Source: Candidatus Omnitrophica bacterium UBA6215
GTDB lineage: Bacteria > Omnitrophota > Gorgyraeia > Pluralincolimonadales > Pluralincolimonadaceae
Reading direction: 5' to 3'
Length of the DNA: 64,000 nt
NCBI GenBank assembly: GCA_002421665.1
Contig: DISH01000004.1
Location: 152,025-216,024 of the forward strand
Shown: positions 1-64,000 of the stretch, piece by piece
How positions within the stretch are numbered: the first letter of the stretch is position 1
How the letters are laid out: the number at the start of each line of letters is the position of its first letter
Position numbers and translations under genes: made by a program
The notes under the pieces: generated by a model
Databases searched by the model: none
The model's input: the letters and a program-made list of their open reading frames with translations, nothing else
Told to the model about the DNA's origin: nothing

Positions 1-1
1 T

Positions 2-334
2 ACCGTCACTAACCTCGGCAGCGGGGAACTCGATGCCAGGTTCGGCGTGGAATTCAGCTACTCGCTGAAAGACCCGCACCTTAACAGGATAGGCGAGGCG
101 GACGGGGTGAAGAATATATGCGTCAACGACCAGTGGTACGGGGTCAAGGTTGACCTTGGATTTTCGAAGGAAGCGTCGTTCTGGTATTTTCCGATAGAGA
201 CTGTTTCCGATTCGGAACAGGGGCTCGAGAGGACGTATCAGGAGGTCGCACTGCTGTTCCACTGGGGGCTAAAACTGGCTCCCGGCGGAAAATGGGATGT
301 AAAGATGACTAAAAACTTAAAGGTTGAGGAATAA
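2..334 (+). CDS. hypothetical protein, 3' end only (5'-partial at window edge); possibly C-terminal region of a GH57-family glycoside hydrolase
   Basis: Frame is open from the first base to TAA 332-334, so the ORF-track start at 47 is only an internal Met. FWYFPIETVS motif weakly recalls the GH57 C-terminal (DUF1926) region. Confidence 0.4.
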   Translation, partial: TVTNLGSGELDARFGVEFSYSLKDPHLNRIGEADGVKNICVNDQWYGVKVDLGFSKEASFWYFPIETVSDSEQGLERTYQEVALLFHWGLKLAPGGKWDVKMTKNLKVEE

Positions 335-335
335 A

Positions 336-623
336 ATGATAGCGGAAAAAAAGATAACGATAAAGAACAAATCGGGGCTTCACGCGAGGCCTGCCGCTGT
401 CTTCGTGCAGATCGCGAATAAATACGATTCTGAAGTCACGGTGAAAAAGGGCAAGCTGGAGGTCAACGGTAAGTCCATCATGGGCATACTCATGCTTGCC
501 GCCGGCAAGAACAGCCAGGTCACCCTGAAGATAGACGGCGGGGATGCCGAGGCTGCCATGGTCGAGCTCGAACAGGTTTTGTCAGGCGATTTGGATGCGC
601 CCGAAGCGGGTAAGGTACGTTAA
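336..623 (+). CDS. ptsH: phosphocarrier protein HPr
   Basis: MIAEKKITIKNKSGLHARPAA with the His-15 region; ATG at 336 preceded by AGGTTGAGGA RBS. The ORF-track start at 324 is a TTG translated as M. Confidence 0.9.
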   Translation: MIAEKKITIKNKSGLHARPAAVFVQIANKYDSEVTVKKGKLEVNGKSIMGILMLAAGKNSQVTLKIDGGDAEAAMVELEQVLSGDLDAPEAGKVR

Positions 624-638
624 TGCGAAAGGAAATGC

Positions 639-2375
639 ATGCTTCTTAAGGGTATTGCGGCATCGCCCGGTATCGCGATCGGTAAGGTCTTTATTTTAGA
701 CAGCGAGGCCTATACCGTAATAAAGAGGGAGATCTCGGAAAAAGACCTTCCGAGGGAGATCGCCCGCTTTGAGGATGCCCTTATCCAGACCAGGCAGGAG
801 ATACTCGGAATACAGGAACGTATCTCCGACCAGCTCGGAATAAAGCATGCCGAGATATTCAATGCCCACCTGCTTGTCCTTGAGGACAGGACCCTTATAG
901 AAGAGGTCATATCGAGGCTCAAGAAGGACCTTGTCTGTGTAGAGTATATCTTTGATGATGTCCTAAAACGCTATATGTCCGCGTTCCAGAAGGTCGAGGA
1001 CGAATACCTCAAGGAGCGCGTCGCGGATATTCGCGATATAGGAAAGAGGGTGCTAAACCACCTTCTCGGCAAGAAGCGGGAGACCCTCGCGGACATAAGC
1101 GAGAAGGTGATAGTGGTCGCTTATGACCTTTCGCCCTCCGATACCGCTTCGCTCCACAAGAAGAACGTCATAGCCTTTGCCACCGACGTCGGCGGAAAGA
1201 CATCCCATACCGCCATCATGGCCAAGGCCCTTGAGATACCTGCTGTAGTCGGCCTGAAATCCATTACCAGGAGCGTGAAGTCCGGCGATACGCTGGTAGT
1301 AGACGGTTCCAACGGTGTGGTTATACTCAACCCTGACCAGGAGACCCTTTCCAAATACGAGCAGGAGAAGACAAAATTTGCGGAAGTCGATGCGTCCCTT
1401 GTGCAGTTGCGCGACCTTCCCTGCGTTACGCCCGACGGGCGTAACATCCAGCTCGCCGCAAATATAGAGATCCCCGACGAGATAACTTCGGTAAAATCCC
1501 ACGGCGCCAACGGAATAGGCCTTTACAGGACGGAATTCTTCTACCTCGACCGCACCGATTTCCCGACGGAAGAGGAGCAGTACCAGGCCTACAGGAGCGT
1601 CGCGGAACAGATGTCGCCTAATGCAGTTATTGTCAGGACGCTGGACCTGGGAGGCGACAAATTCATGTCGCAGCTGAAAGTCCCGAAAGAGGTCAACCCT
1701 TTCATGGGCTGGCGCGCCATAAGATTTTGCCTTGCGCGTCCGGATATATTCAAGATACAACTTAGGGCCATCATGAGGGCGTCTGCCCACGGGAAGCTCA
1801 AGATAATGTACCCGATGATATCCGGGATAGAAGAGGTGCGCGAGGCCAACAAGATGCTCTCCGAAATAAAGGACGAGCTCAGGCGCGAGGGGGTGCCTTT
1901 TGACGAGAACGTCGAGGTGGGCGTAATGATAGAAGTGCCTTCCGCCGCCCTCACGGCCGATATTCTTGCGAAAGAAATAAGTTTTTTCTCGATAGGGACG
2001 AACGACCTTATCCAGTATTCGCTTGCGGTTGACAGGGTCAACGAAAAGATAGCTTACCTCTATGAACCGGCCCACCCGGCTGTCCTGCGGCTTATAAAGA
2101 ATGTCATAGAGACCGGACATAGGCAGGATATATGGGTCGGCATGTGCGGTGAGATGGCAGGCGAGCCCGCGTTTGCGCTTATCCTGCTGGGCCTGGGCCT
2201 CGATGAATTCTCTACGAGCCCGGTTAACATACCGAGGATCAAACAGATAATAAGGTCGGTCGATTACAAGACCGCGCAGAAATTGGCCGAAGAGGCCCTG
2301 GAGCTGGCTACCGGCGCCGAGGTAGAGGAGTTCGCTAATCTCAAGCTCAGGCAGTTGGTGCCCAACGTCGTATAG
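639..2375 (+). CDS. ptsI: phosphoenolpyruvate-protein phosphotransferase (PTS Enzyme I)
   Basis: 578 aa; GGKTSHTAIMAKALEIPAVVG His-phosphorylation region, PEP-utilising C-terminal domain (GTNDLIQYSLAVDR). Confidence 0.95.
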   Translation: MLLKGIAASPGIAIGKVFILDSEAYTVIKREISEKDLPREIARFEDALIQTRQEILGIQERISDQLGIKHAEIFNAHLLVLEDRTLIEEVISRLKKDLVCVEYIFDDVLKRYMSAFQKVEDEYLKERVADIRDIGKRVLNHLLGKKRETLADISEKVIVVAYDLSPSDTASLHKKNVIAFATDVGGKTSHTAIMAKALEIPAVVGLKSITRSVKSGDTLVVDGSNGVVILNPDQETLSKYEQEKTKFAEVDASLVQLRDLPCVTPDGRNIQLAANIEIPDEITSVKSHGANGIGLYRTEFFYLDRTDFPTEEEQYQAYRSVAEQMSPNAVIVRTLDLGGDKFMSQLKVPKEVNPFMGWRAIRFCLARPDIFKIQLRAIMRASAHGKLKIMYPMISGIEEVREANKMLSEIKDELRREGVPFDENVEVGVMIEVPSAALTADILAKEISFFSIGTNDLIQYSLAVDRVNEKIAYLYEPAHPAVLRLIKNVIETGHRQDIWVGMCGEMAGEPAFALILLGLGLDEFSTSPVNIPRIKQIIRSVDYKTAQKLAEEALELATGAEVEEFANLKLRQLVPNVV

Positions 2376-2383
2376 GGGAGAAG

Positions 2384-3457
2384 ATGACGATACTTGACGA
2401 TATTAACGGGATGAAGGGTGTAGATAAGTCGAACATGTTCGACTTGATAGTTAATTTTCCCGAACAGTGCGCTAGGGCATATTCGATAGGGGCGGATTTC
2501 CATGTGCCGCAGTCATACGTGGGCGCCGGATATAAGAATATAGTATTTTCAGGGCTCGGCGGATCCGCCATAGGCGCCGACCTGATGCGTTCATACCTTA
2601 TAGATGACATAAAGATACCTATATATGTAAGCAGGGACTATACGCTGCCGCGTTTTGTGGGTAAGGATACCCTGTTCCTCGCGTGCAGCTATTCGGGGGA
2701 TACCGAGGAGACCCTGTCTTCGTATGCCGAGGCAAAGGAGAAAGGCGCCAGGATAATTGTTATATCTTCAGGCGGCAAGCTCGAGGTCCTTGCCAAGGAG
2801 GACAAGATACCCGTGATATATATACCCAAGGGCCATCCGCCGAGGACGGCTTTGGGGTATTCATTCTTCAGTTGGCTGGACGTCTTTTATAAGATCGGTT
2901 TTATAAGCGACAGGGGCAAGGATGCCGAGGAAGCTATAGCCGATATGAAGGACCTCATGGACAGGGCTATAGGCCCCGGGGTTCCGGCCGACAGGAACGA
3001 GGCTAAGAAGATAGCCGGGCAGATATGCGGCAAATACGTAATAATATACGGAGCGAACAAACACCTGGATTCTGTAACGCTCAGGTGGAGGGGGCAGATA
3101 GAGGAGAATGCCAAGACGCTTGCATCGACCCACGTCTTCCCTGAGCTCAACCATAACGAGACCGTGGGCTGGGAAGGCCCGAAGGCGTTGCTTAAGGATT
3201 TTGCGGTGGTATTGCTGCGGGACGAAAGCGAGCACCCGCGCGTAACGAAAAGGATAGAGATAACCGGGGCCATGATAGGCAAAGATTCAAAGGTCATCGA
3301 GGTGCGCTCAAAAGGCAGGAACCTGCTTTCCAGGATGTTCAGCCTGATATATACCGGCGATTTCGTGAGCTATTACCTTGCCCTTCTTAACGGGATAGAC
3401 CCGACCCCCGTAGAGAGGATAGCTTCTCTCAAGAAGGAGCTGAGCAAGTTAAGATGA
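2384..3457 (+). CDS. bifunctional phosphoglucose/phosphomannose isomerase (SIS domain)
   Basis: 357 aa; SIS fold (VFSGLGGSAIGADL, LACSYSGDTEETL) and the C-terminal PGI/PMI-family domain. Confidence 0.8.
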   Translation: MTILDDINGMKGVDKSNMFDLIVNFPEQCARAYSIGADFHVPQSYVGAGYKNIVFSGLGGSAIGADLMRSYLIDDIKIPIYVSRDYTLPRFVGKDTLFLACSYSGDTEETLSSYAEAKEKGARIIVISSGGKLEVLAKEDKIPVIYIPKGHPPRTALGYSFFSWLDVFYKIGFISDRGKDAEEAIADMKDLMDRAIGPGVPADRNEAKKIAGQICGKYVIIYGANKHLDSVTLRWRGQIEENAKTLASTHVFPELNHNETVGWEGPKALLKDFAVVLLRDESEHPRVTKRIEITGAMIGKDSKVIEVRSKGRNLLSRMFSLIYTGDFVSYYLALLNGIDPTPVERIASLKKELSKLR

Positions 3458-4197
3458 AAGCGCTTATACTCGCCGCCGGATACGCTACAAGGCTGTATCC
3501 TCTTACAAAAGACAGGCCGAAGCCGCTGCTTCTGGTCGGCAAGAAGACCATAATGGATTATCTTATCCAGAAACTCGAGAATATCCCCGAGATAGATACG
3601 ATACACATCGTTACCAACGAGAAATTCTACGGGGTTTTTGAATGCTGGCTCAAGACCTGCAAATCAAAAAAGAAGATAGTCATAGATAACGACGGCAGTA
3701 CTACCAACGACAACAGGCTCGGGGCTATAGGCGACATAAAACTTGTCCTCGATAAGAGGCAGTTATTCGACGATATGGTAGTCCTCGCCGGGGACAACAT
3801 GTTTGATTGGGAGCTCAAGGCCTTTACCGATTTTGCGAAAGAGAAACCGGGTTCTTTTGCTTTGGGCGCTTACGATATAGGCGATAAGTCCAAGGCCGCG
3901 AATACCTACGGTGTCGTAAAGGTCGACGTGAACGGCGATCTGGAGGATTTTCTTGAGAAACCCAGCGACCCTCCGACGTCGCTTATCGCTACCGGCATTT
4001 ATTATTTCCCGCAGGATAAATTGAGCCTTATAGCGCAGTACCTTAAATTCGGGAACGAAAAAGACGCACCGGGACATTTTATACAATGGACAAGCAAGGA
4101 TAACGAGGTCAGGTGTTATGTTTTCAGGGGAATATGGTATGACATCGGGGACCTCGAGTCTTACAGGAAAGCTAATCTGGCTTTCCAGGACAAATAG
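3454..4197 (+). CDS. sugar-phosphate nucleotidyltransferase (NTP_transferase family)
   Basis: N-terminal [25 protein letters not shown] signature G-loop; 4 bp overlap with the upstream gene. Confidence 0.8.
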
Positions 4198-4205
4198 GAG
4201 AAAAG

Positions 4206-6613
<2,408 letters not shown>

Positions 6614-6628
6614 AACAAGGAGAAGAAG

Positions 6629-7555
6629 ATGGCGTTCATATCATCGAAACCGCTCTTCCAGAAGGCATATAAGGAAGGTTATGCGGTAGGAGCTTTCAAT
6701 ATTAACGACATGGAGATCCTCCAGGGTATAACGGAGGCTATAGCCGAGGAGAAAGCCCCGGTAATATTACAGGTGTCCGCTGGCGCTCGTAAATATGCCC
6801 GCCACCAGTACCTGATACACCTGGTCCAGGCCGCGATGGAGTGCACCGGTATAGACTGCGTCCTGCATCTTGACCACGGCGAGGACTTCGAGGTCTGCAA
6901 GGCCTGCGTCGACGGTGGTTTTTCGTCGGTCATGATCGACGGCTCGAAACATTCCTTCGAGGACAATATAAAGCTTACAAAGCAGGTTGTAGATTACGCT
7001 CATGCGAAGAACGTGCCTGTCGAGGCCGAACTCGGTAAACTTGCCGGTGTCGAGGACAATATCTCGGTTGCCGATAAGGATGCTATATATACCGATCCGG
7101 ACCAGGCGGTGGAATTTGTCAAGAAGACCGGATGCGATTCGCTGGCCGTTGCCATCGGCACGAGCCACGGCGCTTACAAGTTCAAGGGCGAGCCGAAGCT
7201 CGATTTCGAGCGTCTCGAGAAGATCAAGAACCTCCTTCCCGGGTTCCCGCTCGTGCTCCACGGCGCGTCATCGGCCCCGGCCGACCTCGTGAAGGTCTGC
7301 AACGATTACGGCGCGAAGATACCCGGAGCCAGGGGTGTCCCGGAAGAGATGATATCCAAGGCGACCAAGATGGGCGTTTGCAAGGTCAACATAGACACCG
7401 ACCTTCGCCTGGCAATGACCGGCGCCATAAGGAAAGTATTCGTGGAGAGCCCCGCTGAATTCGACCCGAGGAAATACCTGGGTCCCGCGCGCGATGCCAT
7501 CAAGCAGGTTGTTAAGAGGAAGATAGGGTTCCTCGGCTGCGCCGGCAAAGCTTAG
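6629..7555 (+). CDS. fba: class II fructose-bisphosphate aldolase
   Basis: 308 aa; YAVGAFNINDME, LHLDHG, GTSHGAYKF motifs. Confidence 0.92.
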   Translation: MAFISSKPLFQKAYKEGYAVGAFNINDMEILQGITEAIAEEKAPVILQVSAGARKYARHQYLIHLVQAAMECTGIDCVLHLDHGEDFEVCKACVDGGFSSVMIDGSKHSFEDNIKLTKQVVDYAHAKNVPVEAELGKLAGVEDNISVADKDAIYTDPDQAVEFVKKTGCDSLAVAIGTSHGAYKFKGEPKLDFERLEKIKNLLPGFPLVLHGASSAPADLVKVCNDYGAKIPGARGVPEEMISKATKMGVCKVNIDTDLRLAMTGAIRKVFVESPAEFDPRKYLGPARDAIKQVVKRKIGFLGCAGKA

Positions 7556-7594
7556 GGGACGTGCCACTTTGGGACGTGTCAAAAAGGGACACTC
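7555..7594 (+). repeat. REP-like 40 bp element, left copy flanking the RAYT gene
   Basis: GGGGACGTGCCACTTTGGGACGTGTCAAAAAGGGACACTC. Its reverse complement recurs at 8255-8294 with one mismatch, and related copies lie at 42619-42658 and 49764-49823. Confidence 0.85.
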
Positions 7595-7615
7595 CGCAAA
7601 GAAATAGCTGAAAGA

Positions 7616-7657
7616 AAATCCCTCTTTTTTACGTCTATACGTAAAGAGGAGGGATTT
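7616..7657 (+). promoter_or_regulatory. imperfect hairpin (AAATCCCTCTTTTTTACG / CGTAAAGAGGAGGGATTT) containing the RAYT RBS
   Basis: Inverted repeat read directly from the sequence; the AGGAGG lies in the 3' arm immediately upstream of ATG 7661. Confidence 0.5.
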
Positions 7658-7660
7658 TTT

Positions 7661-8251
7661 ATGCCCAGGATAAAACGCGATATAGTAGACGGAGGTATCT
7701 ATCATATTCTAAACAGGGGTCATAATAAAGATAAAATATTTGCCGCCCCGGAAGATTACAATACGTTTAAGAAGATAATCGAAAGATATAAGGAAAGATT
7801 CTTCTTCGATCTTTATCATTATTGTATTATGCCTAATCATTTTCATCTCTTAATAAAAATAGCAAATGCTGAAGACATGTCCCGTTTGATGAAAGGGGTC
7901 TGCCAGAGCTACGCGAATTATTATAAAATGAAGTATGAACACATAGGCTATCTGTTCCAAAACAGGTATAAGAGTATTTTAATCGATGACGATTCGTACC
8001 TGCTTGAGTGTGCGAGGTATATTGAGAGAAACCCTGTGAGGGCTGAAATCGTTGAGATAATTTCAGATTACCGGTGGTCGAGTTACAATTATTATGCCAG
8101 CGGGTTTTGCGACAGCCTGATCACTGCTGATCCGTTATTTGGGACATTAGCTGATTCTACGACCACAAGAAGAAGCTCTTATGTTGAGTATGTATCAAAG
8201 CCCAGGCCTTACGAGGCGATTGTTGATGAGAAATTATCTTCTTTTAAATAG
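7661..8251 (+). CDS. REP-associated tyrosine transposase (RAYT; IS200/IS605-type Y1 HuH transposase)
   Basis: 196 aa; GIYHILNRGHN start, HuH motif PNHFHLLIK, C-terminal Tyr-rich region (YRWSSYNYY); flanked by inverted REP copies. Confidence 0.85.
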   Translation: MPRIKRDIVDGGIYHILNRGHNKDKIFAAPEDYNTFKKIIERYKERFFFDLYHYCIMPNHFHLLIKIANAEDMSRLMKGVCQSYANYYKMKYEHIGYLFQNRYKSILIDDDSYLLECARYIERNPVRAEIVEIISDYRWSSYNYYASGFCDSLITADPLFGTLADSTTTRRSSYVEYVSKPRPYEAIVDEKLSSFK

Positions 8252-8254
8252 TAG

Positions 8255-8294
8255 AGTGTCCCTTTTTGACACGTCCCAAAGTGACACGTCCCCT
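8255..8294 (-). repeat. REP-like 40 bp element, right copy in inverted orientation
   Basis: GAGTGTCCCTTTTTGACACGTCCCAAAGTGACACGTCCCC is the reverse complement of 7555-7594 with one mismatch; it abuts the lptG stop codon. Confidence 0.85.
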
Positions 8295-9384
8295 AGCTTC
8301 TGATTTTAGAGAGAAGGTGGATGCCGAGGGCTGCGAATGCAATATTAGCAGCCCAGGCTGCTATTAAGGGGGGCAGGAGGCCGCCTTTTCCGAGGGCGAG
8401 GGATACGGCGTTGGCCCCATAGAATACCACGGCTATGATCAGCGCGATGCCCATACTTGCCATCGCTTTGGACCTCGTTCTCTTGAGGGCGAAGGGGATG
8501 CCTATGAGCATAATGACCACGCTCGTGAAAGGTGCGGCAAGCTTGTAATGCAGGTCTACCAGGAGCTTCCTGGCCGTGGACTTGCTCTCAAGCGAAAGCA
8601 AATGTATGTAATCCCTCAACTGGGCATAATCCATAAAATCAGGCTGGGTCTGTTTCTTGAGAAGGCTCTCCGGGGTCTCATTGAAATCTATTAGCTTCGG
8701 GGTCCTGAATACCGCCGGCTTGCCGAGGACGTTTCCTTCCTTATCGAACCTGAAAGAATCCGCGCCGTAAAACCTCCACTCATTCCCGGTCCATTCCATG
8801 CGCTCGGCCGTGATCTTTCTCTTGAGGACCTGGTTGTTCGAGTGGACGAGTATGACGACGTCCTTCAGCGTTTTGGTCTTAAGATCGAACTCCCTGGCGT
8901 AGAAGAGCTTTCCGTCCCTGCCAAAGACCGTTATGTTATCGAGCCTATCCCCGCGTTCCGCGCGGTTCCTGTCGAAATACAGCTCCTTTACGGTATTGGC
9001 TGTAACAGCCGAATCAGGGACGACCTTGTCGTTGACAATGAACACGGCCAGGCTTATTGCGCAGCCGATCAGGAGAACGGGGCTGATTATCCTTATGGTA
9101 TTGATGCCGCCGGCCCTGAGCGCGATTATCTCGTTATGCCGGTTCAGGTTCGAGAAGAGGAATACGCATGCGAGAAGGACCGCGAACGGCGTAGTCTGGA
9201 CGAATATGAATGGCAGCGAGGCCAGATAGTAGGTCCGGACTATCTTAAAAGGTATATTCTGTTTTACCAGCGCGTCGAGGTGGCCAAGCAGGTCGCCTAT
9301 GATATAAAGGAACAGGAAGACGAACAGGCAGTAGAGGAACGGCCAGATGAAGCCCCTGGTTATATATTTGTCTATTATCTTCAT
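8293..9384 (-). CDS. lptG: LPS export ABC permease LptG (YjgP/YjgQ family)
   Basis: 363 aa, six-TM LptF/LptG architecture with a periplasmic beta-jellyroll insert; 4 bp overlap with the upstream paralog. Confidence 0.8.
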   Translation of the reverse strand: MKIIDKYITRGFIWPFLYCLFVFLFLYIIGDLLGHLDALVKQNIPFKIVRTYYLASLPFIFVQTTPFAVLLACVFLFSNLNRHNEIIALRAGGINTIRIISPVLLIGCAISLAVFIVNDKVVPDSAVTANTVKELYFDRNRAERGDRLDNITVFGRDGKLFYAREFDLKTKTLKDVVILVHSNNQVLKRKITAERMEWTGNEWRFYGADSFRFDKEGNVLGKPAVFRTPKLIDFNETPESLLKKQTQPDFMDYAQLRDYIHLLSLESKSTARKLLVDLHYKLAAPFTSVVIMLIGIPFALKRTRSKAMASMGIALIIAVVFYGANAVSLALGKGGLLPPLIAAWAANIAFAALGIHLLSKIRS

Positions 9385-10472
9385 TGTTCAGCCATCCAGA
9401 ATATCATAACCGGACCTATTACACCGAAGACTATATTCGGCAGCCACATCCCCAGGGCCGGGATCATTACGCCCTTGATCGCGAGCGCTTCACCGGCGAG
9501 CTGCAGAAGGTAGAATGCCGCTATGACGAAAACGCTGAGGACGAAACCTATCGATTTTTCGCCTCTCTTGGCCATGAGGGCAAGGGGGATGCCTATGAGT
9601 ATGAATATCAGCGAAGAGAACGAATACGATATCTTCTTGTGTATCTCGATAAGAAGCGGGGTGATATTGACCCCCTCGGCCTTGAGTTTCTTGATCTCCT
9701 GTGAAAGCTCGTCAATGGACATGTCGGATTTCTTCTTATCGAAATCGAGGTTGCGGCCTTCCCTTAGGTCGAGGGTCATGAAGTAGGTCTTGAAGTTAAG
9801 CTTGTAGAAATTGCTCGGGTCCTTGGGGTTCGGCTCGTCCACGGTCCCGTTGATCAATTTAAGCCGGACCGCGTCGCGTTCCTTAATATATTCGATCTCG
9901 CCTTTTTGCGCGATTATGGTGCGCGTCGGACGTCCTTCCTGCGGCTGGTAGATCCTTATATTTGTGAGCTTGTTCTTGTCTATGCCGTATATGAAGACTA
10001 TATAGCCTTTGAATGCTTTGATGAAAGTCCCTGCCTCGAGGTAAGCAGTAGGGTTCTTGGCGCCTATTTGGGCGATCAGTTTCCTCGTCTCGAAACGCAG
10101 GCGGGGCAGTATCCAGTCGTTGAGCTCGTAGGAGATAAGACTTATCACAAGGCCGAGCATAATGAGCGGAAAGACGAGTTTGTAAAGGCTTATCCCGCTG
10201 GCGCGCATGGCGATGATCTCGTTGTCCGAGGAGAGCCGTCCGAAGGTCAGGAGGGTAGCGGTGAGGACGGATATAGGCACCGTGAAAGTGAAGAGCCACG
10301 GGAGCATATAGAAGAAGAGCTTGCCTACCGAAAGAAGGTCTACTCCCTTGTTCACCACGAGATCGGCGAGCTTTATCATGTTGCCGGCCATAAAAGCGAA
10401 GGTCGTAACGACGAAAGCAAAAAGAAAAGGGCCCGCGAGCTCCTTGAGTATATATCTTCTTAATATCTTCAT
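9381..10472 (-). CDS. lptF: LPS export ABC permease LptF (YjgP/YjgQ family)
   Basis: 363 aa paralog of the previous gene, in the usual tandem order. Confidence 0.8.
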   Translation of the reverse strand: MKILRRYILKELAGPFLFAFVVTTFAFMAGNMIKLADLVVNKGVDLLSVGKLFFYMLPWLFTFTVPISVLTATLLTFGRLSSDNEIIAMRASGISLYKLVFPLIMLGLVISLISYELNDWILPRLRFETRKLIAQIGAKNPTAYLEAGTFIKAFKGYIVFIYGIDKNKLTNIRIYQPQEGRPTRTIIAQKGEIEYIKERDAVRLKLINGTVDEPNPKDPSNFYKLNFKTYFMTLDLREGRNLDFDKKKSDMSIDELSQEIKKLKAEGVNITPLLIEIHKKISYSFSSLIFILIGIPLALMAKRGEKSIGFVLSVFVIAAFYLLQLAGEALAIKGVMIPALGMWLPNIVFGVIGPVMIFWMAEQ

Positions 10473-10473
10473 G

Positions 10474-11205
10474 TCAAATGCCCCTGGCGAGGGTATACGC
10501 GAATACTTTTTTAGCGCCGGCCGATTTTATCGCTTTGGCGCATTCATGGAGGGTGGCGCCCGTTGTCATGACATCGTCAACGAGCAGGACGCTCTTGTCC
10601 TTGAAATCAGAATCGCGCCTTACGAGGAAAGCCCCTTTGATGTTCCTGAGGCGCTGTTCCCTGGAGAGACCGGCCTGCGCAGGCGTATATTTTATCCTTT
10701 TTATCCAGTCGTTCTCGAGTTTCTTGTTGAACCTTTTCGCAATATGTCCCGCGATAAGCTCTGATTGGTTGAACTGCCTTTCGCGCAGCTTGACGGGATG
10801 CAGCGGGACAGGAACAAGCAGGTCTATGTCATCGATCCTAAGGTTCCTGGCGGCATATTCGGACATAAGGTTCCCGAGAGGCTTGGAAAGGTCATGTTTG
10901 CCGTCGTATTTGAGCAGGCAGATGCATCTTTTAACGATATCCTCATATCCGGCAACATGGTATGCGGCATCGAAGGCGAGACCCCTTTCGGCATAGCTCC
11001 AATGGGGCGTCTCGACGTATCTCATTATCCTGTCATGGCATGGGCCGCATAACCTCGCAGGTTTGACCTCGCGTATCCTGTTACTGCATATTAGGCAGTC
11101 CTGCGGATACAGGAGGTTAAGCAGCGTAAGACAAAAGTTGCCGGTCGAACCTAAAATTGTCCTTAACATTGGGTATAAAATAGCACAATATCGACGGGGT
11201 GTCAA
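10474..11205 (-). CDS. comF: ComF family protein (phosphoribosyltransferase domain)
   Basis: N-terminal Cys4 zinc finger (CLICSN...CGPC) and PRTase motif VLLVDDVMTTGATL. Confidence 0.8.
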   Translation of the reverse strand: MTPRRYCAILYPMLRTILGSTGNFCLTLLNLLYPQDCLICSNRIREVKPARLCGPCHDRIMRYVETPHWSYAERGLAFDAAYHVAGYEDIVKRCICLLKYDGKHDLSKPLGNLMSEYAARNLRIDDIDLLVPVPLHPVKLRERQFNQSELIAGHIAKRFNKKLENDWIKRIKYTPAQAGLSREQRLRNIKGAFLVRRDSDFKDKSVLLVDDVMTTGATLHECAKAIKSAGAKKVFAYTLARGI

Positions 11206-11259
11206 TTGACTTCAAAGCGTACGGGGGATATAATAACCTAAAGGGACAGGAGGGCTAAG

Positions 11260-11931
11260 ATGAGAGAAGTCATGTTCAGGAGAAGGAATTATTTCGTGAA
11301 CCCGGGCCTCCAGCTGCGTTACATGGCAGTCCTGGTGTTGTGTATGGTATTGGCCTCTTTTTTGACCGGTTTCCTGATGTATTTCGGCATATGGGGTGCC
11401 GTGATACCGGAGTTCTCGGAGCCTAAAATTGCCGAGAAGCTTGAGATAGCTTCCAGGCTCAGGGATTACGACAATGCCAGGATGGGCGTAACCTCCGAAC
11501 AGGCCCCGTTGTCATTTTTCAAGGAAGCGCGCCTCCTGAGCGCCCACGAGCAGCAGACGGTCTCCTATATACTCGACAGGACGAATCAGCACCTGGCCCC
11601 AAGGATCGTTGTGATAATATTGGTTATAGGCGCGGCGAGCGTATTCATCTCGCACAAGATAGCCGGGCCTATGGTGCGAATAGAGAAGTCCCTCAACAGC
11701 ATGGCCAACGGGGACCTGACATCTAATTTCGGTCTTAGGAGGGGCGATGAGATGAAGAGCCTTTCCGGGATGCTCGATAACATGGCCGGGATATTCAGGC
11801 GCAAGATAGAAGATTCCGTCCATTCGCTGGATGAGATCATAAAGGATGCCGACAAGTTTTCACCCGATCAGGTCAAGGCAAAAGCGGAAGAGGCAAGGAA
11901 ATATCTGCTGTATTTCAAGACAGGAGCATGA
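11260..11931 (+). CDS. HAMP domain-containing membrane protein
   Basis: 223 aa; two TM segments plus a HAMP-like segment (IAGPMVRIEKSLNSMANGDLTSNFG). Confidence 0.55.
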   Translation: MREVMFRRRNYFVNPGLQLRYMAVLVLCMVLASFLTGFLMYFGIWGAVIPEFSEPKIAEKLEIASRLRDYDNARMGVTSEQAPLSFFKEARLLSAHEQQTVSYILDRTNQHLAPRIVVIILVIGAASVFISHKIAGPMVRIEKSLNSMANGDLTSNFGLRRGDEMKSLSGMLDNMAGIFRRKIEDSVHSLDEIIKDADKFSPDQVKAKAEEARKYLLYFKTGA

Positions 11932-13190
11932 AAACAACCGCATCCGTGATCCTGGCATTTTCTATCGCGTTCTCGCCTGTCTGCGGCGCGTTTGCCGCTT
12001 CGGGAAAGACCGTTGATCCGGATGATGCCTTCGTAGACAAGATAGAGAAGGATACCTTCCGTTATTTCTTGGACATGGCGGACCCGGATACCGGGCTTGT
12101 CGCGGATAATTCCTCATCGGGCGCCCCGTGCAGTATTGCGGCGACGGGTTTCGGTTTGGCCGCATTGTGCATTGCACACAGCAGGGGTTGGATAACCTAC
12201 GACGAAGCCTACGACCGCGTATTCAGGACCCTCAAGACCTTCAAGAATACCCTTAAGAGCGAGCACGGTTTCTATTACCATTTCGTCGATATGAAGACCG
12301 GCAGGAGGGTATGGAACTCCGAGCTCTCATCTATAGATTCGGCGATATTCTTTGCGGGAGCATTGTTCGCCGCGCAGTATTTTAAGGGCACGGAGGTTGA
12401 ACGCCTTGCCAATTACCTTTATCTGCGCGCCGACTGGCCGTGGATGATGAACGGCAGCAAGCTCCTCTGCATGGGCTGGACCCCGGAGAAGGGTTTCCTC
12501 GGCGCTTACTGGGACTGGTATAACGAGGGACTCATAGCGTATATACTCGCGATAGGGTCGCCTACATATCCTGTTCCCGTTGAATCGTGGAGGGCCTGGA
12601 GGAAACCTGTCGGCGAATACGGCGGTTATAAGGTGGTCTATTCATATTTCGGCAGCCTGTTCACTTACCAGTTCTCCCAGGCATGGGTAGATTTCAGGGG
12701 CATAAATGATAACGGGATAAACTACTGGGACAATTCGGTAAACGCCATCAATGCCAACAGGAAGTTCTGCCTGGATAACGCCTCTTTGCATGAAGGTTAC
12801 GGGGAGGACGGGTGGGGGTTGACGGCGGGTGACGGTCCGGGAGGCTACAAGGGATACGGCGCCAGGCCGGCGGAGCATATCGTCCAGGACGGGACCATCA
12901 ACCCTTACGGCATAGCCGCGTCTATGCCTTTTTGCCCTGATATCTCCAAGAGATCGCTCAAGAACCTTTACGGGAAATACGGCGACAGGATATACGGCCG
13001 GTACGGTTTCAAGGCCGGGTTCAACCTGGACAAAAGATGGTGGAGCAATAACTATATCGGCATTGACCAGGGGATAACGGTATTGATGATAGAGAACTAC
13101 AGGACGGGGATGATATGGGATTATTTTATGCGCAACCGCTGCGTGAGATCGTGGATGGATTCCTGCGGGTTTGAAGTTGAAGTCCCTTGA
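11928..13190 (+). CDS. secreted glucoamylase-family protein (GH144/DUF3131-like beta-glucanase candidate)
   Basis: Signal peptide MKTTASVILAFSIAFSPVCGAFAAS; alpha/alpha-toroid-like motifs (ATGFGLAALCIA, WDWYNEG); family assignment from recall only. Confidence 0.4.
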   Translation: MKTTASVILAFSIAFSPVCGAFAASGKTVDPDDAFVDKIEKDTFRYFLDMADPDTGLVADNSSSGAPCSIAATGFGLAALCIAHSRGWITYDEAYDRVFRTLKTFKNTLKSEHGFYYHFVDMKTGRRVWNSELSSIDSAIFFAGALFAAQYFKGTEVERLANYLYLRADWPWMMNGSKLLCMGWTPEKGFLGAYWDWYNEGLIAYILAIGSPTYPVPVESWRAWRKPVGEYGGYKVVYSYFGSLFTYQFSQAWVDFRGINDNGINYWDNSVNAINANRKFCLDNASLHEGYGEDGWGLTAGDGPGGYKGYGARPAEHIVQDGTINPYGIAASMPFCPDISKRSLKNLYGKYGDRIYGRYGFKAGFNLDKRWWSNNYIGIDQGITVLMIENYRTGMIWDYFMRNRCVRSWMDSCGFEVEVP

Positions 13191-13249
13191 ACGGCGCCGC
13201 GTGTTATGAGATAATACCGGAGTGTTCCCAATCTCAACAGGAGGTAGTG

Positions 13250-13531
13250 ATGACAAGGATAGAAGATAAGCTGTTCGTCAACAGGTTCAAACTGGGTCCC
13301 GAGCCGCATATAAAGGTAAAGAACAAGGACCTTTGCCTCAAATGCAAGAAGAAGCAGTGCTCGATAGGCTGCCCGTCGGACTGCTGGAAGATCAACGACC
13401 AGGGCATCGCTGAAGTCAATGTAGACGGCTGCCTCGAATGCGGCACCTGCCGCGTCATCTGCGATGAGTTCTCCAACATAGATTGGAATTATCCACAGGG
13501 CGGGTTCGGTATACTATACAGATACGGCTGA
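13250..13531 (+). CDS. fixX: FixX-type ferredoxin-like protein
   Basis: MTRIEDKLFVNRFKLGPEPHIKV...DGCLECGTCRVICDE...WNYPQGGFGILYRYG closely matches the FixX pattern; ATG 13250 preceded by a GGAGG RBS. The ORF-track start at 13187 lacks an RBS. Confidence 0.75.
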   Translation: MTRIEDKLFVNRFKLGPEPHIKVKNKDLCLKCKKKQCSIGCPSDCWKINDQGIAEVNVDGCLECGTCRVICDEFSNIDWNYPQGGFGILYRYG

Positions 13532-13545
13532 TAGGAGGAAAAACC

Positions 13546-14070
13546 ATGTCAAAAAAGGATGTCAGGATACTGGAATCTGCGGTCAGGATGGAACTCGATG
13601 GCCGCAAGTTTTATCTTAAGGCGGCAAAGACAGCCAAGAACCTCATAGCCAGGAAACTCCTTGAGTCGCTCGCGGAGCAGGAACTGGCGCATATCGACCG
13701 GATCAAGGAGATAAGCGAGGGCCTCAAACATGAAGAGGATTGGGCTGATTTTGCCGGGACTATAAACAGCCAGGCGAAGAAGAAATTGGCGCTTGTCTTC
13801 AAACCCCTTACCGCTGCCGAGAAGAAGAAGCTCAAAGCGGACCCTTCGAACGTCAAGGCGATAGAACTGTCGATGAAAAAGGAGACTGACAGTTACGATT
13901 ATTATGACAAACAATCCAAGCAGACCGGCATAAGGATAGCCAAGGTCTTCTATAACAGGCTCAAGAAGGAAGAAGAGCACCATTACGAACTCCTCGAAGA
14001 GGCCCTGCAGCTGTTGACCGACACGGCTTCATGGTTCGTCAAGACCGAAGGAAGGGTAATGGAAGGCTGA
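13546..14070 (+). CDS. rubrerythrin/ferritin-like diiron protein
   Basis: Two E..ExxH diiron motifs (EQELAHIDR, EEEHHYELLEEAL); ATG 13546 after a GGAGG RBS. Confidence 0.7.
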   Translation: MSKKDVRILESAVRMELDGRKFYLKAAKTAKNLIARKLLESLAEQELAHIDRIKEISEGLKHEEDWADFAGTINSQAKKKLALVFKPLTAAEKKKLKADPSNVKAIELSMKKETDSYDYYDKQSKQTGIRIAKVFYNRLKKEEEHHYELLEEALQLLTDTASWFVKTEGRVMEG

Positions 14071-14087
14071 AAAGGAAAGCAAACCGC

Positions 14088-15296
14088 ATGGATGCCGTAG
14101 AGATAAAGAAAGATATATACTGGACCGGAATAACGGACTGGAACGTAAGGACATTCCACGGGCATACCTATTCGACGGCCAGGGGGACCACTTATAATTC
14201 TTACCTCATAGTTGATGACAAACCCACGCTGATAGACGGGGTGTACGGCCCGTTCGCGGAAGAGCAGGTAAAGAAGATAAAGGATGTCATTGCCCCCGAA
14301 AAGATAGAGAACATCATCGTCAACCACATAGAGACGGACCACTCGGGCTCATTGCCGGAACTTGTAAGGACATGCCCGGGGGCGAGGTTATACGGTACTC
14401 AAAAGTGCAAGGAAGGCCTTGGCAGGCTTTATTACGGGATGAAGGATGTAATCGACGATCCGGAACGTTTCCGGGTCGTCAAGACCGGCGACAGGCTTAA
14501 CATCGGAAAGAGGACGCTCTCGTTCATCGAAGCACCGATGATCCACTGGCCCGACAGCATGTTCACATATTGCCCTGACGAGGAGCTGCTTTTCTCCAAT
14601 GATGCGTTCGGGCAGCATTACGCGACTTCCGGGAAGTTCGATGATGAGGTCGACATGTGCGCCCTTATGGATGAGGCTACTAAATATTATGCCAATATCC
14701 TGTGGCCGCTTGGTGCGATGATCGACAGGAAGATAAACGAGATACTGGGCTCAGGCATTCCTATAAAGATGATAGCCCCGAGCCACGGCGTGATATGGCG
14801 CAAGGACCCGCTTAAGCCCGTGAAGGCGTATATGTCATGGGCAAAGAACGAGACAAAACGCAAGGCCGTTATCGTATATGAGACGATGTGGGATTCTACC
14901 GCGAAGATGGCCAGGGCGATAGCCGACGGGCTGATAGAAAGCGGAGTAGATACAAAATTATTCGATATAACGGCCTCGGACAGTACAGAGGTTGCCAGCC
15001 AGATGCTTGACGCAAAGGCCTTTATTATAGGTTCGTCCACCCATGACAACGACATGCTTCCGTCTATAGCCGCTTTCCTTGAGCTCTTAAAGGGTTTCAA
15101 GGCAAAGAACAGGATAGCGGCGGTCTTCGGTTCTTACGGGTGGGCCGGCGGCGCGGTGAAAGAGATAGAAGAGGTCCTTAAAGAAGGGGGGATCGAGACG
15201 GTCCTGCCCCCGGTTTCGGTCAAGTTCGTTCCCGATGAAGCCGACCTGAAATGCTGCCGGGACCTCGGGACAGAGATGGCTAAAAAGATACAATAA
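14088..15296 (+). CDS. fprA: flavodiiron protein (FprA / rubredoxin:oxygen oxidoreductase)
   Basis: Metallo-beta-lactamase-like diiron domain (HIETDHSG) plus a C-terminal flavodoxin domain; ATG 14088. Confidence 0.85.
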   Translation: MDAVEIKKDIYWTGITDWNVRTFHGHTYSTARGTTYNSYLIVDDKPTLIDGVYGPFAEEQVKKIKDVIAPEKIENIIVNHIETDHSGSLPELVRTCPGARLYGTQKCKEGLGRLYYGMKDVIDDPERFRVVKTGDRLNIGKRTLSFIEAPMIHWPDSMFTYCPDEELLFSNDAFGQHYATSGKFDDEVDMCALMDEATKYYANILWPLGAMIDRKINEILGSGIPIKMIAPSHGVIWRKDPLKPVKAYMSWAKNETKRKAVIVYETMWDSTAKMARAIADGLIESGVDTKLFDITASDSTEVASQMLDAKAFIIGSSTHDNDMLPSIAAFLELLKGFKAKNRIAAVFGSYGWAGGAVKEIEEVLKEGGIETVLPPVSVKFVPDEADLKCCRDLGTEMAKKIQ

Positions 15297-15310
15297 AAGG
15301 AGACTTTTAA

Positions 15311-15469
15311 ATGGATAAATATCGTTGCACTGTATGCGGATACATATATGACCCTGCGGCAGGCGATCCGACCCAGAACATTGCTCCGGGAACGTCTTTT
15401 GACAAACTTCCGGATGACTGGGTCTGCCCGTCCTGCGGTGTCGGCAAGGAAATGTTCGAGAAGGTTTAA
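15311..15469 (+). CDS. rub: rubredoxin (52 aa; absent from the supplied ORF track)
   Basis: [20 protein letters not shown]...[19 protein letters not shown] with the two CxxCG rubredoxin knuckles; AGGAG RBS at ~15297-15301; TAA stop at 15467-15469. Confidence 0.9.
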
Positions 15470-15479
15470 GCCCTCCTCA

Positions 15480-16652
15480 ATGAAGGTAGCTATCGTAGGG
15501 AACGGTATCGCGGGTATTACTGCCGCGAAGTCGATATCCGAGAACCTGCACGGTTCGTCAATAAAGGTCTTTACGGACGAGGACTACAACTATTACCCAA
15601 GGCCTTTGCTCGACAGGCTGCTTTCGGGCACTCTCGGTCTTGAGGCCATGTTCCCCTATGATGATAATTGGTACAAAAGCAGGGGGATAGATATATCTCT
15701 CGGCGACAGGGTGACTTCGATCGACGTTAAGTCGGGGAGGCTTAAGGCGGCGCGGTCAGGGACTACGGATTTCGACAAGGTCCTGCTTGCCACAGGGGCC
15801 TCTCCTTTCATGCCGCCTATAGAGGGTATATCGGCAAAAGAAGTTCTTGCTTACAGGAACATAGCCGATGTCATGAGGATACGTTCCTTTGCCCGGGGCA
15901 AGAATAAGGCCGTTGTCCTCGGCGGAGGCCTGCTTGGGCTTGAGACCGCAAAGTCGCTTACGGAACTCGGCCTGAAAGTCACCGTGGTAGAACATAATTC
16001 GCGTCTGCTGCCCAGGCAACTCGATGATGAGGGCGCCGCGATACTTAAGTCCATGGTCGAGAAGTCCGGTATAGAGGTAGTACTTTCCGGGGCGGCGGAG
16101 GGACTTGAAGCGGATATCTGTATAGTGTCTGCCGGCGTCAGGCCGAATGTTGGATTGGCCAGGGCATGCGGCATTGGAGTGGAAAAAGGCATAGTGATCG
16201 ACGGGTTCATGCAGACGACCTGCCAAAGCGTTTATGCGGCAGGGGACTGCGCGGAATTCAATAAGACGGTTTACGGTATAATACCCGCCGCGATAGAGCA
16301 GGGGCTCGCCGCGGCCTCCAATATAATGGAAAGGCCTTTTGAGTACAAGGGGACCACTTTCCAGGCCACGCTCAAAGTCATAGGCATAGATCTTGCTTCG
16401 ATAGGCAAGGTCAATCCCGAAGGCACAGGGTATGAGGCGGTCTGCCGGAAGGACCCGTCAAGGGGCCTTTACAGGAAATGCGTGATCAAGGACGGCAGGG
16501 TGGTGGGCGCCATTGTCATAGGCGAGAAGACGGGTGTTGTAACGCTGGCAAGGATGGTAAAGGAAGGGACGGACGTATCCGGGAACAAGGAAGCGCTTAT
16601 GGGGGATGACGCGGCGCTTTCCGAGGCCTTTTTGAAAGGACCGCAGGTTTGA
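15480..16652 (+). CDS. NAD(P)H:rubredoxin oxidoreductase-like FAD-dependent pyridine nucleotide-disulfide oxidoreductase
   Basis: MKVAIVGNGIAGITAA GxGxxG FAD site plus a second NAD-binding GGGLLGLE; start at ATG 15480. The ORF-track start at 15348 would read through the rubredoxin gene. Confidence 0.8.
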   Translation: MKVAIVGNGIAGITAAKSISENLHGSSIKVFTDEDYNYYPRPLLDRLLSGTLGLEAMFPYDDNWYKSRGIDISLGDRVTSIDVKSGRLKAARSGTTDFDKVLLATGASPFMPPIEGISAKEVLAYRNIADVMRIRSFARGKNKAVVLGGGLLGLETAKSLTELGLKVTVVEHNSRLLPRQLDDEGAAILKSMVEKSGIEVVLSGAAEGLEADICIVSAGVRPNVGLARACGIGVEKGIVIDGFMQTTCQSVYAAGDCAEFNKTVYGIIPAAIEQGLAAASNIMERPFEYKGTTFQATLKVIGIDLASIGKVNPEGTGYEAVCRKDPSRGLYRKCVIKDGRVVGAIVIGEKTGVVTLARMVKEGTDVSGNKEALMGDDAALSEAFLKGPQV

Positions 16653-17392
16653 GGGATGCCCTTTTAGCTTCATTCATAGCGAGTTGTTTTACAGGTTTGG
16701 GCGCTATACCGATCTTGCTCAACGATAAGGTATCGCATAAGCTTTATGATACCCTTTTGGGTTTTTCGGCCGGTGTGATGATAGCAACGGCTTGCTTCAA
16801 CCTTATCGAATTGTCGCTTAAGACAGGAACGCTGGCGCAATCGGTCTTCGGCATAGCGTCCGCGACAGTCTTCCTTTACCTTGTGGAAAAATCGATCCCG
16901 CACCTGCACAGCAAATACCCGCATTTCAAGGACAACCCGATGAGCATAAAGCTCAAGAACGGGATACTCATGGCTGTGGCCATAACCGTCCACAATATGC
17001 CGGAAGGCCTTTCGGTAGGCGTAGGTTATCTCGCATCCCCGAAGATCGGGCTTATGCTCGCGGCTGCCATTGCACTGCAAAACATGCCGGAAGGGCTCGT
17101 AGTGGCCGCGCCCCTCAGACAGGCCGGGGTCTCAAAGGCCAAATGCTTCTTGATGGCCACGCTCTCCGGTATAACGGAACCTATCGCTGCTTTTATCGGG
17201 ATAATACTCTTCGGATTATCTAAGGCCGTCCTGCCTTTTGGGCTTGCCTTTGCCGGAGGGGCAATGCTCTATGTGACCTTTGATGAGATAATCCCCGAAT
17301 GCCACAGCCACGGCAATGAGATAGCGGCGACATTCGCCGCGATAATAGGGTTTATAGTGTTATTGTTGCTTAACGCCGTTTTCGGCGTATAA
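16649..17392 (+). CDS. zupT: ZIP family metal transporter (ZupT-like)
   Basis: Two HNMPEGL / QNMPEGL ZIP signature helices; 247 aa. Confidence 0.85.
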   Translation: MRDALLASFIASCFTGLGAIPILLNDKVSHKLYDTLLGFSAGVMIATACFNLIELSLKTGTLAQSVFGIASATVFLYLVEKSIPHLHSKYPHFKDNPMSIKLKNGILMAVAITVHNMPEGLSVGVGYLASPKIGLMLAAAIALQNMPEGLVVAAPLRQAGVSKAKCFLMATLSGITEPIAAFIGIILFGLSKAVLPFGLAFAGGAMLYVTFDEIIPECHSHGNEIAATFAAIIGFIVLLLLNAVFGV

Positions 17393-17407
17393 AGAAAGGA
17401 GGACAAA

Positions 17408-17758
17408 ATGGCTGAAGGAAAAGACCTGGGGAAGACCACTATAAGTATGGAAGCTAACCTTGCTGCGGCGTTATCTTATGTCTTCGGATGGGTATCAGGG
17501 CTGATATTTTTCCTGCTGGAGAAGGAGAATAAGTTCGTAAGGTTCCACGCAATGCAGTCGATACTGTTCGCGGTAACGTGGATGGCTTGCATGATAGTCC
17601 TGGCCATAACCATAGTTGGAGCGTTCCTTATACCGATCGCCGCCCTGGCATTCTTTGTCCTTTGGATAATATTGATAATAAAATCCTTCTCGGGAGAGAT
17701 CTTCAAGCTTCCCGTATTAGGGGAAATGGCGGACAAATACAGCAACATTAAGGTCTGA
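17408..17758 (+). CDS. DUF4870 / Tic20-like small membrane protein
   Basis: 116 aa; FHAMQS motif and three TM helices. Confidence 0.55.
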   Translation: MAEGKDLGKTTISMEANLAAALSYVFGWVSGLIFFLLEKENKFVRFHAMQSILFAVTWMACMIVLAITIVGAFLIPIAALAFFVLWIILIIKSFSGEIFKLPVLGEMADKYSNIKV

Positions 17759-17772
17759 CAAGCGGGTAATAG

Positions 17773-18537
17773 ATGAACCTATTTGAAGCTATAGTGTTGG
17801 GGCTCGTCCAGGGGTTGGGCGAATTCCTTCCGATAAGCAGTTCAGCGCACCTCATCGTATTCCCGTGGCTGTTCGGTTGGCCCGAGCACAGCCTGGCGTT
17901 CGATGTAGCGTTACACGCCGGAACGCTTATAGCAGTGGTAGTGTATTTCTGGAACGACTGGTTGAAGGTCCTGAAGAGCCGGATGATATGGTACATAGCC
18001 GTTGCGAGCGTCCCGGGGGCCTTGATAGGCAAACTGCTTGAGGACAAGGCCGAGGCGGTTTTCAGGTCGCCTCTACTGATAGCGGTAACCATGAGTGCCT
18101 TCGCGGCAATATTCTTCCTTGTCGACAGGTATATCTGGAAGGCAAGGACGCTTAAGTCGCTCGGTTTCCTCGACGCTATTGTAATAGGGCTTTCGCAGGC
18201 GCTTGCCATAATACCGGGTGTTTCGCGTTCCGGGGCGACGATGACCGCGGGAATGGGCATGAAACTGGACAGGGAGTCGGCCGTGAGGTTCTCTTTCCTT
18301 CTTTCGGCCCCGATAATATTGGGGGCGACGGTACTTAAGCTCAAGGACATAACCGCGCTGGCTTCAGGGGGAGAAGGGGCATCGCTGGTTGCCGGTTTTT
18401 TGGTATCCGCTGTCACCGGTTTTCTTTCGATAAAGTATCTTTTGGGGTATGTCAAAAAGCATTCGTTCAACGTTTTTATCGTGTACAGGTTAATGTTCAG
18501 CGCGGTGATATTGGCGGTGTTCTTACTAAGGAAATAA
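17773..18537 (+). CDS. uppP: undecaprenyl-diphosphate phosphatase
   Basis: FLPISSSAHL and GVSRSGAT signature motifs. Confidence 0.93.
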   Translation: MNLFEAIVLGLVQGLGEFLPISSSAHLIVFPWLFGWPEHSLAFDVALHAGTLIAVVVYFWNDWLKVLKSRMIWYIAVASVPGALIGKLLEDKAEAVFRSPLLIAVTMSAFAAIFFLVDRYIWKARTLKSLGFLDAIVIGLSQALAIIPGVSRSGATMTAGMGMKLDRESAVRFSFLLSAPIILGATVLKLKDITALASGGEGASLVAGFLVSAVTGFLSIKYLLGYVKKHSFNVFIVYRLMFSAVILAVFLLRK

Positions 18538-18543
18538 GACCGG

Positions 18544-19194
18544 ATGAAGACAAAAGCTATACAGAACATAGAACGCAGGATGGAAGGGCTCGAGGAAGGT
18601 TCCATCCGCTACAGGGTGCTCAGGAGTGTCGTGGATTTCAAGACTTCGTGGATCGACCTGGGGCAGTCTCTTTACTCGGTCTGGAAGGACAAGCTTTACA
18701 GGGAATGGGGTTTCCTGTCGTTCGAGGCCTACTGCGCTAAAGAGATAGGCGTCAGAAAAGATACCGCGATGAAACTCCTGCGATCGTATTATTTCCTCGA
18801 AAAAGAGGAGCCGCAATACCTCAAGCGCGATGAAGGCCCGGACGCCCGGGACGCGGCGAGCATACCGAGCTATGAATCGGTCAACCTGCTTCGTATGGCC
18901 AAGGGCAAGAAAGAGATCGGCGAAGAGGGCTATGAGTCCCTTAAGAAGAATGTCTTCGAGAAAGGGAAGGATTTCCGCGATATCAAGAAAGACCTTACGA
19001 CTCTTATCAGGCAGAGGGAAGAGCTCGATCCGCAGGAAGCCAGGGACAGGAGGAGATCTGCGGCGATCAAAAGGGTCGTGGCTACCCTTAAGGGCCTTAG
19101 GAACGATATAGAGATCTCGAAGTTCCTTCCGGCGGCTACTATAAAGGATATAAAAGACCTTATCGATAAGCTTGAATCGGAGATAACCGGGTGA
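18544..19194 (+). CDS. hypothetical protein
   Basis: 216 aa, charged and coiled-coil-like; no recognised motif. Confidence 0.4.
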   Translation: MKTKAIQNIERRMEGLEEGSIRYRVLRSVVDFKTSWIDLGQSLYSVWKDKLYREWGFLSFEAYCAKEIGVRKDTAMKLLRSYYFLEKEEPQYLKRDEGPDARDAASIPSYESVNLLRMAKGKKEIGEEGYESLKKNVFEKGKDFRDIKKDLTTLIRQREELDPQEARDRRRSAAIKRVVATLKGLRNDIEISKFLPAATIKDIKDLIDKLESEITG

Positions 19195-19952
19195 AGCGGC
19201 TGCGGATACCGGTCCTTTTGTTACTGTTGCTTGCCTTATGCGGCAGGGTTTACGGAGACGGGACATTTATTACGCGCCATAAATGTACGGACCTCAAGGG
19301 GAATTTCTTATGGGAAGCCGCGGTCACGATAACACCGTCCGGCAGCGACCCTGATACCTATATCCTTGTCGAAGAGGGCAAGGGCAGGTTCAGCGGATAT
19401 AAGGGAGAGAGTTCCCGTAAGTCTGAGATGCGTTTTATAAGTAAAAGCGGTTCCATAAGGCCGCTTGAAATGAAAAGCTCGGTGTTTTCACCGGAAGGCA
19501 GGCTTATAGCAGAGGCCAAGCAGGAATTTGACCCTTCGGGGGGCTCAGTAGCTTGCTGCGCGAGGGACCTCGTTAAAGACACATGCCGGACGAGATCATT
19601 CAAGCTGAAAGGTGATACGATAAACAGGCTCTTGACCGGGCTTTATGCCAGGCAGATGATAGAGGAAGGCGGTAAGGAAAAGACCGTGAATATGTTGAGC
19701 GAAGAACCGGCCCTTTACCGCGTGACGCTCAGGGTGACGGGAAAAGAGACGATAGAGGTCAACGGCCGCCGGCGAGAAGCGTTCAAGGTATGCATAGACC
19801 CTAATATAGGCCTCTTGACCCCGGTAAAGTTCTTCCTGCCTAAGAATTATACCTGGTTTTCTTGTGAACCCCCTTATGAATGGCTTAAGTTTGTCGGATT
19901 GGAGGAGTCGATAGATTCCCCGATGGTAGAGATAACCACTTTGGATAACTGA
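19191..19952 (+). CDS. hypothetical secreted protein
   Basis: Signal peptide MKRLRIPVLLLLLLALCGRVYG; 4 bp overlap with the upstream gene. Confidence 0.45.
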   Translation: MKRLRIPVLLLLLLALCGRVYGDGTFITRHKCTDLKGNFLWEAAVTITPSGSDPDTYILVEEGKGRFSGYKGESSRKSEMRFISKSGSIRPLEMKSSVFSPEGRLIAEAKQEFDPSGGSVACCARDLVKDTCRTRSFKLKGDTINRLLTGLYARQMIEEGGKEKTVNMLSEEPALYRVTLRVTGKETIEVNGRRREAFKVCIDPNIGLLTPVKFFLPKNYTWFSCEPPYEWLKFVGLEESIDSPMVEITTLDN

Positions 19953-19954
19953 AG

Positions 19955-21283
19955 ATGATCCCGGAAAGGTTCAAGACAGAATACAAAAATGAGCTCAGGC
20001 GCATATTCGACCAGCGCATAAACCTTTTTTGCTATATAGTCATAAGCGCTTTTTTTGTCGAGATAGTACTGGCGAGTTTCTGGTTCAGGAGGCTGCTCAG
20101 CTCAAAGGATATACCGGGGGTGGCCGGCGGCACCATCCTGGCCGCCATAATCCTGTTTTCGGGTAAGATAAAGGTAACAAGGGGCCTGTTTATCCATAAG
20201 TTGAGGGGTTTCTTCTTCAGCATATTCCTGGTGTCGATAGCGATACTTGCGGCGGCGGCGCACCCGGATGTCATAGCCAACCTCGGCATAACGCTTGTGC
20301 TTATAGCCCTGTTCGTCAGCGTGCTGCTACTGCCTTGGAATGTCCCTGAAACAGCCGTTCTCGGCGTATATACGCTTGTAAGTTTCATAGGCGTATACGA
20401 GATGTCGAATACTTACGTGAACTACGAGATATTCGGCATAAACATAACCCTTCTGGTTACCGCGACGATCATCTGCATGGTGGTCAAAAAAAGCGAAGAG
20501 GTCATGAGACAGAAGGATTTTGTGCTCAAGAAAGAGATCGAGGAGAAGAGCAGGATCATGGTCAAGGAGCTCGAGATCGCCAATAAGATACACAGCGGGC
20601 TCATGCCTAAATCGGTCAAGACCGACCTTGTGGATATCGCGGTGGATTACAAGCCGATGCTTTATATGGGAGGGGATTATGCCAGGTTCCATTTCATGGA
20701 AAAGGACCTTTTGGCGTTCATGATAGCCGATATCACCGGGCATGGAGTTTCGGCAGCCTTGCTCGTCAACAGGCTGCATACAGAGATCGAGGAGCTGCTG
20801 AGGATTAAGCTTGCCCCGGGCGAGATGTTGAAGCGCCTCGACGGTTTCATAAAGTCGGATTTCGGGAAGATGAGCATATTCTTGAGCGCGTTCGGCGGCC
20901 TGCTTAATTTCAGGGAGAGGAAACTTATATATTCGAATTTCGGACACCCGCCGCAGATATTGTTCCGGAAGGCGGATAACAAGATAATATATATGGAATC
21001 GCAGACCTTCCTGATGGGGATCGGTATGGACGAGGCCAGGGTATACCAGATGTCGCTGGATTTCGATAAAGGCGACAAGATATTCCTGTTCACGGACGGG
21101 ATAATAGAGGCGAGGAACACGGCGGGGGAGCAATACGGGAACAGGCGTTTCGAGGATTTCGTTAAGGATAACGGGGGCCTCGATGTCATGACCTTCAACG
21201 AGAAGCTGATGTCCGAACTGGAAGATTTCCAGGACGGAAAGCAGGGAGACGATATCTTCCTGCTTTCGATACAGATAAAATAG
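19955..21283 (+). CDS. membrane-anchored PP2C-family serine phosphatase (SpoIIE/RsbU-like)
   Basis: Multi-TM N-terminus; PP2C motifs FMIADITGHGVSAAL and FLFTDGIIEARN. Confidence 0.8.
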   Translation: MIPERFKTEYKNELRRIFDQRINLFCYIVISAFFVEIVLASFWFRRLLSSKDIPGVAGGTILAAIILFSGKIKVTRGLFIHKLRGFFFSIFLVSIAILAAAAHPDVIANLGITLVLIALFVSVLLLPWNVPETAVLGVYTLVSFIGVYEMSNTYVNYEIFGINITLLVTATIICMVVKKSEEVMRQKDFVLKKEIEEKSRIMVKELEIANKIHSGLMPKSVKTDLVDIAVDYKPMLYMGGDYARFHFMEKDLLAFMIADITGHGVSAALLVNRLHTEIEELLRIKLAPGEMLKRLDGFIKSDFGKMSIFLSAFGGLLNFRERKLIYSNFGHPPQILFRKADNKIIYMESQTFLMGIGMDEARVYQMSLDFDKGDKIFLFTDGIIEARNTAGEQYGNRRFEDFVKDNGGLDVMTFNEKLMSELEDFQDGKQGDDIFLLSIQIK

Positions 21284-21296
21284 GGGGGCAGGGTAA

Positions 21297-21767
21297 TTGA
21301 GAGGTTTCATTCTTACTTGGGTAGTGAATATAGCGGCTATCATAGTTGTCATCAATATGGTACCGGGCATACATTCCGAAGGCAGGCTGGCGACGGTCCT
21401 TGCGGCGCTGGTATTGGGGCTGATAAACGCGACTTTGCGGCCGATAGTCTTTGCATTAACCCTGCCGTTGACCGTGCTGTCCTTAGGGGTCTTTACACTG
21501 TTCATGAATGCCGCGTTCTTCTACCTGGCCTCATGGCTTGTAGAGGGTTTTGTCGTAGCGGATTTCTGGGCGGCTTTCTGGGGGGCATTGTGTTTCAGCG
21601 CGGTGAGTTTCGTATTGAACCTGCTTGTGAGCCCCCAGGGCAGGTTCAGGGTATACAGGTTCGACGATCGCAGGACTCCGCCGCCTTCATCCGGCAGCGG
21701 CCCGGACATAATAGACGTAGATGCGGAAGTAGATGATGATCAGGAGGAAGATAATGGCTCGAAGTAG
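21297..21767 (+). CDS. phage holin family 4 (DUF360/YvlD-like) membrane protein
   Basis: 156 aa, four TM helices, GLINATLRPIVFALTLPLTVLSLG pattern; acidic C-terminal tail. Confidence 0.6.
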   Translation: MRGFILTWVVNIAAIIVVINMVPGIHSEGRLATVLAALVLGLINATLRPIVFALTLPLTVLSLGVFTLFMNAAFFYLASWLVEGFVVADFWAAFWGALCFSAVSFVLNLLVSPQGRFRVYRFDDRRTPPPSSGSGPDIIDVDAEVDDDQEEDNGSK

Positions 21768-22494
21768 CCCTTTGCTGCTTTATGGCAAGAATGCCGTGGT
21801 CGAACGCCTGAAGGCGAACATGAGGGGCGTCAGGAAAGTTATAATCTCGGAAGAATTTGAGGATGCCTCTGCGCTTGAATTGATAAAGGCAAGACGGATC
21901 CCCGTACAAAAAGTCTCCGCCAAGGATATGCTCAAGATGAAACGGACCGAAAGAGCCCAGGGGATAATCGCCGAGGTAGATCCGTTCAGGTATTCGCCGT
22001 TCGAGGAACTTATCCTGGCTCCAAAGGAGGAGAGGCTTTCCTTTATATTCCTCGATGAGGTCACGGATCCGCAGAATCTCGGGGCGATAATAAGGATAGC
22101 GGCCTGTTTCGGGGGATTCGGGATAGTGATACCCGAGAGGGGCGCCTGCGAAGTCAACGAGACCGTGCTCAATATCGCCTCAGGCGGGGATAACTACGTT
22201 CCGGTCTGCAGGATAAACAACCTGACCAATGCCCTGATACACGCCAAAAAGGCCGGATACTGGGCGGCAGGGGCGGTTGTTGAGGGAGGAGAGGACCTTA
22301 CAAAAGTTTCTTTCCCGTTCCCGCTGTGTATAGTGATGGGTTCGGAAGGCAAAGGTATACATTATGGCGTAGAGAAGCATCTGGAGATGAAGGTAACATT
22401 GCCGATGAAAGGTGCGGCGCTCTCATTCAACGTGGCGATGGCTTCGTCCGTGTTCTGCTATGAGATATCGAAACAGAAAGCCGGGACGAAGTAA
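21754..22494 (+). CDS. rlmB: TrmH/SpoU-family 23S rRNA 2'-O-methyltransferase (RlmB-like)
   Basis: SpoU substrate-binding N-terminal domain plus SPOUT motifs (LDEVTDPQNLGAIIR, IVMGSEGKG); start taken at MARSS, inside the ORF-track start at 21733. Confidence 0.75.
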   Translation: MARSSPLLLYGKNAVVERLKANMRGVRKVIISEEFEDASALELIKARRIPVQKVSAKDMLKMKRTERAQGIIAEVDPFRYSPFEELILAPKEERLSFIFLDEVTDPQNLGAIIRIAACFGGFGIVIPERGACEVNETVLNIASGGDNYVPVCRINNLTNALIHAKKAGYWAAGAVVEGGEDLTKVSFPFPLCIVMGSEGKGIHYGVEKHLEMKVTLPMKGAALSFNVAMASSVFCYEISKQKAGTK

Positions 22495-22503
22495 AGAAGA
22501 TAT

Positions 22504-23451
22504 ATGAAAGCGGTCTTTAACGAATTACCGCAGGTATTCGTAGAGAAGATAAAGGCGGCCTATCCCGCTTCCTTCCCGAAGATATGTGAGACGTTCCTCC
22601 ATAAGAAGGAGCAGACTTTCAGGGTGAATTTCCTTAAGACGACCCTCGGGTGCCTTAAAGAGGATCTTGACAGGGAAGGTATCAGGTACAGGGAGCTCCA
22701 TTGGCCTAAAGGCGGTTTTATATTGAGGTCGCAGAATAAGGAGCTCCAAAAGAGCAGGATATACGCGGACGGCGAAGTCTATATGCAAAATGTTTCAAGT
22801 ATGATACCTCCGGTCCTGCTTGGCCCGAATCCGGGAGATAAGGTCCTGGACCTTTGCGCCGCGCCCGGTGCCAAGACCAGCCAGATAGCTTCATTAGGAG
22901 GCAGGGATATCGAGATAGTGGCTTTCGAAAAGCTTGAGATCCGCTACCAGAAGCTCCTGGCCACGCTTAGGATACAGGGTGTGGATTTTGCGAAAACCGT
23001 ACCGGCTGACGGAATGGAAGCGGGCAAGAGCTATCCGGGTTATTTTGACAAAGTCCTCGTGGACGCGCCTTGTTCCGGAGAAGCCCTTTTCTATATGCGA
23101 GATCCTAAGACATTCAAGCCCTGGACCCAGAAGAGGGTACGCGACCTTTCGCATACGCAGAAGGTCCTTATATATTCAGGCCTAAGCGCGTTGAAAGAAG
23201 GCGGAGAGCTTGTATATTCCACATGCACGTTCTCCCCGGAAGAGAACGAGGAGGTTGTGGACTGGGCCCTCGGAAAATTCGAAGGCCTCAGGCTGCTGCC
23301 CGCGGATATCCCGGTGCCGAATAAGGCGCGCGGGCTTTTCTCGTGGAACGGGAAAAGATTCCATAAGGATATGGGCCTGACAGTCCGCGTCCTGCCGAAC
23401 GAGTATATGGAAGGTTTTTTTATCGCAAGGTTCAGGAAGGAAAAATCGTGA
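22504..23451 (+). CDS. NOL1/NOP2/Sun-family RNA m5C methyltransferase (RsmB/F-like)
   Basis: SAM-binding motif LDLCAAPGAKT and catalytic DAPCSGEA / TCT motifs. Confidence 0.8.
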   Translation: MKAVFNELPQVFVEKIKAAYPASFPKICETFLHKKEQTFRVNFLKTTLGCLKEDLDREGIRYRELHWPKGGFILRSQNKELQKSRIYADGEVYMQNVSSMIPPVLLGPNPGDKVLDLCAAPGAKTSQIASLGGRDIEIVAFEKLEIRYQKLLATLRIQGVDFAKTVPADGMEAGKSYPGYFDKVLVDAPCSGEALFYMRDPKTFKPWTQKRVRDLSHTQKVLIYSGLSALKEGGELVYSTCTFSPEENEEVVDWALGKFEGLRLLPADIPVPNKARGLFSWNGKRFHKDMGLTVRVLPNEYMEGFFIARFRKEKS

Positions 23452-24686
23452 AAAGGTTGGCAGTAATATTGGCGTTTGCAGCGGTCATAACTGCCGGTAT
23501 CGCAGCCAGGGTGGGCAATATAGATGAAGACGGAAACAAGAGCCCTGACGAAGCCGTATATACCGCCCAGGCAAAACGCCTTACAGGCGATAAGATCGCA
23601 GTTACAAGGGACCTCGTCAAGACATACAACGCAGATAAGGACAAGTGGCTCTATCCAAATCCAATGAGGATAGGATACCTGTGGCCGTTGTCGTATTTCA
23701 TGGAGGCTTCCGGTTTGCGCGATTACCGCGCCGGGTCCTACGTCTCGACCTTCTGCAGCGTAGTATCGCTTATCCTTATCGTTTTATTCGGCTTGAAGTA
23801 TTTCAACAAATGGATAGCGTTTTATGCCGCGCTTGCCCTGGCCGCTTCCCCGATGGAGCTGGCGGTATCGATAAGGGCCTGGCAGGACGCGGCGTGCGGA
23901 TGCCTCGGCCTTGCACTTATTTTTCTTACCGCCGGATGCGTTAAAACGAAAGGCAGGTTTACGCTGCTCATCCCGTTCGTCCTGGCCGGGACCTATTATT
24001 TTATGGTTAAGGAAGCCGGTGTCTTGCTGTATATGCTGTGCTTATTATGGTTGTTATCGTCATTGGCCCGGGAAAAGATGTTCTGCAGAATGTTGTCGGC
24101 GTTTATACTGATGCTGATCTCGGCGGCGGCGGGCGTCTCTTTTATGGCTTATGCGATGGGCGGGGCCGGTAACATGCTCGAAGTGATAAAACACATATCG
24201 GAAGCGATGCCTTTTAACGATTATGCAGTATGTTACCAATCCGGTCCGTGGCATAACGTTATCTATGGTTTATTCATCCTTAGCCCGGTGAACGTATTAT
24301 TATGTTTTGCAGGGATCTCCGGATTCATTTTCTGCCGGAAACGGTCCTGCGGGGAGGACCTTGATCGCGGGGTAACCTTTTGGCTTATGGTAATACTGGC
24401 CGTATACGTAATAGTCATGACATGGATGCCGTTCTGCCAGAATATAAGGTATCTCAGCCCCGTTTACGGCGTTTTTTATCTTGTGGCCGGTATCGGCGCG
24501 TGGTATATATACATCTATCTTAAATCTAAATTGAAAGGCGGTGCACTTAAGACTGCCGTCTGCCTGATAGCGGCGATAGCGGTATATTCAGCCGCCGGTG
24601 ATTACGCATATTTCAGGAAAGCGCTGCATAACATGAAGATAGTCGACATTACTCTAAAGGCCCTCGAATCGAGGCCGAGGTTTTAA
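23448..24686 (+). CDS. GT-C fold membrane glycosyltransferase (GT39/GT83, ArnT/PMT-like)
   Basis: 412 aa polytopic protein with an N-terminal periplasmic loop carrying D/E residues, as in ArnT/PMT; assignment by architecture only. Confidence 0.45.
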   Translation: MKRLAVILAFAAVITAGIAARVGNIDEDGNKSPDEAVYTAQAKRLTGDKIAVTRDLVKTYNADKDKWLYPNPMRIGYLWPLSYFMEASGLRDYRAGSYVSTFCSVVSLILIVLFGLKYFNKWIAFYAALALAASPMELAVSIRAWQDAACGCLGLALIFLTAGCVKTKGRFTLLIPFVLAGTYYFMVKEAGVLLYMLCLLWLLSSLAREKMFCRMLSAFILMLISAAAGVSFMAYAMGGAGNMLEVIKHISEAMPFNDYAVCYQSGPWHNVIYGLFILSPVNVLLCFAGISGFIFCRKRSCGEDLDRGVTFWLMVILAVYVIVMTWMPFCQNIRYLSPVYGVFYLVAGIGAWYIYIYLKSKLKGGALKTAVCLIAAIAVYSAAGDYAYFRKALHNMKIVDITLKALESRPRF

Positions 24687-24694
24687 CGGAAAAT

Positions 24695-26095
24695 ATGGTC
24701 GAGACAAAATGTGACCTTTGCGGTTCGGACAGTTATTATCCCGTGAGGACGGTCCAGCCTGCCGGTGATATAAAGATGAGGTTCGTGAAATGCCGCCGCT
24801 GCGGGCTTGTATACGCCAACCCCAGGCCTTCCGATGAGATCATTTTCGGGAGATTAGGCGGGGGCATGCACCGCGGTACCAGGGCAGACGCGCTCGCCGT
24901 TTTGAATACCCTCAAAAGCATAAGGAAGAGCGGTCGTCTTCTGTACGTAAGCTGTGCGGATGAACCCTTTGCGGCGCAAGCGCGCAATGCCGGCTGGGAT
25001 ATCGTCATCTCGGGTCTTTCGCAGGCTGCGGGTGCACGCAAATACCCGGATAATTACTTTGATGCCGTAGTGATCGAGGCCGTTATAGCGCGTATCCCCG
25101 ACCCGAAGGCCGTCTTGGAGGAACTCAGGAAAACCTTAAAGGCCGACGGTATACTTTATGTGAACTGCAAGGCCGGGGATGGGGCGATATATTATTTTAC
25201 CAGGGCCACGCTGGCAGGGCTGCTTGACAACTGCGGTTATTTCCCTTTGAAGATAAACGGTATTGCAGGATTGTTCCGCGGCAAGGTAGAGGCGTATTGC
25301 AGGAAGGCGCGAAAACTCGAATACCTTGACGAGCTCGAAAAACCCGCTTATTCGGACAGGAAAGATGGCGCCAGGATAATGGCCGTGCTTCCGGCTTATA
25401 ACGCCGCCGATACGCTTGAAAAGACCGTTGCCGATATCCCGAGGGACCTGGTAAGCGATATAATACTCGTTGATGACGCCAGCGGCGATAATACCGTAGA
25501 GATAGCCGAAAAACTCGGGCTCAAGGTCTACAGGCACAAGAATAGGACCGGCTACGGCGGCAACCAGAAGACATGCTATGAGAAGGCGCTTGAGCTTGGC
25601 GCCGACATCGCTATAATGGTCCATCCCGATTACCAGTATGACCCCAAGATCATACCGGAGCTGGTCGAGCCGATAATCGCGGGCAGGGCTGACGCGGTAT
25701 TTGGTTCGCGCATGATGAAGGGCGGCGCCCTTATCGGGGGAATGCCTCCCTGGAAACACAACGCTAACATACTGTTGACCGCGGTCGAGAACGTGGTCTT
25801 TGGCACCTACCTTACAGAATACCATTCCGGGTTCAGGGCCTATTCGAAGAAGGCGCTTTGCGCCGTGGATTTCAAAGAGAACAGCGATTCGTTCATATTC
25901 GATACCGAGATAATCGCACAGCTTATTGCGCATAACCTCAAGATAGAAGAGGTCCCGATCAAGACAAGGTACTTTGACGAGGCTTCCTCGATAAAACTCA
26001 TTCCGAGCATAGCTTACGGTCTCGGGATACTTTGGACGCTGTTAAAGTTCTGGTTACATACCCATACATTCGTCAAATTGCGCCAGTTCAAATGA
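24695..26095 (+). CDS. fusion of a Zn-ribbon/class I methyltransferase-like domain and a GT2 polyprenyl-phosphate sugar synthase domain
   Basis: N-terminal CxxC...CxxC ribbon plus an MTase-like fold; C-terminal GT2 motifs (VLPAYNAADTL, ILVDDASGDNT, D-x-D). Confidence 0.65.
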   Translation: MVETKCDLCGSDSYYPVRTVQPAGDIKMRFVKCRRCGLVYANPRPSDEIIFGRLGGGMHRGTRADALAVLNTLKSIRKSGRLLYVSCADEPFAAQARNAGWDIVISGLSQAAGARKYPDNYFDAVVIEAVIARIPDPKAVLEELRKTLKADGILYVNCKAGDGAIYYFTRATLAGLLDNCGYFPLKINGIAGLFRGKVEAYCRKARKLEYLDELEKPAYSDRKDGARIMAVLPAYNAADTLEKTVADIPRDLVSDIILVDDASGDNTVEIAEKLGLKVYRHKNRTGYGGNQKTCYEKALELGADIAIMVHPDYQYDPKIIPELVEPIIAGRADAVFGSRMMKGGALIGGMPPWKHNANILLTAVENVVFGTYLTEYHSGFRAYSKKALCAVDFKENSDSFIFDTEIIAQLIAHNLKIEEVPIKTRYFDEASSIKLIPSIAYGLGILWTLLKFWLHTHTFVKLRQFK

Positions 26096-26790
26096 AATTA
26101 TCTATCATTATCCCGATATATAACGAGCAGGATACCGTGGCGGACATCCTCGGGCTGATCAAAAAGGTAAAATTCCCCGTCGATCACGAGATAGTTATTG
26201 TCGATGACGCTTCAGTGGATGCCACATACCAGACCGTGATGTCCCTCGGGGACCCTGCCGGACACGAAGTGAAGGTATTCAGGAATGATGTTAACAGAGG
26301 CAAGGGATATTCGATAAGGAGAGGCATCGCGGAATCCGAAGGCGATATCATAATAGTCCAGGATGCGGATAATGAGTATGACCCGAATGACATCCCCCGC
26401 GTAATAGGGCCTATTACGGAAGGCGGACAGAAGGTCGTATACGGCAGCAGGTTCCTGGACAGGCGCCGTCCGGACGGGATGGCCATGCCTAATTTCATCG
26501 CCAACAAGTTCCTTACTTTCATCACATGCCTGCTCTTCGGTATACGTATAACCGACATGGAGACCTGTTATAAGGCATTGAGTTCCGATATAGCGAGAAG
26601 ACTTAAACTCAGGGCCAATAGGTTCACTTTTGAGCCGGAGGTCACCGCGCAGATTGCGAAACTCGGAGTAAATATCGCGGAAGTCCCCATCTCATACCAT
26701 GGAAGGAGTACCAAGCAGGGCAAGAAGATAAAGGCGCGGGATTTCTTTTATGCGGTCGGTGTCCTGATATACCAGAGGTTGTCAAGATGA
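26092..26790 (+). CDS. GT2 glycosyltransferase (dolichyl/undecaprenyl-phosphate sugar synthase-like)
   Basis: SIIIPIYNEQDT, IVDDASVDAT and QDADNEYDP motifs; ATGA overlap with the upstream gene. Confidence 0.8.
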   Translation: MKLSIIIPIYNEQDTVADILGLIKKVKFPVDHEIVIVDDASVDATYQTVMSLGDPAGHEVKVFRNDVNRGKGYSIRRGIAESEGDIIIVQDADNEYDPNDIPRVIGPITEGGQKVVYGSRFLDRRRPDGMAMPNFIANKFLTFITCLLFGIRITDMETCYKALSSDIARRLKLRANRFTFEPEVTAQIAKLGVNIAEVPISYHGRSTKQGKKIKARDFFYAVGVLIYQRLSR

Positions 26791-27104
26791 GGTCCCTTGC
26801 TGTAGTCGTGTTTGCCGCAGTGGGTTGCTACTCGGTGATTAACCTGCTTATCGGGGCAGAAGGGTCTAAAGCATGTTTTTCGGATATATCGGCGATAGAG
26901 AACGAATACCGCGCATTGAAAAGTGAGTTGCCGGGAAGGGGAACGGTCGGTTATGAGGCCGGCGGGGCCGGCAGTAAAGAATATTTCGTCGCCGAGTATG
27001 CTCTTTGCCCGCTGGTCCTGGACAGGGACGGACCGCACGAATATAACGTCAGGGTAGACGAGGGGCGGGCATCCGTAGTAAAGAACGAAGGCGCAGCGCG
27101 ATGA
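26787..27104 (+). CDS. hypothetical small protein
   Basis: 105 aa, N-terminal hydrophobic segment; coupled on both sides within the glycosylation cluster. Confidence 0.35.
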   Translation: MRSLAVVVFAAVGCYSVINLLIGAEGSKACFSDISAIENEYRALKSELPGRGTVGYEAGGAGSKEYFVAEYALCPLVLDRDGPHEYNVRVDEGRASVVKNEGAAR

Positions 27105-28489
27105 CAGGATATATAGTGTCGTTATTTATTGCCTATGGCATCGGGCACATGGTTGTCAGGATCGCTGCATCGGGCGTCCCCAGGGTCTTGCGGATTTGCC
27201 TGTCGTTTGGGACAGGCATAGGCCTGACGTCGTGCCTGTATTTTTGGTGGCTGTTGTCGGGCGCCTGCAAGTACGGATTTACTGCGTATTTTGCGGCTGA
27301 ACTGCTGGCGATACCGGTACTGTATGCCCTGGGCCCGCGGCCCGCGGTAAAATGCGCCGGTGGAACAGCAAAAGGCCGCGCAGTTTTCAGGTTTGAGCGC
27401 AAGCGCGCGGCGGTCATGGTCTTGACGGTTATTTTATTTGTTGCCGCTCTTATTTCTTCCTTGGCGGTCTTCGTCATTTTTTCTTCTGTTATTCCGAACG
27501 GGGAGTGGGATGCCTACTCAATATGGAACCTGCACGCGCGTTTCATGTTCCGGGATCCTGCGGCATGGAAGGATATGTTTAACAGCGCTTTGGAATGGAG
27601 CCATCCCGATTATCCACTCCTCATTCCGGGTTCCCTTGCCCGCTCCTGGCAGTATATAGGTTCGGAAAAACTTTTCGCCGGTCAGGCGCTATCATTCTTA
27701 TTTGTCTACGGCATGATCACTGCGGCAATTTCCGCGGTTTGGCGCTTGAAAGGGAAGATGCAGGGCCTGTTGTGCGGCTTTGCGCTGCTCTCGGCCACTT
27801 ATTTGTTCCAATACGGGTTAATGCAATATGCCGACATGCCGCTTGCTTTTTATTTCACGGCATCCGTATCGGCTTATTTACTATACAATGATTCCCGCGA
27901 TAACCCGCGGTTGCTGCTATTGGCCGGGCTTATGGCCTCGCTTGCGGCCTGGACAAAGAACGAAGGAATAGCTTTCTTTGTGATTTTTGCGCTTCTTCTC
28001 CTCATTTTGGAAAAAAAACGTTCCGACCTCAAGTATTTTGTTGCGGGCGCGTTACCGGTTATCATTACGCTGACCTGTTTCAAGATCACATGCTCATTCA
28101 GTAATGATATATTCATGGGAGCGTTTTTAGACCCCGGTAACCTGTCCCGGCTTACGGACCCGATGCGATACCTGGTATTGTTGTTCACGCTTTTTAATTA
28201 TTCATATTTCGGGGGCTATATAGGGAAATTCGGTCTTCTGATATATCTTGCCGTTGTCGGAATCTCGATGACCGCTGCGCTCAAGAAAGGGTTATTATTC
28301 GCCGCGCTGATTTATGCGGCCATGGCCGTGGTTTATTTCATGATATTCGTTATGACCCCGGCTAATCTGGAGTGGCTGGTTACCTGTTCCATGAACAGGA
28401 TATATGCGCAATTGCTGCCTATACTGTTAATGTTGTTGTTTCTCGCTGCGCGTCCGGCGGATGAGATCTTATCGGGGGGCAGGAACTGA
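27101..28489 (+). CDS. polytopic membrane protein (possible GT-C-type glycosyltransferase or polymerase)
   Basis: 462 aa, >10 predicted TM helices; lies in the glycosyltransferase cluster. Confidence 0.45.
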   Translation: MTGYIVSLFIAYGIGHMVVRIAASGVPRVLRICLSFGTGIGLTSCLYFWWLLSGACKYGFTAYFAAELLAIPVLYALGPRPAVKCAGGTAKGRAVFRFERKRAAVMVLTVILFVAALISSLAVFVIFSSVIPNGEWDAYSIWNLHARFMFRDPAAWKDMFNSALEWSHPDYPLLIPGSLARSWQYIGSEKLFAGQALSFLFVYGMITAAISAVWRLKGKMQGLLCGFALLSATYLFQYGLMQYADMPLAFYFTASVSAYLLYNDSRDNPRLLLLAGLMASLAAWTKNEGIAFFVIFALLLLILEKKRSDLKYFVAGALPVIITLTCFKITCSFSNDIFMGAFLDPGNLSRLTDPMRYLVLLFTLFNYSYFGGYIGKFGLLIYLAVVGISMTAALKKGLLFAALIYAAMAVVYFMIFVMTPANLEWLVTCSMNRIYAQLLPILLMLLFLAARPADEILSGGRN

Positions 28490-28797
28490 AGATCAAGCGT
28501 ACGGGTACTTTCTATGTATATATAGTCCGCTGTTGCGACGGCACCTATTATACCGGTTACACGCCGGACATAAAAAAGCGCGTAGAACTGCATAACAAGG
28601 GAAAGGGGGCAAAGTACACCCGCGACAGGAGGCCCGTAGAGCTTGTCTGGTATAAGGAATACAGGTATTTCAAATTGGCGTTCATGGAAGAAAAACGTAT
28701 AAAGACATTGACCCGCAGGAAGAAAGAGGAATTGATCTTTGGGAGACAGAACATGGATTCCCGCGCCGAACCCGTTACTTTCAAGTACAGTTTTTGA
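28486..28797 (+). CDS. GIY-YIG nuclease family protein (UPF0213/YhbQ-like); start codon uncertain (CTG 28486?)
   Basis: Read from sequence: ...FYVYIVRCCDGTYYTGYTPDIKKRVELHNKGKGAKYTRDRRPVELVWYKEY...KTLTRRKKEEL. The frame is open from 28465 to TGA 28795-28797 but has no ATG/GTG/TTG before the GIY-YIG motif. Confidence 0.6.
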   Translation: MKIKRTGTFYVYIVRCCDGTYYTGYTPDIKKRVELHNKGKGAKYTRDRRPVELVWYKEYRYFKLAFMEEKRIKTLTRRKKEELIFGRQNMDSRAEPVTFKYSF

Positions 28798-28821
28798 AGC
28801 TTAACCCCAGAAAGCAGAGAG

Positions 28822-29691
28822 ATGCCGGACGAGAATATCATTAAATCAATACTGCGGTTCCAAAGGGACGAAATAACCGAGGCGCGTATATACCGCAGAC
28901 TTTCCGTTATGGCGAAGAGTCCCCATAACCGCGATGTACTCGCGAGGATAGCCGATGAGGAGACCGCGCATTACGGGGTATGGAAAAGCGCTTCCGGTAT
29001 GGATGTCAAGCCGGATGGCGGCAAATACATCTTTTATGTCCTGGTCTCCATGGTCTTCGGCGTTACCTTCGGGATAAAGCTCATGGAAAGAGGGGAAAAA
29101 GGCGCGCAGGAATCTTACGGCAGGCTTTCCGCCACGGTCCCCGAAGCCGGCCGGATACAAAAGGAAGAGAACGGCCACGAGAATCTGCTTATAGGGATGA
29201 TAGACGAGGACAAGCTCAAGTATATGGGTTCGGTCGTCCTCGGTCTTAATGATGCCCTTGTAGAATTTACGGGGGCGCTCGCGGGGTTTACCTTCGCCTT
29301 GCGCGACTCCAAACTGATAGGCATGGTAGGCCTTATAATGGGGTTCTCGGCGTCGCTTTCAATGGCCGCGTCTGAATACCTTTCGACGAAGACCGAAGGG
29401 GAACAGAAGAGCCCGCTAAAAGCCTCGTTATACACAGGGGTCGCGTATGTCTTTACGGTCATCGCGCTCGTGCTGCCGTATTTCGTGATTAGCAATTGCT
29501 ATATCTCGCTTATTCTTACGATCGTATTTGCGGTCGTACTTATCTATTTCTTTACTTTCTATTACTCTGTCGTAAAGGAGATACCGTTTGCCGCGAGGTT
29601 CATAGAGATGTCCGCGATAAGCCTCGGCGTTGCGGCGTTAAGTTTCCTTATAGGGCTGGCTGTCAGGAACGTGCTGAAGGTGGATATATGA
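28822..29691 (+). CDS. VIT1/CCC1-family iron transporter with N-terminal ferritin/rubrerythrin-like domain (Er-VIT1 type)
   Basis: N-terminal EITEARIYRRL...EETAHYGVW diiron-like motif followed by a VIT1 membrane domain (GLNDALVEFTGALAG). Confidence 0.75.
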   Translation: MPDENIIKSILRFQRDEITEARIYRRLSVMAKSPHNRDVLARIADEETAHYGVWKSASGMDVKPDGGKYIFYVLVSMVFGVTFGIKLMERGEKGAQESYGRLSATVPEAGRIQKEENGHENLLIGMIDEDKLKYMGSVVLGLNDALVEFTGALAGFTFALRDSKLIGMVGLIMGFSASLSMAASEYLSTKTEGEQKSPLKASLYTGVAYVFTVIALVLPYFVISNCYISLILTIVFAVVLIYFFTFYYSVVKEIPFAARFIEMSAISLGVAALSFLIGLAVRNVLKVDI

Positions 29692-30101
29692 TATCTTACA
29701 CGGATAGATTAAGGGAAAAAGGGCTTAAGCTGACCCCTCGCAGGAAAGCGATAATCTCCCTTTTTGAGGATTGTAAAAGCCATTTGACGGCCGAAGAAGC
29801 ATGGAAAAGGCTGAAAAGGAAATTCGACCGTTGCGGTCTTCCCGGTGTCTATCGCAACCTGGAAAGCCTTGTCTATTGCGGGATCCTGACGAGGGTCCAG
29901 CAGTTTGACCGGAGGAAGCATTATGGGTTATGCACGGCTGAACACGGCAGGCACCACCACCACATTGTATGCGTAAAATGCGGCAAGGTAGAAGAAATGC
30001 CGGGTTGCGGTTTTGCAGGTAAGAAAAAGATAAAGGGATATACGGTGGTCAGCCATTATATGCAGGTCAACGGTGTCTGCGGCAGCTGTTCTGAAAAATA
30101 A
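29688..30101 (+). CDS. zur: Fur-family metalloregulator, probably Zur
   Basis: KLTPRRKAIISLF DNA-binding helix, HHHH and CVKCGK...CGSC metal sites; ATGA overlap with the VIT1 gene; directly upstream of znuACB. Confidence 0.75.
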   Translation: MISYTDRLREKGLKLTPRRKAIISLFEDCKSHLTAEEAWKRLKRKFDRCGLPGVYRNLESLVYCGILTRVQQFDRRKHYGLCTAEHGRHHHHIVCVKCGKVEEMPGCGFAGKKKIKGYTVVSHYMQVNGVCGSCSEK

Positions 30102-30159
30102 TTTTTTGCCATTATACAGAAATTATTTCCATTTATACCCAAAGACCAGGAGGTGCCAT

Positions 30160-31101
30160 ATGTTAAGGCGTGCTGTTGCCTGCGCGTTGTTTGCGCTGGT
30201 GCTCTTTGTCCCTGCCGCTTCCGCCAGGGACAGCAAGGGGAATCTCGAAGTGGTTACTACCTTATTCCCTACGTATGATTTTGCCAGGCAAGTAGGAGGG
30301 GACAAGGTTGATGTCACATTACTGCTGCCGCCCGGGGTGGAGCCGCATACCTTTGAACCGAAACCGCAGGATGTGGTAAGGATCAATAAGGCGGATGTGT
30401 TCATTTATACCGGAAGGTATATGGAACCTTGGGCAGAGAACCTGATCAAAGGCCTTTCGGACAAAGGCCCGGAAATAGTCGACGCAAGCTCCGGCATTAA
30501 ACTGATGGACGAGGAAGACGAGGAAGACGAGGAAGACGAGGAAGAACACGGCCATCACCACCACGGGGGTAAAGACCCTCATATTTGGCTTGACCTCGGG
30601 AACGCACAAATAATGGTTGAGACCATTGCCGGGGCATTCGCCGGAAAAGATCCTGCCAACGGGGCTTATTACCTGAAGAATGCCGGGGAGTATAATGCGA
30701 AACTGGCGGACCTCGACAGGCGGTATAAAGAGACGCTTGCCAAGGCGAAATATAAGACTATAATATATGGCGGGCATTTCGCTTTCGGGTATTTTGCCAG
30801 GAGATACGGCCTGGAGCATGATTCGCCCTATGAGGGTTTTTCCCCGAACGCCGAACCCAGCCCGAAGGCGATCGCGGAACTGATCAAAAAACTCAGGGAG
30901 TCGGGGGTAAAATATATCTATTACGAGGAATTGCTCGATCCGAAGGTGGCCAGGACCATATCGCAGGAGACGGGTGCGAAGCTTGAGTTGCTACATGGCG
31001 CGCACAATGTCTCGAAGGACGAGCTTAAGGCGGGAGTGACTTACATCAGTATAATGGAAGATAACCTGAATAAACTTAAAGTGGGGTTGGAGTGCCGGTA
31101 A
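30160..31101 (+). CDS. znuA: zinc ABC transporter substrate-binding protein ZnuA
   Basis: Signal peptide, cluster-9 SBP fold, acidic/His-rich loop DEEDEEDEEDEEEHGHHHHGG; GGAGG RBS before ATG 30160. Confidence 0.88.
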   Translation: MLRRAVACALFALVLFVPAASARDSKGNLEVVTTLFPTYDFARQVGGDKVDVTLLLPPGVEPHTFEPKPQDVVRINKADVFIYTGRYMEPWAENLIKGLSDKGPEIVDASSGIKLMDEEDEEDEEDEEEHGHHHHGGKDPHIWLDLGNAQIMVETIAGAFAGKDPANGAYYLKNAGEYNAKLADLDRRYKETLAKAKYKTIIYGGHFAFGYFARRYGLEHDSPYEGFSPNAEPSPKAIAELIKKLRESGVKYIYYEELLDPKVARTISQETGAKLELLHGAHNVSKDELKAGVTYISIMEDNLNKLKVGLECR

Positions 31102-31760
31102 AGATAGTCGAGATAAAGAATGTCAGTGTCCGTTACGGCGGAGTAGAGGCCCTTTCCGGGGTCACTATCGATGTCGAGGCGGGCGATTATGTAGGGATAG
31201 TCGGTCCCAACGGCTCAGGCAAGACGACATTGGTCAGGGCAATACTGGGTCTTGTGCCGTTCGAAGGGAAGATCCTTTTTGGCGGGGGCAGGCGCTTATT
31301 CGAATTCACATCAGGCCAGCATATCGGATACCTGCCCCAGAAGATGTCGTCTTTGGACCAGCGTTTCCCGGCTACCGCGATGGAGATAGTCGTCTCCGGG
31401 GTATATTGCTGCAAGCGTTTTCCCAAGCGCCTTACGCATGAGGACTACATGGCTGCGGGAGAGGCCATGAAGGCGCTTGGCGTCGAAGATCTCGCCGGAC
31501 GCAATATCGGGAAACTTTCCGGGGGTCAGCAGCAGCGCGTACTGCTGGCAAGGGCATTGGTCCACCACCCGAGGTTATTGATACTTGATGAGCCTACCGT
31601 CGCGCTCGACTCGCGCTCGAGAGAATCGTTCTACTCTACCGTCGAATACCTCAATAAGCAGCAGGGCGTTACCGTAATTATAGTTTCACATGACCTCGAT
31701 ACGGTGCGCAAATATGCGACCAAGATCATACACCTGGACAGGGAGGTACTGGCGGCATGA
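31092..31760 (+). CDS. znuC: zinc ABC transporter ATP-binding protein ZnuC
   Basis: Walker A GPNGSGKTT, signature LSGGQQQR, Walker B LILDEP. Confidence 0.9.
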   Translation: MPVKIVEIKNVSVRYGGVEALSGVTIDVEAGDYVGIVGPNGSGKTTLVRAILGLVPFEGKILFGGGRRLFEFTSGQHIGYLPQKMSSLDQRFPATAMEIVVSGVYCCKRFPKRLTHEDYMAAGEAMKALGVEDLAGRNIGKLSGGQQQRVLLARALVHHPRLLILDEPTVALDSRSRESFYSTVEYLNKQQGVTVIIVSHDLDTVRKYATKIIHLDREVLAA

Positions 31761-32581
31761 CGGAATTATTGGGACAGGTCAGGGAAGCCGTCCAGTACGG
31801 GTTCGTCCAGCGCGCGGTGATCGCGGGTTGCTTTATGGCCCTCGGGTGTTCTTTCCTGGGGGTATTTCTTGTCCTGCGCAGGTTCTCGCTTATAGGCGAC
31901 GGTCTGGCCCACGTAAGTTTTGCGACCGTGGCTATAGGTCTGCTCTTGCACGCGCAGCCGATGGTCGTTTCCATACCGTTGGTGGCGCTTGCGTCATTGG
32001 CGATACTGGAGCTCAACGAGAAAGCGAAGGTATACGGCGACGCTGCCATAGGGCTCGTGTCATCGTTCGGTATCGCCCTTGGCGTGATCATCGCTTCCAC
32101 GGCCGGGGGGTTCAATGTCGACCTTTTCAGCTACCTTTTTGGAAATATCCTTTCGGTGAGTTCCTTCGAGGTACGCTTGACCGCGGCGATCTCCGTGATC
32201 GTGGTCCTTGTTACGGTATTGTTCTACCATGACCTGTTCTCCATAACTTTCGATGAGGATTACGCTCGGGTGACCGGCATCAAGGTCAGGGCTGTCAATA
32301 AGCTGTTGATCGTGCTGACCTCGCTTGTGATCGTTCTGGGGATAAAGATAGTCGGGACCATGCTTGTCTCGAGCCTTATCATCCTGCCGGCCATATCGGC
32401 GTTGCAGGTAGTGCGCAGCTTCAGGGCGACGATAGCGCTTGCAGGGATATTTGCCGTCCTATCTGTGTTGATCGGGATCTTTGTTTCGTATGTGCTAAAT
32501 TATCCTTCCGGGGCTACTATTGTAATGGTGAATTTCGTGTTTTTTATCGGGTCCTTTCTTTATGGCAAGATCAAAGGTTAA
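31757..32581 (+). CDS. znuB: zinc ABC transporter permease ZnuB
   Basis: 274 aa, eight-TM ABC-3 family permease. Confidence 0.88.
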   Translation: MTELLGQVREAVQYGFVQRAVIAGCFMALGCSFLGVFLVLRRFSLIGDGLAHVSFATVAIGLLLHAQPMVVSIPLVALASLAILELNEKAKVYGDAAIGLVSSFGIALGVIIASTAGGFNVDLFSYLFGNILSVSSFEVRLTAAISVIVVLVTVLFYHDLFSITFDEDYARVTGIKVRAVNKLLIVLTSLVIVLGIKIVGTMLVSSLIILPAISALQVVRSFRATIALAGIFAVLSVLIGIFVSYVLNYPSGATIVMVNFVFFIGSFLYGKIKG

Positions 32582-33752
32582 GGTTTTCGATCTGCTGCTT
32601 ATCCTTTTACTGGGCCTTCTGGTACGCCTGATCCCCCTATTTAACGCCATAGATTGGACGGATCTTTACGGGCGGCAGGCGATGCCCATACTCGACCACC
32701 TTAATATTTACAGCTCAACAAAAAGGGTTTTTCCGTATTCGCCTGTTTCTATGTTCCTGCCGGCCGGATGCGCGATATTATCCACCGCGCTGGAGATTCC
32801 GTTCTATATGATCATGAGGTTGCCGGGCATTATCGCGGACATATGCATCGGATTGTCGTTATATTTAACACTGGCCGGTGCCGGCAAGGAGAGGGCGGCT
32901 CTTTTCGCGGGATTACTCTACGTCCTGAACCCGGTATCGATATTGATATCCTCCTTCCACGGTAATGTCATGCCTATTGCGGTATTGTTCTCGTTCCTGG
33001 CATATACGGTATTGTTGAAAGGAGAGGAAGAGAATTACAGGTTGTCCGCGCTGCTTTTGGGGCTGGCTATCGGCTTCCGGGGCTACCCGGCGCTCCTCCT
33101 GCCGCTGTTCCTTATTAAGTTGAGACTTCCCGTAAGCAAGAAGGTAAAATATGTCCTCTATTCAACCATTCCTACGGCGTTATCATTCGTGCCGTTCCTG
33201 CTTTTGGACTACAGGTCGGTTTTTAGAGAAGTATTTTCATATACGGGTTTCCCGGACTACGGGCTGGGCGCTTTGTTAAGGGCGTTCTATTCACTGCAAA
33301 ATTTTGACATTTTCGTCAATTTTCCCGGAGGATTACTGCCCAGGCTTTTGATCTATACAAAAGCGTTATTTATCGTTATCTATATATTGATATTGGTTTT
33401 TGCGCGAAGGAAGAGGCTGGTATCATTAGTGCTTGCGGTTTTCCTGGCGTTCTATTGCGTATATTCCGGCATCTCATCACAATACCTAATTTGGTTGCTG
33501 CCGTTCGCTTTCCTGGCGGGGGACAGGATGTTGAAATACTACATAATAATCGCCGCGTGGGCGATGGTCAATTTCTATTATTTATATCATCCCTACATAA
33601 TTTTCGGTAAAGTATCAATGACGAATATGCCGCTCGTTGGTTTATTGAAAGGGCAGATAATTTCGCTGGGCCTGCTTTGGCTGGTGTGCGCGGTATGGCT
33701 GGTCCTTATCCTGGCCGAAAAAGGCCGGGTGGCCGGGCGGGATCTTTTATGA
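32562..33752 (+). CDS. GT87/DUF2029-like membrane glycosyltransferase
   Basis: 396 aa polytopic protein; the conserved early periplasmic loop of the DUF2029 pattern. Confidence 0.45.
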   Translation: MARSKVKVFDLLLILLLGLLVRLIPLFNAIDWTDLYGRQAMPILDHLNIYSSTKRVFPYSPVSMFLPAGCAILSTALEIPFYMIMRLPGIIADICIGLSLYLTLAGAGKERAALFAGLLYVLNPVSILISSFHGNVMPIAVLFSFLAYTVLLKGEEENYRLSALLLGLAIGFRGYPALLLPLFLIKLRLPVSKKVKYVLYSTIPTALSFVPFLLLDYRSVFREVFSYTGFPDYGLGALLRAFYSLQNFDIFVNFPGGLLPRLLIYTKALFIVIYILILVFARRKRLVSLVLAVFLAFYCVYSGISSQYLIWLLPFAFLAGDRMLKYYIIIAAWAMVNFYYLYHPYIIFGKVSMTNMPLVGLLKGQIISLGLLWLVCAVWLVLILAEKGRVAGRDLL

Positions 33753-34111
33753 GGAGGCGGGCGGATGTTCATCAGGTATATTAGGTCATTACGGTTATCG
33801 GAGAAAGCGATCATGAGTTTCTTTCTTATCCTTTATTTCGTTGAGATAGCGTATATCTTGACGATGGCTAAATGAATGTATTGTGATAGAATAGTTGCCG
33901 ATGGGAGAGAAGAGAGTATTAGGGTTTAGGGACATTACGCTTTCCGTCTTCTACTCGATATTCGGCCTTGAAGCGATATCGGCTTCGGCGGCTATCGGGA
34001 ATTCGGGAATAAATGGGCCGCCAGAGGCATATGGTTTTATCGGATATCCCTTAGTTATCGGGGAGGTAATTGTCAGGAGAGTCCGCGCGCAAAATTAAAA
34101 AGGAGATTGAC

Positions 34112-34411
34112 ATGCCGGAATTCGGGACAGCGTTATCGGGATTGGCAAAGGACAGGAAATTGACCAAGGCAGAACTGATAAGGGCCATACGTTTCATGGT
34201 CGCGGCGGAATACGAGGCCATCCAGCTGTACATGCAGCTTGCCGAATCCACCGACGATAAACTGGCACAGGAAGTCCTCAAGGATATCGCGGATGAGGAG
34301 AGGGTGCATGCCGGGGAGTTCCTGAGGTTGTTAAAGGAACTGGCTCCCGATGAGCAGAAATTCTACGATGAGGGAGCGGGAGAAGTGGAAGAAGAAATAA
34401 GGAAAAAATAA
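34112..34411 (+). CDS. small ferritin-like diiron protein (EncFtn-like fold)
   Basis: AAEYEAIQLYMQLAE...DEERVHAGEFLRLL matches the E..Y / EExxH half-ferritin pattern; ATG 34112 with AAGGAGA RBS; no encapsulin shell gene nearby. Confidence 0.6.
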   Translation: MPEFGTALSGLAKDRKLTKAELIRAIRFMVAAEYEAIQLYMQLAESTDDKLAQEVLKDIADEERVHAGEFLRLLKELAPDEQKFYDEGAGEVEEEIRKK

Positions 34412-34433
34412 AAGGTAATCGGGATTATTTATA

Positions 34434-35708
34434 GTGTGGACTAAATTTATTCGAGGTTTGCTATCGGAAAAAACAGACCGATATGTTTTTAATAGATGTT
34501 CCCGGGATGACAAGGATTATTCAAATTGCCGGGCAATAGACCTTTATGTTCATATACCTTTTTGTAAAGGTTCATGCCGGTATTGCCCCTATATAACCCA
34601 ACCATTCGATCTGAATTCATCGAAGCTTTACCGGGATGCTTTAGTTTCGGAACTGGGGCATTATGCGGACCTGCTAAAGGATAAGCCCGTCGGTTCCTTG
34701 TACATCGGCGGAGGCACCCCGACGTTAGATCTAAGTTTGGTCGGCGATTTGCTAAAGCACTTGAGACAAATAGTCACACCAAGCGGGCCGATTGCTATTG
34801 AAACGACCCCCAGCGATATATCCTGTTCCAAGATCGATGAATTGAAAAAGTTGGGCATCGATTACATAAGCCTGGGCGTCCAAAGTTTCAATCCCGGATA
34901 TCTGGCGTTGTTAGGGCGGAATTATGAAGCGGAAGACGCAGGAAAAGCGCTTAGCGAATTGATGGAGTCGGGCCTAAGCCTGGTCAACGCCGATATGATC
35001 TTCGCTTTTCCCGGTCAAACGCTGCGTGAATTCATGGAAGACCTGGGTAAGCTTATGCAATGGTCGCCTCACCAGGTGACATGTTACCCGCTCTTTACTT
35101 TCCCGTATTCTTCCGTTGGGCGGTTCATGAGGCTCAAGAGGCTAAAAATGCCCGATGTTTTTGTACGCAGGAAAATGTATTATGAAATGACCGGTTATTT
35201 TCAAAAGTGCGGTTATAAGCAAACATCCGTTTGGTCATTCACAAAGAACGAAAATAGGCACAATTATTCATCGGTGACCCGTGACCACTATCTGGGATTG
35301 GGGGTAGGAGCCGGTAGTTATACGGGGAAAGGGTTTTATTTCAATACATTCTCGACAAAAGAATATATGGACAAAGCGGCATACCGGCGTCCGACGGCGA
35401 TCAAGATGGATATCACCGAAAGGATGGAAAAGCTTTTCTGGCTTTACTGGCGTTTTTACGAAACGGAGATAAATGCGGTGCGTTACCATAGCCGTTTCAA
35501 CAACGGTATTGACGAGGATTTCGGCAGGATGCTGTGGACGGTCGAGAAGATGGGCATGCTTAGGTTGGACGGGGCTCGATCCAGGATATTGAACGAGCGG
35601 GGCGCTTTCTGGATACACTTATTGCAAAATTATTTCGCGCTCAATTACGTGAATAGGGTTTGGACCGCGGGATTAGCCGACCCCTGGCCCGAAAGAATAA
35701 GGTTATAA
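34434..35708 (+). CDS. HemN/HemW-like radical SAM protein (coproporphyrinogen-III oxidase family)
   Basis: CKGSCRYC radical-SAM CxxxCxxC motif, GGGTPT glycine-rich motif, HemN C-terminal domain; GTG start. Confidence 0.75.
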   Translation: MWTKFIRGLLSEKTDRYVFNRCSRDDKDYSNCRAIDLYVHIPFCKGSCRYCPYITQPFDLNSSKLYRDALVSELGHYADLLKDKPVGSLYIGGGTPTLDLSLVGDLLKHLRQIVTPSGPIAIETTPSDISCSKIDELKKLGIDYISLGVQSFNPGYLALLGRNYEAEDAGKALSELMESGLSLVNADMIFAFPGQTLREFMEDLGKLMQWSPHQVTCYPLFTFPYSSVGRFMRLKRLKMPDVFVRRKMYYEMTGYFQKCGYKQTSVWSFTKNENRHNYSSVTRDHYLGLGVGAGSYTGKGFYFNTFSTKEYMDKAAYRRPTAIKMDITERMEKLFWLYWRFYETEINAVRYHSRFNNGIDEDFGRMLWTVEKMGMLRLDGARSRILNERGAFWIHLLQNYFALNYVNRVWTAGLADPWPERIRL

Positions 35709-36604
35709 TGTTGAACAAACTTGCTTATTATGCGAAGTGGTACTATCTGTGCCGCATAAGGAACCGGAAAATACCTCTTAACAGTTCTCTTATTCTGACC
35801 GATCAATGTAATTTAAAATGTAAACATTGCACCGTATCCGGGCTGGGATACCCGGCGAGAAGCTTCCGGGAGGTTACTGGAGATGTCCGAAAATTATATG
35901 ACCTCGGGTCCAGGGTCCTGGTCATTACAGGCGGGGAGCCATACGTTTGGGCCGATAAGGAATATACGGTAGAAGACATCGTCCGATTTGCAAAAACGGT
36001 TGGATTCTTCCGCGTCGTCATCTGCACGAACGGGACTTATGACCTGCGGTCATCGGCGGATTATCTGTGGGTCAGCCTCGACGGTTTCAGCTTACAGCAT
36101 ACGAACTTGAGGGGGGATGTGTATGAACGGGTGGTGCGGAACATAGAACAGAGCCGGCACGGAAGTATATATATAAATTTCACCATCAGCCGTGAAAATC
36201 ATGATATATTCGAAGAAGCCGCCGAAGAGATATTGAAAATAAGGAATATACGCGGTATCTTATTTCATATTTTTACCCCTTATAAAGGTTCGGACCCGGA
36301 CTTGAAGCTCACTGCCGAAGAGAAGGACCGGGTTTTGGGCCGTTTGTTAAAAATAAAAAGAAAGCATCCTGTTAGGATATTCAATACGTTTGACGGATTA
36401 AGAGCGATGCGGTCTAAGGATTGGGACAGGCCCATCTGGGCAAGCATTGTCAGCAACCGGGGCCAGATCGGTCCGTGCTGCTGCCGAGAGGGCATATATG
36501 ACAAAGAAATATGTGAAGAATGCGGGTGCACTCCGGCAGTCGAAACATATGTTCTGCAGGAGGGGAAGGTCCTTGCCGGCATGGAAAATTTGAGGTTCAT
36601 TTAA
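35708..36604 (+). CDS. radical SAM protein with Cys-rich (SPASM-like) C-terminus
   Basis: CNLKCKHC motif; C-terminal CCCREG...CEECGC cluster; 1-nt TAATG overlap with the upstream radical-SAM gene. Confidence 0.7.
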   Translation: MLNKLAYYAKWYYLCRIRNRKIPLNSSLILTDQCNLKCKHCTVSGLGYPARSFREVTGDVRKLYDLGSRVLVITGGEPYVWADKEYTVEDIVRFAKTVGFFRVVICTNGTYDLRSSADYLWVSLDGFSLQHTNLRGDVYERVVRNIEQSRHGSIYINFTISRENHDIFEEAAEEILKIRNIRGILFHIFTPYKGSDPDLKLTAEEKDRVLGRLLKIKRKHPVRIFNTFDGLRAMRSKDWDRPIWASIVSNRGQIGPCCCREGIYDKEICEECGCTPAVETYVLQEGKVLAGMENLRFI

Positions 36605-37044
36605 TAATTAGGAAGGTAAGTATAAACTATTTTTGGAAGAGGTATAGCATATCATGAAGCGGGATGTCAAATTGATTTACATACGCACATTCGGCTGACC
36701 GATGGAAGCAGTATTATACGACTATTCTGACGTATCTGAGCAATATCTGGTAAGCGGAACTCGTTGAACTATTGAAGGTTAAGGAAGGCAACAGGGATTA
36801 ACAAGGATAAAACAGGATTTGGCAAAAGAAGGCGAGAAAAAAGTCTGAGTTTACAAAGTAAACTTAGCTAACGCATCAGAAATAAAATTCGATAGGTTAG
36901 AAAAGTTTATTAAGAGTAGAAATACTCCTGGGGTTTAATTACTCGAGAGAATGTAGGACATAATTTGGGGTGGATAAGTTCGTATCAGCAATGCATAAAC
37001 TAAATAGAGTCAGTATAGGTATATGGGAATGAGAGGGAGTAGAA

Positions 37045-39135
37045 ATGTATTTAAAAAGCCTAAAAATAATTAATTTTAGAAAATTTGGAGAATTGAACAA
37101 TGTTGTGGAATTTGTAGGCTCAAAAGGTGCCCAACCAAAAACTGAGGGAATTAACATAGCTTTATCTACAACTTTAATTGTGGGGAAAAACAATTCTGGT
37201 AAAACAACAGTAACAGAAGCGCTAAAGAGACTAATTCACGACAGAAAATTTAAAGCAAATGACTTTAATTTCATGTATTTAAACACGCTGCTTGAGGAAT
37301 ACAAAAAAGGCAAATTTGAACGTTTTCCAAAACTCGAGTTTGAAATCACTGTAAGGATTGATTTTAGCAGCGATTCCGACTTGGTTACAAATATTGCTCC
37401 ATTCATGAGTATAGAAGGCGTGGCGTCAGCAGGCAAGAAAAGCGATTTTCAAGTTCTCATGAAATATGAAATAAAAGAAGAGACAAGTTTTGAGGACGAA
37501 GTCCTGTCTATTATTGGAAAGTATAAAGATGAAACATTATTGTTTCGGAAATTTTTGGAACTCATTACCAATACTGAGTTCGAATTTAATTACTATAATT
37601 CAGAAGATGTGTTGATAGAAGATAATAAATTCAAGATTAGTGATTTGTTGGAAATCAAAGTAATTAATGCTAACAAAGATATTCATGGGAACTGTTTGTC
37701 TAATATTTTTAATAGGATAATTAAGCTGCTTTGCACGAGCGGGAACAAACCGGTTGTTCCTGATGGTATAGCTTCCGAGATAGATAAAATTAATAAGACG
37801 ATAACAAAAAAAGTGTCAGCGCCGCACGCTACGACTGTCAACAGAGCATTGAGTAAAATTGAGTCAAGTGACCACATGGAAGTTAACTTAAGGCCAGATT
37901 TAACTTTTGATAATATTCTTTCAACAATTATCCGATATGAATATAAAGAAGGGAAATTTCATATCCCCGAAGGACAGTTTGGTCTTGGGTACTCGAACCT
38001 CATGATGATTATTGGAGAACTGATTGAGTACATTGAGAAGTATCCTAAGCAGGAGCACCACAGTAAGATTAATTTGATTTGCATAGAAGAGCCGGAAGCT
38101 TTCATGCACTGTCAGATGCAGGAATTATTCATAAAGCATATTAATGATGCTGTTGATTTTCTCTTGAAGGATAGAGAGAAAGAAATTAACAGTCAGCTAA
38201 TAGTGACGACGCATTCCCCTCATATCTTAAATAGCAAGATTCATAGTGGAAATACTTTTGACAATATAAGTTATAGTACCATTGTCGATGATTTCGCAAA
38301 TGTTGTTAATCTGAATGATGTCAACGTAATGGGGGATAAGTCTGCTGATGAGGGAAAAGGTGATGTGGCGGCAGAAAAGAAAACCGCTGATGACCTTAAG
38401 TTCCTAAAGAAACACATCAAATACAAAGTGTCGGAGCTGTTCTTTTCTGATGCGGTAATCTTTGTTGAAGGAGTGACAGAAGAAACACTGCTATCTTATT
38501 ATATTGACAAAGACAAAACATTAAATCGTTATTACATTTCAGTCTTTAACATTAATGGCTCACACGGTCTTGTTTATCACCCACTGATAAAGCTTCTTAA
38601 AGTTCCCAATCTAATCATAACCGACTTTGATATAAGAAGAGAAGAGAAAGAAAAAGATGACTGCCTTCAAATCAAAGACCTAAAAGATAGGGAGACTACA
38701 AATAAAACCATTGCCAAATATAATCCTGACAAAGAAAAAATCGGAAATCTTAAAGGATATTTCGAAGATGAAAACATATATGTAATATTTCAGCGTGAAG
38801 CCATCGAAGGATATTATGCGACTAGCTTTGAGGAAGCATTTATTCTCACTAACTATAATAACGACATACTGAATAACGCTTTATCTGTTGTAAAACCTGG
38901 AGTCTATAAAAAAATCAGTGGGGAGCCAATAGATAGAAATAGGCTCAAGGACGCATCCTATAAGTTGCAAAGCAGCCTTTCTAAAAGCAAAAGCGACTTT
39001 TCAAATGAGCTGCTATACGAAATCGTAGTTAGCGAAGATGCAGGAGCCATACCGAAACCGCCGAAATACATAACAGACGGGTTGGTGTGGTTGACTCGTT
39101 CCGTTAAGAAGCAAGCAAAAGGGGGGAATAAATAA
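37045..39135 (+). CDS. gajA: OLD-family ATP-dependent endonuclease (ABC ATPase + Toprim), GajA-like
   Basis: 696 aa; KSLKIINFRKF start, Walker A GKNNSGKTT, Walker B/D-loop LICIEEPEAFMH, H-loop QLIVTTHSPHIL, Toprim motifs VIFVEGVTEETLL and LIITDFDIRRE; GAGGGAG RBS. Confidence 0.85.
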   Translation: MYLKSLKIINFRKFGELNNVVEFVGSKGAQPKTEGINIALSTTLIVGKNNSGKTTVTEALKRLIHDRKFKANDFNFMYLNTLLEEYKKGKFERFPKLEFEITVRIDFSSDSDLVTNIAPFMSIEGVASAGKKSDFQVLMKYEIKEETSFEDEVLSIIGKYKDETLLFRKFLELITNTEFEFNYYNSEDVLIEDNKFKISDLLEIKVINANKDIHGNCLSNIFNRIIKLLCTSGNKPVVPDGIASEIDKINKTITKKVSAPHATTVNRALSKIESSDHMEVNLRPDLTFDNILSTIIRYEYKEGKFHIPEGQFGLGYSNLMMIIGELIEYIEKYPKQEHHSKINLICIEEPEAFMHCQMQELFIKHINDAVDFLLKDREKEINSQLIVTTHSPHILNSKIHSGNTFDNISYSTIVDDFANVVNLNDVNVMGDKSADEGKGDVAAEKKTADDLKFLKKHIKYKVSELFFSDAVIFVEGVTEETLLSYYIDKDKTLNRYYISVFNINGSHGLVYHPLIKLLKVPNLIITDFDIRREEKEKDDCLQIKDLKDRETTNKTIAKYNPDKEKIGNLKGYFEDENIYVIFQREAIEGYYATSFEEAFILTNYNNDILNNALSVVKPGVYKKISGEPIDRNRLKDASYKLQSSLSKSKSDFSNELLYEIVVSEDAGAIPKPPKYITDGLVWLTRSVKKQAKGGNK

Positions 39136-41507
39136 TGAGCCTATCAAAAATATCCCCTACTTCCGAGAAGGAAGAGCTCGCTGTTCAAGACCTCGTTAAT
39201 TCATATATTGACAGGAACGAAAGCCTTGTTTTTAGCGCAGGAGCAGGAGCAGGAAAGACTTATGCCTTAACTGAGAGCTTAAAACATATCGTAAAAGTGC
39301 ACGGCGACAGGCTGGTTAGGCATAACCAAAAAATAATATGTATTACATATACGAATGTCGCAACAAATGAAATCAAAGAGCGTCTTGGCAACTCAGACCT
39401 TGTCAAGGTTTCAACTATTCATGAAAGAGTTTGGGATTTAATTAATGATTATCAAAAGGAGCTTATTAAGATACACGTTGAAAAAATTCAGGAAGATCTT
39501 GTTAAGTTGCAGTTTGACTTGTATGACAGTAACGAGGAAAAAGAAGAAAGCTTGTATAAGGCTTACCGGGGGCTTTCAGATAGCGAAAAAGCTGAATTTA
39601 AAAGCATGATGATTGCTAAAAAGAAAGAGTTTTACAGATTTTACGATAAGCCTGCTAAAGAATTTAAGTTTGCAATGGGAGATTTTATTGGTGGATATGC
39701 GAGCCTTTTGAGCAATGTTGCAAATTTTAAGAAAACAGTAAGTATAATTTATAAGATTGAGAATTATAAAGAGTGTCTGGGGAAAATCAATGAAGGACAT
39801 GCGAAATACGCTGAGGTTAAATATGACGACAGATATAATTTTGACGTCCTTCATCGAATGATAATAAGTCACGATACGCTTCTTGAGTATGCTCTTAAGA
39901 TGATTAAGACTTATGATTTGTTGAAGCGTGTTATATTTGATAGTTATCCGTACATTCTCATAGACGAATACCAAGACACTAATCAAAACGTAGTTGAAAT
40001 AATGAAACTTATTGAAGATCACGCAAAGAGCATTAAGCGCAAACTTTTTGTGGGTTATTTCGGTGATTCAGCACAAAACATCTACGAAGACGGAGTAGGG
40101 AGTGGCCTTGTCAATATTCATCCAGAATTAAAGGGCGTGAATAAACAATTCAATCGCAGGTCTCATTCAGAAATAATCGATGTCATAAATAAAATCAGGA
40201 ATGATGAAATAAAACAGAAGTCCATATTTGAGGATTGTACTGGCGGAAGTATTGAGTTTTACGCCGGAACGAATGAAGTTAAACATCTATTCATCGAAGA
40301 ATACAGAAAAAAGTGGAATATCAACTCAGAAAATAAACTTCATTGTTTGGTTTTACTGAATAAATTTGTCGCAGAATTCAATGGCTTTCCCGATATATAC
40401 AGATGTTTTGCAGATACTTCTTATTACAAAATAAACTATGACCGCCTAAACAATGAAATACTCAGCAATGATCTATCCAAGCTGGGAGACATCCCAAACC
40501 TATTCTATAGAGTTCTCAAATTCATTGACAACTTAAATAACCTTAATACTTCTGTTGCCAACATAGTCGATAAGGAAACCTATTCCAGAATGACGTTTCT
40601 CAAAATAAAAGAGCTTACCACTATATTCAAGAACCTCAAAGGTGTTACTTTAGGAGAGTATATAAAAGACATATTTGAAAAATACAGCAATTCTGACAAT
40701 AACTATTATAAAAAAGTCATTCAAAAACTGATTGGCATTGAATATTACTCATATCACGATTTTACAAATTACCTCCTTGACGAATTGTTTTTCAATATAG
40801 GAAACGGAAGGTGGGAAGAATTCAAGCTTACGGTTGTTGAATTGACACAGAATGATTTATCTGCAAAGACAGACGAAAAGGAATTTAAGCCATTTAAGCT
40901 AAAATTGGACAATTTTCTTTCTGGAGAATATTTTTCTTATCTCGACATTCAGGAAGTAAACGCCTTTAAACAAAGGCTCGTTGAGTTCATAAAAGAACAA
41001 AAAATAACAAGCATAAAAACCAAAGATATGGACTCTTTCATGGAAAAATTGGACCAAACATTTCAAAATGAAATAATAGCCCTAATAGATAAAGATGAGG
41101 TTGAAGTCGCTAAAACAAAACTCGATGAACTCCTAAACATAAAATTAGACCAGTGGAAAATCTGGTACGATTTCATAAACAATAAACAAAAATCCGAGAT
41201 TGAGTACCATACCTATCATGGAACAAAAGGCGCCGAATACGATAACGTCATAATCATTATGGAAAACGATTTTGGGCGAATGAATAAAGATAAATTCTCA
41301 TCTTTTTTCAAGCATTACAAAAATCCTGATTCTTTACTTGAAGAAGACAGAGTTAAGTTTAATAATACAAAAAACTTGTTATACGTATCTTGTTCCCGCG
41401 CAATTAAAAACTTAAGGATTTTATATCTTGACGATATATCTGAATTTCGAGAAGGAATAGAACATATTTTTGGAACAGTAAACCCTTATAAACCAAACTT
41501 AATCTAA
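39135..41507 (+). CDS. gajB: UvrD-like superfamily 1 helicase, GajB-like
   Basis: 790 aa; Walker A AGAGAGKTY, motif II YILIDEYQDTNQ, motif III FGDSAQNIYE, motif VI-like YHTYHGTKGAEYDNVIII; start overlaps the gajA-like stop (TAATG). Confidence 0.85.
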   Translation: MSLSKISPTSEKEELAVQDLVNSYIDRNESLVFSAGAGAGKTYALTESLKHIVKVHGDRLVRHNQKIICITYTNVATNEIKERLGNSDLVKVSTIHERVWDLINDYQKELIKIHVEKIQEDLVKLQFDLYDSNEEKEESLYKAYRGLSDSEKAEFKSMMIAKKKEFYRFYDKPAKEFKFAMGDFIGGYASLLSNVANFKKTVSIIYKIENYKECLGKINEGHAKYAEVKYDDRYNFDVLHRMIISHDTLLEYALKMIKTYDLLKRVIFDSYPYILIDEYQDTNQNVVEIMKLIEDHAKSIKRKLFVGYFGDSAQNIYEDGVGSGLVNIHPELKGVNKQFNRRSHSEIIDVINKIRNDEIKQKSIFEDCTGGSIEFYAGTNEVKHLFIEEYRKKWNINSENKLHCLVLLNKFVAEFNGFPDIYRCFADTSYYKINYDRLNNEILSNDLSKLGDIPNLFYRVLKFIDNLNNLNTSVANIVDKETYSRMTFLKIKELTTIFKNLKGVTLGEYIKDIFEKYSNSDNNYYKKVIQKLIGIEYYSYHDFTNYLLDELFFNIGNGRWEEFKLTVVELTQNDLSAKTDEKEFKPFKLKLDNFLSGEYFSYLDIQEVNAFKQRLVEFIKEQKITSIKTKDMDSFMEKLDQTFQNEIIALIDKDEVEVAKTKLDELLNIKLDQWKIWYDFINNKQKSEIEYHTYHGTKGAEYDNVIIIMENDFGRMNKDKFSSFFKHYKNPDSLLEEDRVKFNNTKNLLYVSCSRAIKNLRILYLDDISEFREGIEHIFGTVNPYKPNLI

Positions 41508-41540
41508 AGGAGATGCCCATGGGCGGTTTTAAAAAAGGAT

Positions 41541-41894
41541 TTGGACGGCAGCGAAGAGCAATGGCGATATGAAAGATTTATCGAGATAATATTTGAAGCA
41601 GATAAAAAGTGTTTAGAACAGCATATAGAGGAACGAAGACTCAAAGAACAGGCGATAGATAACCAAATCAGAAAGGTTGATGCAAAACATTTTCAGAAAT
41701 GCGCGCAGTGGTCAGGCAAAAAATACAACCTAACGCAAACAGCGAGAATTTTAAGGGTGCATCGGCAGACGTTATATCATTGGATTAAGAAGGGTTGGTG
41801 CAAACCGAAACGTGATTACAGGAATTATCCTGTTTTTACAGTTTTAGACATTGAAAACCTGATGAAGTGGAGAAACACGATAAAATCGGGATGA
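41541..41894 (+). CDS. small HTH_17 (AlpA/excisionase/MerR-type) DNA-binding protein; TTG start
   Basis: C-terminal helix-turn-helix NLTQTARILRVHRQTLYHWIKKGW; AT-rich codon usage like the island; only a TTG start is available in frame. Confidence 0.5.
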   Translation: MDGSEEQWRYERFIEIIFEADKKCLEQHIEERRLKEQAIDNQIRKVDAKHFQKCAQWSGKKYNLTQTARILRVHRQTLYHWIKKGWCKPKRDYRNYPVFTVLDIENLMKWRNTIKSG

Positions 41895-41981
41895 AAAAGC
41901 ATCAAAAACGCCTTTTAGTCGTATACATTCATCTACTTAGACAGTTTTAGACACTTGGGCGTAATATCATAAGGCACTAGT

Positions 41982-44051
41982 ATGAAAGAAGATAAGAAAA
42001 AAATTTACCTTCGCAGTTTTGGATGCCAGATGAACTTCCGTGATTCCGAAGAGATCGCCGGGCTCATGATGGAAAAGGGCTGGGAGCTTACGGATTCCCC
42101 GGAAGAAGCCGATGCCGCTATATTCAATACGTGCGCCGTGCGCAAGCACGCGGAGGACCGCGCGATCAGCAATGTCGGGGCGCTTGCACCTTTCAAAAAG
42201 AAACGTCCCCGGCTGGTGATAGGCGTTGTCGGCTGCATGGCCAAGGCTCATGGCAGGAATATCATCGACAGGGTACCGATAGTGGATTTTATCGCCGGGC
42301 CGGCAAATATCTATGACATCCCGGCGGCGGTTGACGCTATCATGGCGCGGAGGAAAGACCCGGTCATCTCGACGGACAAGGTCTCGCGTCCGTATATCGG
42401 AAATATCGCCTACCATAATCCCGGCATAAGCGCGCTGGTTACTATCATGGAAGGGTGTAATAACTTCTGCTCGTATTGCATCGTGCCTTATGTCAGGGGC
42501 CGTGAAGTCGGAAGGCCCGCGGATGACATAATAGACGAGATAAAGGCGCTCGCCGATAAAGGGTACAAAGAAGTGACCTTGCTGGGGCAAAATGTTAATT
42601 CATACGCGGATAAGAGCGGAGTGTCCCTAAATGACACGTCCCAAAGTGGCACGTCCCCTTTTACGCGGTTGCTGGAGAGGATCAATGGGATAGAGGGGAT
42701 AGAGCGAGTCCGCTTCCTTACCAGCCACCCGAAGGACGCAAGCGAGGCGCTCTTCAAGGCGATGAGGGACCTGCCGAAGGTATGCGAACATCTCCATTTG
42801 CCCTTGCAGTCGGGTTCTGATAAAATATTAAAGTCGATGAACAGGGGCTATACAGCCTCGGAATACCTGAAGAAAGTCGAACTGCTGCGCAAGTATGTGG
42901 CGGATTGCGCTCTGACAACGGATATAATAGTCGGGTACCCGGGTGAATCGGATGAGGATTTTCGCATGACCGAAAAGGTGATGCGGGAGGCCGGGTTCAA
43001 TTCGGCATTTATATTCAAATACTCTCCGCGCCCTCCGGCTAAGGCGAGCGGGTTCGATGATGATGTGCCGAAGAAGGTAAAAGAGGAGCGCAACCAGGCG
43101 TTGCTCAGGTTAAGGGATAAGATGTCGAGTGCACTCGACAGGGAATTCATAGGCGGTGAGACCGAGGTCCTTGTGGAACAGATATGCAGAAAGGAAAAGC
43201 ATAAAGTGTCCGGACGCAACAGGCAGAACATCAAGGTTGTCTTTGAAGGCGGCAGAGCGCTTATAGGAGCCATAAAAAAGGTGAAGGTATCTTCCGTTGT
43301 CGGCCATACGCTAGCGGGAACGGCGCTGCTGGCGCTATTGGCGGCCGGGTTGCCTTTGATGCCCGCCGCGGCGGAGACCATAGACGAATATTTCGTGAGC
43401 GGCGATTACGAGAATACCGTCAGGGAAGGCGTAAAGCTTGTGCAATCATACAAGGAGAAGGATAAGCTTTATTACATGATCGGCACAAGTCTCAATAAAC
43501 TGGGCCGCTATGACCTCGCCAGGAAGAATTTCAATATACTTATGGATACGGCCCCAAAGAGCAGGTTTGCGCCGTTGGCCCAATTGGGTATAGCCGACAG
43601 TTACTACCTGAGCTCGGACTACAAGAATGCCAGGGCCTGCTATGAAAAATATCTTTCAAAGTACCCGAAATCGGAGGGGGGAGCGGTCGCTTATTTCAGG
43701 CTGGCAAAATGCGCCCAAAAAGAAGGTAACTGGCAGTCGGCGAGGAATTATTACCAGAAAGTAAAGAGCGAATACCCGATGAGTTTTGAAGCTCAGACGG
43801 CCTCGGATGCGCTCAGGGACGAGATACTTTTCTTTACGGTACAGGTCGGCTCATTCAATAAGAAGGCAAATGCCCTCAGGTTATGCGATGAACTTGTCAA
43901 GAAGGGTTATGACGCCTCTATTGTGAAATCGAGCGGTGACGCGGAAGAATCTTATAAGGTAAGGGTCGGCAGGCTCGGCGACAGGGATTCGGCGGAAGCG
44001 CTGGCCAAGAAATTGAGGGCCGAAGGCCTTCCAACGAAAGTCCTTCCGTAA
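41982..44051 (+). CDS. miaB: tRNA-i6A37 methylthiotransferase MiaB with unusual C-terminal TM-TPR-SPOR extension (or in-frame fused/nested second gene from ~43281)
   Basis: MTTase N-domain, radical-SAM CNNFCSYC motif and TRAM domain occupy residues ~1-440; the frame then continues through a hydrophobic helix (LAGTALLALLAAGLPLMPAAA), TPR repeats and a SPOR domain (FTVQVGSF...YKVRVGRLGD) to 44051. An in-frame REP insert lies at 42619-42658. Confidence 0.8.
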   Translation: MKEDKKKIYLRSFGCQMNFRDSEEIAGLMMEKGWELTDSPEEADAAIFNTCAVRKHAEDRAISNVGALAPFKKKRPRLVIGVVGCMAKAHGRNIIDRVPIVDFIAGPANIYDIPAAVDAIMARRKDPVISTDKVSRPYIGNIAYHNPGISALVTIMEGCNNFCSYCIVPYVRGREVGRPADDIIDEIKALADKGYKEVTLLGQNVNSYADKSGVSLNDTSQSGTSPFTRLLERINGIEGIERVRFLTSHPKDASEALFKAMRDLPKVCEHLHLPLQSGSDKILKSMNRGYTASEYLKKVELLRKYVADCALTTDIIVGYPGESDEDFRMTEKVMREAGFNSAFIFKYSPRPPAKASGFDDDVPKKVKEERNQALLRLRDKMSSALDREFIGGETEVLVEQICRKEKHKVSGRNRQNIKVVFEGGRALIGAIKKVKVSSVVGHTLAGTALLALLAAGLPLMPAAAETIDEYFVSGDYENTVREGVKLVQSYKEKDKLYYMIGTSLNKLGRYDLARKNFNILMDTAPKSRFAPLAQLGIADSYYLSSDYKNARACYEKYLSKYPKSEGGAVAYFRLAKCAQKEGNWQSARNYYQKVKSEYPMSFEAQTASDALRDEILFFTVQVGSFNKKANALRLCDELVKKGYDASIVKSSGDAEESYKVRVGRLGDRDSAEALAKKLRAEGLPTKVLP
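42619..42658 (-). repeat. REP-like 40 bp element embedded in-frame in miaB
   Basis: GAGTGTCCCTAAATGACACGTCCCAAAGTGGCACGTCCCC, same family as 8255-8294; translated as VSLNDTSQSGTSP inside the MiaB loop between NSY and FTRLL. Confidence 0.8.
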
Positions 44052-44054
44052 TTT

Positions 44055-44972
44055 ATGGCTGACAGGATAATCTTTATCGTAGGCCCCACCGCAATAGGCA
44101 AGACCGGCTTGTCTTTTGAGCTGGCCCGTATCATAGACTGCGAGATAATCTCCTGTGATTCAATGCAGGTCTATAAGAGGATGGATATCGGGACGTCGAA
44201 ACCCGCCGCGATGCTGCTTAATGCGCTGCCCCACCACCTGATAAATGTAGTCGAGCCCTCCGAAGAATTTTCCGTGGCTCAATACCGCGAGCTGGCAGTT
44301 AAGGCGATCGAGGGCATAATATCAAGGAAGAAGACGCCGCTGGTGGTCGGCGGAAGCGGCCTTTACGCGAAGGTGCTTATAGACGGGATATTCGAAGCGC
44401 CGGTTACCGACAGGCGGCTCAGGGAGTCCCTGCAGGAAGAGGCAGAGGAGTTCGGCCCGGAAGCCCTGCACAAGCGGCTGGCCGGGGTGGACCCGCAGGC
44501 TGCGGCTAAGATACACGTGAATGACCTTCGAAGGATAATAAGGGCCATCGAGGTATACGAGAAAGCGAAAGAGCCTATATCCGAGCTGCAGAAAAAGACC
44601 TCGGGCCTGGGGGAGAGATATGATGTCAGGATATTCGGCCTTACTATGGAACGAGCGGCGTTATACAGGAAGATAGATGAAAGGGTGGATCTCATGTTCT
44701 CCGGAGGGCTGGTAGGCGAAGCCGAGGCACTTATGGCCGGAAAGCTGAGCCTGACGGCTTCGCAGGCGCTCGGATATAAGGAGATATTCGGCTATCTCGC
44801 CGGCGAATACGGTCTGGAAGAAGCCAAGAGGCTTGTAAAGAGGGACACCCGCCGTTTCGCGAAACGCCAGCTTACATGGTTCAGGGGGGACGAGCGCGTG
44901 GAATGGATCGAGCTTGATGAAAATTTTGATACGGAGGCGGTCGCAAGGGATATATGGAAAAAGCTCTCTTAG
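44055..44972 (+). CDS. miaA: tRNA dimethylallyltransferase
   Basis: [11 protein letters not shown]-loop, SCDSMQVY motif; 305 aa. Confidence 0.93.
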
Positions 44973-46216
44973 TAACGGTCGAGTTCTTCGATAAAGCGTA
45001 TAAAGATTCCTGGAAACTCGATGACATAAATTTTGAACTTCGCGAATTGGTTAAGTCCGCGGGCCTCCAGGTCGTAGACCTGGTAGAATGTTTCAAAGAC
45101 AAACCGGCGCCGGGGCACTATATAGGTAAAGGCAAAGCAGGCGAGATAAAACTTATATGCAGGGACAAGGGCGCTGATGTTGTTATTTTTGGCGATGACC
45201 TTTCGCCGACACAACAGCAGAACCTCGAAGAAGAGATAGGCCTGAAGGTAATAGACAGGACGCAGTTGATCCTAGACATATTTGCCGGCAGGGCGCATTC
45301 CGCCGAGGGCAAGGTACAGGTCGAGCTTGCCCAACTCCAATACCTTCTGCCCAGGTTGAAAGGAAAAGGCGTCATGCTTTCAAGATTGGGCGGAGGGATC
45401 GGCACCAGGGGCCCCGGCGAGCAGAAGCTGGAGATGGACCGCCGCAAGATAAGGGAGAAGATCTCGAGGCTCAAGGAAAGCCTTTCTAAGATACATGAAC
45501 GCAGGGAGGGGCTTCGCAGGAAACGCCGCGAGGGAGAGGTTGCTATAATATCCCTCGTCGGTTATACAAACGCTGGAAAGTCAACCCTGCTCAATGCTCT
45601 CACCGATTCCGAAGTACTTTCACAGGACAGGCTCTTTTCCACACTGGACCCTACCGCGCGCCGGCTGGTGCTCCCGAACAACCAGAAGGCGGTATTCGTG
45701 GATACAGTCGGCTTCCTCCACAGATTGCCGCACCATCTTATCGAGGCCTTTAAGGCGACCCTGGAAGAGGCCGCGGAAGCGGATATGCTCATACATGTCC
45801 TTGACGCTTCAAGCCCGATAATATACGAAATGAACCAGGCCGTGCATGAGGTCCTGGAGGAGCTCGATATCCGGGACAAGACGGTCATAACGGTCCTCAA
45901 TAAGATCGACAGGGTTGAGGATATGGCCGTAATTAACCGGCTCCTCAGGGAGTTCGACAATTCGATCGCCATATCGGCCCTGAACAGACAGAACCTCGAA
46001 GAGTTAGTACAGCGCATCTCCATGATACTCTTTGCCTCGCTGGTATACGTAAAAGCCGCCATACCCCAGTCCGAAGGCAAACTCCTGAGCCAGATATATA
46101 AGGAGTCCAGTATAATAAGCCGCGACTTCAAGGGGGAGCATGTCTACATTGAAGCTGACATGCCTATACGTTTAAAAAATTTACTTGACAAAAGAGGTTT
46201 TTGTGATAAACTTTGA
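44954..46216 (+). CDS. hflX: GTPase HflX
   Basis: HflX N-domain and G-domain motifs [18 protein letters not shown]. Confidence 0.9.
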
Positions 46217-46243
46217 TTAGCACTCAACTTAAAAGAGTGCTAA
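46217..46243 (+). promoter_or_regulatory. CIRCE operator (HrcA binding site)
   Basis: TTAGCACTC-AACTTAAAA-GAGTGCTAA, a perfect 9-N9-9 inverted repeat 17 bp upstream of the hrcA start. Confidence 0.9.
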
Positions 46244-46259
46244 TGCAGCATCAAAATAG

Positions 46260-47315
46260 GTGTCCAATATGGTCGTAACTAATTCATTATCAAGGAGAAA
46301 CAGCATTTTGGAGGTAGTGGTCGATTCATACGTCTCGACCGCAACCCCGGTTGGTTCCCTTGCAGTGTCCAAGAAGCTCAGGGAACACCTGAGCCCGGCT
46401 ACGATCAGGAATATCATGTCCACTCTTGAGGAGATGGGGTACATAACCCATCCGCATACCTCGGCGGGCAGGATACCGACCGATAAGGGTTACAGGTATT
46501 TCATAGATTCTATAATGGAACCGAGGCGCCTTACCCAAGATGAGAAGAAGTCGGTTGAAGGGACGCTCAGGGAGGACGCCGAGGAGCTTGAGGAGTTGAT
46601 AAAAAGGGTCGCCAGGATAGTATCCGGATTGACCGGGCAGACTTCCATAGTGAGTTACCCGCGCGCAAAAAGGAGGACTTTCAAGAGGATAGAGCTTATT
46701 CCCGCGACCAGGACCAAAGTATATGCGCTCCTGTTCACCGCGCAGGGGTTGGTGAAGCATTCGATGTTCGAGATAAGGGAGTCTGTAGAAGAGAGTGAAC
46801 TTTCGAGGGTCTCAAAATTCCTGAACGATGAGCTTGACGGCCTGCAGTTGAGTGACGTTACCGGTTATCTGCTCAGGAAGATGATGGGCGAAGGCGACCC
46901 GCTCTACCACCTGCTCAAAGAAGCCAGCGAGTTGTTGAACATGTCTCATATACTCGATGACAGCGACGAGAGGATACTTCTTGACGGAACGCATTACATG
47001 ATAGAACAGCCGGAGTTCCGGGACGCGGCCAAGGTCAAGCATCTTATAAAGGTCCTCGAGGACGAGGATGAAATACTCGATATCATGGACGGCGACCTTA
47101 ACGAGAATAAAGCGAGAGTTCATATAGGTTCCGAGAACCCTTTTGACAACATGAAGGAATGCAGCCTGGTGATCTCCAATTACAGGATAGGCGACAGGAA
47201 TGTCGGAAGCATAGGCGTGATAGGCCCGACCAGGATGGACTACCCTCGCGCGATCCCGGCGGTAGAGTTCGTCAGCGATGTTTTTAGCAGCCTTCTTACA
47301 AGACTGAGTGAATAA
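46260..47315 (+). CDS. hrcA: heat-inducible transcription repressor HrcA
   Basis: RRNSILEVVVDSYVSTATPVGS HTH region; 351 aa; GTG 46260 or ATG 46269 start. Confidence 0.9.
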   Translation: MSNMVVTNSLSRRNSILEVVVDSYVSTATPVGSLAVSKKLREHLSPATIRNIMSTLEEMGYITHPHTSAGRIPTDKGYRYFIDSIMEPRRLTQDEKKSVEGTLREDAEELEELIKRVARIVSGLTGQTSIVSYPRAKRRTFKRIELIPATRTKVYALLFTAQGLVKHSMFEIRESVEESELSRVSKFLNDELDGLQLSDVTGYLLRKMMGEGDPLYHLLKEASELLNMSHILDDSDERILLDGTHYMIEQPEFRDAAKVKHLIKVLEDEDEILDIMDGDLNENKARVHIGSENPFDNMKECSLVISNYRIGDRNVGSIGVIGPTRMDYPRAIPAVEFVSDVFSSLLTRLSE

Positions 47316-47819
47316 ATGGAAGAAGAAAAGAAAGAAACGAAGATAACGGAAGAAGAGCTTCTCGATAAGATGCTGCGGATGCAGGCCGATTTCGAGAACC
47401 GCAGGAAACGCCAGGAGAGGGAGAAGCAGGATTTTGTGAGGTTTGCCAACGAGTCGCTGATCTCGGAGCTGCTCAGGGTCATGGATGATTTCGAGCGCGC
47501 GATCGATTCGGCGAAGAATACAAATGACGCCAAGGTGCTGGTGCAGGGGATAGAGATGGTCCGTGCCGATTTCCAAGGGATATTGAAGGATAACGGTTTG
47601 AAGGTCATTGACCCGCAGGGGCAGCCTTTCGACCCGGAAAAGCATGAGGCGGTCGAGCATGTCGAAGACGCGGAACACCCCGATAATACGGTCTTGGAAG
47701 TATTGAGGAAAGGATATGAGCTCAACGGCAAAGTCTTGAGGCCGGCGGCTGTTAAGGTTTCGAACGGGAAAGAAGAGATAATAGAAGACAAAGAAGAAGA
47801 GAAAGAGGAGGACAAATAA
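47316..47819 (+). CDS. grpE: nucleotide exchange factor GrpE
   Basis: 167 aa; RMQADFENRRKR and DPEKHEAV motifs. Confidence 0.9.
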   Translation: MEEEKKETKITEEELLDKMLRMQADFENRRKRQEREKQDFVRFANESLISELLRVMDDFERAIDSAKNTNDAKVLVQGIEMVRADFQGILKDNGLKVIDPQGQPFDPEKHEAVEHVEDAEHPDNTVLEVLRKGYELNGKVLRPAAVKVSNGKEEIIEDKEEEKEEDK

Positions 47820-49757
47820 ATGGCAAAAGCGATAGGCATAGACTTAGGTACTTCGAACTCGGCGGCGGCGGCCATGGAGGGAGACCGTCCGGCGATAATC
47901 CCGTCCGCGGAAGGCGCGGGTGTGGCGAGCGGAAAGGCGTTCCCGTCTTATGTGGCTTTCACTAAGGACGGCCAGCGCCTGGTAGGCGAGCCGGCCCGCA
48001 GGCAGGCGGCCATCAACCCCGAGGGCACGATACAGGCCGCGAAGAGGAAGATGGGTACGGACTATAAGTTCGGGGTATTCGGTAAGGAATATACTCCCCA
48101 GCAGATATCGGCTTTCATACTGCAAAAGATCAAGCAGGATGCCGAGGCCTATCTGGGCGATTCCGTGACCGAGGCGGTCATAACCTGCCCGGCGTATTTT
48201 AACGATAACCAGCGCCAGGCTACCAAGGATGCCGGTGAGATTGCCGGACTTAAGGTATTGCGCATCATAAACGAGCCGACGGCCGCGTGCCTTGCTTATG
48301 GCATTGACAAGGCCGAGAAAGAGATGAAGATAATGGTCTTCGACCTCGGCGGCGGCACGCTTGATGTCACGATAATGGAAATGTGGTATGACAAGGAACA
48401 GAAGGCCAGCGGATTCGAGGTGCTCTCGACCAATGGCGATACCCAGCTCGGCGGTACCGACATGGATAACGCTTTGATAGAATACCTCGTCGGGACGTTC
48501 AAGCGCGAGACGGGCATAGACCTTAAGAGTGATAAGATGGCCGTGCAGAGGCTTCGCGAGGCGGCGGAGAAGGCGAAGGTCGAACTCTCAAGCACGCTTC
48601 AGACCGACATCAACCTGCCGTTCATTACGGCCGATGCCTCAGGGCCTAAGCATTTCACGCATACGATAACCCGCGCGAAACTTGAGGACCTGGTATCGCC
48701 GATAGTCAACAGGTGCCGCGCCCCCATGGAAAATGCCGTAAAGGACGCGAAACTGACGATGAACGACATCTCGAGGGTAATACTCGTCGGCGGCCCGACA
48801 CGCATGCCGATAATCCAAAAGTTCGTCGAGGACTATGTCGGCAAGAAAATAGAGCGCGGTGTAGATCCGATGGAATGCGTCGCTTTAGGCGCCGCGATAC
48901 AGGCGGCCGCGTTGAGAGGCGAAATAAAAGACATACAGCTTTTGGATGTTACCCCGCTTTCGCTTGGTATCGAGACACTTGGCGGCGTTTTCACTAAGTT
49001 GATCGAAAGGAATACCACCATACCGACCAGGCAGAGCCAGGTATTCTCTACGGCCGCGGACAACCAGCCCGCTGTTACCGTGCGCGTATTGCAGGGAGAG
49101 CGCCAGATGGCCAACGACAATACAGAGCTTGGGCGATTTGACCTTGTAGGTATCCCGCCCGCGCCGAGGGGCATACCGAAGATAGAAGTTACCTTCGATA
49201 TAGACGCAAACGGTATCGTCCACGTTAACGCGAAAGACATGGGCACCGGAAAGGAGCAGTCGATAAAGATAACCGCTCCGACGAAACTCTCGAAGGAAGA
49301 GATAGACCGCATGGTCAAGGAGGCCGAGAAGTTCGCTTCCGAAGATACCAAGAAGAAGGAAGAGGTCGAAGTGGTCAACCAGGCCGACAGTCTTGTCTAT
49401 ACGACCGAGAAGTCGCTCAAGGATTACGGCGACAAGGTCAGCCAGCAGGAGAGGGCGAATATAGAGACGGCCCTTAATGACCTGAAACAGGCGATAAAGG
49501 ATAAGAACGTCGACCGCATCAAGAAGTCGATGGAGACTCTACAGCAGGCCTCGTACAAACTTGCTGAGGAGATATACAAGGCGAGCGCGCAAAAACCCCA
49601 AGGGGGCCAGGCCGACGCGGGTCCGCAGGGTGGACCACAAGCCGGGCCGGAGCAGCCACAGGGCGACGCTTCCGGGGACCAGACGGGTGAAGCCGGTCCC
49701 AAGAAAGACGACATCATCGACGCCGAGTTCAAGGCGGACGACGACAACAAAAAGTAA
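47820..49757 (+). CDS. dnaK: molecular chaperone DnaK (Hsp70)
   Basis: [19 protein letters not shown] and [10 protein letters not shown] Hsp70 signatures; 645 aa. Confidence 0.98.
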
Positions 49758-49763
49758 AGAACA

Positions 49764-49823
49764 GGGGACGTGTCACTTTGGGACACTCTACTACAGTAAC
49801 CTGTCCCAAAGTGACACGTCCCC
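49764..49823. repeat. 60 bp REP-family palindrome (hairpin) in the dnaK-dnaJ spacer
   Basis: GGGGACGTGTCACTTTGGGACA-CTCTACTACAGTAACC-TGTCCCAAAGTGACACGTCCCC; 22 bp perfect arms; same family as the RAYT-flanking REPs. Confidence 0.85.
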
Positions 49824-49832
49824 ATAATAAAT

Positions 49833-50996
49833 ATGGCTACGAAGAGAGATTATTATGAGATACTCGGCGTTCAGAAGAGCGCCGGGGCCGATGAGATAAA
49901 GAGCGCCTACCGAAAGTTGGCGCTCAAGTATCATCCGGACAGGAACCCTAACGACAAAAAGGCAGCGGAAGAGAAGTTCAAGGAGCTTTCCGAGGCCTAT
50001 GCCGTTCTTTCCGATCCGCAGAAGAAGGCGCAGTATGACCAGTTCGGCCATGAGGGTATAGATTCGCGCTATACCTCCGAGGATATATTCAGGGGCGCGG
50101 ATTTTTCCAGTGTGTTCGATGACCTCGGCCTGGGCGGAATTAACCTTGAGGATATACTGGGCGGCATCTTTGGAGGGGGTGGCGGCGGGATGTTCGGCGG
50201 CCGCAGGGGCTCCGGCGGAAAGCGCCGCGGTTCCGACTTGCAGTTTGACCTGGAGATAAGTTTCAACGAGGCGGCTTCCGGAGTATCTAAAGAATTTGTT
50301 ATCCCCAGGCACGAAGTCTGCCAGGGCTGTAAGGGCGAAGGCACGGCCCCGGGGTCGAGCAGGCAAACCTGCCCCAAATGCGGCGGGTCCGGCCAGATAC
50401 GTTCTTCACAGGGTTTCATGGTCTTTTCCCGTCCATGCGATAAATGCGGCGGAGAGGGCAGCATAATTTCGAAACCCTGCCCGAAATGCAGGGGCAGCGG
50501 CAGGACGGTAGTCGACAGGAAGATAACCGTCAAGATACCTGCGGGCATAGAAAGCGGTATGCGCCTGCGCGTTGCCGGTGAAGGTGAGGCCGGAATGCGC
50601 GGAGGCCCGCGAGGGGACCTTTATGTCCTGATATATGTCAGGCCCCACGAGATATTCGAACGCCATGGCAGCGACATACTTTGTGAAGTGCCCGTATCCA
50701 TGGTTGACGCCGCGCTCGGGACCGAAGTGGAAGTCCCCACCCTTAAAGGTAAAGTGAGGATGAAAGTCCCGGCCGGCACCCAGAGCGGCAGGATATTCAG
50801 GTTAAGGGCGGAGGGGATGCCAGACGTGCACTCCGGCATACGCGGAGATGAGCATGTGCGCGTTATTGTAGAGACCCCTGCCGCGATGAATGAGTCCCAG
50901 AAACGGCTGCTCAGGGAATTCGCGAAAGCCTCCGGTGAAGAGACCTTCCCCAAAGCCGCCTCATTCATCAGGAAGATCAAGAGTTTCTTCAGGTGA
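49833..50996 (+). CDS. dnaJ: molecular chaperone DnaJ
   Basis: J-domain (YYEILGV...HPD), G/F-rich linker, four CxxCxGxG zinc-finger repeats. Confidence 0.97.
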
Positions 50997-51364
50997 ATCC
51001 GTCAGCACGCGGACCCTTCCTGCGGTTCCTTATTTTTTGGTTCCCAGTAATAGCATATTGTGCTATAATCTTCATCGGTTCCGCGATGGAGCATCCGCTT
51101 CCCGAAACGCAAATCCCGCAGCTCGATAAATTATTGCACGCGGTCGAGTTCGGGGCCCTATGTTTCTTATTGATAAGGGCGTTAAAAGGGAGTTTTACCG
51201 GGTTAAGCGGTTTCAGGCTATTGGCATTCGCGGTCATCCTGACAACAATATATGGAGCCACCGATGAGATCCACCAGCTTTTTGTCCCCGGAAGGGTCAG
51301 CAGCTTTATCGACCTTTTCTTTGATTTTCTCGGGGCGCTGGCGGTGGGCTTTTTAAAAAGATGA
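50993..51364 (+). CDS. VanZ family membrane protein
   Basis: 123 aa; [11 protein letters not shown] VanZ signature. Confidence 0.7.
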
Positions 51365-52647
51365 CGATAATAAAACCTTTCAAGGGCTACAGGTATAATC
51401 CCAAGGCGGCAGGGAAGCTCTCAAGACTCATAACCCCTCCTTACGATGTTATAAGCCGTGAACAACAGGAAGGTTACTACCGCAGCAGTCCTTATAATTT
51501 CATCCGCCTGGACCTTGGAAAGGTCTTTGCCGGAGATAACCGTCGCGACAACAGGTATACGAGGTCCGGCAGGGTCCTGGAAGAGTGGCTTGCCAAAGGG
51601 ATCCTGGAAAAGGAGAGTGAAGATTCGGTTTATGTATACAGCCAACAGTACAGGATCGGCGGCAAAGTAAAGGACAGGATGGGTTTCATATCGTTGGCCA
51701 GGCTTGAGGAAGACCGTACGAAAGGTTTTCTGCCTCACGAGAAAACTTTTAAGGGGCCGAAGGCGGACAGGCTTGAGCTGATGAAAGAGACGCGAGCGAA
51801 CCTTAGCCCGGTATTCTCGATAGTATTTGATGAGGACCGTAAGATATTGAATATCCTAAGGAAAGCCGCTTGCAGTTCCAGGCCGGTCATAGATACGGTA
51901 TTCGAGGGGACCCGGAACAGGATATGGCGCATTACGGACCAAAGGACGATAAAGACGCTTTCCGGCCTGATGTCAAGGAAGAAGGCCCTGATCGCTGACG
52001 GGCACCATCGTTATGAAGTTGCCCTTGAATACAGGAGATTCAGGCAGGCTGCAGCCAGAAAAGCAGGACCTGCTGCCTGCGATTACCTTATGATGTATTT
52101 TGCCCCCTCGGATCCCGGGGGGCTTTCCATTTTACCCACCCACCGCATGGTAGAGGGACTCGCGGCGTCTGCCGTACTCAAAAATCTGGAAAAAGTAAGC
52201 GGATATTTTGATATAATAAGGGTCAACGGCAGGAAGCAGATGGAATCGCTTATAGGCTCCGGCGGCAGACATATAATAGGCGCTTATCTCGGAGGAAAGA
52301 ACTACCTGTGCCTTAAGTTGAAGCGTTCTGATGCAAGCGGGCTTATAGATTCCGGGAATTCGTCCTATTGGAGGAATTTGGATGTCGTGATCCTGCACCA
52401 TCTGGTATTCGAGAAAGCGCTCGGCCTGAAGGGAAAAAAGGCCGAGGAGGCTATAACGTTCACAAGGGACCCTGAGACAGCGTTCAGGTGGGCCGCTTCA
52501 AAAGCCAAACGGGCGGCTTTCTTCCTTAAGCCCCCGGAGCTCAAGGATATTTATAATATAGTCAGGTGCCGCGAGAGGATGCCGCACAAGACCACTTATT
52601 TTTATCCCAAACCGCCGTCCGGTCTTTTAATAAACAGGTTCGAATAA
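51361..52647 (+). CDS. DUF1015 domain-containing protein
   Basis: 428 aa; PFKGYRYNP start and ITPPYDVIS motif typical of DUF1015. Confidence 0.7.
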   Translation: MTIIKPFKGYRYNPKAAGKLSRLITPPYDVISREQQEGYYRSSPYNFIRLDLGKVFAGDNRRDNRYTRSGRVLEEWLAKGILEKESEDSVYVYSQQYRIGGKVKDRMGFISLARLEEDRTKGFLPHEKTFKGPKADRLELMKETRANLSPVFSIVFDEDRKILNILRKAACSSRPVIDTVFEGTRNRIWRITDQRTIKTLSGLMSRKKALIADGHHRYEVALEYRRFRQAAARKAGPAACDYLMMYFAPSDPGGLSILPTHRMVEGLAASAVLKNLEKVSGYFDIIRVNGRKQMESLIGSGGRHIIGAYLGGKNYLCLKLKRSDASGLIDSGNSSYWRNLDVVILHHLVFEKALGLKGKKAEEAITFTRDPETAFRWAASKAKRAAFFLKPPELKDIYNIVRCRERMPHKTTYFYPKPPSGLLINRFE

Positions 52648-52649
52648 AA

Positions 52650-53489
52650 ATGTTCGGAAAATCCAAATATACCATAGTCAAAGTGGCTAAGAAGAAAGAC
52701 ATTCCCGAAGGCCTCTGGACTAAGTGCGAGGACTGCGGGGAGATAATATACAATAAGGCCCTTGAGGAGAACATGAAGGTCTGTCCCAAGTGCGATTATC
52801 ATTTTGTCCTCAACGCTAACGAGAGGATAGCGATGCTTCTCGATGAGGGTAGTTTTGAGGAACGTGACGCCGCCCTGAGGCCTATGGACCCGCTGCTTTT
52901 CAAGGGCCCGAGGTCCTACGAGGACAAGCTCAAGGAAGACCAGATGGCGACCGGCCTCAATGAGGCCTGCATAAGCGGCAGGGGCTCCATAGAGGGCAAG
53001 AGGGTGATATTTGTAGTTACGGATTCCCGTTTCATAATGGGATCCATGGGTTCGGTTGTCGGAGAGAAGATCGCCAGGGCAACGGAGCTGGCGACTAACT
53101 TGAGGCTCCCTCTCGTGATCGTTTCGGGGTCGGGAGGAGGGGCAAGGATGTATGAGGGCCTTTTTTCGCTGATGCAAATGGCGAAGACCTCGGCTGCTAT
53201 TGCCAAACTTCACGAGGCAGGGGTCCCGTATATATCTGTCCTTACAAACCCGACCATGGCCGGGATAATGGCGAGTTTCGCCTCCCTCGGCGACGTGATA
53301 GTCGCCGAACCCAAGGCCCTGATAGGTTTTACTGGCCCAAGGGTGATCGAACAGACTATAAGGCAGAAGCTCCCGCCGGGGTTCCAGCGCTCCGAGTTCC
53401 TTTTGGATCACGGTTTGCTGGATATGATATTACACAGGAAGGACCTTAAAGCCGGGATAGCCCGGACAATAGAGTACCTTACCCCTTAA
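52650..53489 (+). CDS. accD: acetyl-CoA carboxylase carboxyltransferase subunit beta
   Basis: N-terminal Zn ribbon (CEDCGE...CPKCDYH) plus carboxyltransferase domain; ATG 52650. Confidence 0.92.
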   Translation: MFGKSKYTIVKVAKKKDIPEGLWTKCEDCGEIIYNKALEENMKVCPKCDYHFVLNANERIAMLLDEGSFEERDAALRPMDPLLFKGPRSYEDKLKEDQMATGLNEACISGRGSIEGKRVIFVVTDSRFIMGSMGSVVGEKIARATELATNLRLPLVIVSGSGGGARMYEGLFSLMQMAKTSAAIAKLHEAGVPYISVLTNPTMAGIMASFASLGDVIVAEPKALIGFTGPRVIEQTIRQKLPPGFQRSEFLLDHGLLDMILHRKDLKAGIARTIEYLTP

Positions 53490-53505
53490 GGCCCTTTAAG
53501 TACTG

Positions 53506-53534
53506 TTGACAGCATTTAACTTCTATTGTATCAT
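53506..53534 (+). promoter_or_regulatory. candidate sigma70 promoter (-35 TTGACA, 17 bp spacer, -10 TATCAT)
   Basis: TTGACA at 53506-53511 and TATCAT at 53529-53534, ~29 bp upstream of the ATG 53563 of the MalK-like gene; RBS AAGGAGG at 53551-53557. Confidence 0.45.
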
Positions 53535-53562
53535 TGGTTTAAATATACCCAAGGAGGTTTAA

Positions 53563-54666
53563 ATGGCGCAGGTCAGTCTCAGGCATGTCTCGAAAATATA
53601 TTCCGGCAATGTCAAAGCTGTTTGCGATGTTTCACTGGGCATAGAGAACAAGGAGTTCGTAGTATTCGTAGGTCCTTCCGGGTGCGGTAAATCTACTACT
53701 TTAAGGATGATAGCCGGGCTCGAGGAGATATCGGAAGGCGAGATATTTATCGGCGACAAGCTTGTCAACGATGTCCCGGCCAAGGACCGTGATATAGCGA
53801 TGGTATTCCAGAATTACGCCCTTTACCCGCACATGACCGTATATGAGAATATGGCGTTCGGATTGAAGCTGCGCAAATATTCAAAGGCTGAAATTGACCA
53901 GCGTGTAAAGGAGGCGGCCCAGACCCTTGGGATAGCGAAATATCTCAACAGAAGACCTAAGGAGTTGTCAGGCGGCGAGAGGCAGAGGGTTGCAGTCGGA
54001 CGAGCGATAGTCAGGAAACCGCTCGTCTTTTTGTTTGATGAGCCCCTTTCGAATCTTGACGCAAAAATGCGCGTACAGATGAGGACCGATATCAACAAGC
54101 TCCATACAAGGCTGCAGTCAACCATGATATATGTTACCCACGACCAGACGGAAGCCATGACCCTCGGCAACCGCATCGTAGTAATGAAGGACGGCGTGGT
54201 CCATCAGGTTGCGGACCCGATCTCATTATACGACAAGCCTGTCAATAAATTCGTCGCGGGTTTTATCGGCAGCCCGCCCATGAACTTCCTGAACGGCAAG
54301 GTTGTAAAGGTCGACGGTAAATATTATTTTGATGAAGGGACCTTCAAGGTCAAGATCGTTGACGATATGGTCCCAAAACTGTCATCCTACGAAGGAAAGG
54401 ACGTGGTATTCGGGGTGCGACCCGAGGATATCTATGACAAACTCTTTGTGCAGGAAGCTCCTCCCGAGAACACGGTAACGGCAAGGGTAGATGTTGTCGA
54501 GCCTATGGGTTCGGAGGTCTATCTGCACATGGCCACCCCAAAGCAGTCGTTCACCGCGCGTGTCGGAGGCCACGATAAACCTGAGGTCAACCATGATATT
54601 GACCTTGTCTTCGACATGAGCAAGATCCATTTCTTCGATAAGGACACCGAGAAAGCGATCATCTAG
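53563..54666 (+). CDS. sugar ABC transporter ATP-binding protein (MalK/UgpC family)
   Basis: Walker A GPSGCGKST, signature LSGGERQR, Walker B FLFDEP, C-terminal TOBE regulatory domain. Confidence 0.9.
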   Translation: MAQVSLRHVSKIYSGNVKAVCDVSLGIENKEFVVFVGPSGCGKSTTLRMIAGLEEISEGEIFIGDKLVNDVPAKDRDIAMVFQNYALYPHMTVYENMAFGLKLRKYSKAEIDQRVKEAAQTLGIAKYLNRRPKELSGGERQRVAVGRAIVRKPLVFLFDEPLSNLDAKMRVQMRTDINKLHTRLQSTMIYVTHDQTEAMTLGNRIVVMKDGVVHQVADPISLYDKPVNKFVAGFIGSPPMNFLNGKVVKVDGKYYFDEGTFKVKIVDDMVPKLSSYEGKDVVFGVRPEDIYDKLFVQEAPPENTVTARVDVVEPMGSEVYLHMATPKQSFTARVGGHDKPEVNHDIDLVFDMSKIHFFDKDTEKAII

Positions 54667-54667
54667 T

Positions 54668-56098
54668 TTGAAAAAAGCGAAATTCTTTTCAGGGATACTT
54701 GCGATAGCAGGTTTTCTCTTCGCATCTACTCTCATCGTTTCAGCCTGCCATCAATACCCTATTGAGTATTGGATATACGGGGTAGCCGGGTCGCTCCTTA
54801 TCCTGATCGATTTCCTGATCCTTGCCGCTTGGCTCGCCTTCGGCGAATGGGGACTGTGGATCTACGTAGGCCTTTCTTCCGTCCTTACGCTTTTCGTTAC
54901 CCTCGTTACCAACGCCAGGTGGCTTAACATCCAGATACTTGTCTTCCTGACGCTCGGCGCTTTCGTCACCATATTCAAGAACAGCATGGTCTCGTATATA
55001 CTGTCCGTGGACAGGCAGATCGGCAGCCTTGAAGAAGAGCGCAACGCGCTCCAGGCCGAATATTCATACATGCAGGGGACCAATGATGCCCTGAAAGAGA
55101 AGGTCATCAGGTACGCGACGCTCAAGGACCTTACCAGCAGGTTGAGTTCTACGCTTTCGCTTGAAGGCGTAATAGATATAGTGACCGATAATGTAAGTGA
55201 CCTGGTCGAGAAGGCCGACGGCTGCATACTGTTCCTTGTGGATGAGGATGCCCATGAGCTTGCACTTAAAGCCGCCAGGGCCAAGGACGGGCCGCTGTCG
55301 GTTAAGTCCAAGAAAGGGGATATATTCGACTTTTGGGTGTTGAAACAGCGTCAGCCGCTGCTGATCTCGGATACCGATAAGGATTTCAGGTTCAACCTGG
55401 ACCTTGTTCCCCACGAATTCAAGAGGGAGTTCAAGTCCCTGATCGCCGCGCCGCTTATCTCCCAGAAGAAGGTTATAGGTATTCTCAGGGTAGAGTCGAA
55501 AGAGGCCGAGGCGTATGTCTCCGACGACTTGAGGTTGCTTACTATCCTCTCGGACCTCGCCGCGATCGCGCTTGAGAACGCCAAACTTTACAGGCGTATC
55601 GAAGACCTGGCGATAAGCGACGGTCTTACCGGGTTGTATTGCCAGAGGTATTTCAAGGAGAGGCTGGACGAGGATACCGTCAAGGCGGCAAGGTTGAAAC
55701 AGCCGCTCTCGTTGTTGATGCTCGACATAGACGGATTCAAGACCTACAACGATAAGTACGGCCATACCGCAGGCGACATAGTCCTCAAATCCATAGGCGA
55801 GATATTGAAATCTTCCATAGAGCTTGGCGACCTCGCGGCAAGATACGGCGGGGAAGAGTTCGTGCTGATACTTTTCGGAAAAGGCAAGTCCGAGGCCAGG
55901 ACCCTTGGCGAAGGGATACGAAAGAAGATAGAATCGCAGAAGTTCGTACTGAGGCAGGTGGATACCCATGTCACCGTTTCAATGGGTTGCTCGTCCCTGC
56001 CCGAAGATGCGGTAACCAGGGACGAATTGATCAGGACAGCCGATGCCGCGCTATATGAAGCGAAATCGGGCGGAGGGAACCGCGTATGCCTGGCGTAG
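54668..56098 (+). CDS. membrane GAF-GGDEF diguanylate cyclase
   Basis: N-terminal TM helices, GAF-like domain, GGDEF domain with RYGGEEF active-site motif. Confidence 0.85.
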   Translation: MKKAKFFSGILAIAGFLFASTLIVSACHQYPIEYWIYGVAGSLLILIDFLILAAWLAFGEWGLWIYVGLSSVLTLFVTLVTNARWLNIQILVFLTLGAFVTIFKNSMVSYILSVDRQIGSLEEERNALQAEYSYMQGTNDALKEKVIRYATLKDLTSRLSSTLSLEGVIDIVTDNVSDLVEKADGCILFLVDEDAHELALKAARAKDGPLSVKSKKGDIFDFWVLKQRQPLLISDTDKDFRFNLDLVPHEFKREFKSLIAAPLISQKKVIGILRVESKEAEAYVSDDLRLLTILSDLAAIALENAKLYRRIEDLAISDGLTGLYCQRYFKERLDEDTVKAARLKQPLSLLMLDIDGFKTYNDKYGHTAGDIVLKSIGEILKSSIELGDLAARYGGEEFVLILFGKGKSEARTLGEGIRKKIESQKFVLRQVDTHVTVSMGCSSLPEDAVTRDELIRTADAALYEAKSGGGNRVCLA

Positions 56099-57537
56099 TC
56101 GATTCACGCAGGAAGTGGATATTTTCGGGGAAGGGAATATTTTTTCTGTTCTTCTTCCTTGCCTTGGCCAGGCCGGTCTATAGCGTTCTCTTTACTCCCA
56201 AGGCGACATACTTCCTTTTAAATGTGAACCTTTCCGTGATCGCGATAATCCCCGTGGCTTTTGAGTTCGGACCGGCCCAGGCCTATGTGATATCCGGCTG
56301 CGTAAGTGCGCTTACCTTTGTCTCGATGTTCTTTAACAGGGGTTCGGAACTGCCCTACCTGGCGTCGATACTTTTCATAAACCTCGTTCCGATGATACCG
56401 GTTTATTATAACAGGATATACAGCGAATTCTTCGCGAAGAAGAACGCTTCATACGCGGAATCCCGCGCCTCTTATGATGAGTTCACGACGGAATTGAAAG
56501 TGCTCAAGGACCTGAACATATCCCTCCAGAACCAGGTGCACGACATACTGGACCTTTATGAGGTTACAAAGAAGATGAGCGCCTCCCTGGAGATGGACGA
56601 TATGTTGAGGATATTCAGGGAAGCGGTCAATAAGATATCGAAATTCGTGACCGCCGAGGTCATACTGCTCGACGAATCCCAGGAGGCCGCGACCGCCAGG
56701 ATAACCTATGAGATACACAATCCCGCATCGAGCAGGCCTGTTACCGCGGATGTCCACAGCGGCCCGCCGAGCAAGTTTGACCAGCTGTTGGCCGAGACGG
56801 TGTCATCGCGCAAAGAGGTTATATATCTCAGGGCCCCGATAGACAATAGCCATCCTTTCAGGAAGCACCTGGGAGACGGCAGCAGGTCATTTATAGCCCT
56901 TCCTTTGCTGTCGGAAGGGATGCCCATAGGCATACTTACAATAGACGGGATAGACGAGGAACATACCGAGAGCTTCTCTATCCTTGCCGAACAGCTTTCG
57001 CTTGAGCTTAAAAAGATAAGCCTTTACGAAAGGGTCCAGGCTTTAGCCATAACCGACGGCCTTACCGGTATATATGTAAGGAGGCATTTCCTTGAAAGGT
57101 ATGCTGAGGATTTCGCAAGGTCGAAAAGGCACGGTCTTAAACTGTCGGTCCTCATGATAGACCTGGACCATTTCAAGCAGTGCAACGACACCTACGGCCA
57201 TCTCGTGGGGGATATAGTCCTGAAGGAAATAGCGAAAATAATGAAGGGCTATGTCCGGCAGGTTGACCTTATAGGCCGGTATGGCGGCGAGGAGTTTGTC
57301 ATAGCTTTGCCCGATACGGACAGGAACTCCGCCATAGCGGTCGCAGAGAGGATAAGGCAGGAGGTAGAGAACCATAAATTCAGAGCATACGACGAGACCA
57401 TAACGATGACAATAAGCATCGGGATAGCCACTTATCCCGATAACGGTGATGATGTCCAGATGCTTATAGACAAGGCCGACCAGGCACTTTACAAGGCCAA
57501 GGAAGAAGGCAGGAACAGGGTTATATACTGGCCCTGA
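56086..57537 (+). CDS. membrane GAF-GGDEF diguanylate cyclase (paralog)
   Basis: Same architecture as the upstream gene; RYGGEEF motif; exact start uncertain. Confidence 0.8.
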   Translation: MPGVVDSRRKWIFSGKGIFFLFFFLALARPVYSVLFTPKATYFLLNVNLSVIAIIPVAFEFGPAQAYVISGCVSALTFVSMFFNRGSELPYLASILFINLVPMIPVYYNRIYSEFFAKKNASYAESRASYDEFTTELKVLKDLNISLQNQVHDILDLYEVTKKMSASLEMDDMLRIFREAVNKISKFVTAEVILLDESQEAATARITYEIHNPASSRPVTADVHSGPPSKFDQLLAETVSSRKEVIYLRAPIDNSHPFRKHLGDGSRSFIALPLLSEGMPIGILTIDGIDEEHTESFSILAEQLSLELKKISLYERVQALAITDGLTGIYVRRHFLERYAEDFARSKRHGLKLSVLMIDLDHFKQCNDTYGHLVGDIVLKEIAKIMKGYVRQVDLIGRYGGEEFVIALPDTDRNSAIAVAERIRQEVENHKFRAYDETITMTISIGIATYPDNGDDVQMLIDKADQALYKAKEEGRNRVIYWP

Positions 57538-57582
57538 AATCTGTTGAAAAATAACCCGTTTTGAGTTAATATTAAACCCTCA

Positions 57583-58536
57583 ATGACCAAAAACGCTATA
57601 GGTATAGATCTGGGCGGTACTTACACAAAATTAGCCCTCGTAGATTCCAAAGGAAAGATAAAACACAGGTCAAGGCTTTCGACTACGGATTATGATTCGA
57701 GGGATTCTTTGCTGGAGGCTATTGCCTGTGAAATTCGCGCCCTTATCCAAAAGGCAGGGCTGACTCCCGGGAATATAGAAGGAATCGGGATAGGGGTGCC
57801 CGGTCTTGTCGATTTTAACAGGGGCCTGGTCTACGGCCTGACCAATGTCCGAGGGTGGAAAAATACCCCGCTTAAACTCCTTCTCGAAAGAAAACTTAAG
57901 ATCCCGGTCCTTGTAGATAACGACGTTAACATAATGGCCCTGGGCGAATGCAAGTTCGGGGCGGGCAGAGGTGCCCGCAATGCCGTTTGCATAACACTGG
58001 GTACGGGCGTGGGCGGAGGCATTATCATTGACGGCAGCCTGTACCGTGGTGCGACTTTTTCGGCGGGCGAGGTAGGCCACATGCCCCTTAAGGAAGACGG
58101 CCTGGCATGTAATTGCGGAGGTTACGGGTGCCTGGAACGCTATGTAGGTAACAGGCATATAGCTTCCGAGATGAAGTCCGCTATTAGGGCAGGCAGGGCG
58201 CCCGGAGTAAAGGCGATGGTAAAAGGCGACCTCTCATCGGTTACTCCGGAGATCGTCAGCAAGGCGGCCCGCAAGGGCGACAAAGCGGCCATAGCCTTAT
58301 GGGAGAAGATAGGCGGAAGGATAGGGACTACCCTTTCGGGTATAGTGAACCTTCTCAACCCCGAGATGATAATAATCGGCGGCGGCGTGGCTGATGCGGG
58401 CGAACCGTTATTCAGGCCCGTAAGGCGGACGGTTAAAAGGCGCTCGATGCGCATACCGGGGCGTGCCGTGAAGATATTGAAAGCTAAATTGGGCAACGAC
58501 GCAGGGATGATAGGCGCCGCAGCGCTCTTCTTTTAA
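57583..58536 (+). CDS. ROK family sugar kinase (glucokinase-like)
   Basis: [16 protein letters not shown] start, [10 protein letters not shown] zinc motif. Confidence 0.88.
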
Positions 58537-58552
58537 AAATGAAAAGGCAACC

Positions 58553-59200
58553 ATGAAGATATTCATCGATACCGCCAATATAAAACACATAAAGGACGCC
58601 GTCGATATGGGTGTTGTCGACGGGGTGACCACCAACCCGACGCTTGTCTCGAAGGAATGCAGGCCCCTGATGGAGATCGTCAAGGATATTTGCGCCGTTG
58701 TCGACGGCCCGATAAGCGTGGAAGCCGTAAGCCTGGAATGCGCAGATATCGTCAAAGAAGCAAAAAAACTTGCGAAGATAGACAAGAACATAGTGGTGAA
58801 GATCCCGCTGGTTAAAGAGGGCCTTAAGGCCGTCAGGATACTGAGCGAAGAGAAGATAAAGACCAACGTAACATTGTGTTTCTCTGCCCCTCAGGCGCTC
58901 CTGGCTGCGAAGGCAGGCGCTACTTATGTCAGCCCGTTCGTGGGAAGGCTTGATGATATCGGCCAGCCCGGAATGGAGCTTATAAGGGATATGCGCAAGA
59001 TATATGATAATTACGGCATCAGGACTCAGATAATCGTGGCTTCAATACGCAATCCTTTGCACGTCATAGAGGCCGCTAAGGCCGGCGCGGATTGCGCCAC
59101 GATACCTTACGAAGTCCTCATGGGGCTCGTCAAACATCCCCTTACCGATATAGGAGTAGAACGTTTCTTGAACGATTGGAAGAAGGTACCAAATTGCTGA
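58553..59200 (+). CDS. tal: short-type transaldolase / fructose-6-phosphate aldolase
   Basis: [10 protein letters not shown]...[10 protein letters not shown] and catalytic Lys region VKIP; 215 aa. Confidence 0.9.
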
Positions 59201-61461
59201 AGAGAGCACTGCTTATAGCGCTTTTTACTTCTTGCGCGGCGGCGCTTACCTGTCCTTCGGCGGCGGCTTTCGATAAGAATAAGCTGCCTGCTTTGAATTT
59301 TGACAAGGAGAGCAAGGAGCCGGTCGTCATAAACGGCGATACGGTTGAATACAACGAAGGCGGCAAGATGGCAAGCGCTAACGGCAACGTCATAATAACC
59401 TACCAGGACCTCAAGGTGACCTGCACGAAGGCGATATTCCATTCCGACACAAAGGAAGTAGTCGCCGAAGGCGACGTTGTCCTGACCCAGGGCAGGAATT
59501 TTTTCAAGGGCGAGCGCGTTATATATAACATAGAGACAAAAACTGGGACTGTCCTCGATCCGAACGTATACATCGAGCCGGTTTTCTACGGCAAGGGCGA
59601 AAAGGCGGAAAAGCTCGGACAGGATGATTACTATATAAAGAGGGGATATGTCACTACATGTGACCATGAACATCCCCACTACAGGATACAGTCCAAGCAG
59701 CTGAATATATACCTGGATGACAGGGTAACCGCCAAGAACATTTTATTCTTCGTTGGGGATGTCCCCATAATGTATTTCCCTTATTACAGCCATTCCCTGA
59801 AAGACTACCACCCTGGGGTGACCGTTGTTCCCGGTAAAAATTCAGACTGGGGTTATTTCGTGCTTACCTCATGGCGTTATTACATAAACGAGAACCTCAG
59901 GGGCCGCATCCATATCGATTACAGGGAGAAGAGAGATTTTTCTTACGGCATTACCACGAATTACGGCACCGAGAAGTACGGGAGCGGCCTGTTCAGGTTC
60001 AATTATTTCGACGAAAAGAAATACAATATATGGAGCAACCGCCCGTATGAGGAGTCAAATTCTCCCAAGGGGAAGGATATCGAACGTTACCGCGCCCAAT
60101 TAAGGCATAAGTGGCAGATGGATCCCGTGACACAGGCGGTGGCCGAGTTCAATAAGATGTCGGACCCTAACGTCATAAAGGATTATTACATCCGAGACTA
60201 CCAGCGCGACATGGTCAGCAACAATTACGCGTCCGTGATCAGGACGGATGCGTTCTACACCACCAGTTTCCTCGTGCAGAAGAGGATGAACAGGTTCGAT
60301 TCGGTGGTCGAATATCTTCCGCAGGCGAAATTAGAGACCACGAGCATCAAGTTCGGCAAATCGAATTTCTATTATGACGGCGAGGTATCCGCCGCGAACC
60401 TTAACAAGGTGGAGGCTTCTCCGGTTAATTCGGTGGCTACCACCAACAGGTTCGACACCAAGAACCAGCTGTCTTACCAATCCAACCTGTTCGGATGGCT
60501 CGGGGTCAGGCCTTTTACCGGGACGAGGCAGACGTATTACAGCAGGGATCTCGAAGGCCAGAACGACCTGATAAGGGGCAATTTCTTCACCGGCGTGGAC
60601 TTGAATACGCGTTTCTATAAGACCTACAACATAAATTATAAAGGTATGAACATGGATATAAACGGCCTTAGGCACGTGATCTCCCCGACCGTCGAATATT
60701 ACTATTCGCACAGGCCTACGGTCAACTCCAGCAAACTTGGGCAGTTCGATGAGATCGATGAAGTCTCTTTTGCCAATGTCATATCGCCTTCGCTCGAGAA
60801 CAAACTCCAGACCAAGAGGATGGTCGGAGACAAGATGGAGACCGTGGATATAGCAAGGTTCGTGGTGGGCACCGATTATAATTTCGGGTTCGAAGACGAT
60901 AAAGGCGGCAAGCTCGGCAACTACTCGCTTTCCCTGGAATCGAAGCCTTATAATTGGCTGCGCATATTATCCAATTCCGTGTATAACCCGCATAGCGCGA
61001 GGTTCGATTCTTTCAGTTTTAATTTCGTGGGGAACCCTGAACTGGATTTCGACAACCAGGACCTGAGGGAGACCGTATATACGGATTTCAGGAGGAAGAC
61101 CTGGGGATATGCCGGTGGTTACAGGTGGGATAACGATCTTGGAAGCCTCCTGGAAGGGCAGTTCATGTTCAACGTGACTCCCAAGTGGAAGGTAACGGCT
61201 TACCACAGGTTGGACCTTAAGAGGTTCGGCACGGCCCCGGACGGGACCCCGAAGAAATACATAAACAGCATGGCCGAACAGGAGTACAGGCTCAGCCGCG
61301 ACTTGCACTGTTGGATAGGCGATTTCATGTATAATATATCGAGGGACCACGGGCATACTTTTATGATAGTCTTCAGGCTGAAGGCTTTCCCGGATGTTCC
61401 CGTCGAATTCGAACAAAACTATAACCCGCCGATGTTCGGCTCGTCGCTGCCGCCGGGTTAA
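59194..61461 (+). CDS. lptD: LPS-assembly protein LptD (OstA family); start uncertain (TTG 59194 / CTG 59197)
   Basis: Signal peptide [24 protein letters not shown], OstA N-domain (GDTVEYNE...GNVIITYQD...[10 protein letters not shown]), large C-terminal beta-barrel. The only in-frame ATG (59092) lies 108 nt inside tal. Confidence 0.8.
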
Positions 61462-61474
61462 GAGAGGGGAGATA

Positions 61475-62779
61475 ATGAAGATAGCCGTGGTAGGAGCGGG
61501 ATATGTTGGACTTGTTACGGCGGCATGCCTTGCAGACCTGGGCAACGATGTGGTTTGCAACGATATAGACGCCTCTAAGATATCTAAGCTCAACAGGGGC
61601 ATTATACCCATATATGAGCCAGGACTCGATGACCTTATTAAGAGGAACAGGAAAGAGAAGAGGATCAAGTTCACGACGAACCTTAAGAGCGCGGTCGAGG
61701 CCAGCGAGGTGACTTTTATTGCGGTCGGCACCCCGCCAAAGGAGAGCGGAGAGGCGGACCTGACATATATCGAGGCTGTCGCAAGGGACATAGCCCGCCA
61801 TATCAAATCTTACCATCTTGTCGTCGAGAAATCCACCACGCCGGTCGAGACCGGTATATGGATACGAAGGACCCTCGAGGCTTATGCCCGCAAGGGTGTT
61901 AAATTTGACGTCGCTTCCAACCCGGAGTTCCTGAGGGAAGGTTCGGCGATAGGCGATTTCATGAACCCGGACAGGATAGTGATAGGCGTAGAGAGCAAAA
62001 AGGCCGCCGCGATACTTACGGAACTTTACAGGCCGCTCGGCGCCGAGATAATAGTTACCAATATCAACAGCGCGGAGATAATCAAGCATGCCTCCAATTC
62101 TTTCCTCGCCACCAAGATCTCATTTATTAACGCCGTGGCGAATATATGCGAGAAAGCGGGAGCCGATGTGGAAGAGGTTGCAAGGGGAATGGGTCTCGAT
62201 AAGAGGATAGGGAGGTCTTTCCTTGACGCCGGCGTCGGTTTCGGGGGATTCTGTTTTCCCAAGGACATAGAGGCTTTCATACACATATCCGAGAAACTCG
62301 GTTATAATTTCGAGTTGCTCAAGGCTGTCAAGAGGATCAATGATTCGCAGAAGGCGCTGCTGGTCAGGAAGATAGAAAAGGCCGTATGGAACATCAAGTC
62401 CAAGAAGATAGCGGTACTGGGTCTCGCTTTCAAACCTAATACGGATGATATGAGGTTCGCTCCTTCGGTGGGTATAGTAGAAAAACTCAAGTCTGAAGGA
62501 GCGCATATTCAGGCGTACGATCCGCAGTCGATGACCCGCGCAAGGTCGCTTCCTGAGTTCAAGGGGGTTAAATTCTGCAAGGGTTCCTATGAGGCCCTTA
62601 AAGGCGCCGACTGTGCCGTGATCCTTACAGAATGGAATGAGTTCAAGGAGATAGACCTTAACAGGGTCAGGAAGATGATGAGGCAGCCGGTGATCGTGGA
62701 CGGCAGGAACATTTATGACCCGGCTAAGATGAAACAGGGGGGATTCAGGTATAGCTGCATAGGGAGGGCACAGCAATGA
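61475..62779 (+). CDS. ugd: UDP-glucose/GDP-mannose dehydrogenase family protein (UDP-glucose 6-dehydrogenase-like)
   Basis: MKIAVVGAGYVGL Rossmann start and catalytic GFGGFCFPKD motif; ATG 61475 after a purine-rich RBS. Confidence 0.9.
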   Translation: MKIAVVGAGYVGLVTAACLADLGNDVVCNDIDASKISKLNRGIIPIYEPGLDDLIKRNRKEKRIKFTTNLKSAVEASEVTFIAVGTPPKESGEADLTYIEAVARDIARHIKSYHLVVEKSTTPVETGIWIRRTLEAYARKGVKFDVASNPEFLREGSAIGDFMNPDRIVIGVESKKAAAILTELYRPLGAEIIVTNINSAEIIKHASNSFLATKISFINAVANICEKAGADVEEVARGMGLDKRIGRSFLDAGVGFGGFCFPKDIEAFIHISEKLGYNFELLKAVKRINDSQKALLVRKIEKAVWNIKSKKIAVLGLAFKPNTDDMRFAPSVGIVEKLKSEGAHIQAYDPQSMTRARSLPEFKGVKFCKGSYEALKGADCAVILTEWNEFKEIDLNRVRKMMRQPVIVDGRNIYDPAKMKQGGFRYSCIGRAQQ

Positions 62780-63222
62780 TAGAAGGTGTAAAGATAAAGA
62801 AACTTAAGGCTATTCCCGATGAGAGGGGAAAGCTCATGGAGATACTGCGCTGCGACGACGGGATCTTCGAGAAGTTCGGGCAGGTATATTTCACGACGGC
62901 ATTCCCGGGAGTGGTAAAGGCCTGGCATTTTCATAAGAAACAGGATGACCATTTCGTTTGCCTCAACGGCAGGATCAGGCTGGGCTTATACGATGCCAGG
63001 GAAGGTTCCGGGACCAAGGGCGAGGTCAACGAGTTCATCCTTTCCCTCGAGGACCCTTTTATGGTTAAAATACCCAAGGGGGTATACCATGGATTTAAAT
63101 GCGTAGCCGACGTGGAATCGATGATACTTAATGTCCCGACAATGCCGTATAACCCAAAGGACCCGGACGAATACAGGGTTGACGCCTACGACAACGATAT
63201 CCCCTTCGATTGGAGGAAATAA
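62776..63222 (+). CDS. dTDP-4-dehydrorhamnose 3,5-epimerase-like cupin (short RmlC-type)
   Basis: 148 aa; ERGKLMEI...KAWHFHKKQDDHFVCLNG and YHGF motifs. Confidence 0.75.
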   Translation: MIEGVKIKKLKAIPDERGKLMEILRCDDGIFEKFGQVYFTTAFPGVVKAWHFHKKQDDHFVCLNGRIRLGLYDAREGSGTKGEVNEFILSLEDPFMVKIPKGVYHGFKCVADVESMILNVPTMPYNPKDPDEYRVDAYDNDIPFDWRK

Positions 63223-63965
63223 TGGGGCTCAGGGGCGTTATCCTCGCGGGCGGCCTCGGGACCAGATTAGATCCCCTTACGAGGATAACCAACAAGCACC
63301 TTTTACCGGTATACGACAAGCCTATGATATATTATCCCATACAGACGCTTGTCGACGCGGGGATACGCGATATCCTTATTGTTACCGGAGGCAATAACGC
63401 GGGCGATTTCCTGCGTCTCCTGGGCAACGGCTCGGAGTTCGGCCTTAAGCACATCAACTATACTTACCAGCGCGGCGAGGGCGGGATAGCCGAAGCGCTC
63501 GGCCTGGCCAGGCATTTCGCGCAGGGAAACAAGATAGTGGTAGTGCTTGGGGATAACCTAATAGAGAAGAGCATAAAGAAGTATGTCGACGATTTTACCT
63601 CCCAGCCCGAAGGGGCAAAGATACTTCTCAAGAAGGTGCCCGATCCGGAAAGGTTCGGTGTCGCCGAGATCAAGGCTGGCAGGATAACCGGGATAAAGGA
63701 AAAACCGAAGTCGCCCAGGTCTGACCTGGCGGTCACGGGTATATATATGTATGACCCCAACGTCTTCGATATAATAAAACCGCTCAAACCTTCTAAGAGG
63801 GGAGAGTTGGAGATAACCGATGTCAACAATGAGTATATTAAACGCGGCGAGATGACATTCGATATCCTTGACGGCTGGTGGACGGATTGCGGGACTTTCG
63901 AATCGCTTTTCCGCGCCGGCAAGCTCGTAAAGGAAGGAATAAGGAGGAAGACCGGAAGCAGATGA
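63222..63965 (+). CDS. sugar nucleotidyltransferase (short RmlA-like glucose-1-phosphate thymidylyltransferase family)
   Basis: GVILAGGLGTRLDPLT G-loop; TAATG overlap with the upstream gene. Confidence 0.8.
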   Translation: MGLRGVILAGGLGTRLDPLTRITNKHLLPVYDKPMIYYPIQTLVDAGIRDILIVTGGNNAGDFLRLLGNGSEFGLKHINYTYQRGEGGIAEALGLARHFAQGNKIVVVLGDNLIEKSIKKYVDDFTSQPEGAKILLKKVPDPERFGVAEIKAGRITGIKEKPKSPRSDLAVTGIYMYDPNVFDIIKPLKPSKRGELEITDVNNEYIKRGEMTFDILDGWWTDCGTFESLFRAGKLVKEGIRRKTGSR

Positions 63966-64000
63966 AGATATTAGTCACGGGCGGCGCTGGTTTTATAGGT
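63962..64000 (+). CDS. NAD-dependent epimerase/dehydratase, N-terminal fragment (3'-partial at window edge)
   Basis: MKILVTGGAGFIG Rossmann start; overlaps the upstream stop (ATGA). Confidence 0.6.
   Translation, partial: MKILVTGGAGFIG

What the first reader, a model, noticed from the sequence alone, without database searches (positions are those of the whole stretch)
36605..41980. AT-rich genomic island inserted between a radical-SAM gene and miaB
From ~36605 to ~41980 the sequence switches from the host's GC-rich composition and codon usage to strongly A/T-rich DNA with AAA/AAT/ATA codons. The flanks are core genes (radical SAM upstream, miaB-miaA-hflX downstream). No integrase, tRNA or clear att duplication is visible, so how the island arrived is unclear. 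It may be an old, decayed insertion or one delivered by a mechanism not encoded locally.
Basis: seen in the sequence. Interest (0 to 1): 0.8.

Follow-up and report, generated by a model that had tools for sequence, protein, structure and literature searches.

The report
Gabija defence cassette lodged in miaB's start
The AT-rich block is a horizontally acquired Gabija anti-phage system sitting, without its own recombinase, in a recombination site inside the first codons of the tRNA-modification gene miaB; it is a known kind of island at a target site I found no report of.

Summary
The low-GC block is real: GC is 0.349 against 0.515±0.010 elsewhere (z≈-17), and GC3 is 0.35-0.36 against 0.58-0.71. 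It holds three + strand genes. gajA is an OLD-type ABC-ATPase/Toprim nuclease, gajB is a UvrD-like helicase, and the third encodes a small excisionase-like HTH protein. The first two form a divergent but intact Gabija (class 2 OLD) system.

Window 36654-36704 is a decayed copy of the miaB start (33/51 nt; MKRDVKLIYIRTFG*PM against MKEDKKKIYLRSFGCQM). It ends exactly where a ~99%-identical sister strain diverges. The island therefore spans 36698-42023, between two TG dinucleotides in the Cys codon of MiaB's F-G-C-Q-M-N motif, and it supplies miaB's present start codon.

In the sister strain the same site holds a different element that ends in a large serine recombinase (LSR) reading into miaB. 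Homologous recombinases, complete or truncated, sit at this spot in other Omnitrophota. Recombinase-less cargo with the same split-start signature occurs in Omnitrophota and Aminicenantes, and one case has an empty-site relative.

Best reading: an LSR-type integrative cassette that has lost, or never had, its recombinase. Gabija is known; the miaB site appears undescribed. Interest is moderate.

The parts
36654..36704 (+). Pseudo-copy of the miaB 5' end: the former miaB start, 49 nt after the radical-SAM stop codon, now carrying an in-frame TGA. It forms the attL-like junction (B arm, TG at 36696-36697, then the first bases of the element arm ACCGATG).
   Evidence: It is the best secondary match to miaB nt 1-51 in the whole window on both strands: 33/51 nt against a next best of 28, and BLOSUM62 48 against a next best of 24. 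Homology to sister-strain contigs L097, L100 and L101 (98.98% over 2651 nt) stops at 36704. It aligns with the attL-like junctions of L097, L107 and L065.
36698..42023 (+). The island proper (5326 bp), lying between the two TG dinucleotides.
   Evidence: GC is 0.349 against 0.515, z = -17. It is absent from the ~99%-identical strain (L097/L102), which has other DNA at this position. It is also absent from related species L002, L103 and L005.
36698..37044 (+). Non-coding left end of the island: the element-side arm of attL and the region upstream of gajA. It presumably contains the gajA promoter, which was not demonstrated.
   Evidence: No ORF of 40 aa or more on the + strand. GC is 0.365. The promoter scan found no more sites than shuffled sequence.
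37045..39135 (+). gajA: class 2 OLD-family nuclease (ABC ATPase plus Toprim), 696 aa.
   Evidence: PADLOC GajA model PDLC00065, E = 5.5e-200, full length. Pfam AAA_15 plus OLD-like_TOPRIM. Walker A K53/T54, Walker B E348/E349, and Toprim E475, D527 and D529 are invariant among 20 homologues and align to the class 2 OLD Toprim structure 6nk8. The AlphaFold2 model's top Foldseek hits are B. cereus GajA: 8u7i_A at E = 1.9e-20, then 8x5i and 8sm3.
39135..41507 (+). gajB: UvrD/PcrA/Rep-like superfamily 1 helicase, 790 aa. Its start overlaps the gajA stop codon by 1 nt.
   Evidence: PADLOC GajB model PDLC00128, E = 2.2e-262, full length. Pfam UvrD-helicase and AAA_19. The PDB sequence search hits Rep, UvrD and PcrA. 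Helicase motifs are readable in the translation: GAGAGKT, DEYQD, YVSCSRA. The ~700 aa plus ~790 aa pair is conserved in the nearest relatives.
41541..41894 (+). Small HTH gene (117 aa, TTG start) of the excisionase/MerR-like HTH_17 type. It belongs to the integrative-element backbone, not to Gabija.
   Evidence: Pfam MerR_1 at 1e-5 and HTH_17 at 1.6e-5. PHROG 66 'excisionase and transcriptional regulator' at 1.2e-5. GC3 is 0.415, which is island-like. Homologues lie next to miaB or next to the recombinase in L112, L023, L003 and L137. It is not found beside the closest GajAB cassettes.
41895..41981 (+). Island-borne region upstream of miaB. It contains a sigma-70-like match (41938-41967) and one copy of a 13-nt exact repeat, ACAGTTTTAGACA (41941-41953; the other copy is at 41838-41850).
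   Evidence: The promoter-like matches are no more frequent than in shuffled sequence, so the promoter role is inferred only.
41982..42025 (+). Replacement 5' end of miaB supplied by the island (start codon plus 14 codons, GC 0.20 in the first 30 nt). It ends at the attR-like TG (42024-42025).
   Evidence: Homology to the sister strain (L102) begins at 42012, with 4 mismatches before 42024 and near-identity after. It aligns with the attR-like junctions of L102, L107, L137, L023 and L037.
41982..44051 (+). miaB (chimeric: island-derived first codons, host-derived remainder), fused to C-terminal TPR and SPOR domains.
   Evidence: Pfam UPF0004, Radical_SAM, TPR and SPOR. The fusion is conserved in Omnitrophota relatives.

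Best explanation
The AT-rich block (window 36698-42023) is a horizontally acquired integrative cassette. Its cargo is a complete Gabija anti-phage system. GajA is an ATP-regulated OLD-family Toprim nuclease and GajB is a UvrD-like helicase. By analogy with B. cereus Gabija, they should assemble into a GajAB complex that cuts invading phage DNA.

The cassette sits in a site-specific recombination site inside the 5' end of miaB. The crossover maps to the TG of the Cys codon in MiaB's conserved F-G-C-Q-M-N motif. Integration left the original miaB start behind as a dead 51-nt stub (36654-36704). The cassette carries its own AT-rich start codon and first 14 codons, and presumably a promoter, so miaB stays intact.

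The enzyme responsible was most likely a large serine recombinase (LSR) of the family found at exactly this spot in a sister strain and in other Omnitrophota. That gene is now absent from the cassette. Either it was deleted after integration or it acted in trans. Only the small excisionase-like HTH backbone gene remains next to miaB.

Shown: the composition, the Gabija identity and intactness, both breakpoints, the split-start repeat, recombinases at the same site elsewhere, and recombinase decay elsewhere. Inferred: that an LSR moved this particular cassette, loss versus action in trans, the role of the HTH protein, the promoter supply, and defence activity.
For: - Composition: z = -17, with the lowest GC3 and CAI in the window.
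- Gabija identity: full-length PADLOC GajA and GajB matches at E = 5.5e-200 and 2.2e-262, Pfam domains, invariant catalytic residues, and a fold search that ranks B. cereus GajA first.
- Left breakpoint: three independent contigs (L097, L100, L101) are ~99% identical to 34054-36704 and then diverge.
- Right breakpoint: L102 is 98.9% identical from 42012 onward.
- Pseudo-miaB start: it is the unique best secondary match in the window and ends at the left breakpoint.
- Recombinase in the sister strain: L102 carries an LSR (Recombinase plus Zn_ribbon_recom domains) that reads into miaB and gives it a different N-terminus.
- Recombinases elsewhere: homologous LSRs abut miaB in L137 (complete, 555 aa, with Resolvase, Recombinase and Zn_ribbon domains), L037, L023 (truncated) and L003 (54-aa remnant).
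- Same signature without a recombinase: L107, L065/L174/L175 and L051.
- Empty site: L106 is the unoccupied version of L107, and the pair bounds the crossover to the TG dinucleotide.
- Core symmetry: attL-like junctions share a TCGG-NNNN-CCGA dyad centred on TG.
- HTH linkage: its homologues lie beside miaB or beside the recombinase in L112, L023, L003 and L137.
- Plausible donors: low-GC Omnitrophota lineages (GC 0.34-0.37) carry these elements.
Against: - No recombinase gene or remnant was detected in the window.
- No empty-site allele (radical-SAM gene followed directly by an intact miaB starting MKRD...) was found for this species. Its 90% MiaB cluster holds only the Gabija-linked and the recombinase-linked alleles.
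- That L097 and L102 are the two ends of one element is inferred. They come from the same sample and the same ~99% lineage, but the contigs do not overlap.
- The island's miaB-proximal arm lacks the recombinase C-terminal coding motif seen in LSR-bearing elements.
- Strain differences cluster in the first ~665 nt of miaB (33 of 63 mismatches) and in the stub (6 of 27). This points to homologous exchange at the locus.
- This GajA and GajB are not detectably similar by sequence to the solved B. cereus proteins, so the mechanism is extrapolated across ~15% identity.
- The promoter scan is uninformative.
Confidence: 0.75

Rival explanations
1. Allelic replacement. The miaB-start site was occupied long ago. 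The present Gabija+HTH content arrived by homologous recombination in the flanking host DNA, after uptake of DNA from a related strain or species carrying a different cassette. On this reading the 5.3 kb cassette itself never integrated site-specifically.
For: Mismatches between the window and the sister strain cluster next to the junctions. Divergence is ~5% over miaB nt 30-695 against ~0.3% beyond, and 6 of 27 left-flank mismatches fall in the 51-nt stub. Both strains share the stub at the same place. No recombinase is present in the window.
Against: This still requires an earlier site-specific event to create the stub. The element-side bases next to TG differ between the two strains, as expected for two distinct attP arms. 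It does not explain why recombinase-less cargo with identical junction architecture recurs in other phyla. It is not mutually exclusive with the best explanation.
Confidence: 0.3
2. Non-autonomous cassette. Gabija+HTH never encoded a recombinase. It is a cassette, like an SCC-type pseudo-cassette, that is integrated and excised in trans by the LSR of a sibling element at the same site, with the HTH protein acting as directionality factor or regulator.
For: Recombinase-less cargo with intact junction architecture recurs in L107, L065 and L051. The miaB-site recombinase is most similar to CcrB/CcrC cassette recombinases. Ccr enzymes mobilise tandem recombinase-less defence cassettes in staphylococci (PMC11470126). 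The HTH protein's best PHROG is 'excisionase and transcriptional regulator'.
Against: Truncated recombinases in L023 and L003 show that loss by decay does happen at this site. No second element or recombinase is present in the 64 kb window. No circular form or tandem array was observed for this island.
Confidence: 0.25
3. Local duplication. The 51-nt repeat arose from a tandem duplication of the miaB start followed by an unrelated insertion (for example by a transposon or illegitimate recombination), with no site-specific recombinase involved.
For: L066 shows a perfect duplication of the miaB start that extends well beyond the TG and brackets a 1.36 kb insert. So duplication-type events do occur at this gene.
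Against: In the window, L097, L107 and L065 the upstream copy breaks at the same TG and is followed by a similar short motif (RYCGATG / ACCATTG). Recombinases sit at this exact junction in five loci. There is no transposase and no terminal inverted repeat.
Confidence: 0.07
4. Degraded prophage or phage satellite whose remaining genes happen to be Gabija and an excisionase-like gene.
For: A related recombinase (51% identity) occurs on a viral contig with a large terminase (L188). The HTH protein hits an excisionase PHROG.
Against: There are only three ORFs in the island and none is a phage structural or replication gene. No viral contig encodes a relative of this GajA. Sister elements at the site carry metabolic, transport or defence cargo rather than phage genes.
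Confidence: 0.05
5. Native region. The low GC reflects local mutational or selective bias on ancestral genes, not horizontal transfer.
For: None beyond the presence of the block in all ~19 contigs of this population.
Against: It is absent from a ~99%-identical strain and from all related species. The composition is 17 sd from the genome mean. The closest GajA relatives (at most 78% identity) are scattered across phyla in unrelated contexts.
Confidence: 0.02

Closest known systems
Gabija (class 2 OLD nuclease GajA plus UvrD-like helicase GajB), prototype Bacillus cereus VD045
   Same: A two-gene operon. The first gene encodes an ABC-ATPase/Toprim OLD nuclease and the second an SF1 UvrD/PcrA/Rep-like helicase. 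Catalytic residues are conserved. The predicted GajA fold matches B. cereus GajA best. This is the definition of class 2 OLD = GajA given in PMC10568477.
   Different: The proteins are larger: 696 and 790 aa, against 548-626 residues in the solved GajA chains listed. Structural alignments show only ~15% identity. Sequence and profile searches of the PDB reach only Thermus and Burkholderia OLD and Rep/UvrD/PcrA, not the solved Gabija chains. It belongs to a distinct PADLOC subfamily (PDLC00065/PDLC00128). Activity is untested.
SCC / SCCmec-type cassettes (CcrAB/CcrC large serine recombinases integrating at the 3' end of rlmH), including recombinase-less tandem defence cassettes
   Same: The LSR family at the miaB site is most similar to CcrB/CcrC in NCBIfam. 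The target is a conserved RNA-modification gene. Cassettes with and without their own recombinase occupy the same site, and some carry anti-phage cargo (PMC11470126).
   Different: The target is the 5' end of miaB, not the 3' end of rlmH, so the element must replace the start codon and N-terminus. The hosts are uncultivated Omnitrophota and Aminicenantes. No tandem array and no mobilisation in trans was shown here. NCBIfam scores are far below the Ccr equivalog cut-offs (253 bits against 900).
dusA-specific integrase (DAI) genomic islands and prophages
   Same: Integration within the 5' end of a tRNA-modification gene, with diverse cargo and a wide phylogenetic spread of one target (PMC4482086).
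   Different: DAIs are tyrosine recombinases, whereas here the associated enzymes are large serine recombinases. The target gene is miaB. That paper lists only mnmE, the MiaB-like rimO and rluA as other tRNA-modification targets.
Gene-interrupting LSR elements such as the fdxN element (XisF), skin/sigK and SPbeta/spsM
   Same: An LSR with a Resolvase, Recombinase and zinc-ribbon architecture targets a site inside a coding sequence. The L137 LSR hits XisF at E = 9.4e-41. The skin and SPbeta comparisons rest on my own knowledge.
   Different: Those elements disrupt the gene until they excise. The miaB elements keep the gene intact by supplying a substitute 5' end.

Membership tests
Gabija / class 2 OLD system | GajA: N-terminal ABC-type ATPase fused to a C-terminal Toprim nuclease domain | tested here: met
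   Pfam AAA_15 (residues 1-394, E = 1.8e-29) and OLD-like_TOPRIM (466-529, E = 2.1e-15).
Gabija / class 2 OLD system | An adjacent, co-oriented UvrD/PcrA/Rep-like helicase gene (GajB) | tested here: met
   ORF 39135-41507 overlaps the gajA stop codon. It matches Pfam UvrD-helicase at 1.2e-24 and Rep, UvrD and PcrA in the PDB.
Gabija / class 2 OLD system | Match to curated Gabija profile HMMs over the full length | tested here: met
   PADLOC GajA PDLC00065 at E = 5.5e-200 (residues 1-687 of 696). PADLOC GajB PDLC00128 at E = 2.2e-262 (residues 3-786 of 790).
Gabija / class 2 OLD system | Catalytic residues intact: Walker A and B, Toprim Glu and DxD; helicase motifs I, II and VI | tested here: met
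   K53, T54, E348, E349, E475, D527 and D529 are invariant in 20 homologues. FVEG and TDLD align to the class 2 OLD structure 6nk8. GAGAGKT, DEYQD and YVSCSRA are readable in GajB.
Gabija / class 2 OLD system | Fold similarity to experimentally characterised GajA | tested here: met
   AlphaFold2 model with pLDDT 73.6. Foldseek against the PDB ranks B. cereus GajA at positions 1-4: 8u7i_A at E = 1.9e-20, then 8x5i and 8sm3 (target-normalised TM 0.54-0.58).
Gabija / class 2 OLD system | Sequence-detectable homology to the solved B. cereus GajA and GajB | tested here: not met
   phmmer and a 20-sequence profile reach only 6p74 and 6nk8 (OLD) and Rep/UvrD/PcrA. This is a divergent subtype.
Gabija / class 2 OLD system | 4:4 GajAB complex, nucleotide-regulated DNA nicking, protection against phage | not testable with these tools
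   This needs biochemistry and phage challenge. GajB was not modelled.
LSR integrative element (SCC-like or phage-like) | Encodes a large serine recombinase (Resolvase, Recombinase and Zn-ribbon domains) | tested here: not met
   tblastn with the L102 recombinase finds nothing in the window at E <= 0.01. The three island ORFs are GajA, GajB and the HTH protein.
LSR integrative element (SCC-like or phage-like) | Junctions share only a short core around a central dinucleotide, with no long exact target duplication | tested here: met
   attL-like ...TTCGGC TG ACCGATG... and attR-like ...TTTGGA TG CCAGATG.... In the L106/L107 empty/occupied pair, the element-specific bases begin immediately either side of TG.
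LSR integrative element (SCC-like or phage-like) | The same attachment site is occupied by recombinase-encoding elements in relatives | tested here: met
   L102 in the ~99% strain. Also L137 (complete), L037, L023 (truncated) and L003 (remnant).
LSR integrative element (SCC-like or phage-like) | An unoccupied attB exists in a close relative | tested here: inconclusive
   Found for the L107 element (L106). Not found for the window's species, where only two occupied alleles exist in the public collection. L103 shows an uninterrupted miaB start in a related species.
LSR integrative element (SCC-like or phage-like) | Excision or circularisation (an attP-bearing circle) | not testable with these tools
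   This needs reads or PCR across the predicted attP and attB junctions.
dusA-type (DAI) islands integrating at a gene's 5' end | Integration into the 5' end of a tRNA-modification gene | tested here: met
   A stub at 36654-36704, and an island-borne start at 41982 that keeps miaB intact.
dusA-type (DAI) islands integrating at a gene's 5' end | A DAI-family tyrosine integrase adjacent to the junction | tested here: not met
   There is no integrase in the window. Sister elements carry serine, not tyrosine, recombinases.
tRNA-gene-targeting genomic island | A flanking tRNA or tmRNA gene with a 3'-end duplication | tested here: not met
   ARAGORN finds no tRNA or tmRNA gene in the 64 kb window.

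The most novel reading that the evidence does not exclude
The Cys codon of MiaB's F-G-C-Q-M-N motif is a cross-phylum landing pad, seen at least in Omnitrophota and Aminicenantes, for a family of Ccr/XisF-like large serine recombinases. Their elements rebuild the miaB start. At this pad, recombinase-less cassettes such as Gabija+HTH would be exchanged or mobilised in trans, as in SCC arrays, with the HTH protein acting as a directionality factor. That would be a previously undescribed defence and cargo exchange platform in uncultivated bacteria.
Probability: 0.25. Interest if true: 0.6.

Novelty: new member of a known kind. Interest (0 to 1): 0.4.

Why it matters
This resolves how an apparently orphan island arrived, and shows that 'no integrase, no att' was a detection problem. 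The att repeat is only 65% identical and hides inside a coding sequence.

It adds miaB's 5' end to the short list of tRNA-modification genes used as integration sites. Here the enzymes are serine recombinases and the hosts are candidate phyla with no genetics.

The paired attB, attL and attR sequences and the full-length recombinases (L137, L037) give a testable LSR/att set, which is of possible use for genome engineering. They also offer a marker for finding cargo islands, including defence systems, in Omnitrophota and Aminicenantes MAGs, where contig breaks at this site (for example L001) probably hide such islands.

The Gabija system itself is ordinary.

Tried and rejected
- Generic repeat finding missed the flanking repeat because it is ~65% identical. 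The short repeats it did report (for example D9, D1) look like AT-rich chance matches.
- The tRNA scan was negative.
- An exact look-up of the 314-aa TTG-start version of the radical-SAM protein found nothing. The 298-aa ATG version worked.
- Sequence and profile searches of the PDB did not reach the solved Gabija chains, so a fold search was needed.
- The promoter and terminator scan gave no more sites than shuffled sequence, so I make no promoter claim.
- Viral-contig scans found no relative of this GajA. They found only one short phage contig with a related recombinase.
- The HTH N-terminus resembles an ORF upstream of that phage's recombinase only weakly (E = 0.002). I treat it as a lead only.
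- A search for an empty-site MiaB allele in the species' 90% cluster was negative.
- L002's radical-SAM gene is not an orthologue of the window's. So I rejected the idea that radical-SAM followed by miaB is a conserved ancestral adjacency across species.
- Literature searches for miaB as an LSR or integrase target found nothing specific.
- Native origin, a tRNA-targeting island, a transposon and a prophage were each considered and rejected (see the rival explanations).


Full report
**Observation.** The compositional switch is real. In 500-nt windows, GC falls from 0.45-0.55 to 0.31-0.40 between about 36.5 and 42.0 kb, and this is the only such trough in the 64 kb window. For the refined interval 36698-42023, GC is 0.349. 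The 480 equal-length windows elsewhere have a mean of 0.515 (sd 0.0097), so z = -17. The two long ORFs inside have GC3 of 0.36 and 0.35, against 0.58-0.71 for host ORFs, and the lowest codon-adaptation values of all long ORFs. A shoulder of intermediate GC (0.45-0.48) extends from about 32 to 36.6 kb.

**Content.** The block carries three + strand ORFs.
- ORF 37045-39135 (696 aa) has Pfam AAA_15 and OLD-like_TOPRIM domains. It matches the PADLOC GajA model PDLC00065 end to end (E = 5.5e-200).
- ORF 39135-41507 (790 aa) overlaps the first ORF's stop codon. It has a UvrD-helicase domain and matches the GajB model PDLC00128 end to end (E = 2.2e-262).
- ORF 41541-41894 (117 aa, TTG start) is a small HTH protein. 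It gives weak MerR_1 and HTH_17 matches, and its best PHROG is 'excisionase and transcriptional regulator' at 1.2e-5.

**How typical is this Gabija?** It is a divergent subtype. Neither phmmer nor a 20-sequence profile reaches the solved B. cereus Gabija chains. They reach only Thermus OLD (6p74), the class 2 OLD Toprim domain (6nk8), and Rep, UvrD and PcrA.

An AlphaFold2 model of GajA (pLDDT 73.6) nevertheless finds B. cereus GajA as its four best PDB matches: 8u7i_A at E = 1.9e-20, then 8x5i and 8sm3. These rank ahead of retron-Eco8 OLD and Thermus OLD.

The catalytic residues are invariant among 20 homologues: Walker A K53/T54, Walker B E348/E349, and Toprim E475, D527 and D529. They align with the class 2 OLD Toprim motifs. 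GajB retains motifs I, II and VI. The cargo is therefore intact, not decayed.

**Origin of the cassette.** The exact GajA protein occurs on about 19 contigs from several independent samples, always in this same chromosomal context. The nearest non-identical relative is only 78% identical. More than 1700 homologues are spread over Planctomycetota, Campylobacterota, Lokiarchaeota and other groups. In the nearest relatives the ~700 aa plus ~790 aa pair is conserved as a two-gene cassette. It sits in unrelated contexts that resemble defence islands, and the HTH gene is absent from them. So the HTH gene is not part of Gabija.

**Host and synteny.** MiaB here is fused to TPR and SPOR domains. Its closest relatives are Candidatus Omnitrophota MAGs. 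Downstream of miaB, gene order is collinear in all relatives. Upstream it is not.
- L103 has the compact order VIT1, amino-acid permease, methyltransferase, miaB, with the methyltransferase stop overlapping the miaB start.
- L002 has three extra genes before miaB.
- The window has Fur-ZnuABC, an unknown 396-aa ORF, a rubrerythrin-like ORF and two radical-SAM genes before the island.

L002's radical-SAM gene is not an orthologue of the window's. The radical-SAM flank is therefore not a conserved core neighbour.

**Breakpoints.** Contigs L097, L100 and L101 encode the identical 298-aa radical-SAM protein. They are 98.98% identical to window 34054-36704, and all three then diverge at 36704/36705 into PadR, an RND efflux system, prismane genes and others.

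L102 comes from the same sample as L097. It is 98.9% identical to the window from 42012 onward. Directly upstream it carries the C-terminal 438 aa of a large serine recombinase (LSR), with Recombinase at 8e-23 and Zn_ribbon_recom at 4e-11. Its reading frame runs into miaB, and MiaB there has a different N-terminus. The contig of the 90%-identical species L001 also starts at window position 42018.

**The overlooked repeat.** The 51 nt before the left breakpoint read ATGAAGCGGGATGTCAAATTGATTTACATACGCACATTCGGCTGACCGATG. This is a diverged copy of the first 51 nt of miaB: 33/51 nt identical, and MKRDVKLIYIRTFG*PM against MKEDKKKIYLRSFGCQM. It is the single best secondary match in the window on both strands, at nucleotide level (33 against a next best of 28) and at protein level (BLOSUM62 48 against 24). 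It also ends at the breakpoint that was mapped independently.

The former miaB start therefore lay 49 nt after the radical-SAM stop codon. The island separated it from the gene and brought a replacement start, whose first 30 nt have a GC of 0.20.

**Generality of the site.**
- LSRs homologous to the L102 enzyme sit directly upstream of miaB, reading across the junction, in four more loci. These are L137 (complete, 555 aa, with Resolvase, Recombinase and Zn-ribbon domains), L037, L023 (truncated, lacking the catalytic domain) and L003 (a 54-aa remnant).
- The recombinase is most similar to CcrB, CcrC and XisF, although it scores well below their equivalog cut-offs.
- HTH homologues lie next to miaB or next to the recombinase in L112, L023, L003 and L137.
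- An upstream pseudo-copy of the locus's own MiaB N-terminus, broken at the same Cys codon, occurs in L097 (FGWPM), L107 (FG*SM), the Aminicenantes loci L065/L174/L175 (FG*PL) and, in decayed form, L051.
- The cargo at this site varies. By Pfam, L137 has an AAA_21 ATPase, Hypoth_Ymh and TaqI_C upstream of its recombinase. By my reading of the translations, L107 has a lysine-aminomutase-like and an acetyltransferase-like gene, L065 has ion-transport genes, and L051 has an antiporter and a P-type ATPase.

**Crossover position.** L106 is the unoccupied version of L107 (87-92% identity). In that pair, element-specific bases begin immediately on either side of a TG dinucleotide. The window's junctions behave in the same way. 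The attL-like junctions share a short dyad, TCGG-NNNN-CCGA, centred on that TG. A short core with a central dinucleotide, rather than a long direct repeat, is what serine-recombinase att sites look like (my own knowledge).

**Mechanism.** The best-supported account is that a Gabija-carrying cassette integrated by LSR-type recombination at the TG of MiaB's F-G-C-Q-M-N Cys codon. It kept miaB functional by supplying a new start. It now lacks a recombinase, either through deletion (as partly seen in L023 and L003) or because one acted in trans. I put this at 0.75.

The defence mechanism is extrapolated from B. cereus Gabija. There, a GajAB complex carries out ATP-inhibited, site-specific DNA nicking (PMC10568477; PMC8136825, abstract).

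**Complication.** Differences between the window and the sister strain cluster next to the junctions. Thirty-three of 63 right-flank mismatches lie in the first ~665 nt of miaB, and 6 of 27 left-flank mismatches lie in the stub. Homologous exchange of the whole hotspot between related strains is therefore a serious rival, or a complement, for how this particular content arrived (0.3).

No empty-site allele of this species exists in the public collection. No recombinase remnant is detectable in the window.

**Comparison and novelty.** Gabija is a known and very common system. Integration into the 5' end of a tRNA-modification gene is known for dusA, through tyrosine integrases (PMC4482086). Recombinase-less defence cassettes at an LSR site are known for SCC elements at rlmH (PMC11470126).

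I found no report of miaB's start as a serine-recombinase site. The island is therefore a new member of a known kind. The most novel defensible reading is a cross-phylum cassette-exchange platform at miaB (probability about 0.25).

**Verdict.** Interest is 0.4.

Noticed in passing
window 7554-8294 and 42616-42659: A REPtron-like unit. ORF 7661-8253 matches the REP-associated tyrosine transposase family (NCBIfam NF047646, E = 7e-21, just under the cut-off) and has low GC (0.37). It is flanked by inverted 41-44-nt repeats at 7554-7597 (- strand) and 8254-8294 (+ strand). A third copy (41/44 nt) lies in frame inside the miaB coding sequence, where it encodes SGVSLNDTSQSGTSPF. That copy is also present in the sister strain L102.
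   Followed up: partly
window ~33900-34051 (compare L097 180-1541): Remnant of an amino-acid permease gene. The sister strain L097 and the related species L002 and L103 have an intact permease here. The window lacks L097 positions 455-1496, which is about 1 kb.
   Followed up: partly
window 41982-44051: MiaB is fused to C-terminal TPR repeats and a SPOR (peptidoglycan-binding) domain after a hydrophobic segment. The fusion is conserved across Omnitrophota relatives but absent from Aminicenantes MiaB.
   Followed up: no
window 45034-45418 (hflX): A second cluster of strain differences. Nineteen of the 63 mismatches between the window and L102 fall in this ~385-nt stretch of hflX. This suggests another recombination tract.
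   Followed up: no
window 32000-36650: A shoulder of intermediate GC (0.45-0.48). It contains a 396-aa ORF with no Pfam match, a rubrerythrin-like ORF and two radical-SAM genes with low CAI (0.59-0.64). The block is absent from related species, so it may be older acquired cargo at the same variable locus.
   Followed up: partly
window 41508-41571 and 41838-41953: The HTH gene has no in-frame ATG, and its conserved N-terminus extends upstream of the first ATG in its L112 homologue too. A strong AGGAG site precedes an ATG at 41519 in another frame, which opens only a 17-codon ORF. A 13-nt exact repeat, ACAGTTTTAGACA, occurs in the HTH 3' end and again just upstream of miaB.
   Followed up: partly
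L066 281-1720: A perfect duplication of the miaB start. It extends well past the TG core and brackets a 1.36 kb insert with two small ORFs (107 and 226 aa). This architecture differs from the other loci.
   Followed up: no
L137 1434-1661 (- strand): A second recombinase C-terminal fragment (83% identical to residues 485-553 of the L137 recombinase). It is in inverted orientation next to the HTH homologue, about 7 kb upstream of the intact recombinase. It may be the remnant of an earlier element.
   Followed up: no
L083 / L090 (JGI 3300001592): In this assembly gajB, hrcA, dnaK and other genes are split by frameshifts (13 gap openings against the window over 22 kb). These are probably assembly or sequencing errors rather than pseudogenisation.
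   Followed up: no
L001 position 1 (= window 42018): The contig of the 90%-identical reference MAG ends exactly at the miaB att core. MAG assemblies may systematically break at this hotspot and lose the attached islands.
   Followed up: no

What the first reader, a model, noticed from the sequence alone, without database searches (positions are those of the whole stretch)
37045..41507. Gabija-like defence module with unusually large components
ORF1 has the ABC-type ATPase motifs (Walker A GKNNSGKTT, CIEEPE, TTHSP) and the OLD-family Toprim motifs (VEGxTE, DxD). This is the GajA / class 1 OLD architecture. It is translationally coupled (TAATG) to a UvrD-like SF1 helicase with DEYQDT, the GajB role. 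Both are much longer than typical GajA/GajB, the helicase especially, which has long inserts between motifs III and VI. This may be a divergent or expanded Gabija variant, or a related OLD-plus-helicase system. An OLD-nuclease plus helicase pair in a low-GC island is a strong anti-phage signature.
Basis: partly seen in the sequence, partly recalled or inferred. Interest (0 to 1): 0.9.

Follow-up and report, generated by a model that had tools for sequence, protein, structure and literature searches.

The report
Gabija anti-phage gene pair, long-helicase form
This is an ordinary two-gene Gabija anti-phage defence cassette (an OLD-family nuclease plus a UvrD-like helicase). It was acquired horizontally by an uncultured Omnitrophota bacterium, and its only unusual feature is a clade-specific 97-residue helical insert in the helicase.

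Summary
Two intact ORFs overlap by one base (TAATG): 37045-39135 (696 aa) and 39135-41507 (790 aa). They lie in a 5.4 kb islet of 34% GC in a 51% GC chromosome, and all the cited motifs are present.

ORF1 matches the PADLOC GajA model PDLC00065 end to end (E 5.5e-200). ORF2 matches the GajB model PDLC00128 (E 2.2e-262). The predicted GajA fold is closest to Bacillus cereus GajA. The nuclease-helicase gene order is kept in 79 of 80 related loci across many phyla, with unrelated neighbours and a GC content equal to or, mostly, below that of the flanks.

The "unusually large" claim holds only against the B. cereus type proteins. GajA has the normal size for its subfamily. GajB exceeds its closest model by about 100 aa, because of a four-helix insert (residues 557-652) in the 2B subdomain. 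At least 39 protein clusters share that insert and nothing else does.

The islet sits at the 5' end of miaB. A sister lineage carries a serine-recombinase element at the same site, and an excisionase-like HTH gene survives in the window.

Verdict: a new member of a known kind, of low interest.

The parts
36605..37044 (+). Upstream non-coding part of the islet (440 bp, 36.6% GC), with a GGGAG Shine-Dalgarno sequence just before the gajA ATG. It presumably holds the promoter, which was not identified.
   Evidence: Sequence read. GC. No ORF of note, no Rfam match, and no promoter-like site above chance.
37045..39135 (+). gajA, a class 2 OLD-family nuclease of 696 aa. The N-terminal ABC-type ATPase runs to about residue 430, with Walker A K53, Walker B-like E348/E349 and H390, and with a helical dimerisation insert at about 217-272. 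A disordered linker covers about 430-450. The C-terminal Toprim has E475, G505, D527/D529 and E596/E597, and is followed by a helical region at 595-692.
   Evidence: PADLOC GajA PDLC00065, E 5.5e-200, residues 1-687 against profile positions 1-667 of 670. Pfam AAA_15 and OLD-like_TOPRIM. Invariant residues. AlphaFold2 model with pLDDT 81. Best PDB folds are B. cereus GajA 8u7i_A at 1e-21 and 8sm3_A at 8e-19.
39135..41507 (+). gajB, a UvrD/Rep/PcrA-like SF1A helicase of 790 aa, overlapping gajA by one base (TAATG). Motifs: I GAGAGKT 36-42, Ia TYTN 71-74, II DEYQD 277-281, III GDSAQNIY 310-317, IV NRRS 340-343, V HGTKG 695-699, VI SR 754-755. The enlarged 1B subdomain spans about 97-240 and the 2B subdomain about 405-685.
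   Evidence: PADLOC GajB PDLC00128, E 2.2e-262, residues 3-786 against profile positions 2-683 of 685. Pfam UvrD-helicase and AAA_19. Invariant motifs. AlphaFold2 model with pLDDT 86. Foldseek gives Rep/UvrD/PcrA at about 2e-16 and B. cereus GajB at 3e-8.
40803..41090 (+). Clade-specific insert in the 2B subdomain of GajB (residues about 557-652), predicted as four helices (558-578, 581-597, 605-621, 629-648). It is absent from the roughly 685 aa form of the same subfamily.
   Evidence: Alignment A1, two length classes and model secondary structure. No Pfam family. Only 5 hits among 1.84 billion representatives; the full-length one (P0024, 790 aa) is a long-form GajB and the other four are 125-350 aa fragments.
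41541..41894 (+). Small HTH protein (117 aa as called from TTG) of the excisionase/MerR type. It is not part of the conserved Gabija core. It is probably a leftover of the integrative element that brought, or once occupied, the islet.
   Evidence: Pfam MerR_1 at 1e-5 and HTH_17 at 1.6e-5. PHROG 66 'excisionase and transcriptional regulator'. Residues 60-115 are 55% identical to the HTH_17 gene next to a serine recombinase at the same site in the sister lineage. Absent from all 80 related Gabija loci.
41982..42012 (+). Right border of the islet, inside the first 30 nt of miaB. Homology with the sister lineage begins at window 42012.
   Evidence: blastn, junction alignment A6 and gene maps of L088 and L090.

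Best explanation
The locus is a two-gene Gabija anti-phage system, carried as a horizontally acquired cassette in the chromosome of a Candidatus Omnitrophota bacterium.

Shown here:
- GajA is an ABC-ATPase fused to an OLD-type Toprim nuclease, with a complete set of nucleotide-binding and two-metal catalytic residues.
- GajB is an SF1A UvrD-like helicase or ATPase with all seven motifs intact.
- The two genes overlap by one base and keep this order across phyla.

Inferred from work on the B. cereus VD045 and P. aeruginosa PA14 systems:
- The proteins assemble into a GajA4:GajB4 complex.
- The GajA Toprim nicks or cleaves invading DNA.
- Cleavage is held in check by cellular NTPs bound at the ATPase domain, and by host RecBCD activity on DNA ends.
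- GajB engages DNA ends and burns (d)ATP or (d)GTP, which reinforces activation.
- The net effect is to block phage genome circularisation and replication.

The 97-residue four-helix insert in the GajB 2B subdomain defines a sub-clade. It most likely changes the accessory-domain surface (regulation, DNA gating or partner contacts) rather than the chemistry.

The adjacent HTH gene is a remnant of an integrative element at the miaB 5' hot spot. It is not a Gabija component.
For: - Full-length, very strong matches to Gabija-specific profiles: GajA 5.5e-200 and GajB 2.2e-262.
- Pfam AAA_15, OLD-like_TOPRIM and UvrD-helicase.
- Catalytic and motif residues are invariant among homologues.
- The GajA model is closest to the solved B. 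cereus GajA structures, ahead of class 1 Thermus scotoductus OLD (TsOLD, 6p74) and the retron Eco8 OLD.
- A GajA homologue lies directly upstream of GajB in 79 of 80 related loci from Planctomycetota, Omnitrophota, Bacillota, Bacteroidota, Gammaproteobacteria, Campylobacterota and others.
- The neighbours of those pairs are heterogeneous. No Pfam family occurs in more than 3 of 149 neighbour proteins. Integrases, TniQ and DNA methylases are present.
- In 16 relatives the cassette GC is equal to or, mostly, below that of the flanks, for example 31% against 50% in Citrobacter and 36% against 58% in Pseudomonas.
- The islet occupies a site where a sister lineage carries a serine-recombinase element.
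- The helicase scores far below the Rep and PcrA equivalog cut-offs: 61 bits against 951, and 49 against 911.
- For the definition and mechanism of Gabija: PMC10568477, PMC10781630, PMC10681800, PMC12407980.
Against: - No experiment exists on this protein pair, and I found no tested member of this PADLOC subfamily.
- Sequence searches do not connect this GajA to B. cereus GajA at all. They connect GajB to B. cereus GajB only weakly (E about 5e-9), less well than to PcrA and UvrD. Mechanistic transfer from the type system is therefore an extrapolation across deep divergence.
- The GajB here keeps much larger 1B and 2B subdomains than B. cereus GajB, so it may behave differently, for example as a true helicase.
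- No promoter or terminator was identified.
- The surrounding genes are housekeeping, so this is a solitary islet rather than a multi-system defence island.
Confidence: 0.88

Rival explanations
1. The pair is a housekeeping DNA-repair module: a UvrD/PcrA/Rep orthologue with an accessory nuclease that acts on the host's own DNA, not an immune system.
For: The GajB model is structurally closer to Rep, UvrD and PcrA (E about 2e-16) than to B. cereus GajB (3e-8). The flanking genes are housekeeping: ZnuABC, radical SAM, MiaB, MiaA, HflX, HrcA-GrpE-DnaK.
Against: - Scores against the NCBIfam Rep and PcrA equivalogs are 61 and 49 bits, against cut-offs of 951 and 911.
- GC is 34% in a 51% genome.
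- A sister lineage with 88% identical miaB-miaA has a different mobile element at this site, with no gajAB in the sequence available.
- Distribution is patchy across phyla and neighbourhoods are not conserved.
- The best profiles are Gabija-specific.
Confidence: 0.03
2. It belongs to a different OLD-containing defence system: class 1 stand-alone OLD, a class 3 retron-associated OLD (Eco8 type), or PARIS/Septu-like. The helicase would then be an unrelated neighbour.
For: Weak secondary hits to AriA (1.4e-28), P2 Old (3.4e-20), retron Eco8 effector (3e-9) and PtuA (2.9e-6). Retron Eco8 OLD structures are good fold matches, at about 1e-16.
Against: - There is no reverse transcriptase ORF and no ncRNA or Rfam hit in the islet.
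- ATPase and Toprim are fused in one chain, unlike PARIS AriA and AriB.
- There is no HNH partner, as Septu would have.
- The Eco8 NCBIfam score is 36 bits against a cut-off of 250.
- The helicase overlaps the nuclease gene by one base and co-occurs with it in 79 of 80 loci.
- The GajA HMM is about 170 orders of magnitude better than any rival.
Confidence: 0.03
3. The cassette is Gabija-derived but inactive or decaying: a stranded remnant of a degraded mobile element that no longer defends.
For: The element's recombinase is missing and only an HTH remnant survives. No recognisable promoter was found. One metagenome assembly shows gajB split in two (L003).
Against: - Both ORFs are full length with every catalytic motif intact.
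- The same intact sequence was recovered in at least 15 contigs from independent samples.
- The split in L003 comes with splits in hrcA and dnaK in the same assembly, so it is an assembly error.
- Loss of a recombinase does not impair the cargo.
Confidence: 0.06

Closest known systems
Gabija system of Bacillus cereus VD045 (GajA 578 aa by my recollection; GajB 494 aa; PDB 8SM3, 8U7I, 8J4T, 8X5I)
   Same: The two-gene architecture is the same: an ABC-ATPase-Toprim OLD nuclease followed by an SF1A UvrD-like protein. The Toprim catalytic set is also the same (invariant Glu after beta2, Gly, DxD). B. cereus GajA is the best structural match for the GajA model (E 1e-21), and B. cereus GajB is retrieved by the GajB profile (E 5e-9).
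   Different: No sequence-level match to B. cereus GajA was detected. GajA is about 120 aa longer. GajB is about 300 aa longer, because 1B is about 145 aa against 83 aa and 2B is about 275 aa against 103 aa (PMC10681800). The GajB fold is nearer to Rep, UvrD and PcrA than to B. cereus GajB.
PADLOC-DB Gabija subfamily models PDLC00065 (GajA) and PDLC00128 (GajB)
   Same: The matches are end to end at E 5.5e-200 and 2.2e-262, and GajA is about the same length (696 aa against 670 profile positions). This is the subfamily the locus belongs to. Its members occur in Shewanella, Aliarcobacter, Psychromonas, Methylophaga, Flavobacterium, Bacillota and others.
   Different: The window's GajB carries about 97 extra residues (557-652) that are absent from the 685-position model and from the roughly 685 aa majority form.
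Class 2 OLD nucleases of Burkholderia pseudomallei and Xanthomonas campestris (PDB 6NK8, 6NJV)
   Same: The Toprim core is detectable by sequence, with residues 452-531 matching 6nk8 at E 2e-6. [quoted passage not shown]
   Different: Only the Toprim core aligns. The reported biochemistry differs within the class (non-specific exonuclease or nickase there, site-specific nicking for B. cereus GajA; PMC10568477), so substrate specificity here cannot be predicted.
UvrD / Rep / PcrA housekeeping SF1A helicases
   Same: The 1A-1B-2A-2B layout and all helicase motifs are shared. These are the best fold matches for GajB (E about 2e-16).
   Different: Identity is about 15%. Scores lie far below the orthologue cut-offs. 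No GIG motif is seen in the sequence read. The gene is coupled to an OLD nuclease gene and is horizontally mobile.

Membership tests
Gabija (GajA/GajB; class 2 OLD system) | GajA is one polypeptide with an N-terminal ABC-type ATPase and a C-terminal OLD-type Toprim domain carrying the invariant Glu, Gly and DxD. | tested here: met
   Pfam AAA_15 (residues 1-394) and OLD-like_TOPRIM (466-529). K53, E348/E349, H390, E475, G505 and D527/D529 are invariant in 38 homologues.
Gabija (GajA/GajB; class 2 OLD system) | A UvrD/PcrA/Rep-like SF1 helicase gene lies immediately adjacent, in the same orientation and operon. | tested here: met
   One-base overlap at 39135. Pfam UvrD-helicase at 1.2e-24. The adjacency is conserved in 79 of 80 related loci.
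Gabija (GajA/GajB; class 2 OLD system) | Both proteins match Gabija-specific profile HMMs, as used by PADLOC. | tested here: met
   GajA PDLC00065 at 5.5e-200 and GajB PDLC00128 at 2.2e-262, both near full length.
Gabija (GajA/GajB; class 2 OLD system) | The fold resembles the solved B. cereus GajA and GajB structures. | tested here: met
   For GajA the top four PDB hits are B. cereus GajA chains, at 1e-21 to 8e-19. For GajB, 8sm3_B, 8jqb_E and 8iud are significant (3e-8 to 3e-7) but rank below Rep, UvrD and PcrA.
Gabija (GajA/GajB; class 2 OLD system) | A class 2-specific helical insert is associated with the Toprim domain (PMC10568477). | tested here: inconclusive
   The model shows a helical region at 595-692 after the Toprim core, but no residue-level superposition on BpOLD or B. 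cereus GajA was possible.
Gabija (GajA/GajB; class 2 OLD system) | The proteins form a GajA4:GajB4 supramolecular complex. | not testable with these tools
   Only single-chain prediction is available. This needs AF-multimer, SEC-MALS or cryo-EM.
Gabija (GajA/GajB; class 2 OLD system) | The system confers phage resistance and requires both genes. | not testable with these tools
   This is an experimental question.
Class 1 OLD (P2 Old, TsOLD) | The OLD gene stands alone, with no partner helicase. | tested here: not met
   A helicase gene overlaps the 3' end and co-occurs across loci. The Old HMM scores only 3.4e-20, against 5.5e-200 for GajA.
Class 3 OLD (retron Eco8 type) | An adjacent reverse transcriptase and a retron ncRNA are present. 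| tested here: not met
   There is no RT ORF in the islet and no Rfam hit. NCBIfam retron_eff_Eco8 scores 36 bits against a cut-off of 250.
PARIS (AriA/AriB) | The ATPase (AriA) and the Toprim (AriB) are separate proteins. | tested here: not met
   Both domains are in one 696 aa chain. The AriA HMM covers only the ATPase half, at 1.4e-28.
Housekeeping UvrD/Rep/PcrA | The score reaches the NCBIfam equivalog cut-off. | tested here: not met
   rep scores 60.9 bits against 951, and pcrA 49 against 911.

The most novel reading that the evidence does not exclude
The long-GajB sub-clade seen in Omnitrophota, Planctomycetota, a candidate Asgard contig and others may work differently from the B. cereus paradigm. 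It has full-size 1B and 2B subdomains and a private four-helix insert. Its GajB could be a genuine unwinding helicase, or could use the insert as a sensor or docking surface for a phage or host factor. Its triggering logic, or its sensitivity to phage Gad-type inhibitors, could then be distinct from the B. cereus system.
Probability: 0.15. Interest if true: 0.45.

Novelty: new member of a known kind. Interest (0 to 1): 0.2.

Why it matters
The finding has modest importance. It adds a confidently assigned Gabija system to the little-studied candidate phylum Omnitrophota. It shows that the miaB 5' end is a variable integration site in that lineage.

It also delineates a sub-clade of GajB proteins with a private 97-residue insert in the regulatory 2B subdomain. 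Published Gabija structures and biochemistry come almost entirely from the compact B. cereus proteins. This GajA is not detectably similar to them in sequence, and GajB is only weakly similar. A representative of this large, widespread subfamily would therefore be a useful second structural and mechanistic reference, for example to ask whether GajB can be a real helicase.

Nothing here challenges current understanding. Standard defence-finder software would annotate the locus automatically.

Tried and rejected
- Near-identity DNA searches of 36600-42000 against complete E. coli genomes, GenBank phages and PLSDB plasmids found nothing.
- A protein-level search of GajB found nothing in plasmids at E below 1e-30. 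In phages it found only one weak hit, at 26% identity, in a Pseudomonas Pf phage.
- I looked for att-like direct or inverted repeats bracketing the islet. Only short chance-level pairs turned up.
- There is no tRNA in the window.
- The promoter scan was at chance level (17 found, 18.8 expected), and none of the terminator-like sites is positioned to bound the operon.
- The Rfam scan of the islet gave no hits, so there is no retron ncRNA or riboswitch.
- I tried to fix the left border, or find an empty site, through close relatives of the upstream radical-SAM genes. Only the same strain was recovered.
- I tested whether the HTH gene is a third Gabija component. It is rejected, because it is absent from all 80 related loci.
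- I tested whether the insert is a known or shared domain. It is rejected: there is no Pfam match. Of the 5 hits among 1.84 billion representatives, the one full-length protein is a long-form GajB and the other four are short fragments that I did not identify further.
- I looked for a leftover recombinase or primase of the sister-lineage element in the window and found none.
- Sequence and profile searches of PDB did not retrieve B. cereus GajA. The link was made by fold comparison only.

Full report
OBSERVATION

The TAA stop of the first shares its last base with the ATG of the second, which gives the TAATG overlap.

All the motifs quoted are in the translations.
- ORF1: GKNNSGKTT (47-55), CIEEPE (346-351), TTHSP (388-392), VEGVTE (474-479), DFD (527-529).
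- ORF2: GAGAGKT (36-42), DEYQDT (277-282).

The region from about 36600 to 42000 is 31-40% GC in a window that is otherwise 51% GC.

WHAT THE PROTEINS ARE

Pfam assigns ORF1 to AAA_15/AAA_21 (residues 1-394, E 1.8e-29) plus OLD-like_TOPRIM (466-529, E 2.1e-15). It assigns ORF2 to UvrD-helicase/AAA_19 (E 1.2e-24).

Against the PADLOC defence-system library:
- ORF1 matches GajA model PDLC00065 over its whole length (residues 1-687 against positions 1-667 of 670, E 5.5e-200).
- ORF2 matches GajB model PDLC00128 (3-786 against 2-683 of 685, E 2.2e-262).
- The next non-Gabija models are far behind: AriA 1.4e-28, Old 3.4e-20, and the DRT-associated helicase RTasHel 8.8e-28.

In alignments with 37 homologues of GajA and 42 of GajB, at 49-78% identity, the functional residues are invariant.
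- GajA: K53, T54, E348, E349, H390, E475, G476, E479, G505, D527, D529, E596, E597.
- GajB: helicase motifs I, Ia, II, III, IV, V and VI.

Both proteins therefore look catalytically competent.

STRUCTURE

The AlphaFold2 models are confident: GajB has mean pLDDT 86 and GajA 81.

The GajA model's best PDB matches are the B. cereus VD045 GajA chains (8u7i_A at 1e-21; 8x5i and 8sm3_A at about 1e-19). These rank ahead of the class 1 OLD nuclease of Thermus scotoductus (TsOLD, 6p74) and the retron Eco8 OLD effector.

The GajB model is a four-subdomain SF1A helicase. Rep, UvrD and PcrA are the best matches (about 2e-16). B. cereus GajB is significant but lower, at 3e-8.

By sequence this subfamily is very far from the type system. 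Neither phmmer nor a 38-sequence profile retrieves B. cereus GajA from PDB, even at E below 10. B. cereus GajB appears only with the 43-sequence profile, at about 5e-9.

CLASSIFICATION

In the OLD nomenclature, class 1 proteins are stand-alone genes. This is class 2.

Other OLD-containing systems fail their defining tests.
- Retron Eco8 type: there is no reverse transcriptase ORF and no ncRNA, and the NCBIfam Eco8 effector scores 36 bits against a cut-off of 250.
- PARIS: the ATPase and Toprim are fused here, not split between two proteins.
- Housekeeping helicase: the score is 61 bits against Rep (cut-off 951) and 49 against PcrA (cut-off 911).

ARE THE COMPONENTS UNUSUALLY LARGE?

Relative to the B. 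cereus proteins they are. The PDB GajB chains are 493-499 aa and the GajA chains 548-626 residues as modelled or tagged. Relative to the family they mostly are not. The lengths of the 23 GajA models among the top hits shown run from 372 to 752, and the best-matching one has 670 positions.

The database search with GajB shows two length classes within one subfamily:
- a majority form of about 680-700 aa;
- at least 39 clusters of 780-812 aa, which are 52-78% identical to the query.

The alignment shows a single difference between them. It is a block of about 97 residues (query 557-652) lying between conserved flanks. In the model this block forms four helices (558-578, 581-597, 605-621, 629-648). 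It lies between helicase motifs IV (340-343) and V (695-699), which places it inside the 2B accessory subdomain.

The block has no Pfam match. A search of 1.84 billion representative proteins returned 5 hits. The one full-length hit (P0024, 790 aa) is a long-form GajB and the other four are 125-350 aa fragments. The insert is therefore private to this clade and is not a shuffled domain.

The "long inserts between motifs III and VI" are thus the ordinary 2B subdomain plus this addition. The 1B subdomain (about 97-240) is also larger than in B. cereus GajB, where 1B is residues 73-155 and 2B is 314-416 (PMC10681800).

CONSERVATION AND CONTEXT

A scan of one genome per species returned 80 related loci. 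They come from Planctomycetota, Omnitrophota, a Promethearchaeota-binned contig, Campylobacterota, Bacteroidota, Bacillota, Fusobacteriota, Gammaproteobacteria (Vibrio, Citrobacter, Enterobacter, Pseudomonas, Aeromonas), Streptococcus and others.

A GajA homologue lies directly upstream of GajB in 79 of the 80. The exception, L052, is a contig that begins only 174 bases upstream of gajB.

The two genes on each side of the pair were scanned in 38 of these loci (149 proteins). They share no family in more than three cases, and they include phage-type integrases, TniQ and DNA methylases.

In 16 sampled relatives the cassette GC is equal to or, mostly, below that of its flanks, for example 31% against 50% in Citrobacter youngae and 36% against 58% in a Pseudomonas.

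This is the behaviour of a mobile defence cassette, not of a repair operon.

THE ISLET IN THIS GENOME

The identical locus occurs on large contigs (up to 505 kb) from several metagenomes. Housekeeping proteins of the window cluster at 90% identity or more with proteins named from Candidatus Omnitrophota MAGs.

The flanks are housekeeping genes:
- upstream: VIT1, Fur, ZnuABC, rubrerythrin and two radical-SAM genes;
- downstream: miaB, miaA, hflX and hrcA-grpE-dnaK.

So this is a solitary 5.4 kb islet rather than a multi-system island.

In a sister lineage, nucleotide homology (88%) begins at window 42012, which is 30 nt into miaB. Immediately upstream, that lineage carries a different element:
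- a D5/NrS-1-type primase-helicase;
- an 87 aa ORF;
- a 59 aa HTH_17 protein;
- a 559 aa large serine recombinase.

The third ORF of the window's islet (41541-41894, 117 aa) is an HTH of the MerR_1/HTH_17 type. Its best PHROG is "excisionase and transcriptional regulator". Residues 60-115 are 55% identical to that 59 aa HTH.

No recombinase or primase remains in the window, and this HTH is absent from every other Gabija locus. I conclude three things:
- the miaB 5' end is an integration hot spot;
- the Gabija pair arrived as, or replaced, cargo of such an element;
- the HTH is a remnant of that element and not a Gabija component.

The left border could not be fixed, because no relative with an empty site was found and no flanking repeats stand out.

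MECHANISM

Shown here:
- an intact ATPase-Toprim nuclease and an intact SF1A motor;
- a one-base gene overlap;
- conserved pairing across phyla.

Inferred from published work on B. cereus VD045 and P. aeruginosa PA14 Gabija (PMC10781630, PMC10568477, PMC10681800, PMC12407980):
- the proteins form a GajA4:GajB4 assembly;
- the Toprim nicks or cleaves DNA by a two-metal mechanism;
- nuclease activity is inhibited by physiological NTP levels;
- GajB responds to DNA ends with (d)NTP hydrolysis;
- in vivo, the system targets linear DNA ends that are not protected by RecBCD, which blocks phage genome circularisation.

How far this transfers to such a divergent pair is uncertain. B. cereus GajB lacks helicase activity and lacks several UvrD structural elements. 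The protein here has full-size accessory subdomains, so real unwinding activity is possible but untested.

VERDICT

This is a genuine Gabija (class 2 OLD plus UvrD-like) defence cassette, and its subfamily is already represented in PADLOC-DB. It is a new member of a known kind. Its one modest peculiarity is a clade-specific four-helix insert in the GajB 2B subdomain. Interest is low, at about 0.2.

Noticed in passing
window 41982-42012; loci L088 1-3238 and L090 1-4282: The 5' end of miaB is a variable integration site. A sister Omnitrophota lineage (88% nt identity from window 42012 onward) carries a D5/NrS-1-type primase-helicase, an 87 aa ORF, an excisionase-like HTH_17 and a 559 aa large serine recombinase directly against miaB. 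The window has the Gabija islet at the same position.
   Followed up: partly
window 41982-44051: MiaB here is a 689 aa fusion of UPF0004, Radical_SAM, several TPR repeats and a C-terminal SPOR (peptidoglycan-binding) domain. That is an unusual architecture for a tRNA methylthiotransferase. A fragment of it is named 'TolA-binding protein' by JGI.
   Followed up: no
window 32562-33752: A 396 aa ORF directly downstream of the ZnuABC-type transporter genes has no Pfam match. It is conserved as a called gene in all copies of the locus.
   Followed up: no
L003 (JGI 3300001592) 12091-14467, 19229-20277, 20782-22091: In one metagenome assembly gajB, hrcA and dnaK are each split into two ORFs. Housekeeping genes are hit as well, so these are assembly frameshifts and not pseudogenisation of gajB.
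   Followed up: yes
L011 (WJKO01000306.1, 5262 bp): A long-form gajA-gajB pair (59-61% identical to the window's) lies on a short contig binned as a Promethearchaeota (Lokiarchaeota) archaeon. This is either transfer into Asgard archaea or a binning error.
   Followed up: no
loci L013, L018, L035, L047 and others: Across very different hosts the gajAB cassette of this subfamily has a GC content equal to or, mostly, well below that of its flanks, by up to 21 percentage points. This suggests repeated recent transfer from low-GC donors or selection for AT-rich coding.
   Followed up: partly
window 38335-38400 (GajA residues about 431-452): The ATPase and Toprim domains are joined by a charged, low-complexity linker (GDKSADEGKGDVAAEKKTADD). 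It is predicted with low confidence (pLDDT about 50 for residues 431-440) and is poorly conserved among homologues.
   Followed up: no

Follow-up and report, generated by a model that had tools for sequence, protein, structure and literature searches.

The 64-kb window (the whole stretch of 64,000 nucleotides analyzed here) carries a short palindromic repeat inside the coding sequence of miaB, and the locus raises the question of what this repeat is, how it came to lie there in frame, and whether the enzyme has survived it. We consider it very probable that a selfish, RAYT-associated REP of the GTAG type landed, or was retained, in a loop of the radical-SAM domain of MiaB, where it would be translated as a disordered segment of 16 residues while the enzyme stays intact.

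The REP copy in miaB and its relatives around the RAYT gene

The host gene and the repeat were located as follows.

41982..44051, + strand: host gene MiaB (UPF0004, radical SAM and TRAM region), an in-frame fusion that also comprises a hydrophobic segment, TPR repeats and a SPOR domain
42612..42659, + strand: in-frame REP copy in miaB, 48 nt, 16 codons, KSGVSLNDTSQSGTSP
42612-42660, + strand: miaB family member as delimited by the repeat and nhmmer searches, on repeat similarity

The original prediction described a 40-bp REP copy that leaves the miaB reading frame unbroken and is translated as a Ser/Thr-rich stretch between the NSY and FTRLL motifs. Indeed, the 40-mer GAGTGTCCCTAAATGACACGTCCCAAAGTGGCACGTCCCC mapped to 42619-42658 (+) within the 689-aa ORF, in which it reads ...SGVSLNDTSQSGTSP..., flanked by NVNSY and FTRLL. 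Only its size had to be corrected, as the full unit is 48 nt. This extent was supported twice, by the likeness to other copies and by the comparison with empty sites, since 42612-42659 is exactly the segment absent between GAT and TTT in the related loci L001 and L069. The copy consists of an A-rich 4 nt, a GCGG tag, the head AGTGTCCC and two CACGTCCC modules, and the peptide reading across the insert in the predicted MiaB is ...NSYADKSGVSLNDTSQSGTSPFTR.... A second match to the 40 nt, with 3 mismatches, was found at 7555-7594 (-), while the number expected from 100 shuffles was 0; the miaB segment is therefore a true repeat and not a chance likeness. A target-site duplication was also considered, given the heptamer TACGCGG on both sides (42604 and 42662), and was rejected as chance, because it would mean a 58-nt insert, a broken frame and loss of the invariant Phe227.

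The identity of the host gene was clear from matches to Pfam UPF0004 and Radical_SAM, to the NCBIfam equivalog TIGR01574 (452.9 bits versus a cut-off of 355.3) and, for residues 3-440, to the MiaB structures PDB 7MJZ/7MJV (E = 5e-104). The invariant cysteines of MiaB are in place (radical-SAM C159/C163/C166; cluster C51/C85), and the fusion architecture is conserved across the proteins P0001-P0026. When the 48 nt were excised, 588 codons of the window and L001 genes aligned without a gap, with dN of 0.035, dS of 0.53 and omega (dN/dS) of 0.065; judging from this alignment and ratio, miaB is intact and constrained. Independent assemblies agree on the insert: contigs from NCBI, JGI, ENA and Logan, 14 in all, encode the same protein, and no member of its 90% protein cluster lacks the insert. 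Two 673-aa members of this cluster (689 minus 16), taken up as candidate insert-free alleles, turned out to start at Met17 and to retain it.

Five members of the repeat family were detected in the window by repeat search and nhmmer, the miaB copy plus four others, and the features outside miaB are listed here.

7553..7599, - strand: REP copy on the 5' side of the RAYT gene, tagged GCGG, three modules; closest relative of the miaB copy
7661..8251, + strand: RAYT, an IS200-like Y1 (HUH) transposase of 196 aa, assigned from Pfam, NCBIfam and the flanking REPs
8247..8295, + strand: REP copy on the 3' side of the RAYT gene, tagged GTAG, three modules; inverted relative to 7553-7599
49764..49823, no strand assigned: REPIN-like inverted pair of REPs, back to back in the spacer between dnaK and dnaJ, with a 22-bp hairpin

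The RAYT ORF matched Pfam Y1_Tnp (PF01797) with E = 1.9e-15 and 57.5 bits against a cut-off of 23, and its sole NCBIfam match, NF047646 REP_Tyr_transpos, reached 74.6 bits, just below the curated cut-off of 80. The sequence gave no PDB match at E < 0.01. Residues 60-62 are H-F-H (in MPNHFHLL), and tyrosines are found in QNRY and ARYIERNPVRA; by analogy with other RAYTs, the catalytic one may be that of the YIxxNP motif. Around the ORF, the arms 7553-7594 and 8254-8295 (42 nt, 659 nt apart) are 98% complementary, and full-length RAYT orthologs with the same flanking REPs were identified in four other genomes (L029, L058, L059 and L036; 57-71% identity). The miaB copy is 93% identical over 44 nt to the RAYT-flanking copy at 7554-7597. 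Because this family flanks RAYT as an inverted pair in the window and in these four genomes, the miaB repeat can be classed as a REP even when the term is used strictly. The window also holds a REPtron arrangement, with a Y1 transposase gene between inverted REPs of the same family.

The family comprised 64 stretches from about 15 Omnitrophota MAGs, with 110 nhmmer hits. Parsed copies are built of a head and 1-3 further 15-nt CACGTCCC units, longer tandem runs being seen in L030, and the stem of a single unit is only 5 bp (GTGTC/GACAC). The head tag is conserved in position and variable in sequence (GTGG in 42, GCGG in 21, GTAG in four and GCAG in one of the 68 parsed copies; GCGG in miaB and GTAG in the copy at 8251), and the flanks are generally A/T-rich. 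Most other copies are intergenic or sit at gene ends, and other Omnitrophota have in-frame members of the family in the genes for a UvrD/AddA-like helicase, glycerol kinase (GlpK) and GspK, in unrelated sequence contexts. Copies within long open frames at eight further loci, considered as intragenic candidates, were assigned to 5' UTRs or intergenic DNA, as they lie 5-100 nt past the upstream stop or in domain-less frames. The intragenic location is a property of the miaB copy, not of the REP family.

The repeat had also been expected to form a stable hairpin in the coding mRNA, which folding did not bear out. The single miaB copy reached -12.1 kcal/mol, not significantly better than shuffles (z = -1.58; 16 of 200 folded at least as well), and no significant hairpin was obtained in its 101-nt context (z = +0.91). 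For the 8247 copy, z was -2.7. The only strong hairpin among those folded was that of the dnaK-dnaJ doublet (-46.4 kcal/mol, z = -10.7); a related hairpin is found in the corresponding spacer of L001, L147 and L149. No Rfam family was matched anywhere in the window at gathering thresholds.

Empty sites and the direction of the event

A metagenome scan for close miaB relatives yielded four useful loci (L067-L070), and the remaining, distant MiaBs only defined the normal linker length. Comparison of strains for presence or absence of the insert showed that L001, a sister lineage with 94% amino acid identity to the window MiaB, has a clean empty site, that L069 also lacks the insert, and that L067, from another sample, carries an identical REP. 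The junctions read ...GCGGAT, 48 nt, TTTACG in the window, compared to ...GAAGAT joined to TTTCCC in L001 and ...ACGGAT joined to TTCACG in L069. Alignment with orthologs placed the insertion exactly at the REP, as anticipated, and the anticipated length of ~13-15 aa was replaced by 16 aa relative to the sister lineage and only ~7-9 aa beyond the canonical MiaB linker. When REP-free relatives were searched for a similar linker, these 16 residues were absent from L001 and from canonical MiaBs. Since the site is filled in the window and empty in L001, the element has been mobile in the past, in line with the claim that it moves or once did.

We lean towards a gain in the window lineage after its split from L001, rather than a seamless loss in L001. 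The same REP type is, however, found in L002 (only 78% amino acid identity) at the same codon and in the same orientation, and both miaB copies have an AAAT spacer, where the RAYT-flanking copies have TTTTT. This shared spacer hints at common descent and subsequent loss in L001. It is possible, although we find it doubtful, that a single ancient insertion occurred in the ancestor of the fusion clade, with 15-nt (5-codon) modules gained and lost in place and exact, RAYT-style excision in L001, P0007/L069, P0010 and P0015. Besides the spacer, the copies in window/L067, L002, L147 and L148 agree in position, orientation and 3' junction (...GTCCCC[T/A] abutting TTT), changes in the number of 15-nt modules are frame-neutral, and seamless excision is a known trait of Y1 transposases of the IS200/IS605 type. 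Such a history would, however, need at least four independent exact deletions, and empty and filled lineages are interleaved on the NJ tree. Furthermore, the window and L002 REPs are identical at 43 of 48 positions compared to only 61.5% at flanking third codon positions, while an old neutral loop should differ far more, and the unrelated elements found at this same site (see below) indicate that independent insertions do happen.

The MiaB loop and the fate of the insert

In the AF2 model of MiaB (mean pLDDT of 90.5), the only segment with pLDDT below 50, residues 213-220, falls within the insert (residues 211-226), which is modeled as coil between strand 197-201 and helix 226-235. The loop follows the end of the strand, on the active-site face of the barrel. 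The idea that a structural model would reveal a surface loop was accordingly borne out as far as predicted disorder is concerned, while exposure at the surface is what the disorder and the length variability, the two features at hand, would suggest. The linker is variable, as had been stated: across the clade it spans between 2 aa, at the empty sites, and 49 aa, and 57 of 75 Omnitrophota miaB loci have 8-9 aa.

The REP is not the only occupant of this loop. Across the clade it harbors palindromic elements of at least five clearly unrelated kinds, one of which is present in both orientations, and different palindromic inserts are carried at the same place by L149/L150, L151, L070, L152 and L153. 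Seven insert sequences were examined at the loop; those of L153 and L070 have GGGAC/GTCC motifs as their building blocks and could be divergent members of the REP family.

These observations are consistent with the following course of events. A REP would have landed, or been kept, in the beta-to-alpha loop downstream of the GQNVNSY motif. As the 48-nt unit keeps the frame and has no stop codon in it, it would be read as a Ser/Thr-rich segment, predicted to be disordered, and the enzyme would stay intact. The Y1 transposase presumably mobilized it as single-stranded DNA, and such a mechanism would account for seamless gain or loss and for the lack of a target duplication. The insert is probably neutral or nearly so and may persist because the loop is unusually permissive, as suggested by its range of lengths and by the several unrelated palindromic elements at the same position.

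A more general proposal, which we think rather unlikely, is that in this clade the loop serves as a landing pad at which RAYT-type and several other palindromic elements seamlessly come and go in both possible orientations while keeping the frame, and that the 15-nt modules are a frame-neutral source of loop length in housekeeping proteins (MiaB, the UvrD/AddA-like helicase, GlpK and GspK). If this were true, REP movement would be a regular route by which protein loops evolve in Omnitrophota, and might also act in local recombination there.

That unrelated elements recur at one codon boundary, in one case in both orientations, could also reflect targeting, i.e., a preference for the loop DNA (GAY followed by TTT, after AAT TCN TAY) or for a local structure, beyond mere tolerance, and the A/T-rich flanks of REP copies in general would fit this. 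We regard it as unlikely, since a target common to different element families is not expected, the 5' junction varies between lineages, and the intragenic copies in the helicase, GlpK and GspK genes lie in unrelated contexts; survivorship in a permissive loop explains the pattern without targeting.

Co-option of the REP peptide, or of the REP as RNA or DNA (a regulatory hairpin, a binding site for RAYT or gyrase, a recombination site or a Ser/Thr-rich regulatory loop), seems improbable. In its favor, the REP is more conserved between the window and L002 (90%) than neutral flanking sites, the spacers of both of these miaB copies show the change of Phe to Asn, and the divergence between the window and L067 drops from 4.9% on one side of the REP to 0.2% on the other. 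The conservation is, however, explained equally well if the REP was inserted recently from a conserved master copy. Moreover, the nearest lineage and three others have no insert at all, the inserts at the site are unrelated between lineages in both sequence and encoded peptide, neither significant RNA structure nor an Rfam family was found, and the segment is predicted to be disordered. Finally, a coincidental likeness of native MiaB sequence, or a mis-assembly joining a REP into miaB, was an a priori possibility, as repeats are known to confuse metagenome assemblers, but is rendered negligible by the 93% identity over 44 nt to the RAYT-flanking copy with no chance matches expected, by the lack of the 16 residues in the sister lineage and canonical MiaBs, and by the recovery of an identical protein on 14 contigs from four sources and of an identical REP in L067 from a different sample.

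Comparison with known systems

The locus had been called unusual on the grounds that REPs are extragenic by definition. This does not hold, as Di Nocera, De Gregorio and Rocco 2013 (BMC Genomics 14:522; PMC3733652) had already compiled intragenic, translated GTAG-type REPs from several species, and the Rickettsia palindromic elements (RPEs) are the classic case. The catalogued elements are short, GTAG-tagged, RAYT-associated repeats, some in frame in known genes, with singles or dimers encoding ~10-30 aa; families with 5-bp stems and intragenic members were accepted, and repair genes (such as UvrD/REP helicases) are frequent hosts, as are genes with RNA-related roles (tRNA synthetases, pseudouridine synthase) (PMC3733652). 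Intragenic REPs reached their highest numbers in Opitutus terrae, a member of the PVC superphylum, and REPs at about the same site were reported for recB of two Xanthomonas species (PMC3733652). MiaB was not found in the tables of that paper, supplementary ones included, and our literature search found no description of REP/RAYT for Omnitrophota. The Omnitrophota family resembles the catalogued REPs in that it, too, occurs in a UvrD/AddA-like helicase. It differs in the phylum, in its modular build (head plus 15-nt units, with the 5-bp stem for each single unit), and in that one MiaB loop has received several unrelated elements across a clade, compared to their single same-site case. The intragenic REP in miaB is real, but the type of event is already known, and the more interesting point is the variety of other palindromic inserts in the same loop of related bacteria.

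The miaB locus adds a natural example, clean and well controlled, of a REP with an associated transposase that would be translated inside an intact housekeeping enzyme; a sister lineage shows the exact empty site, and the gene bears signs of strong constraint. It also brings an uncultured phylum into the range of intragenic REPs. One loop with many elements offers a system for asking whether target choice or survivorship in permissive loops is at work, and strains in Omnitrophota metagenomes could be typed by whether this site is empty, single, doublet or inverted. Annotators should bear in mind that unusual Ser/Thr-rich or Gly-Thr-Cys-His peptides of Omnitrophota proteins may stem from REPs.

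The RPEs of Rickettsia (Ogata et al. 2000, Science 290:347, as summarized in PMC3733652 and PMC3184786) are described in those summaries as selfish palindromes in frame in conserved genes, translated, thought to lie in surface loops and compatible with function, with a size of ~105-146 bp given for RPE-1 (via PMC3184786). Short Rickettsia units are portrayed in PMC3733652 as CGTC-tagged and without a dedicated transposase. The miaB case is RPE-like, in that the insert is absent from orthologs, the frame is kept and the host is constrained; as in Rickettsia, an in-frame selfish palindromic repeat is found in a conserved protein gene. In contrast to the RPEs, the element here is 48 nt and of GTAG type, with a RAYT in the same genome.

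In Pseudomonas and E. coli, the REPtron or REPIN-RAYT systems (Nunvar et al. 2010; Bertels and Rainey 2011) reportedly consist of a single-copy Y1 gene between inverted REPs, with many inverted doublets folding into long hairpins, and the doublet (REPIN) is considered the mobile unit and singlets decayed remnants. The Omnitrophota RAYT is likewise flanked by inverted REPs, and inverted doublets are likewise present as hairpins. In contrast to the REPIN-RAYT systems, however, the miaB singlet differs from the empty site by exactly its own length, and the Omnitrophota head tag is mostly GTGG or GCGG, not GTAG.

The REP copy in miaB and its empty counterpart

The original prediction placed a 40-bp REP inside miaB without a frame break, and the 40-mer was indeed found at 42619-42658 (+), where it reads ...NSYADKSGVSLNDTSQSGTSPFTRLL..., within an open reading frame of 689 aa (41982..44051, +). 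This ORF is MiaB, with Pfam domains UPF0004 and Radical_SAM, a score of 452.9 bits for the NCBIfam MiaB equivalog TIGR01574 (cut-off, 355.3), and a match to the solved Bacteroides uniformis MiaB (7MJZ/7MJV) over residues 3-440 (E = 5e-104). The full insert covers 48 nt (42612-42659), equal to the span that aligns with another copy at 8247-8294.

In an alignment of 28 MiaBs, where the cluster-binding cysteines were invariant, the protein of the closest lineage (P0013, 94% identical) had only 'ED' between NVNSY and F, while the window protein had 'AD' plus 16 residues. The expected insertion at the REP was therefore seen, but it measured 16 residues relative to P0013 rather than the ~13-15 proposed. 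L001, the contig of P0013, is syntenic with the window from miaB to dnaJ, and its DNA runs TAC GAA GAT directly into TTT CCC, compared to TAC GCG GAT, 48 nt, and TTT ACG in the window. When the 48 nt were removed, 588 codons aligned with zero gaps, leaving the REP as the sole indel relative to L001. Over these codons, dN was 0.035 and dS 0.53, and the resulting omega of 0.065 indicates that miaB is under strong purifying selection. The suggested comparison showed a difference in presence of the insert: the L001 site was empty, while a REP identical to the window's was present in the close strain L067 (98%) and the insert was found in 5/5 members of the 90% cluster of the window MiaB. Given this, and since the same protein sequence was recovered on 14 contigs from four repositories, an assembly artefact is very unlikely.

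Between the window and L067, 27 differences were counted in 42038-42590 (4.9%) and 5 in 42700-44834 (0.2%). The step in divergence falls between 42590 and 42672, bracketing the REP, and a recombination breakpoint may lie at the same place, although this is a single case and may be a coincidence. L067, ~99% identical downstream, is unrelated to the window upstream of about 42020; its MiaB N-terminus (P0122) differs, and a large serine recombinase gene (L067 1-1400) lies where the window has a Gabija defence island. This low-GC island (36600-41980; GC 0.32-0.40 versus 0.50-0.55 around it) is directly 5' of miaB and contains the following genes.

Genes in the low-GC island
37045-39135, GajA of the Gabija defence system (PADLOC, E = 5.5e-200)
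39135-41507, GajB of the Gabija defence system (PADLOC, E = 2.2e-262)
41541-41894, MerR/HTH_17-like ORF of 117 aa

Bordering the island, a 314-aa ORF (35660-36604) gave weak PADLOC matches to prokaryotic viperin models (E = 2.4e-9) and may merely be a generic radical-SAM protein. A MerR-HTH gene and a large serine recombinase abut miaB in the related locus L151 (434-3023), and a methyltransferase gene lies 5' of miaB in other relatives. The 5' end of miaB (about 41982-42030) thus looks like an integration hotspot.

At the other end of the protein, the C-terminal 240 residues comprise a hydrophobic segment, TPR repeats, and a SPOR domain, a fusion common to ~25 related Candidatus Omnitrophota proteins. 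The segment, which is signal-peptide-like, and both modules follow MiaB in frame without a stop (43300-44051). SPOR domains bind peptidoglycan, making this an odd joining of a cytoplasmic tRNA enzyme to an envelope-type module; a separate TPR-SPOR protein made from an internal GTG start is conceivable.

The REP family, its transposase, and hairpin strength

A 40-nt match to the miaB REP, with 3 mismatches, was found at 7555-7594 (-), where chance predicts none. Repeat finding combined with an nhmmer profile gave five family members in the window.

REP copies in the window (repeat finding and nhmmer)
7553-7599, -, one arm flanking a 196-aa ORF
8247-8295, +, other arm flanking the 196-aa ORF
42612-42660, +, copy in miaB
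49764-49823, inverted back-to-back pair in the dnaK-dnaJ spacer

The first two copies form 42-nt arms, 98% complementary, on either side of the ORF (7661-8251), which matches Pfam Y1_Tnp (IS200-like; E = 1.9e-15) and has an HFH motif and the expected tyrosines. Its sole NCBIfam match was 'REP-associated tyrosine transposase' (RAYT), at 74.6 bits slightly below the curated cut-off of 80, and a full-length ortholog (57-71% identity) lies between inverted REPs in four other genomes. The miaB repeat is a REP in the strict sense.

Scanning one genome per species with a 21-nt core returned 64 stretches from ~15 Omnitrophota MAGs, some labelled Planctomycetia, and nhmmer then found 110 REP copies. 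The layout is modular: four A-rich bases and a tag precede the head AGTGTCCC, which is followed by one to three more units that end in CACGTCCC; the inter-module units are 15 nt, i.e., five codons. The tags of 68 parsed copies were GTGG (42), GCGG (21), GTAG (4), and GCAG (1). Many copies form tight inverted doublets, and the related locus L030 has a longer tandem run of modules.

The stable hairpin proposed for the miaB mRNA was not borne out. As RNA, the single copy folded at -12.1 kcal/mol (z = -1.58; 16/200 shuffles at least as good), with z = +0.91 in its 101-nt context, and the fold was as weak for DNA. The dnaK-dnaJ doublet reached -46.4 kcal/mol (z = -10.7). A REP-derived hairpin occupies this spacer in every clade member examined (window 49764-49823; L001 about 7520-7570; the related loci L147 and L149), even in L001 with its empty miaB site, and each has diverged toward its own lineage's REP variant. 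The dnaK-dnaJ REP is an old, stably placed copy.

A variable MiaB loop and the likely origin of the insert

Residues 1-445 were modelled with AlphaFold2 from an alignment of 52 sequences (mean pLDDT, 90.5). In this model, the insert (residues 211-226) is coil between a strand (197-201) and a helix (226-235), and it contains the sole segment with pLDDT <50 (213-220). Loop length varies widely: most Omnitrophota miaB loci (57/75) have 8-9 aa, the solved MiaB has 11, empty sites in this clade have 2, and the longest loops elsewhere reach 49 aa. The model agrees with the original prediction as far as a low-pLDDT coil in a variable loop; that this loop lies on the surface we only infer.

The miaB REP is accompanied by a notable hotspot in this same loop. 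The same REP family, in the same orientation and with its 3' end abutting the Phe codon, was found in the related loci L002, L148, and L147. The L002 copy (protein 78% identical) shares 43/48 nt with the window copy, plus TTTGCA; L148 has two modules, and L147 a perfect 13-bp palindrome including GTAG. Palindromic sequences not of the window type fill the loop in L149, L150, L151, L070, L152, and L153, five or more of which are clearly not related to each other. Those of L153 and L070, built from GGGAC/GTCC motifs, may be distant REP-family variants. L149 and L150 carry one element, inverted in one relative to the other (reverse-complement score, 123; same-strand score, 42), which could reflect in-place inversion or separate insertions; in L149 (10634-10780; L150 counterpart, 10640-10735) it is nested in a second inverted repeat. 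The L151 element, CCCTCTCCCCAAAGGGGAGAGGG, has a second copy in the same miaB gene: two in-frame CCCTCTCCCC...GGGGAGAGGG copies (about 3300-3430 and 3641-3706) lie in two different loops and encode SPHPGPLPGGERGE and SPHPYPLPKGERGE.

Most likely, a selfish element mobilized by the RAYT was inserted into, or retained in, this permissive loop, which would leave MiaB with a disordered extension that is neutral or nearly so. At 48 nt, and open in the frame used, the unit did not disrupt the reading frame. Y1 transposases of the IS200/IS605 type use a seamless single-strand cut-and-paste chemistry; mobilization by this route would fit the exact empty site and the lack of a target duplication at the insert.

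The REP was either acquired in the window lineage or lost from L001. An old insertion later lost in L001 may explain the shared site and orientation and the AAAT spacer common to the window and L002 copies. However, it needs four exact losses, and the window and L002 copies are 90% identical compared to 61.5% at third codon positions of the flanks. Moreover, the unrelated elements in the loop prove that independent insertions occur at this site. In a neighbor-joining tree, empty ('xD') and filled lineages were interleaved.

In-frame REPs in other genes and in other bacteria

In-frame REPs were also found in other genes, in three reading frames (GVSxxDTSP, GDVSLxD, and GTCHxGT). A UvrD/AddA-like helicase-nuclease of 1060 aa in L004 (1152-4331) carries three copies, one between the DEFQDT and GDDDQS motifs (helicase motifs II and III), IGDVSLGDVSKRDRSP, and an inverted doublet in the UvrD_C domain, MGTCGLGTCQKGT...GVSQSDTSP; both sites lie within single Pfam domain matches. 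Further copies occur in a glycerol kinase (L063 5591-5660), whose FGGY_N match spans the insert, in a GspK-like type II secretion protein (L045 1617-1643), and probably in an 8-kb stop-free frame (L012 738-766; 2666 codons) that is open at both stretch ends and strings together unrelated domains. A phosphodiesterase/sulfatase-like lipoprotein gene has an inverted doublet at its 5' end in L041 (897-955) and L047 (154-215); the doublet encodes a Met (MGTCHFGT...) that might be the start codon just before the lipobox, with the REP supplying the N-terminus, although the true start is uncertain.

The literature searched gave no account of Omnitrophota REPs or RAYTs, and MiaB is absent from the tables of Di Nocera et al. 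2013 (PMC3733652). That study listed GTAG and CGTC REPs within genes of several species, with the highest number in Opitutus terrae, and related them to the RPEs of Rickettsia (Ogata et al. 2000). To call an intragenic REP unusual by definition was therefore too strong; the original interpretation holds in essence but errs over the hairpin and rarity. Many of the catalogued REPs lie in repair genes, including UvrD/REP helicases (PMC3733652), and the L004 helicase copies echo this excess. Together, these results extend a known phenomenon, in-frame selfish palindromic repeats and intragenic GTAG REPs, to a new phylum, with an unusually clear empty-site control in miaB.

Follow-up and report, generated by a model that had tools for sequence, protein, structure and literature searches.

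A single open reading frame (ORF) in the window, which is the whole 64,000-nucleotide stretch of DNA under analysis, joins a complete MiaB to a hydrophobic segment, a TPR domain, and a SPOR domain, and this arrangement is almost certainly a true gene fusion that runs through a whole lineage of Candidatus Omnitrophota. The original prediction that MiaB runs through a hydrophobic stretch and TPR repeats into a SPOR domain without a stop codon is confirmed, as one ORF of 689 aa with no in-frame stop was found that ends in TAA at 44049-44051 (Table 1). The MiaB–TPR–SPOR fusion is real, lineage-specific, and previously unremarked; a search of a paper library found no paper with both MiaB and a SPOR domain, and a search for Omnitrophota together with SPOR returned nothing relevant by title or abstract. 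The fuller account, in which the fusion is made as one chain, its TPR–SPOR module is exported, and the chain is cut by signal peptidase I, is favored with moderate confidence.

Table 1. Features of the fused ORF and its junction, with the adjacent miaA (positions are those of the window).
Feature	Position	Strand	Remarks
Whole fused ORF	41982..44051	+	689 aa; identical protein on 14-18 contigs
MiaB module, aa 1-446	41982..43319	+	UPF0004 domain, radical SAM core, TRAM-like beta domain, final conserved GHTLAG strand
Hydrophobic segment TALLALLAAGLPLMPAAA, aa 447-464	43320..43373	+	Hydropathy, signal peptide of split relatives, -3/-1 rule
Predicted signal peptidase I site	Between A464 (43371-43373) and E465 (43374-43376)	+	A-A-A↓E-T
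TPR domain, approximately aa 467-613, CpoB/YbgF-like and BamD-like	43380..43820	+	Pfam, PDB matches, AF2 helices
SPOR domain, aa 618-688, predicted peptidoglycan-binding module	43833..44045	+	PF05036, PDB match, AF2
Candidate internal start: AGGAG 43265-43269 and in-frame GTG 43281-43283	43265..43283	+	Unconserved in relatives
miaA (IPP transferase)	44055..44972	+	3 nt downstream of the fused ORF

The contigs that carry the exact 689-aa protein come from NCBI, JGI, ENA, and Logan assemblies. An uninterrupted ORF is common to approximately 27 full-length clusters (90% identity clustering), all from Omnitrophota and with identities of 59-100%, and 16 distinct fetched loci keep the frame open despite numerous synonymous differences among them. 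Because the identical protein occurs in multiple assemblies and the frame stays open in divergent loci, the continuity is due neither to chance nor to an error of sequencing or assembly, which is thereby ruled out; the junction lacks no stop codon, contrary to what had been suspected. Downstream of miaA lie hflX, hrcA, grpE, and dnaK, and the order miaA-hflX-hrcA-grpE-dnaK is kept in fused, split, and miaB-lost relatives.

The MiaB half scored 453.2 bits with the equivalog profile TIGR01574 for MiaB, the tRNA i6A37 methylthiotransferase (cut-off of 355.3), which covered residues 7-447 with profile positions 1-435 of 437; the adjacent miaA gives context for the predicted conversion of i6A37 to ms2i6A37. 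Residues 15-453 of the solved MiaB of Bacteroides uniformis (7MJV, 457 aa) align to residues 3-447 of the query, so MiaB is complete to within approximately four residues of its normal C-terminus, and the hydrophobic stretch directly abuts this end with zero linker. The cysteine motifs FGCQMN, NTCAVR, and GCMA and the radical SAM motif CNNFCSYC are present in the query, and no full-length fused ORF has lost any of the six catalytic cysteine motifs. AF2 modeled the TRAM region as beta strands with high confidence (residues 393-448, with the last strand at 443-448); the Pfam TRAM family PF01938 was unreported at E<=0.01 for the query and reported for some of the fused relatives.

The C-terminal half is matched by the Pfam families TPR_6, TPR_2, TPR_12, and YfiO, with the TPR families at approximately residues 490-610, and the TPR domain matches YbgF (2XEV) and CpoB (6G5S) in the PDB. 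AF2 helices span residues 467-613, and the predicted mature part opens directly with TPR helices at residue 467. With the CpoB/YbgF profile TIGR02795, the whole ORF scored 63.8 bits and the C-terminal part 65.7 against a cut-off of 90.1; the corresponding values were 27.1 and 28.9 (cut-off of 383) for a second CpoB/YbgF profile, NF008068, and 57.9 and 61.4 (cut-off of 81.4) for the BamD profile TIGR03302. Membership in CpoB or BamD was rejected, as all of these scores lie below the curated cut-offs. The N-terminal coiled-coil trimerization domain of the CpoB type was not found in the AF2 model, in which the TPR begins at 467, and no lipobox cysteine stands at +1 of the predicted site A-A-A↓E-T, ruling out a BamD-like lipoprotein. 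One member of the clusters is named ‘TolA-binding protein’ by JGI. The SPOR domain was recognized by PF05036 at residues 618-682 (E of 4.9e-14, 52.9 bits against a cut-off of 21) and matches the SPOR domain of CwlC (1X60) in the PDB; in the AF2 model, it has the fold beta-alpha-beta-beta-alpha-beta, composed of strand 618-625, helix 628-640, strands 645-652 and 655-665, helix 668-680, and strand 686-688.

The comparison with relatives distinguishes fused, split, and miaB-lost loci. Fused loci comprise that of the window and L009, L011-L020, L027-L032, L034, L035, and L037, which share 61-100% identity with the query in the C-terminal module and 57-97% in MiaB and form one clade in a neighbor-joining tree. 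In the split loci (the miaB/TPR–SPOR/miaA set of Omnitrophota L041-L049, L052-L057, L064, and L065), the C-terminal module is 29-42% identical, and miaB and the TPR–SPOR gene lie in different frames that overlap as ATGA or TGATG; the second gene begins with MKK or MRR, followed by an h-region and A-x-A, which constitutes a classic N-terminal signal peptide. The original prediction had taken a continuous ORF with a conserved junction in close relatives as the mark of a true fusion, and this is what the close relatives have; a separate TPR–SPOR gene after miaB is seen in the distant ones. The seven loci L003-L008 and L010 nest within the fused clade and have no miaB at the locus, and their ORFs begin with a remnant of the MiaB tail (NIGKLK-M-VKISSIFCHTLVG, FGHTLVG). 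The retention of this remnant without miaB argues that the C-terminal module works alone, with the segment as its signal peptide.

Other fused forms (P0016, P0018, P0020, P0028, P0198, P0200, P0206 with 44 members, and P0245) are placed among split loci by the tree, again with miaA downstream, which suggests that the fused and split states interconvert, with the number and direction of fusion and fission events uncertain because the deep branches of the neighbor-joining trees are weak. The two states are probably functionally equivalent. In P0259, the old Met-Arg-Arg is still in frame behind the MiaB tail and reads as a direct footprint of stop loss. The fusion arose from a split pair: the ancestor possessed miaB translationally coupled to an exported TPR–SPOR gene with an N-terminal signal peptide, and then miaA. 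Fusion involved the loss of the miaB stop together with the start and the charged n-region of the signal peptide, and the final TRAM strand of MiaB (GHTLxG) now leads straight into the old h-region.

The assignment of the hydrophobic segment as signal peptide or anchor was made by hydropathy and the -3/-1 rule. The best 19-residue Kyte–Doolittle window is 1.82 in the query and 1.6-2.3 across the fused proteins, in which the distance from HTLxG to the cleavage motif is 18-20 residues. Among 29 fused proteins, position -1 is Ala in 28 and position -3 is Ala or Val in 27, while position -2 is free. The h-region of a Sec-type signal, with small residues at -3 and -1 behind it, is therefore present, the h/c region being 18-20 residues long, but the N-terminal location and positive n-region of a Sec-type signal are not, as 446 MiaB residues precede the segment. 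The split relatives have their N-terminal signal peptide at the corresponding position, and the segment is the h- and c-regions of that former signal peptide, now serving as an internal signal or anchor.

The fused ORF would be translated as a single chain, of which MiaB with its two Fe-S cluster sites would stay cytoplasmic. The 18-residue hydrophobic segment, lying 446 residues into the chain, would function as an internal signal for export, oriented N-in/C-out. The CpoB-like TPR and SPOR module would thereby be translocated into the periplasm, its presumed ligands there being peptidoglycan or components of the division site. The retention of Ala/Val-x-Ala across the whole fused clade makes cleavage by signal peptidase I probable, most likely after A464, with ETIDEYFVSGDYENTVR (ETIDEYF) as the predicted mature N-terminus. 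Cleavage would free the same soluble periplasmic protein that the split genes make, and MiaB would retain a short membrane tail at its C-terminus. The AF2 model speaks for this account, with confident MiaB and TPR–SPOR modules that are joined by the low-confidence residues 451-463 (pLDDT <50) and by no other linker.

Several observations weigh against this account. An export signal 446 residues into a protein and lacking a charged n-region is unusual, and the zero linker would put TRAM flush on the membrane and so might impede the binding of tRNA. The hydrophobic segment was not modeled as a helix by AF2. In addition, AGGAG and GTG offer a possible second route to the exported protein in this genome.

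A doubtful but credible alternative is that the chain stays uncleaved as a bitopic protein, with the segment as a permanent anchor that tethers MiaB through the membrane to the periplasmic TPR–SPOR module and may localize it at the division septum. The evidence from the ORF is the same as for a cleaved fusion, the hydropathy values above suffice for a membrane span, and the fusion has persisted through approximately 40% divergence in sequence and is seen again in other lineages. However, a pure anchor gives no reason for Ala at -1 and Ala or Val at -3 with a free -2, the hydrophobic core is short (approximately 12-14 residues) with Gly, Pro, or Asn ahead of the motif, as is typical of cleaved signal peptides, and in both the split and the miaB-lost relatives the periplasmic module is a protein of its own. 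It is less probable still, and speculative, that the fusion is functional and not merely tolerated, with intact MiaB-TM-TPR-SPOR tethering an Fe-S enzyme of tRNA modification to landmarks of the division site or to peptidoglycan. In that case, ms2i6A37 formation and the decoding of UNN codons would be coupled spatially or temporally to envelope growth or septation, and the deeply conserved position of the periplasmic TPR–SPOR gene between miaB and miaA and its repeated fusion to miaB would reflect a functional link.

It was also proposed that a nested gene begins within miaB, at the in-frame GTG (codon 434) behind AGGAG. On such a reading, the TPR–SPOR protein would come mainly from this start, with an ordinary signal peptide, and the read-through fusion would be a by-product. 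The predicted product does begin as claimed (MKVSSVVGHTLAGTALLALLAAGLPLMPAAA↓ET), and its N-terminus, MKVSS...AAA↓ET, resembles a signal peptide; AGGAG and the GTG are both present, but the spacer between them is 11 nt, not the 10 nt claimed. The organism uses Shine–Dalgarno sites: of 52 crude gene starts in the window, 12 have a strong 5-mer ahead of them, whereas such 5-mers occur in 3.8% of background windows. In the miaB-lost L003, the ORF begins a single codon ahead of the corresponding position. Nevertheless, codon-level comparison ruled out a conserved internal start. The codon equivalent to the GTG is GTG in some relatives and GTC, GTA, or GCG in eight others (L012, L018, L040, L032, L020, L037, L011, and L009), AGGAG is found at the junction in this genome alone, with a weak AGGA in L019 and L034, and L003 owes its ATG to a new Thr-to-Met change. 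In L012, which is the closest of the fetched relatives with a different junction (93% identity over the 256-aa C-terminal query), ATC GGC ATG replaces the ATA GGA GCC that contains AGGAG. Four of the 16 distinct fused loci (L009, L032, L016, and L017) have no in-frame ATG, GTG, or TTG ahead of the h-region from which a signal peptide complete with n-region could start. A consensus scan found neither promoter nor terminator near 43200-43400, which disposes of an internal promoter or terminator at the junction, and the sole upstream promoter-like site relevant to the fused ORF is at 41938-41967. The signal segment would have a free N-terminus only if the unconserved GTG were used, and a nested gene as the main source of the protein is very improbable.

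Other readings of the locus were tried and rejected. A dnaX-type programmed -1 frameshift was considered at A_AAA_AAG (43274-43280), which has the correct frame and follows AGGAG at a distance of 4 nt; the slippery site is unconserved, being A_AAG_AAG in L012, and no -1 stop is nearby, as the -1 frame is open for approximately 60 codons past the site (read by eye). A mobile element was dismissed because nothing mobile was found, positions 31757-36604 encoding an ABC-3 permease and two radical SAM proteins; no tRNA genes were found in 30000-46000. An artefact or pseudogene, that is, a stop or frameshift missed in sequencing or assembly or a decaying locus, is extremely improbable, for although the NCBI pipeline calls the C-terminal 204-224 aa alone as a SPOR/TPR protein in two MAGs, suggesting that the locus is awkward for automated annotators, the ORFs are continuous in both MAGs, both halves show purifying selection, the catalytic motifs are unbroken, and the same open frame recurs across independent assemblies and synonymously divergent loci.

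The annotation of public MAGs is inconsistent, with the full-length ORF recorded as ‘MiaB’ or a truncated ‘SPOR domain-containing protein’ recorded alone, and the MAGs with truncated calls have no miaB in the returned gene tables. By the comparative evidence, the long ORF is the right call. All organisms that carry the fusion are uncultured. The locus is a clean natural case in which the signal peptide of a downstream gene appears to have been captured as an internal export signal by a large cytoplasmic Fe-S enzyme, and the fused, split, and miaB-lost states within one phylum provide a ready-made comparative system. If the conserved A-x-A is used, signal peptidase I would be dividing a ‘polyprotein’ in a bacterium, with a tail-anchored, CDKAL1-like MiaB left behind.

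Canonical bacterial MiaB (7MJV; TIGR01574) has the same UPF0004, radical SAM, and TRAM-like modules and cluster-binding cysteines as the fusion, which scores over the equivalog cut-off and has miaA adjacent. However, canonical MiaB is a soluble protein of approximately 440-460 aa that ends approximately four residues past the last TRAM strand, whereas in the fused ORF 243 more residues follow G446, composed of the hydrophobic segment and then periplasmic-type domains. The split Omnitrophota operon shares the gene order, the two modules, the h-region, and the A-x-A motif but consists of two ORFs in different frames, in which the stop of the first overlaps the start of the second and the second opens with a Met-Lys/Arg n-region; the fusion, with its frames joined, lacks these elements. 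In TPR-domain similarity, the nearest systems are CpoB/YbgF, the Tol–Pal-associated TPR protein, and BamD, while a SPOR domain above the Pfam cut-off is shared with FtsN, DamX, DedD, and RlpA. The fusion differs from these in falling below the CpoB and BamD equivalog cut-offs and in having neither the N-terminal coiled coil nor a lipobox, and its combination of TPR and SPOR is unlike any named E. coli protein among them (CpoB/YbgF, FtsN, DamX, DedD, and RlpA). CDKAL1 is a eukaryotic methylthiotransferase of the MtaB (ms2t6A) branch that is anchored in the ER membrane via a C-terminal transmembrane segment, is tail-anchored post-translationally, and has no luminal domain. By analogy, the Omnitrophota MiaB, cleaved or uncleaved, would likewise be an enzyme of the MiaB/MtaB family that a hydrophobic segment at its C-terminus keeps on the cytoplasmic side of a membrane, although CDKAL1 differs in its branch, its mode of anchoring, and its lack of a luminal domain, and its origin is unrelated to that of the Omnitrophota fusion.

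The MiaB-TPR-SPOR fusion is well supported as a recurrent, lineage-specific architecture with a putative internal signal peptide. The original prediction described an uninterrupted 689-aa ORF in which MiaB runs into a hydrophobic segment, TPR repeats, and a SPOR domain, and all of these parts were recovered by ORF, Pfam, and NCBIfam analyses (table below). The MiaB part is complete, as the MiaB equivalog TIGR01574 scores 453 bits (cut-off, 355 bits) with aa 7-447 covering profile positions 1-435 of 437, and residues 15-453 of the solved Bacteroides uniformis MiaB (7MJV, 457 aa) align to query residues 3-447, where VKVSSVVGHTLAGT pairs with VKVTESSSATLKGE four residues short of the 7MJV end. 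The predicted AF2 model (mean pLDDT 87.8) supports this modular picture, being confident for MiaB through strand 443-448, for the TPR helices (467-613), and for the SPOR fold (618-688), with pLDDT <50 at residues 451-463.

Features of the fused ORF, its junction, and the genes on its 5' side
Feature	Position	Strand	Remark
GajA	37045-39135	+	PADLOC PDLC00065, E 5.5e-200
GajB	39135-41507	+	PADLOC PDLC00128, E 2.2e-262
Small MerR/HTH_17 (excisionase-like) ORF	41541-41894	+	after GajB
Fused ORF, 689 aa	41982..44051	+	single ORF, zero internal stops
UPF0004	aa 7-106		Pfam
Radical_SAM	aa 154-330		Pfam
AGGAG	43265-43269		11 nt 5' of GTG 43281
V434	GTG 43281		in-frame codon of fused ORF
GHTLAG	aa 441-446
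Hydrophobic stretch TALLALLAAGLPLMPAAA	aa 447-464		then E465-T466
Several TPR families	about aa 490-610		Pfam
SPOR	aa 618-682		Pfam, above threshold

A missed stop or frameshift is ruled out, since the identical protein occurs on 14-18 contigs of up to about 500 kb (NCBI, JGI, ENA, and Logan assemblies), fused loci with many synonymous differences around the junction are equally open, and the three N-terminal Cys motifs and CxxxCxxC are intact in every full-length copy. The relatives bear out a true fusion: a full-length protein search gave about 27 clusters with continuous MiaB-TPR-SPOR (P0014, P0170-P0195; 59-100% identity), most spanning 98-100% of the query and all from Candidatus Omnitrophota wherever the source names an organism. 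Among related loci fetched by alignment of the C-terminal module and checked one by one for frame continuity, both parts share one open frame in L009, L011-L020, L027-L032, L034, L035, and L037. In an older assembly's copy of the locus (L002, JGI 3300001592), frameshift errors have probably broken each of GajB, hrcA, and dnaK into two gene calls; the 689-aa fused ORF is intact and identical.

At the junction (43265-43280), AGGAG is followed after 4 nt by A_AAA_AAG, read in the zero frame. E. coli dnaX has this slippery heptamer at its -1 frameshift site, likewise with an upstream Shine-Dalgarno-like element. A dnaX-like frameshift was rejected, as the heptamer is absent in the related locus L012 and the -1 frame is open for about 60 codons; A_AAA_AAG is probably a chance product of Lys-Lys codons.

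A separate TPR-SPOR gene nested in frame from GTG 43281 had been proposed as well. The AGGAG ahead of it is present, at a spacing of 11 nt and not the 10 nt first given, and 12 of 52 crude gene starts have a strong Shine-Dalgarno 5-mer ahead of them, vs 3.8% of background windows. The nested gene does not hold as a conserved feature: the equivalent codon is GTG in, e.g., L019 and L035, GTC in L012, L018, and L040, GTA in L032, L020, L037, and L011, and GCG in L009, while the codons that supply AGGAG (ATA-GGA-GCC, Ile-Gly-Ala) read ATC-GGC-ATG in L012, a locus with 93% identity across the 256-aa C-terminal query. In 16 distinct fused junctions, an in-frame ATG/GTG/TTG was sought over the interval running from 22 codons upstream of the HTL motif to 8 codons downstream. 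L009 and L032 had no candidate, and the sole candidate of L016 and L017 falls within the h-region; the window, L019, and L034 are alone in having a Shine-Dalgarno-like motif ahead of a candidate. A promoter scan gave no promoter-like site near the junction. These results argue that internal initiation is not the conserved route to the exported module, and in the window's own genome it is a possible extra one.

For the fused chain, we infer the following topology and cleavage. TPR-SPOR would have to be made within the MiaB chain; insertion of the hydrophobic segment would be N-in/C-out, with MiaB remaining cytoplasmic and the 225-residue C-terminal module exported. Predicted cleavage after A464 would release the same free periplasmic protein that split relatives make, and an 18-residue membrane tail would be left at the MiaB C-terminus. 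Of 29 fused or derived proteins, 28 carry Ala at position -1 and 27 carry Ala or Val at -3; position -2 is unconstrained, with A, N, K, R, F, S, T, D, and I all occurring, Glu predominates at +1, and in 27 the predicted site lies 18-20 residues past HTLxG. The hydrophobic core is short and followed by Pro/Gly/Asn/Ser, which is typical of cleaved signals, unlike stable anchors. Cleavage after A464 is favoured because the residues ahead of the mature part obey the signal peptidase I rule closely and the short core resembles cleaved signals.

The TPR part, which PDB 2XEV and 6G5S match, is closest to YbgF/CpoB, yet the TIGR02795 scores (63.8 bits with the whole ORF, 65.7 with the C-terminal part) fall short of the 90.1-bit cut-off, and the CpoB coiled coil is missing; BamD (TIGR03302) is also close, at 57.9 and 61.4 bits against 81.4, without a lipobox. 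Membership in both families was rejected on these grounds, and the module lies outside the named E. coli families. A reasonable guess is that it acts in the periplasm, associated with the septum or with peptidoglycan.

The suggested check of orthologues for a separate TPR-SPOR gene after miaB found separate frames in L041-L045, L047-L049, L052, L054-L057, L064, and L065, loci with no more than 29-42% identity in the C-terminal module. Here, the stop of miaB and the start of the next gene overlap or adjoin (ATGA, TGATG), and the second protein opens with a textbook signal peptide, e.g., MRKFFPIFLFSMLGAWLSSAVLYA|E. When the C-terminal module is placed in a neighbour-joining tree, the close fused loci group as one clade, and their MiaB tail GHTLxG directly abuts the h-region; the miaB stop has been removed, as have the start and Lys/Arg n-region of the TPR-SPOR gene. 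In P0259, a separate fused lineage, ...ALRGKITRQGVPA-MRR-AVALMFF... is still in frame, and its MRR is a direct footprint of stop loss. Beyond the main clade, the fused P0018 (L107, with miaA then hflX downstream) has a TRAM domain, while in P0016 (L108), P0020, P0028, P0198/P0207, P0200/P0227, P0206 (44 member sequences), and P0245, MiaB ends after the radical SAM domain. The four such forms placed in the tree (P0016, P0018, P0020, P0028) are interspersed with split loci in a tree whose deep branches are weak, so fusion, or fission, has occurred several times.

Two groups inside the fused clade, beside fused L019 and L034, have no miaB upstream of TPR-SPOR (L003-L008/L038 and L010/L021); what lies upstream instead is an MBOAT gene in one and an unrelated 379-aa gene in the other. 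Their TPR-SPOR genes open with MiaB-tail remnants, ...NIGKLK-M-VKISSIFCHTLVG... in L003, where ATG occupies the Thr codon position of L019, and ...FGHTLVG... in L010. The module is thus retained and used without MiaB, and the hydrophobic segment there forms the core of a normal N-terminal signal peptide. In fused, split, and miaB-lost states alike, miaA comes next wherever downstream sequence was recovered.

Many Omnitrophota MiaB homologues stop near query residue 385, just past the radical SAM domain (L047, L048, L052, L054-L057; P0016, P0020, P0028, P0198, P0200, P0206, P0245), and so lack TRAM, a domain thought to bind tRNA; TPR-SPOR is next or fused, then miaA wherever recovered. P0022 (720 aa; cluster member P0169, 4 contigs) joins a TRAM-less MiaB directly to MiaA, so that one polypeptide holds the two consecutive ms2i6A37-pathway enzymes and lacks an intervening TPR-SPOR module. 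A GIY-YIG nuclease domain (PF01541) shares a predicted protein with MiaB in P0185 (895 aa), P0269, and P0286, and in P0185 it is N-terminal to a full MiaB-TPR-SPOR fusion. GajA and GajB form a complete Gabija anti-phage system directly 5' of the fused gene. Upstream genes differ among relatives (L108, e.g., has an HTH_17 protein and a large serine recombinase that abuts miaB), which makes the 5' side of miaB look variable or prone to insertion.

Annotation of the architecture is inconsistent across MAGs. L009 (JBDRDF010000041.1, 1285-3417) and L011 (JAZDOX010000009.1, 57-2387) hold continuous 700-770-aa ORFs, but in the gene tables the calls are limited to the final 224 or 204 aa, under the names 'SPOR domain-containing protein' or 'tetratricopeptide repeat protein', and no miaB CDS is listed; other MAGs name the full ORF MiaB. 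Three GTDB representative MAGs with close copies (L012, L014, L020) carry the title 'uncultured Planctomycetia bacterium'. Because all other carriers are Candidatus Omnitrophota, the three are probably co-assembled bins with the wrong taxonomic label.

The component parts (MiaB, TPR, SPOR, signal peptide) are already known, and the fused architecture is already in databases, sometimes under the plain name 'MiaB'; no paper in the literature searched mentions MiaB together with a SPOR domain. The analysis has so far not indicated a new mechanism or a functional link between the two halves. The nearest functional analogue of a membrane-tethered methylthiotransferase is presumably the eukaryotic CDKAL1.
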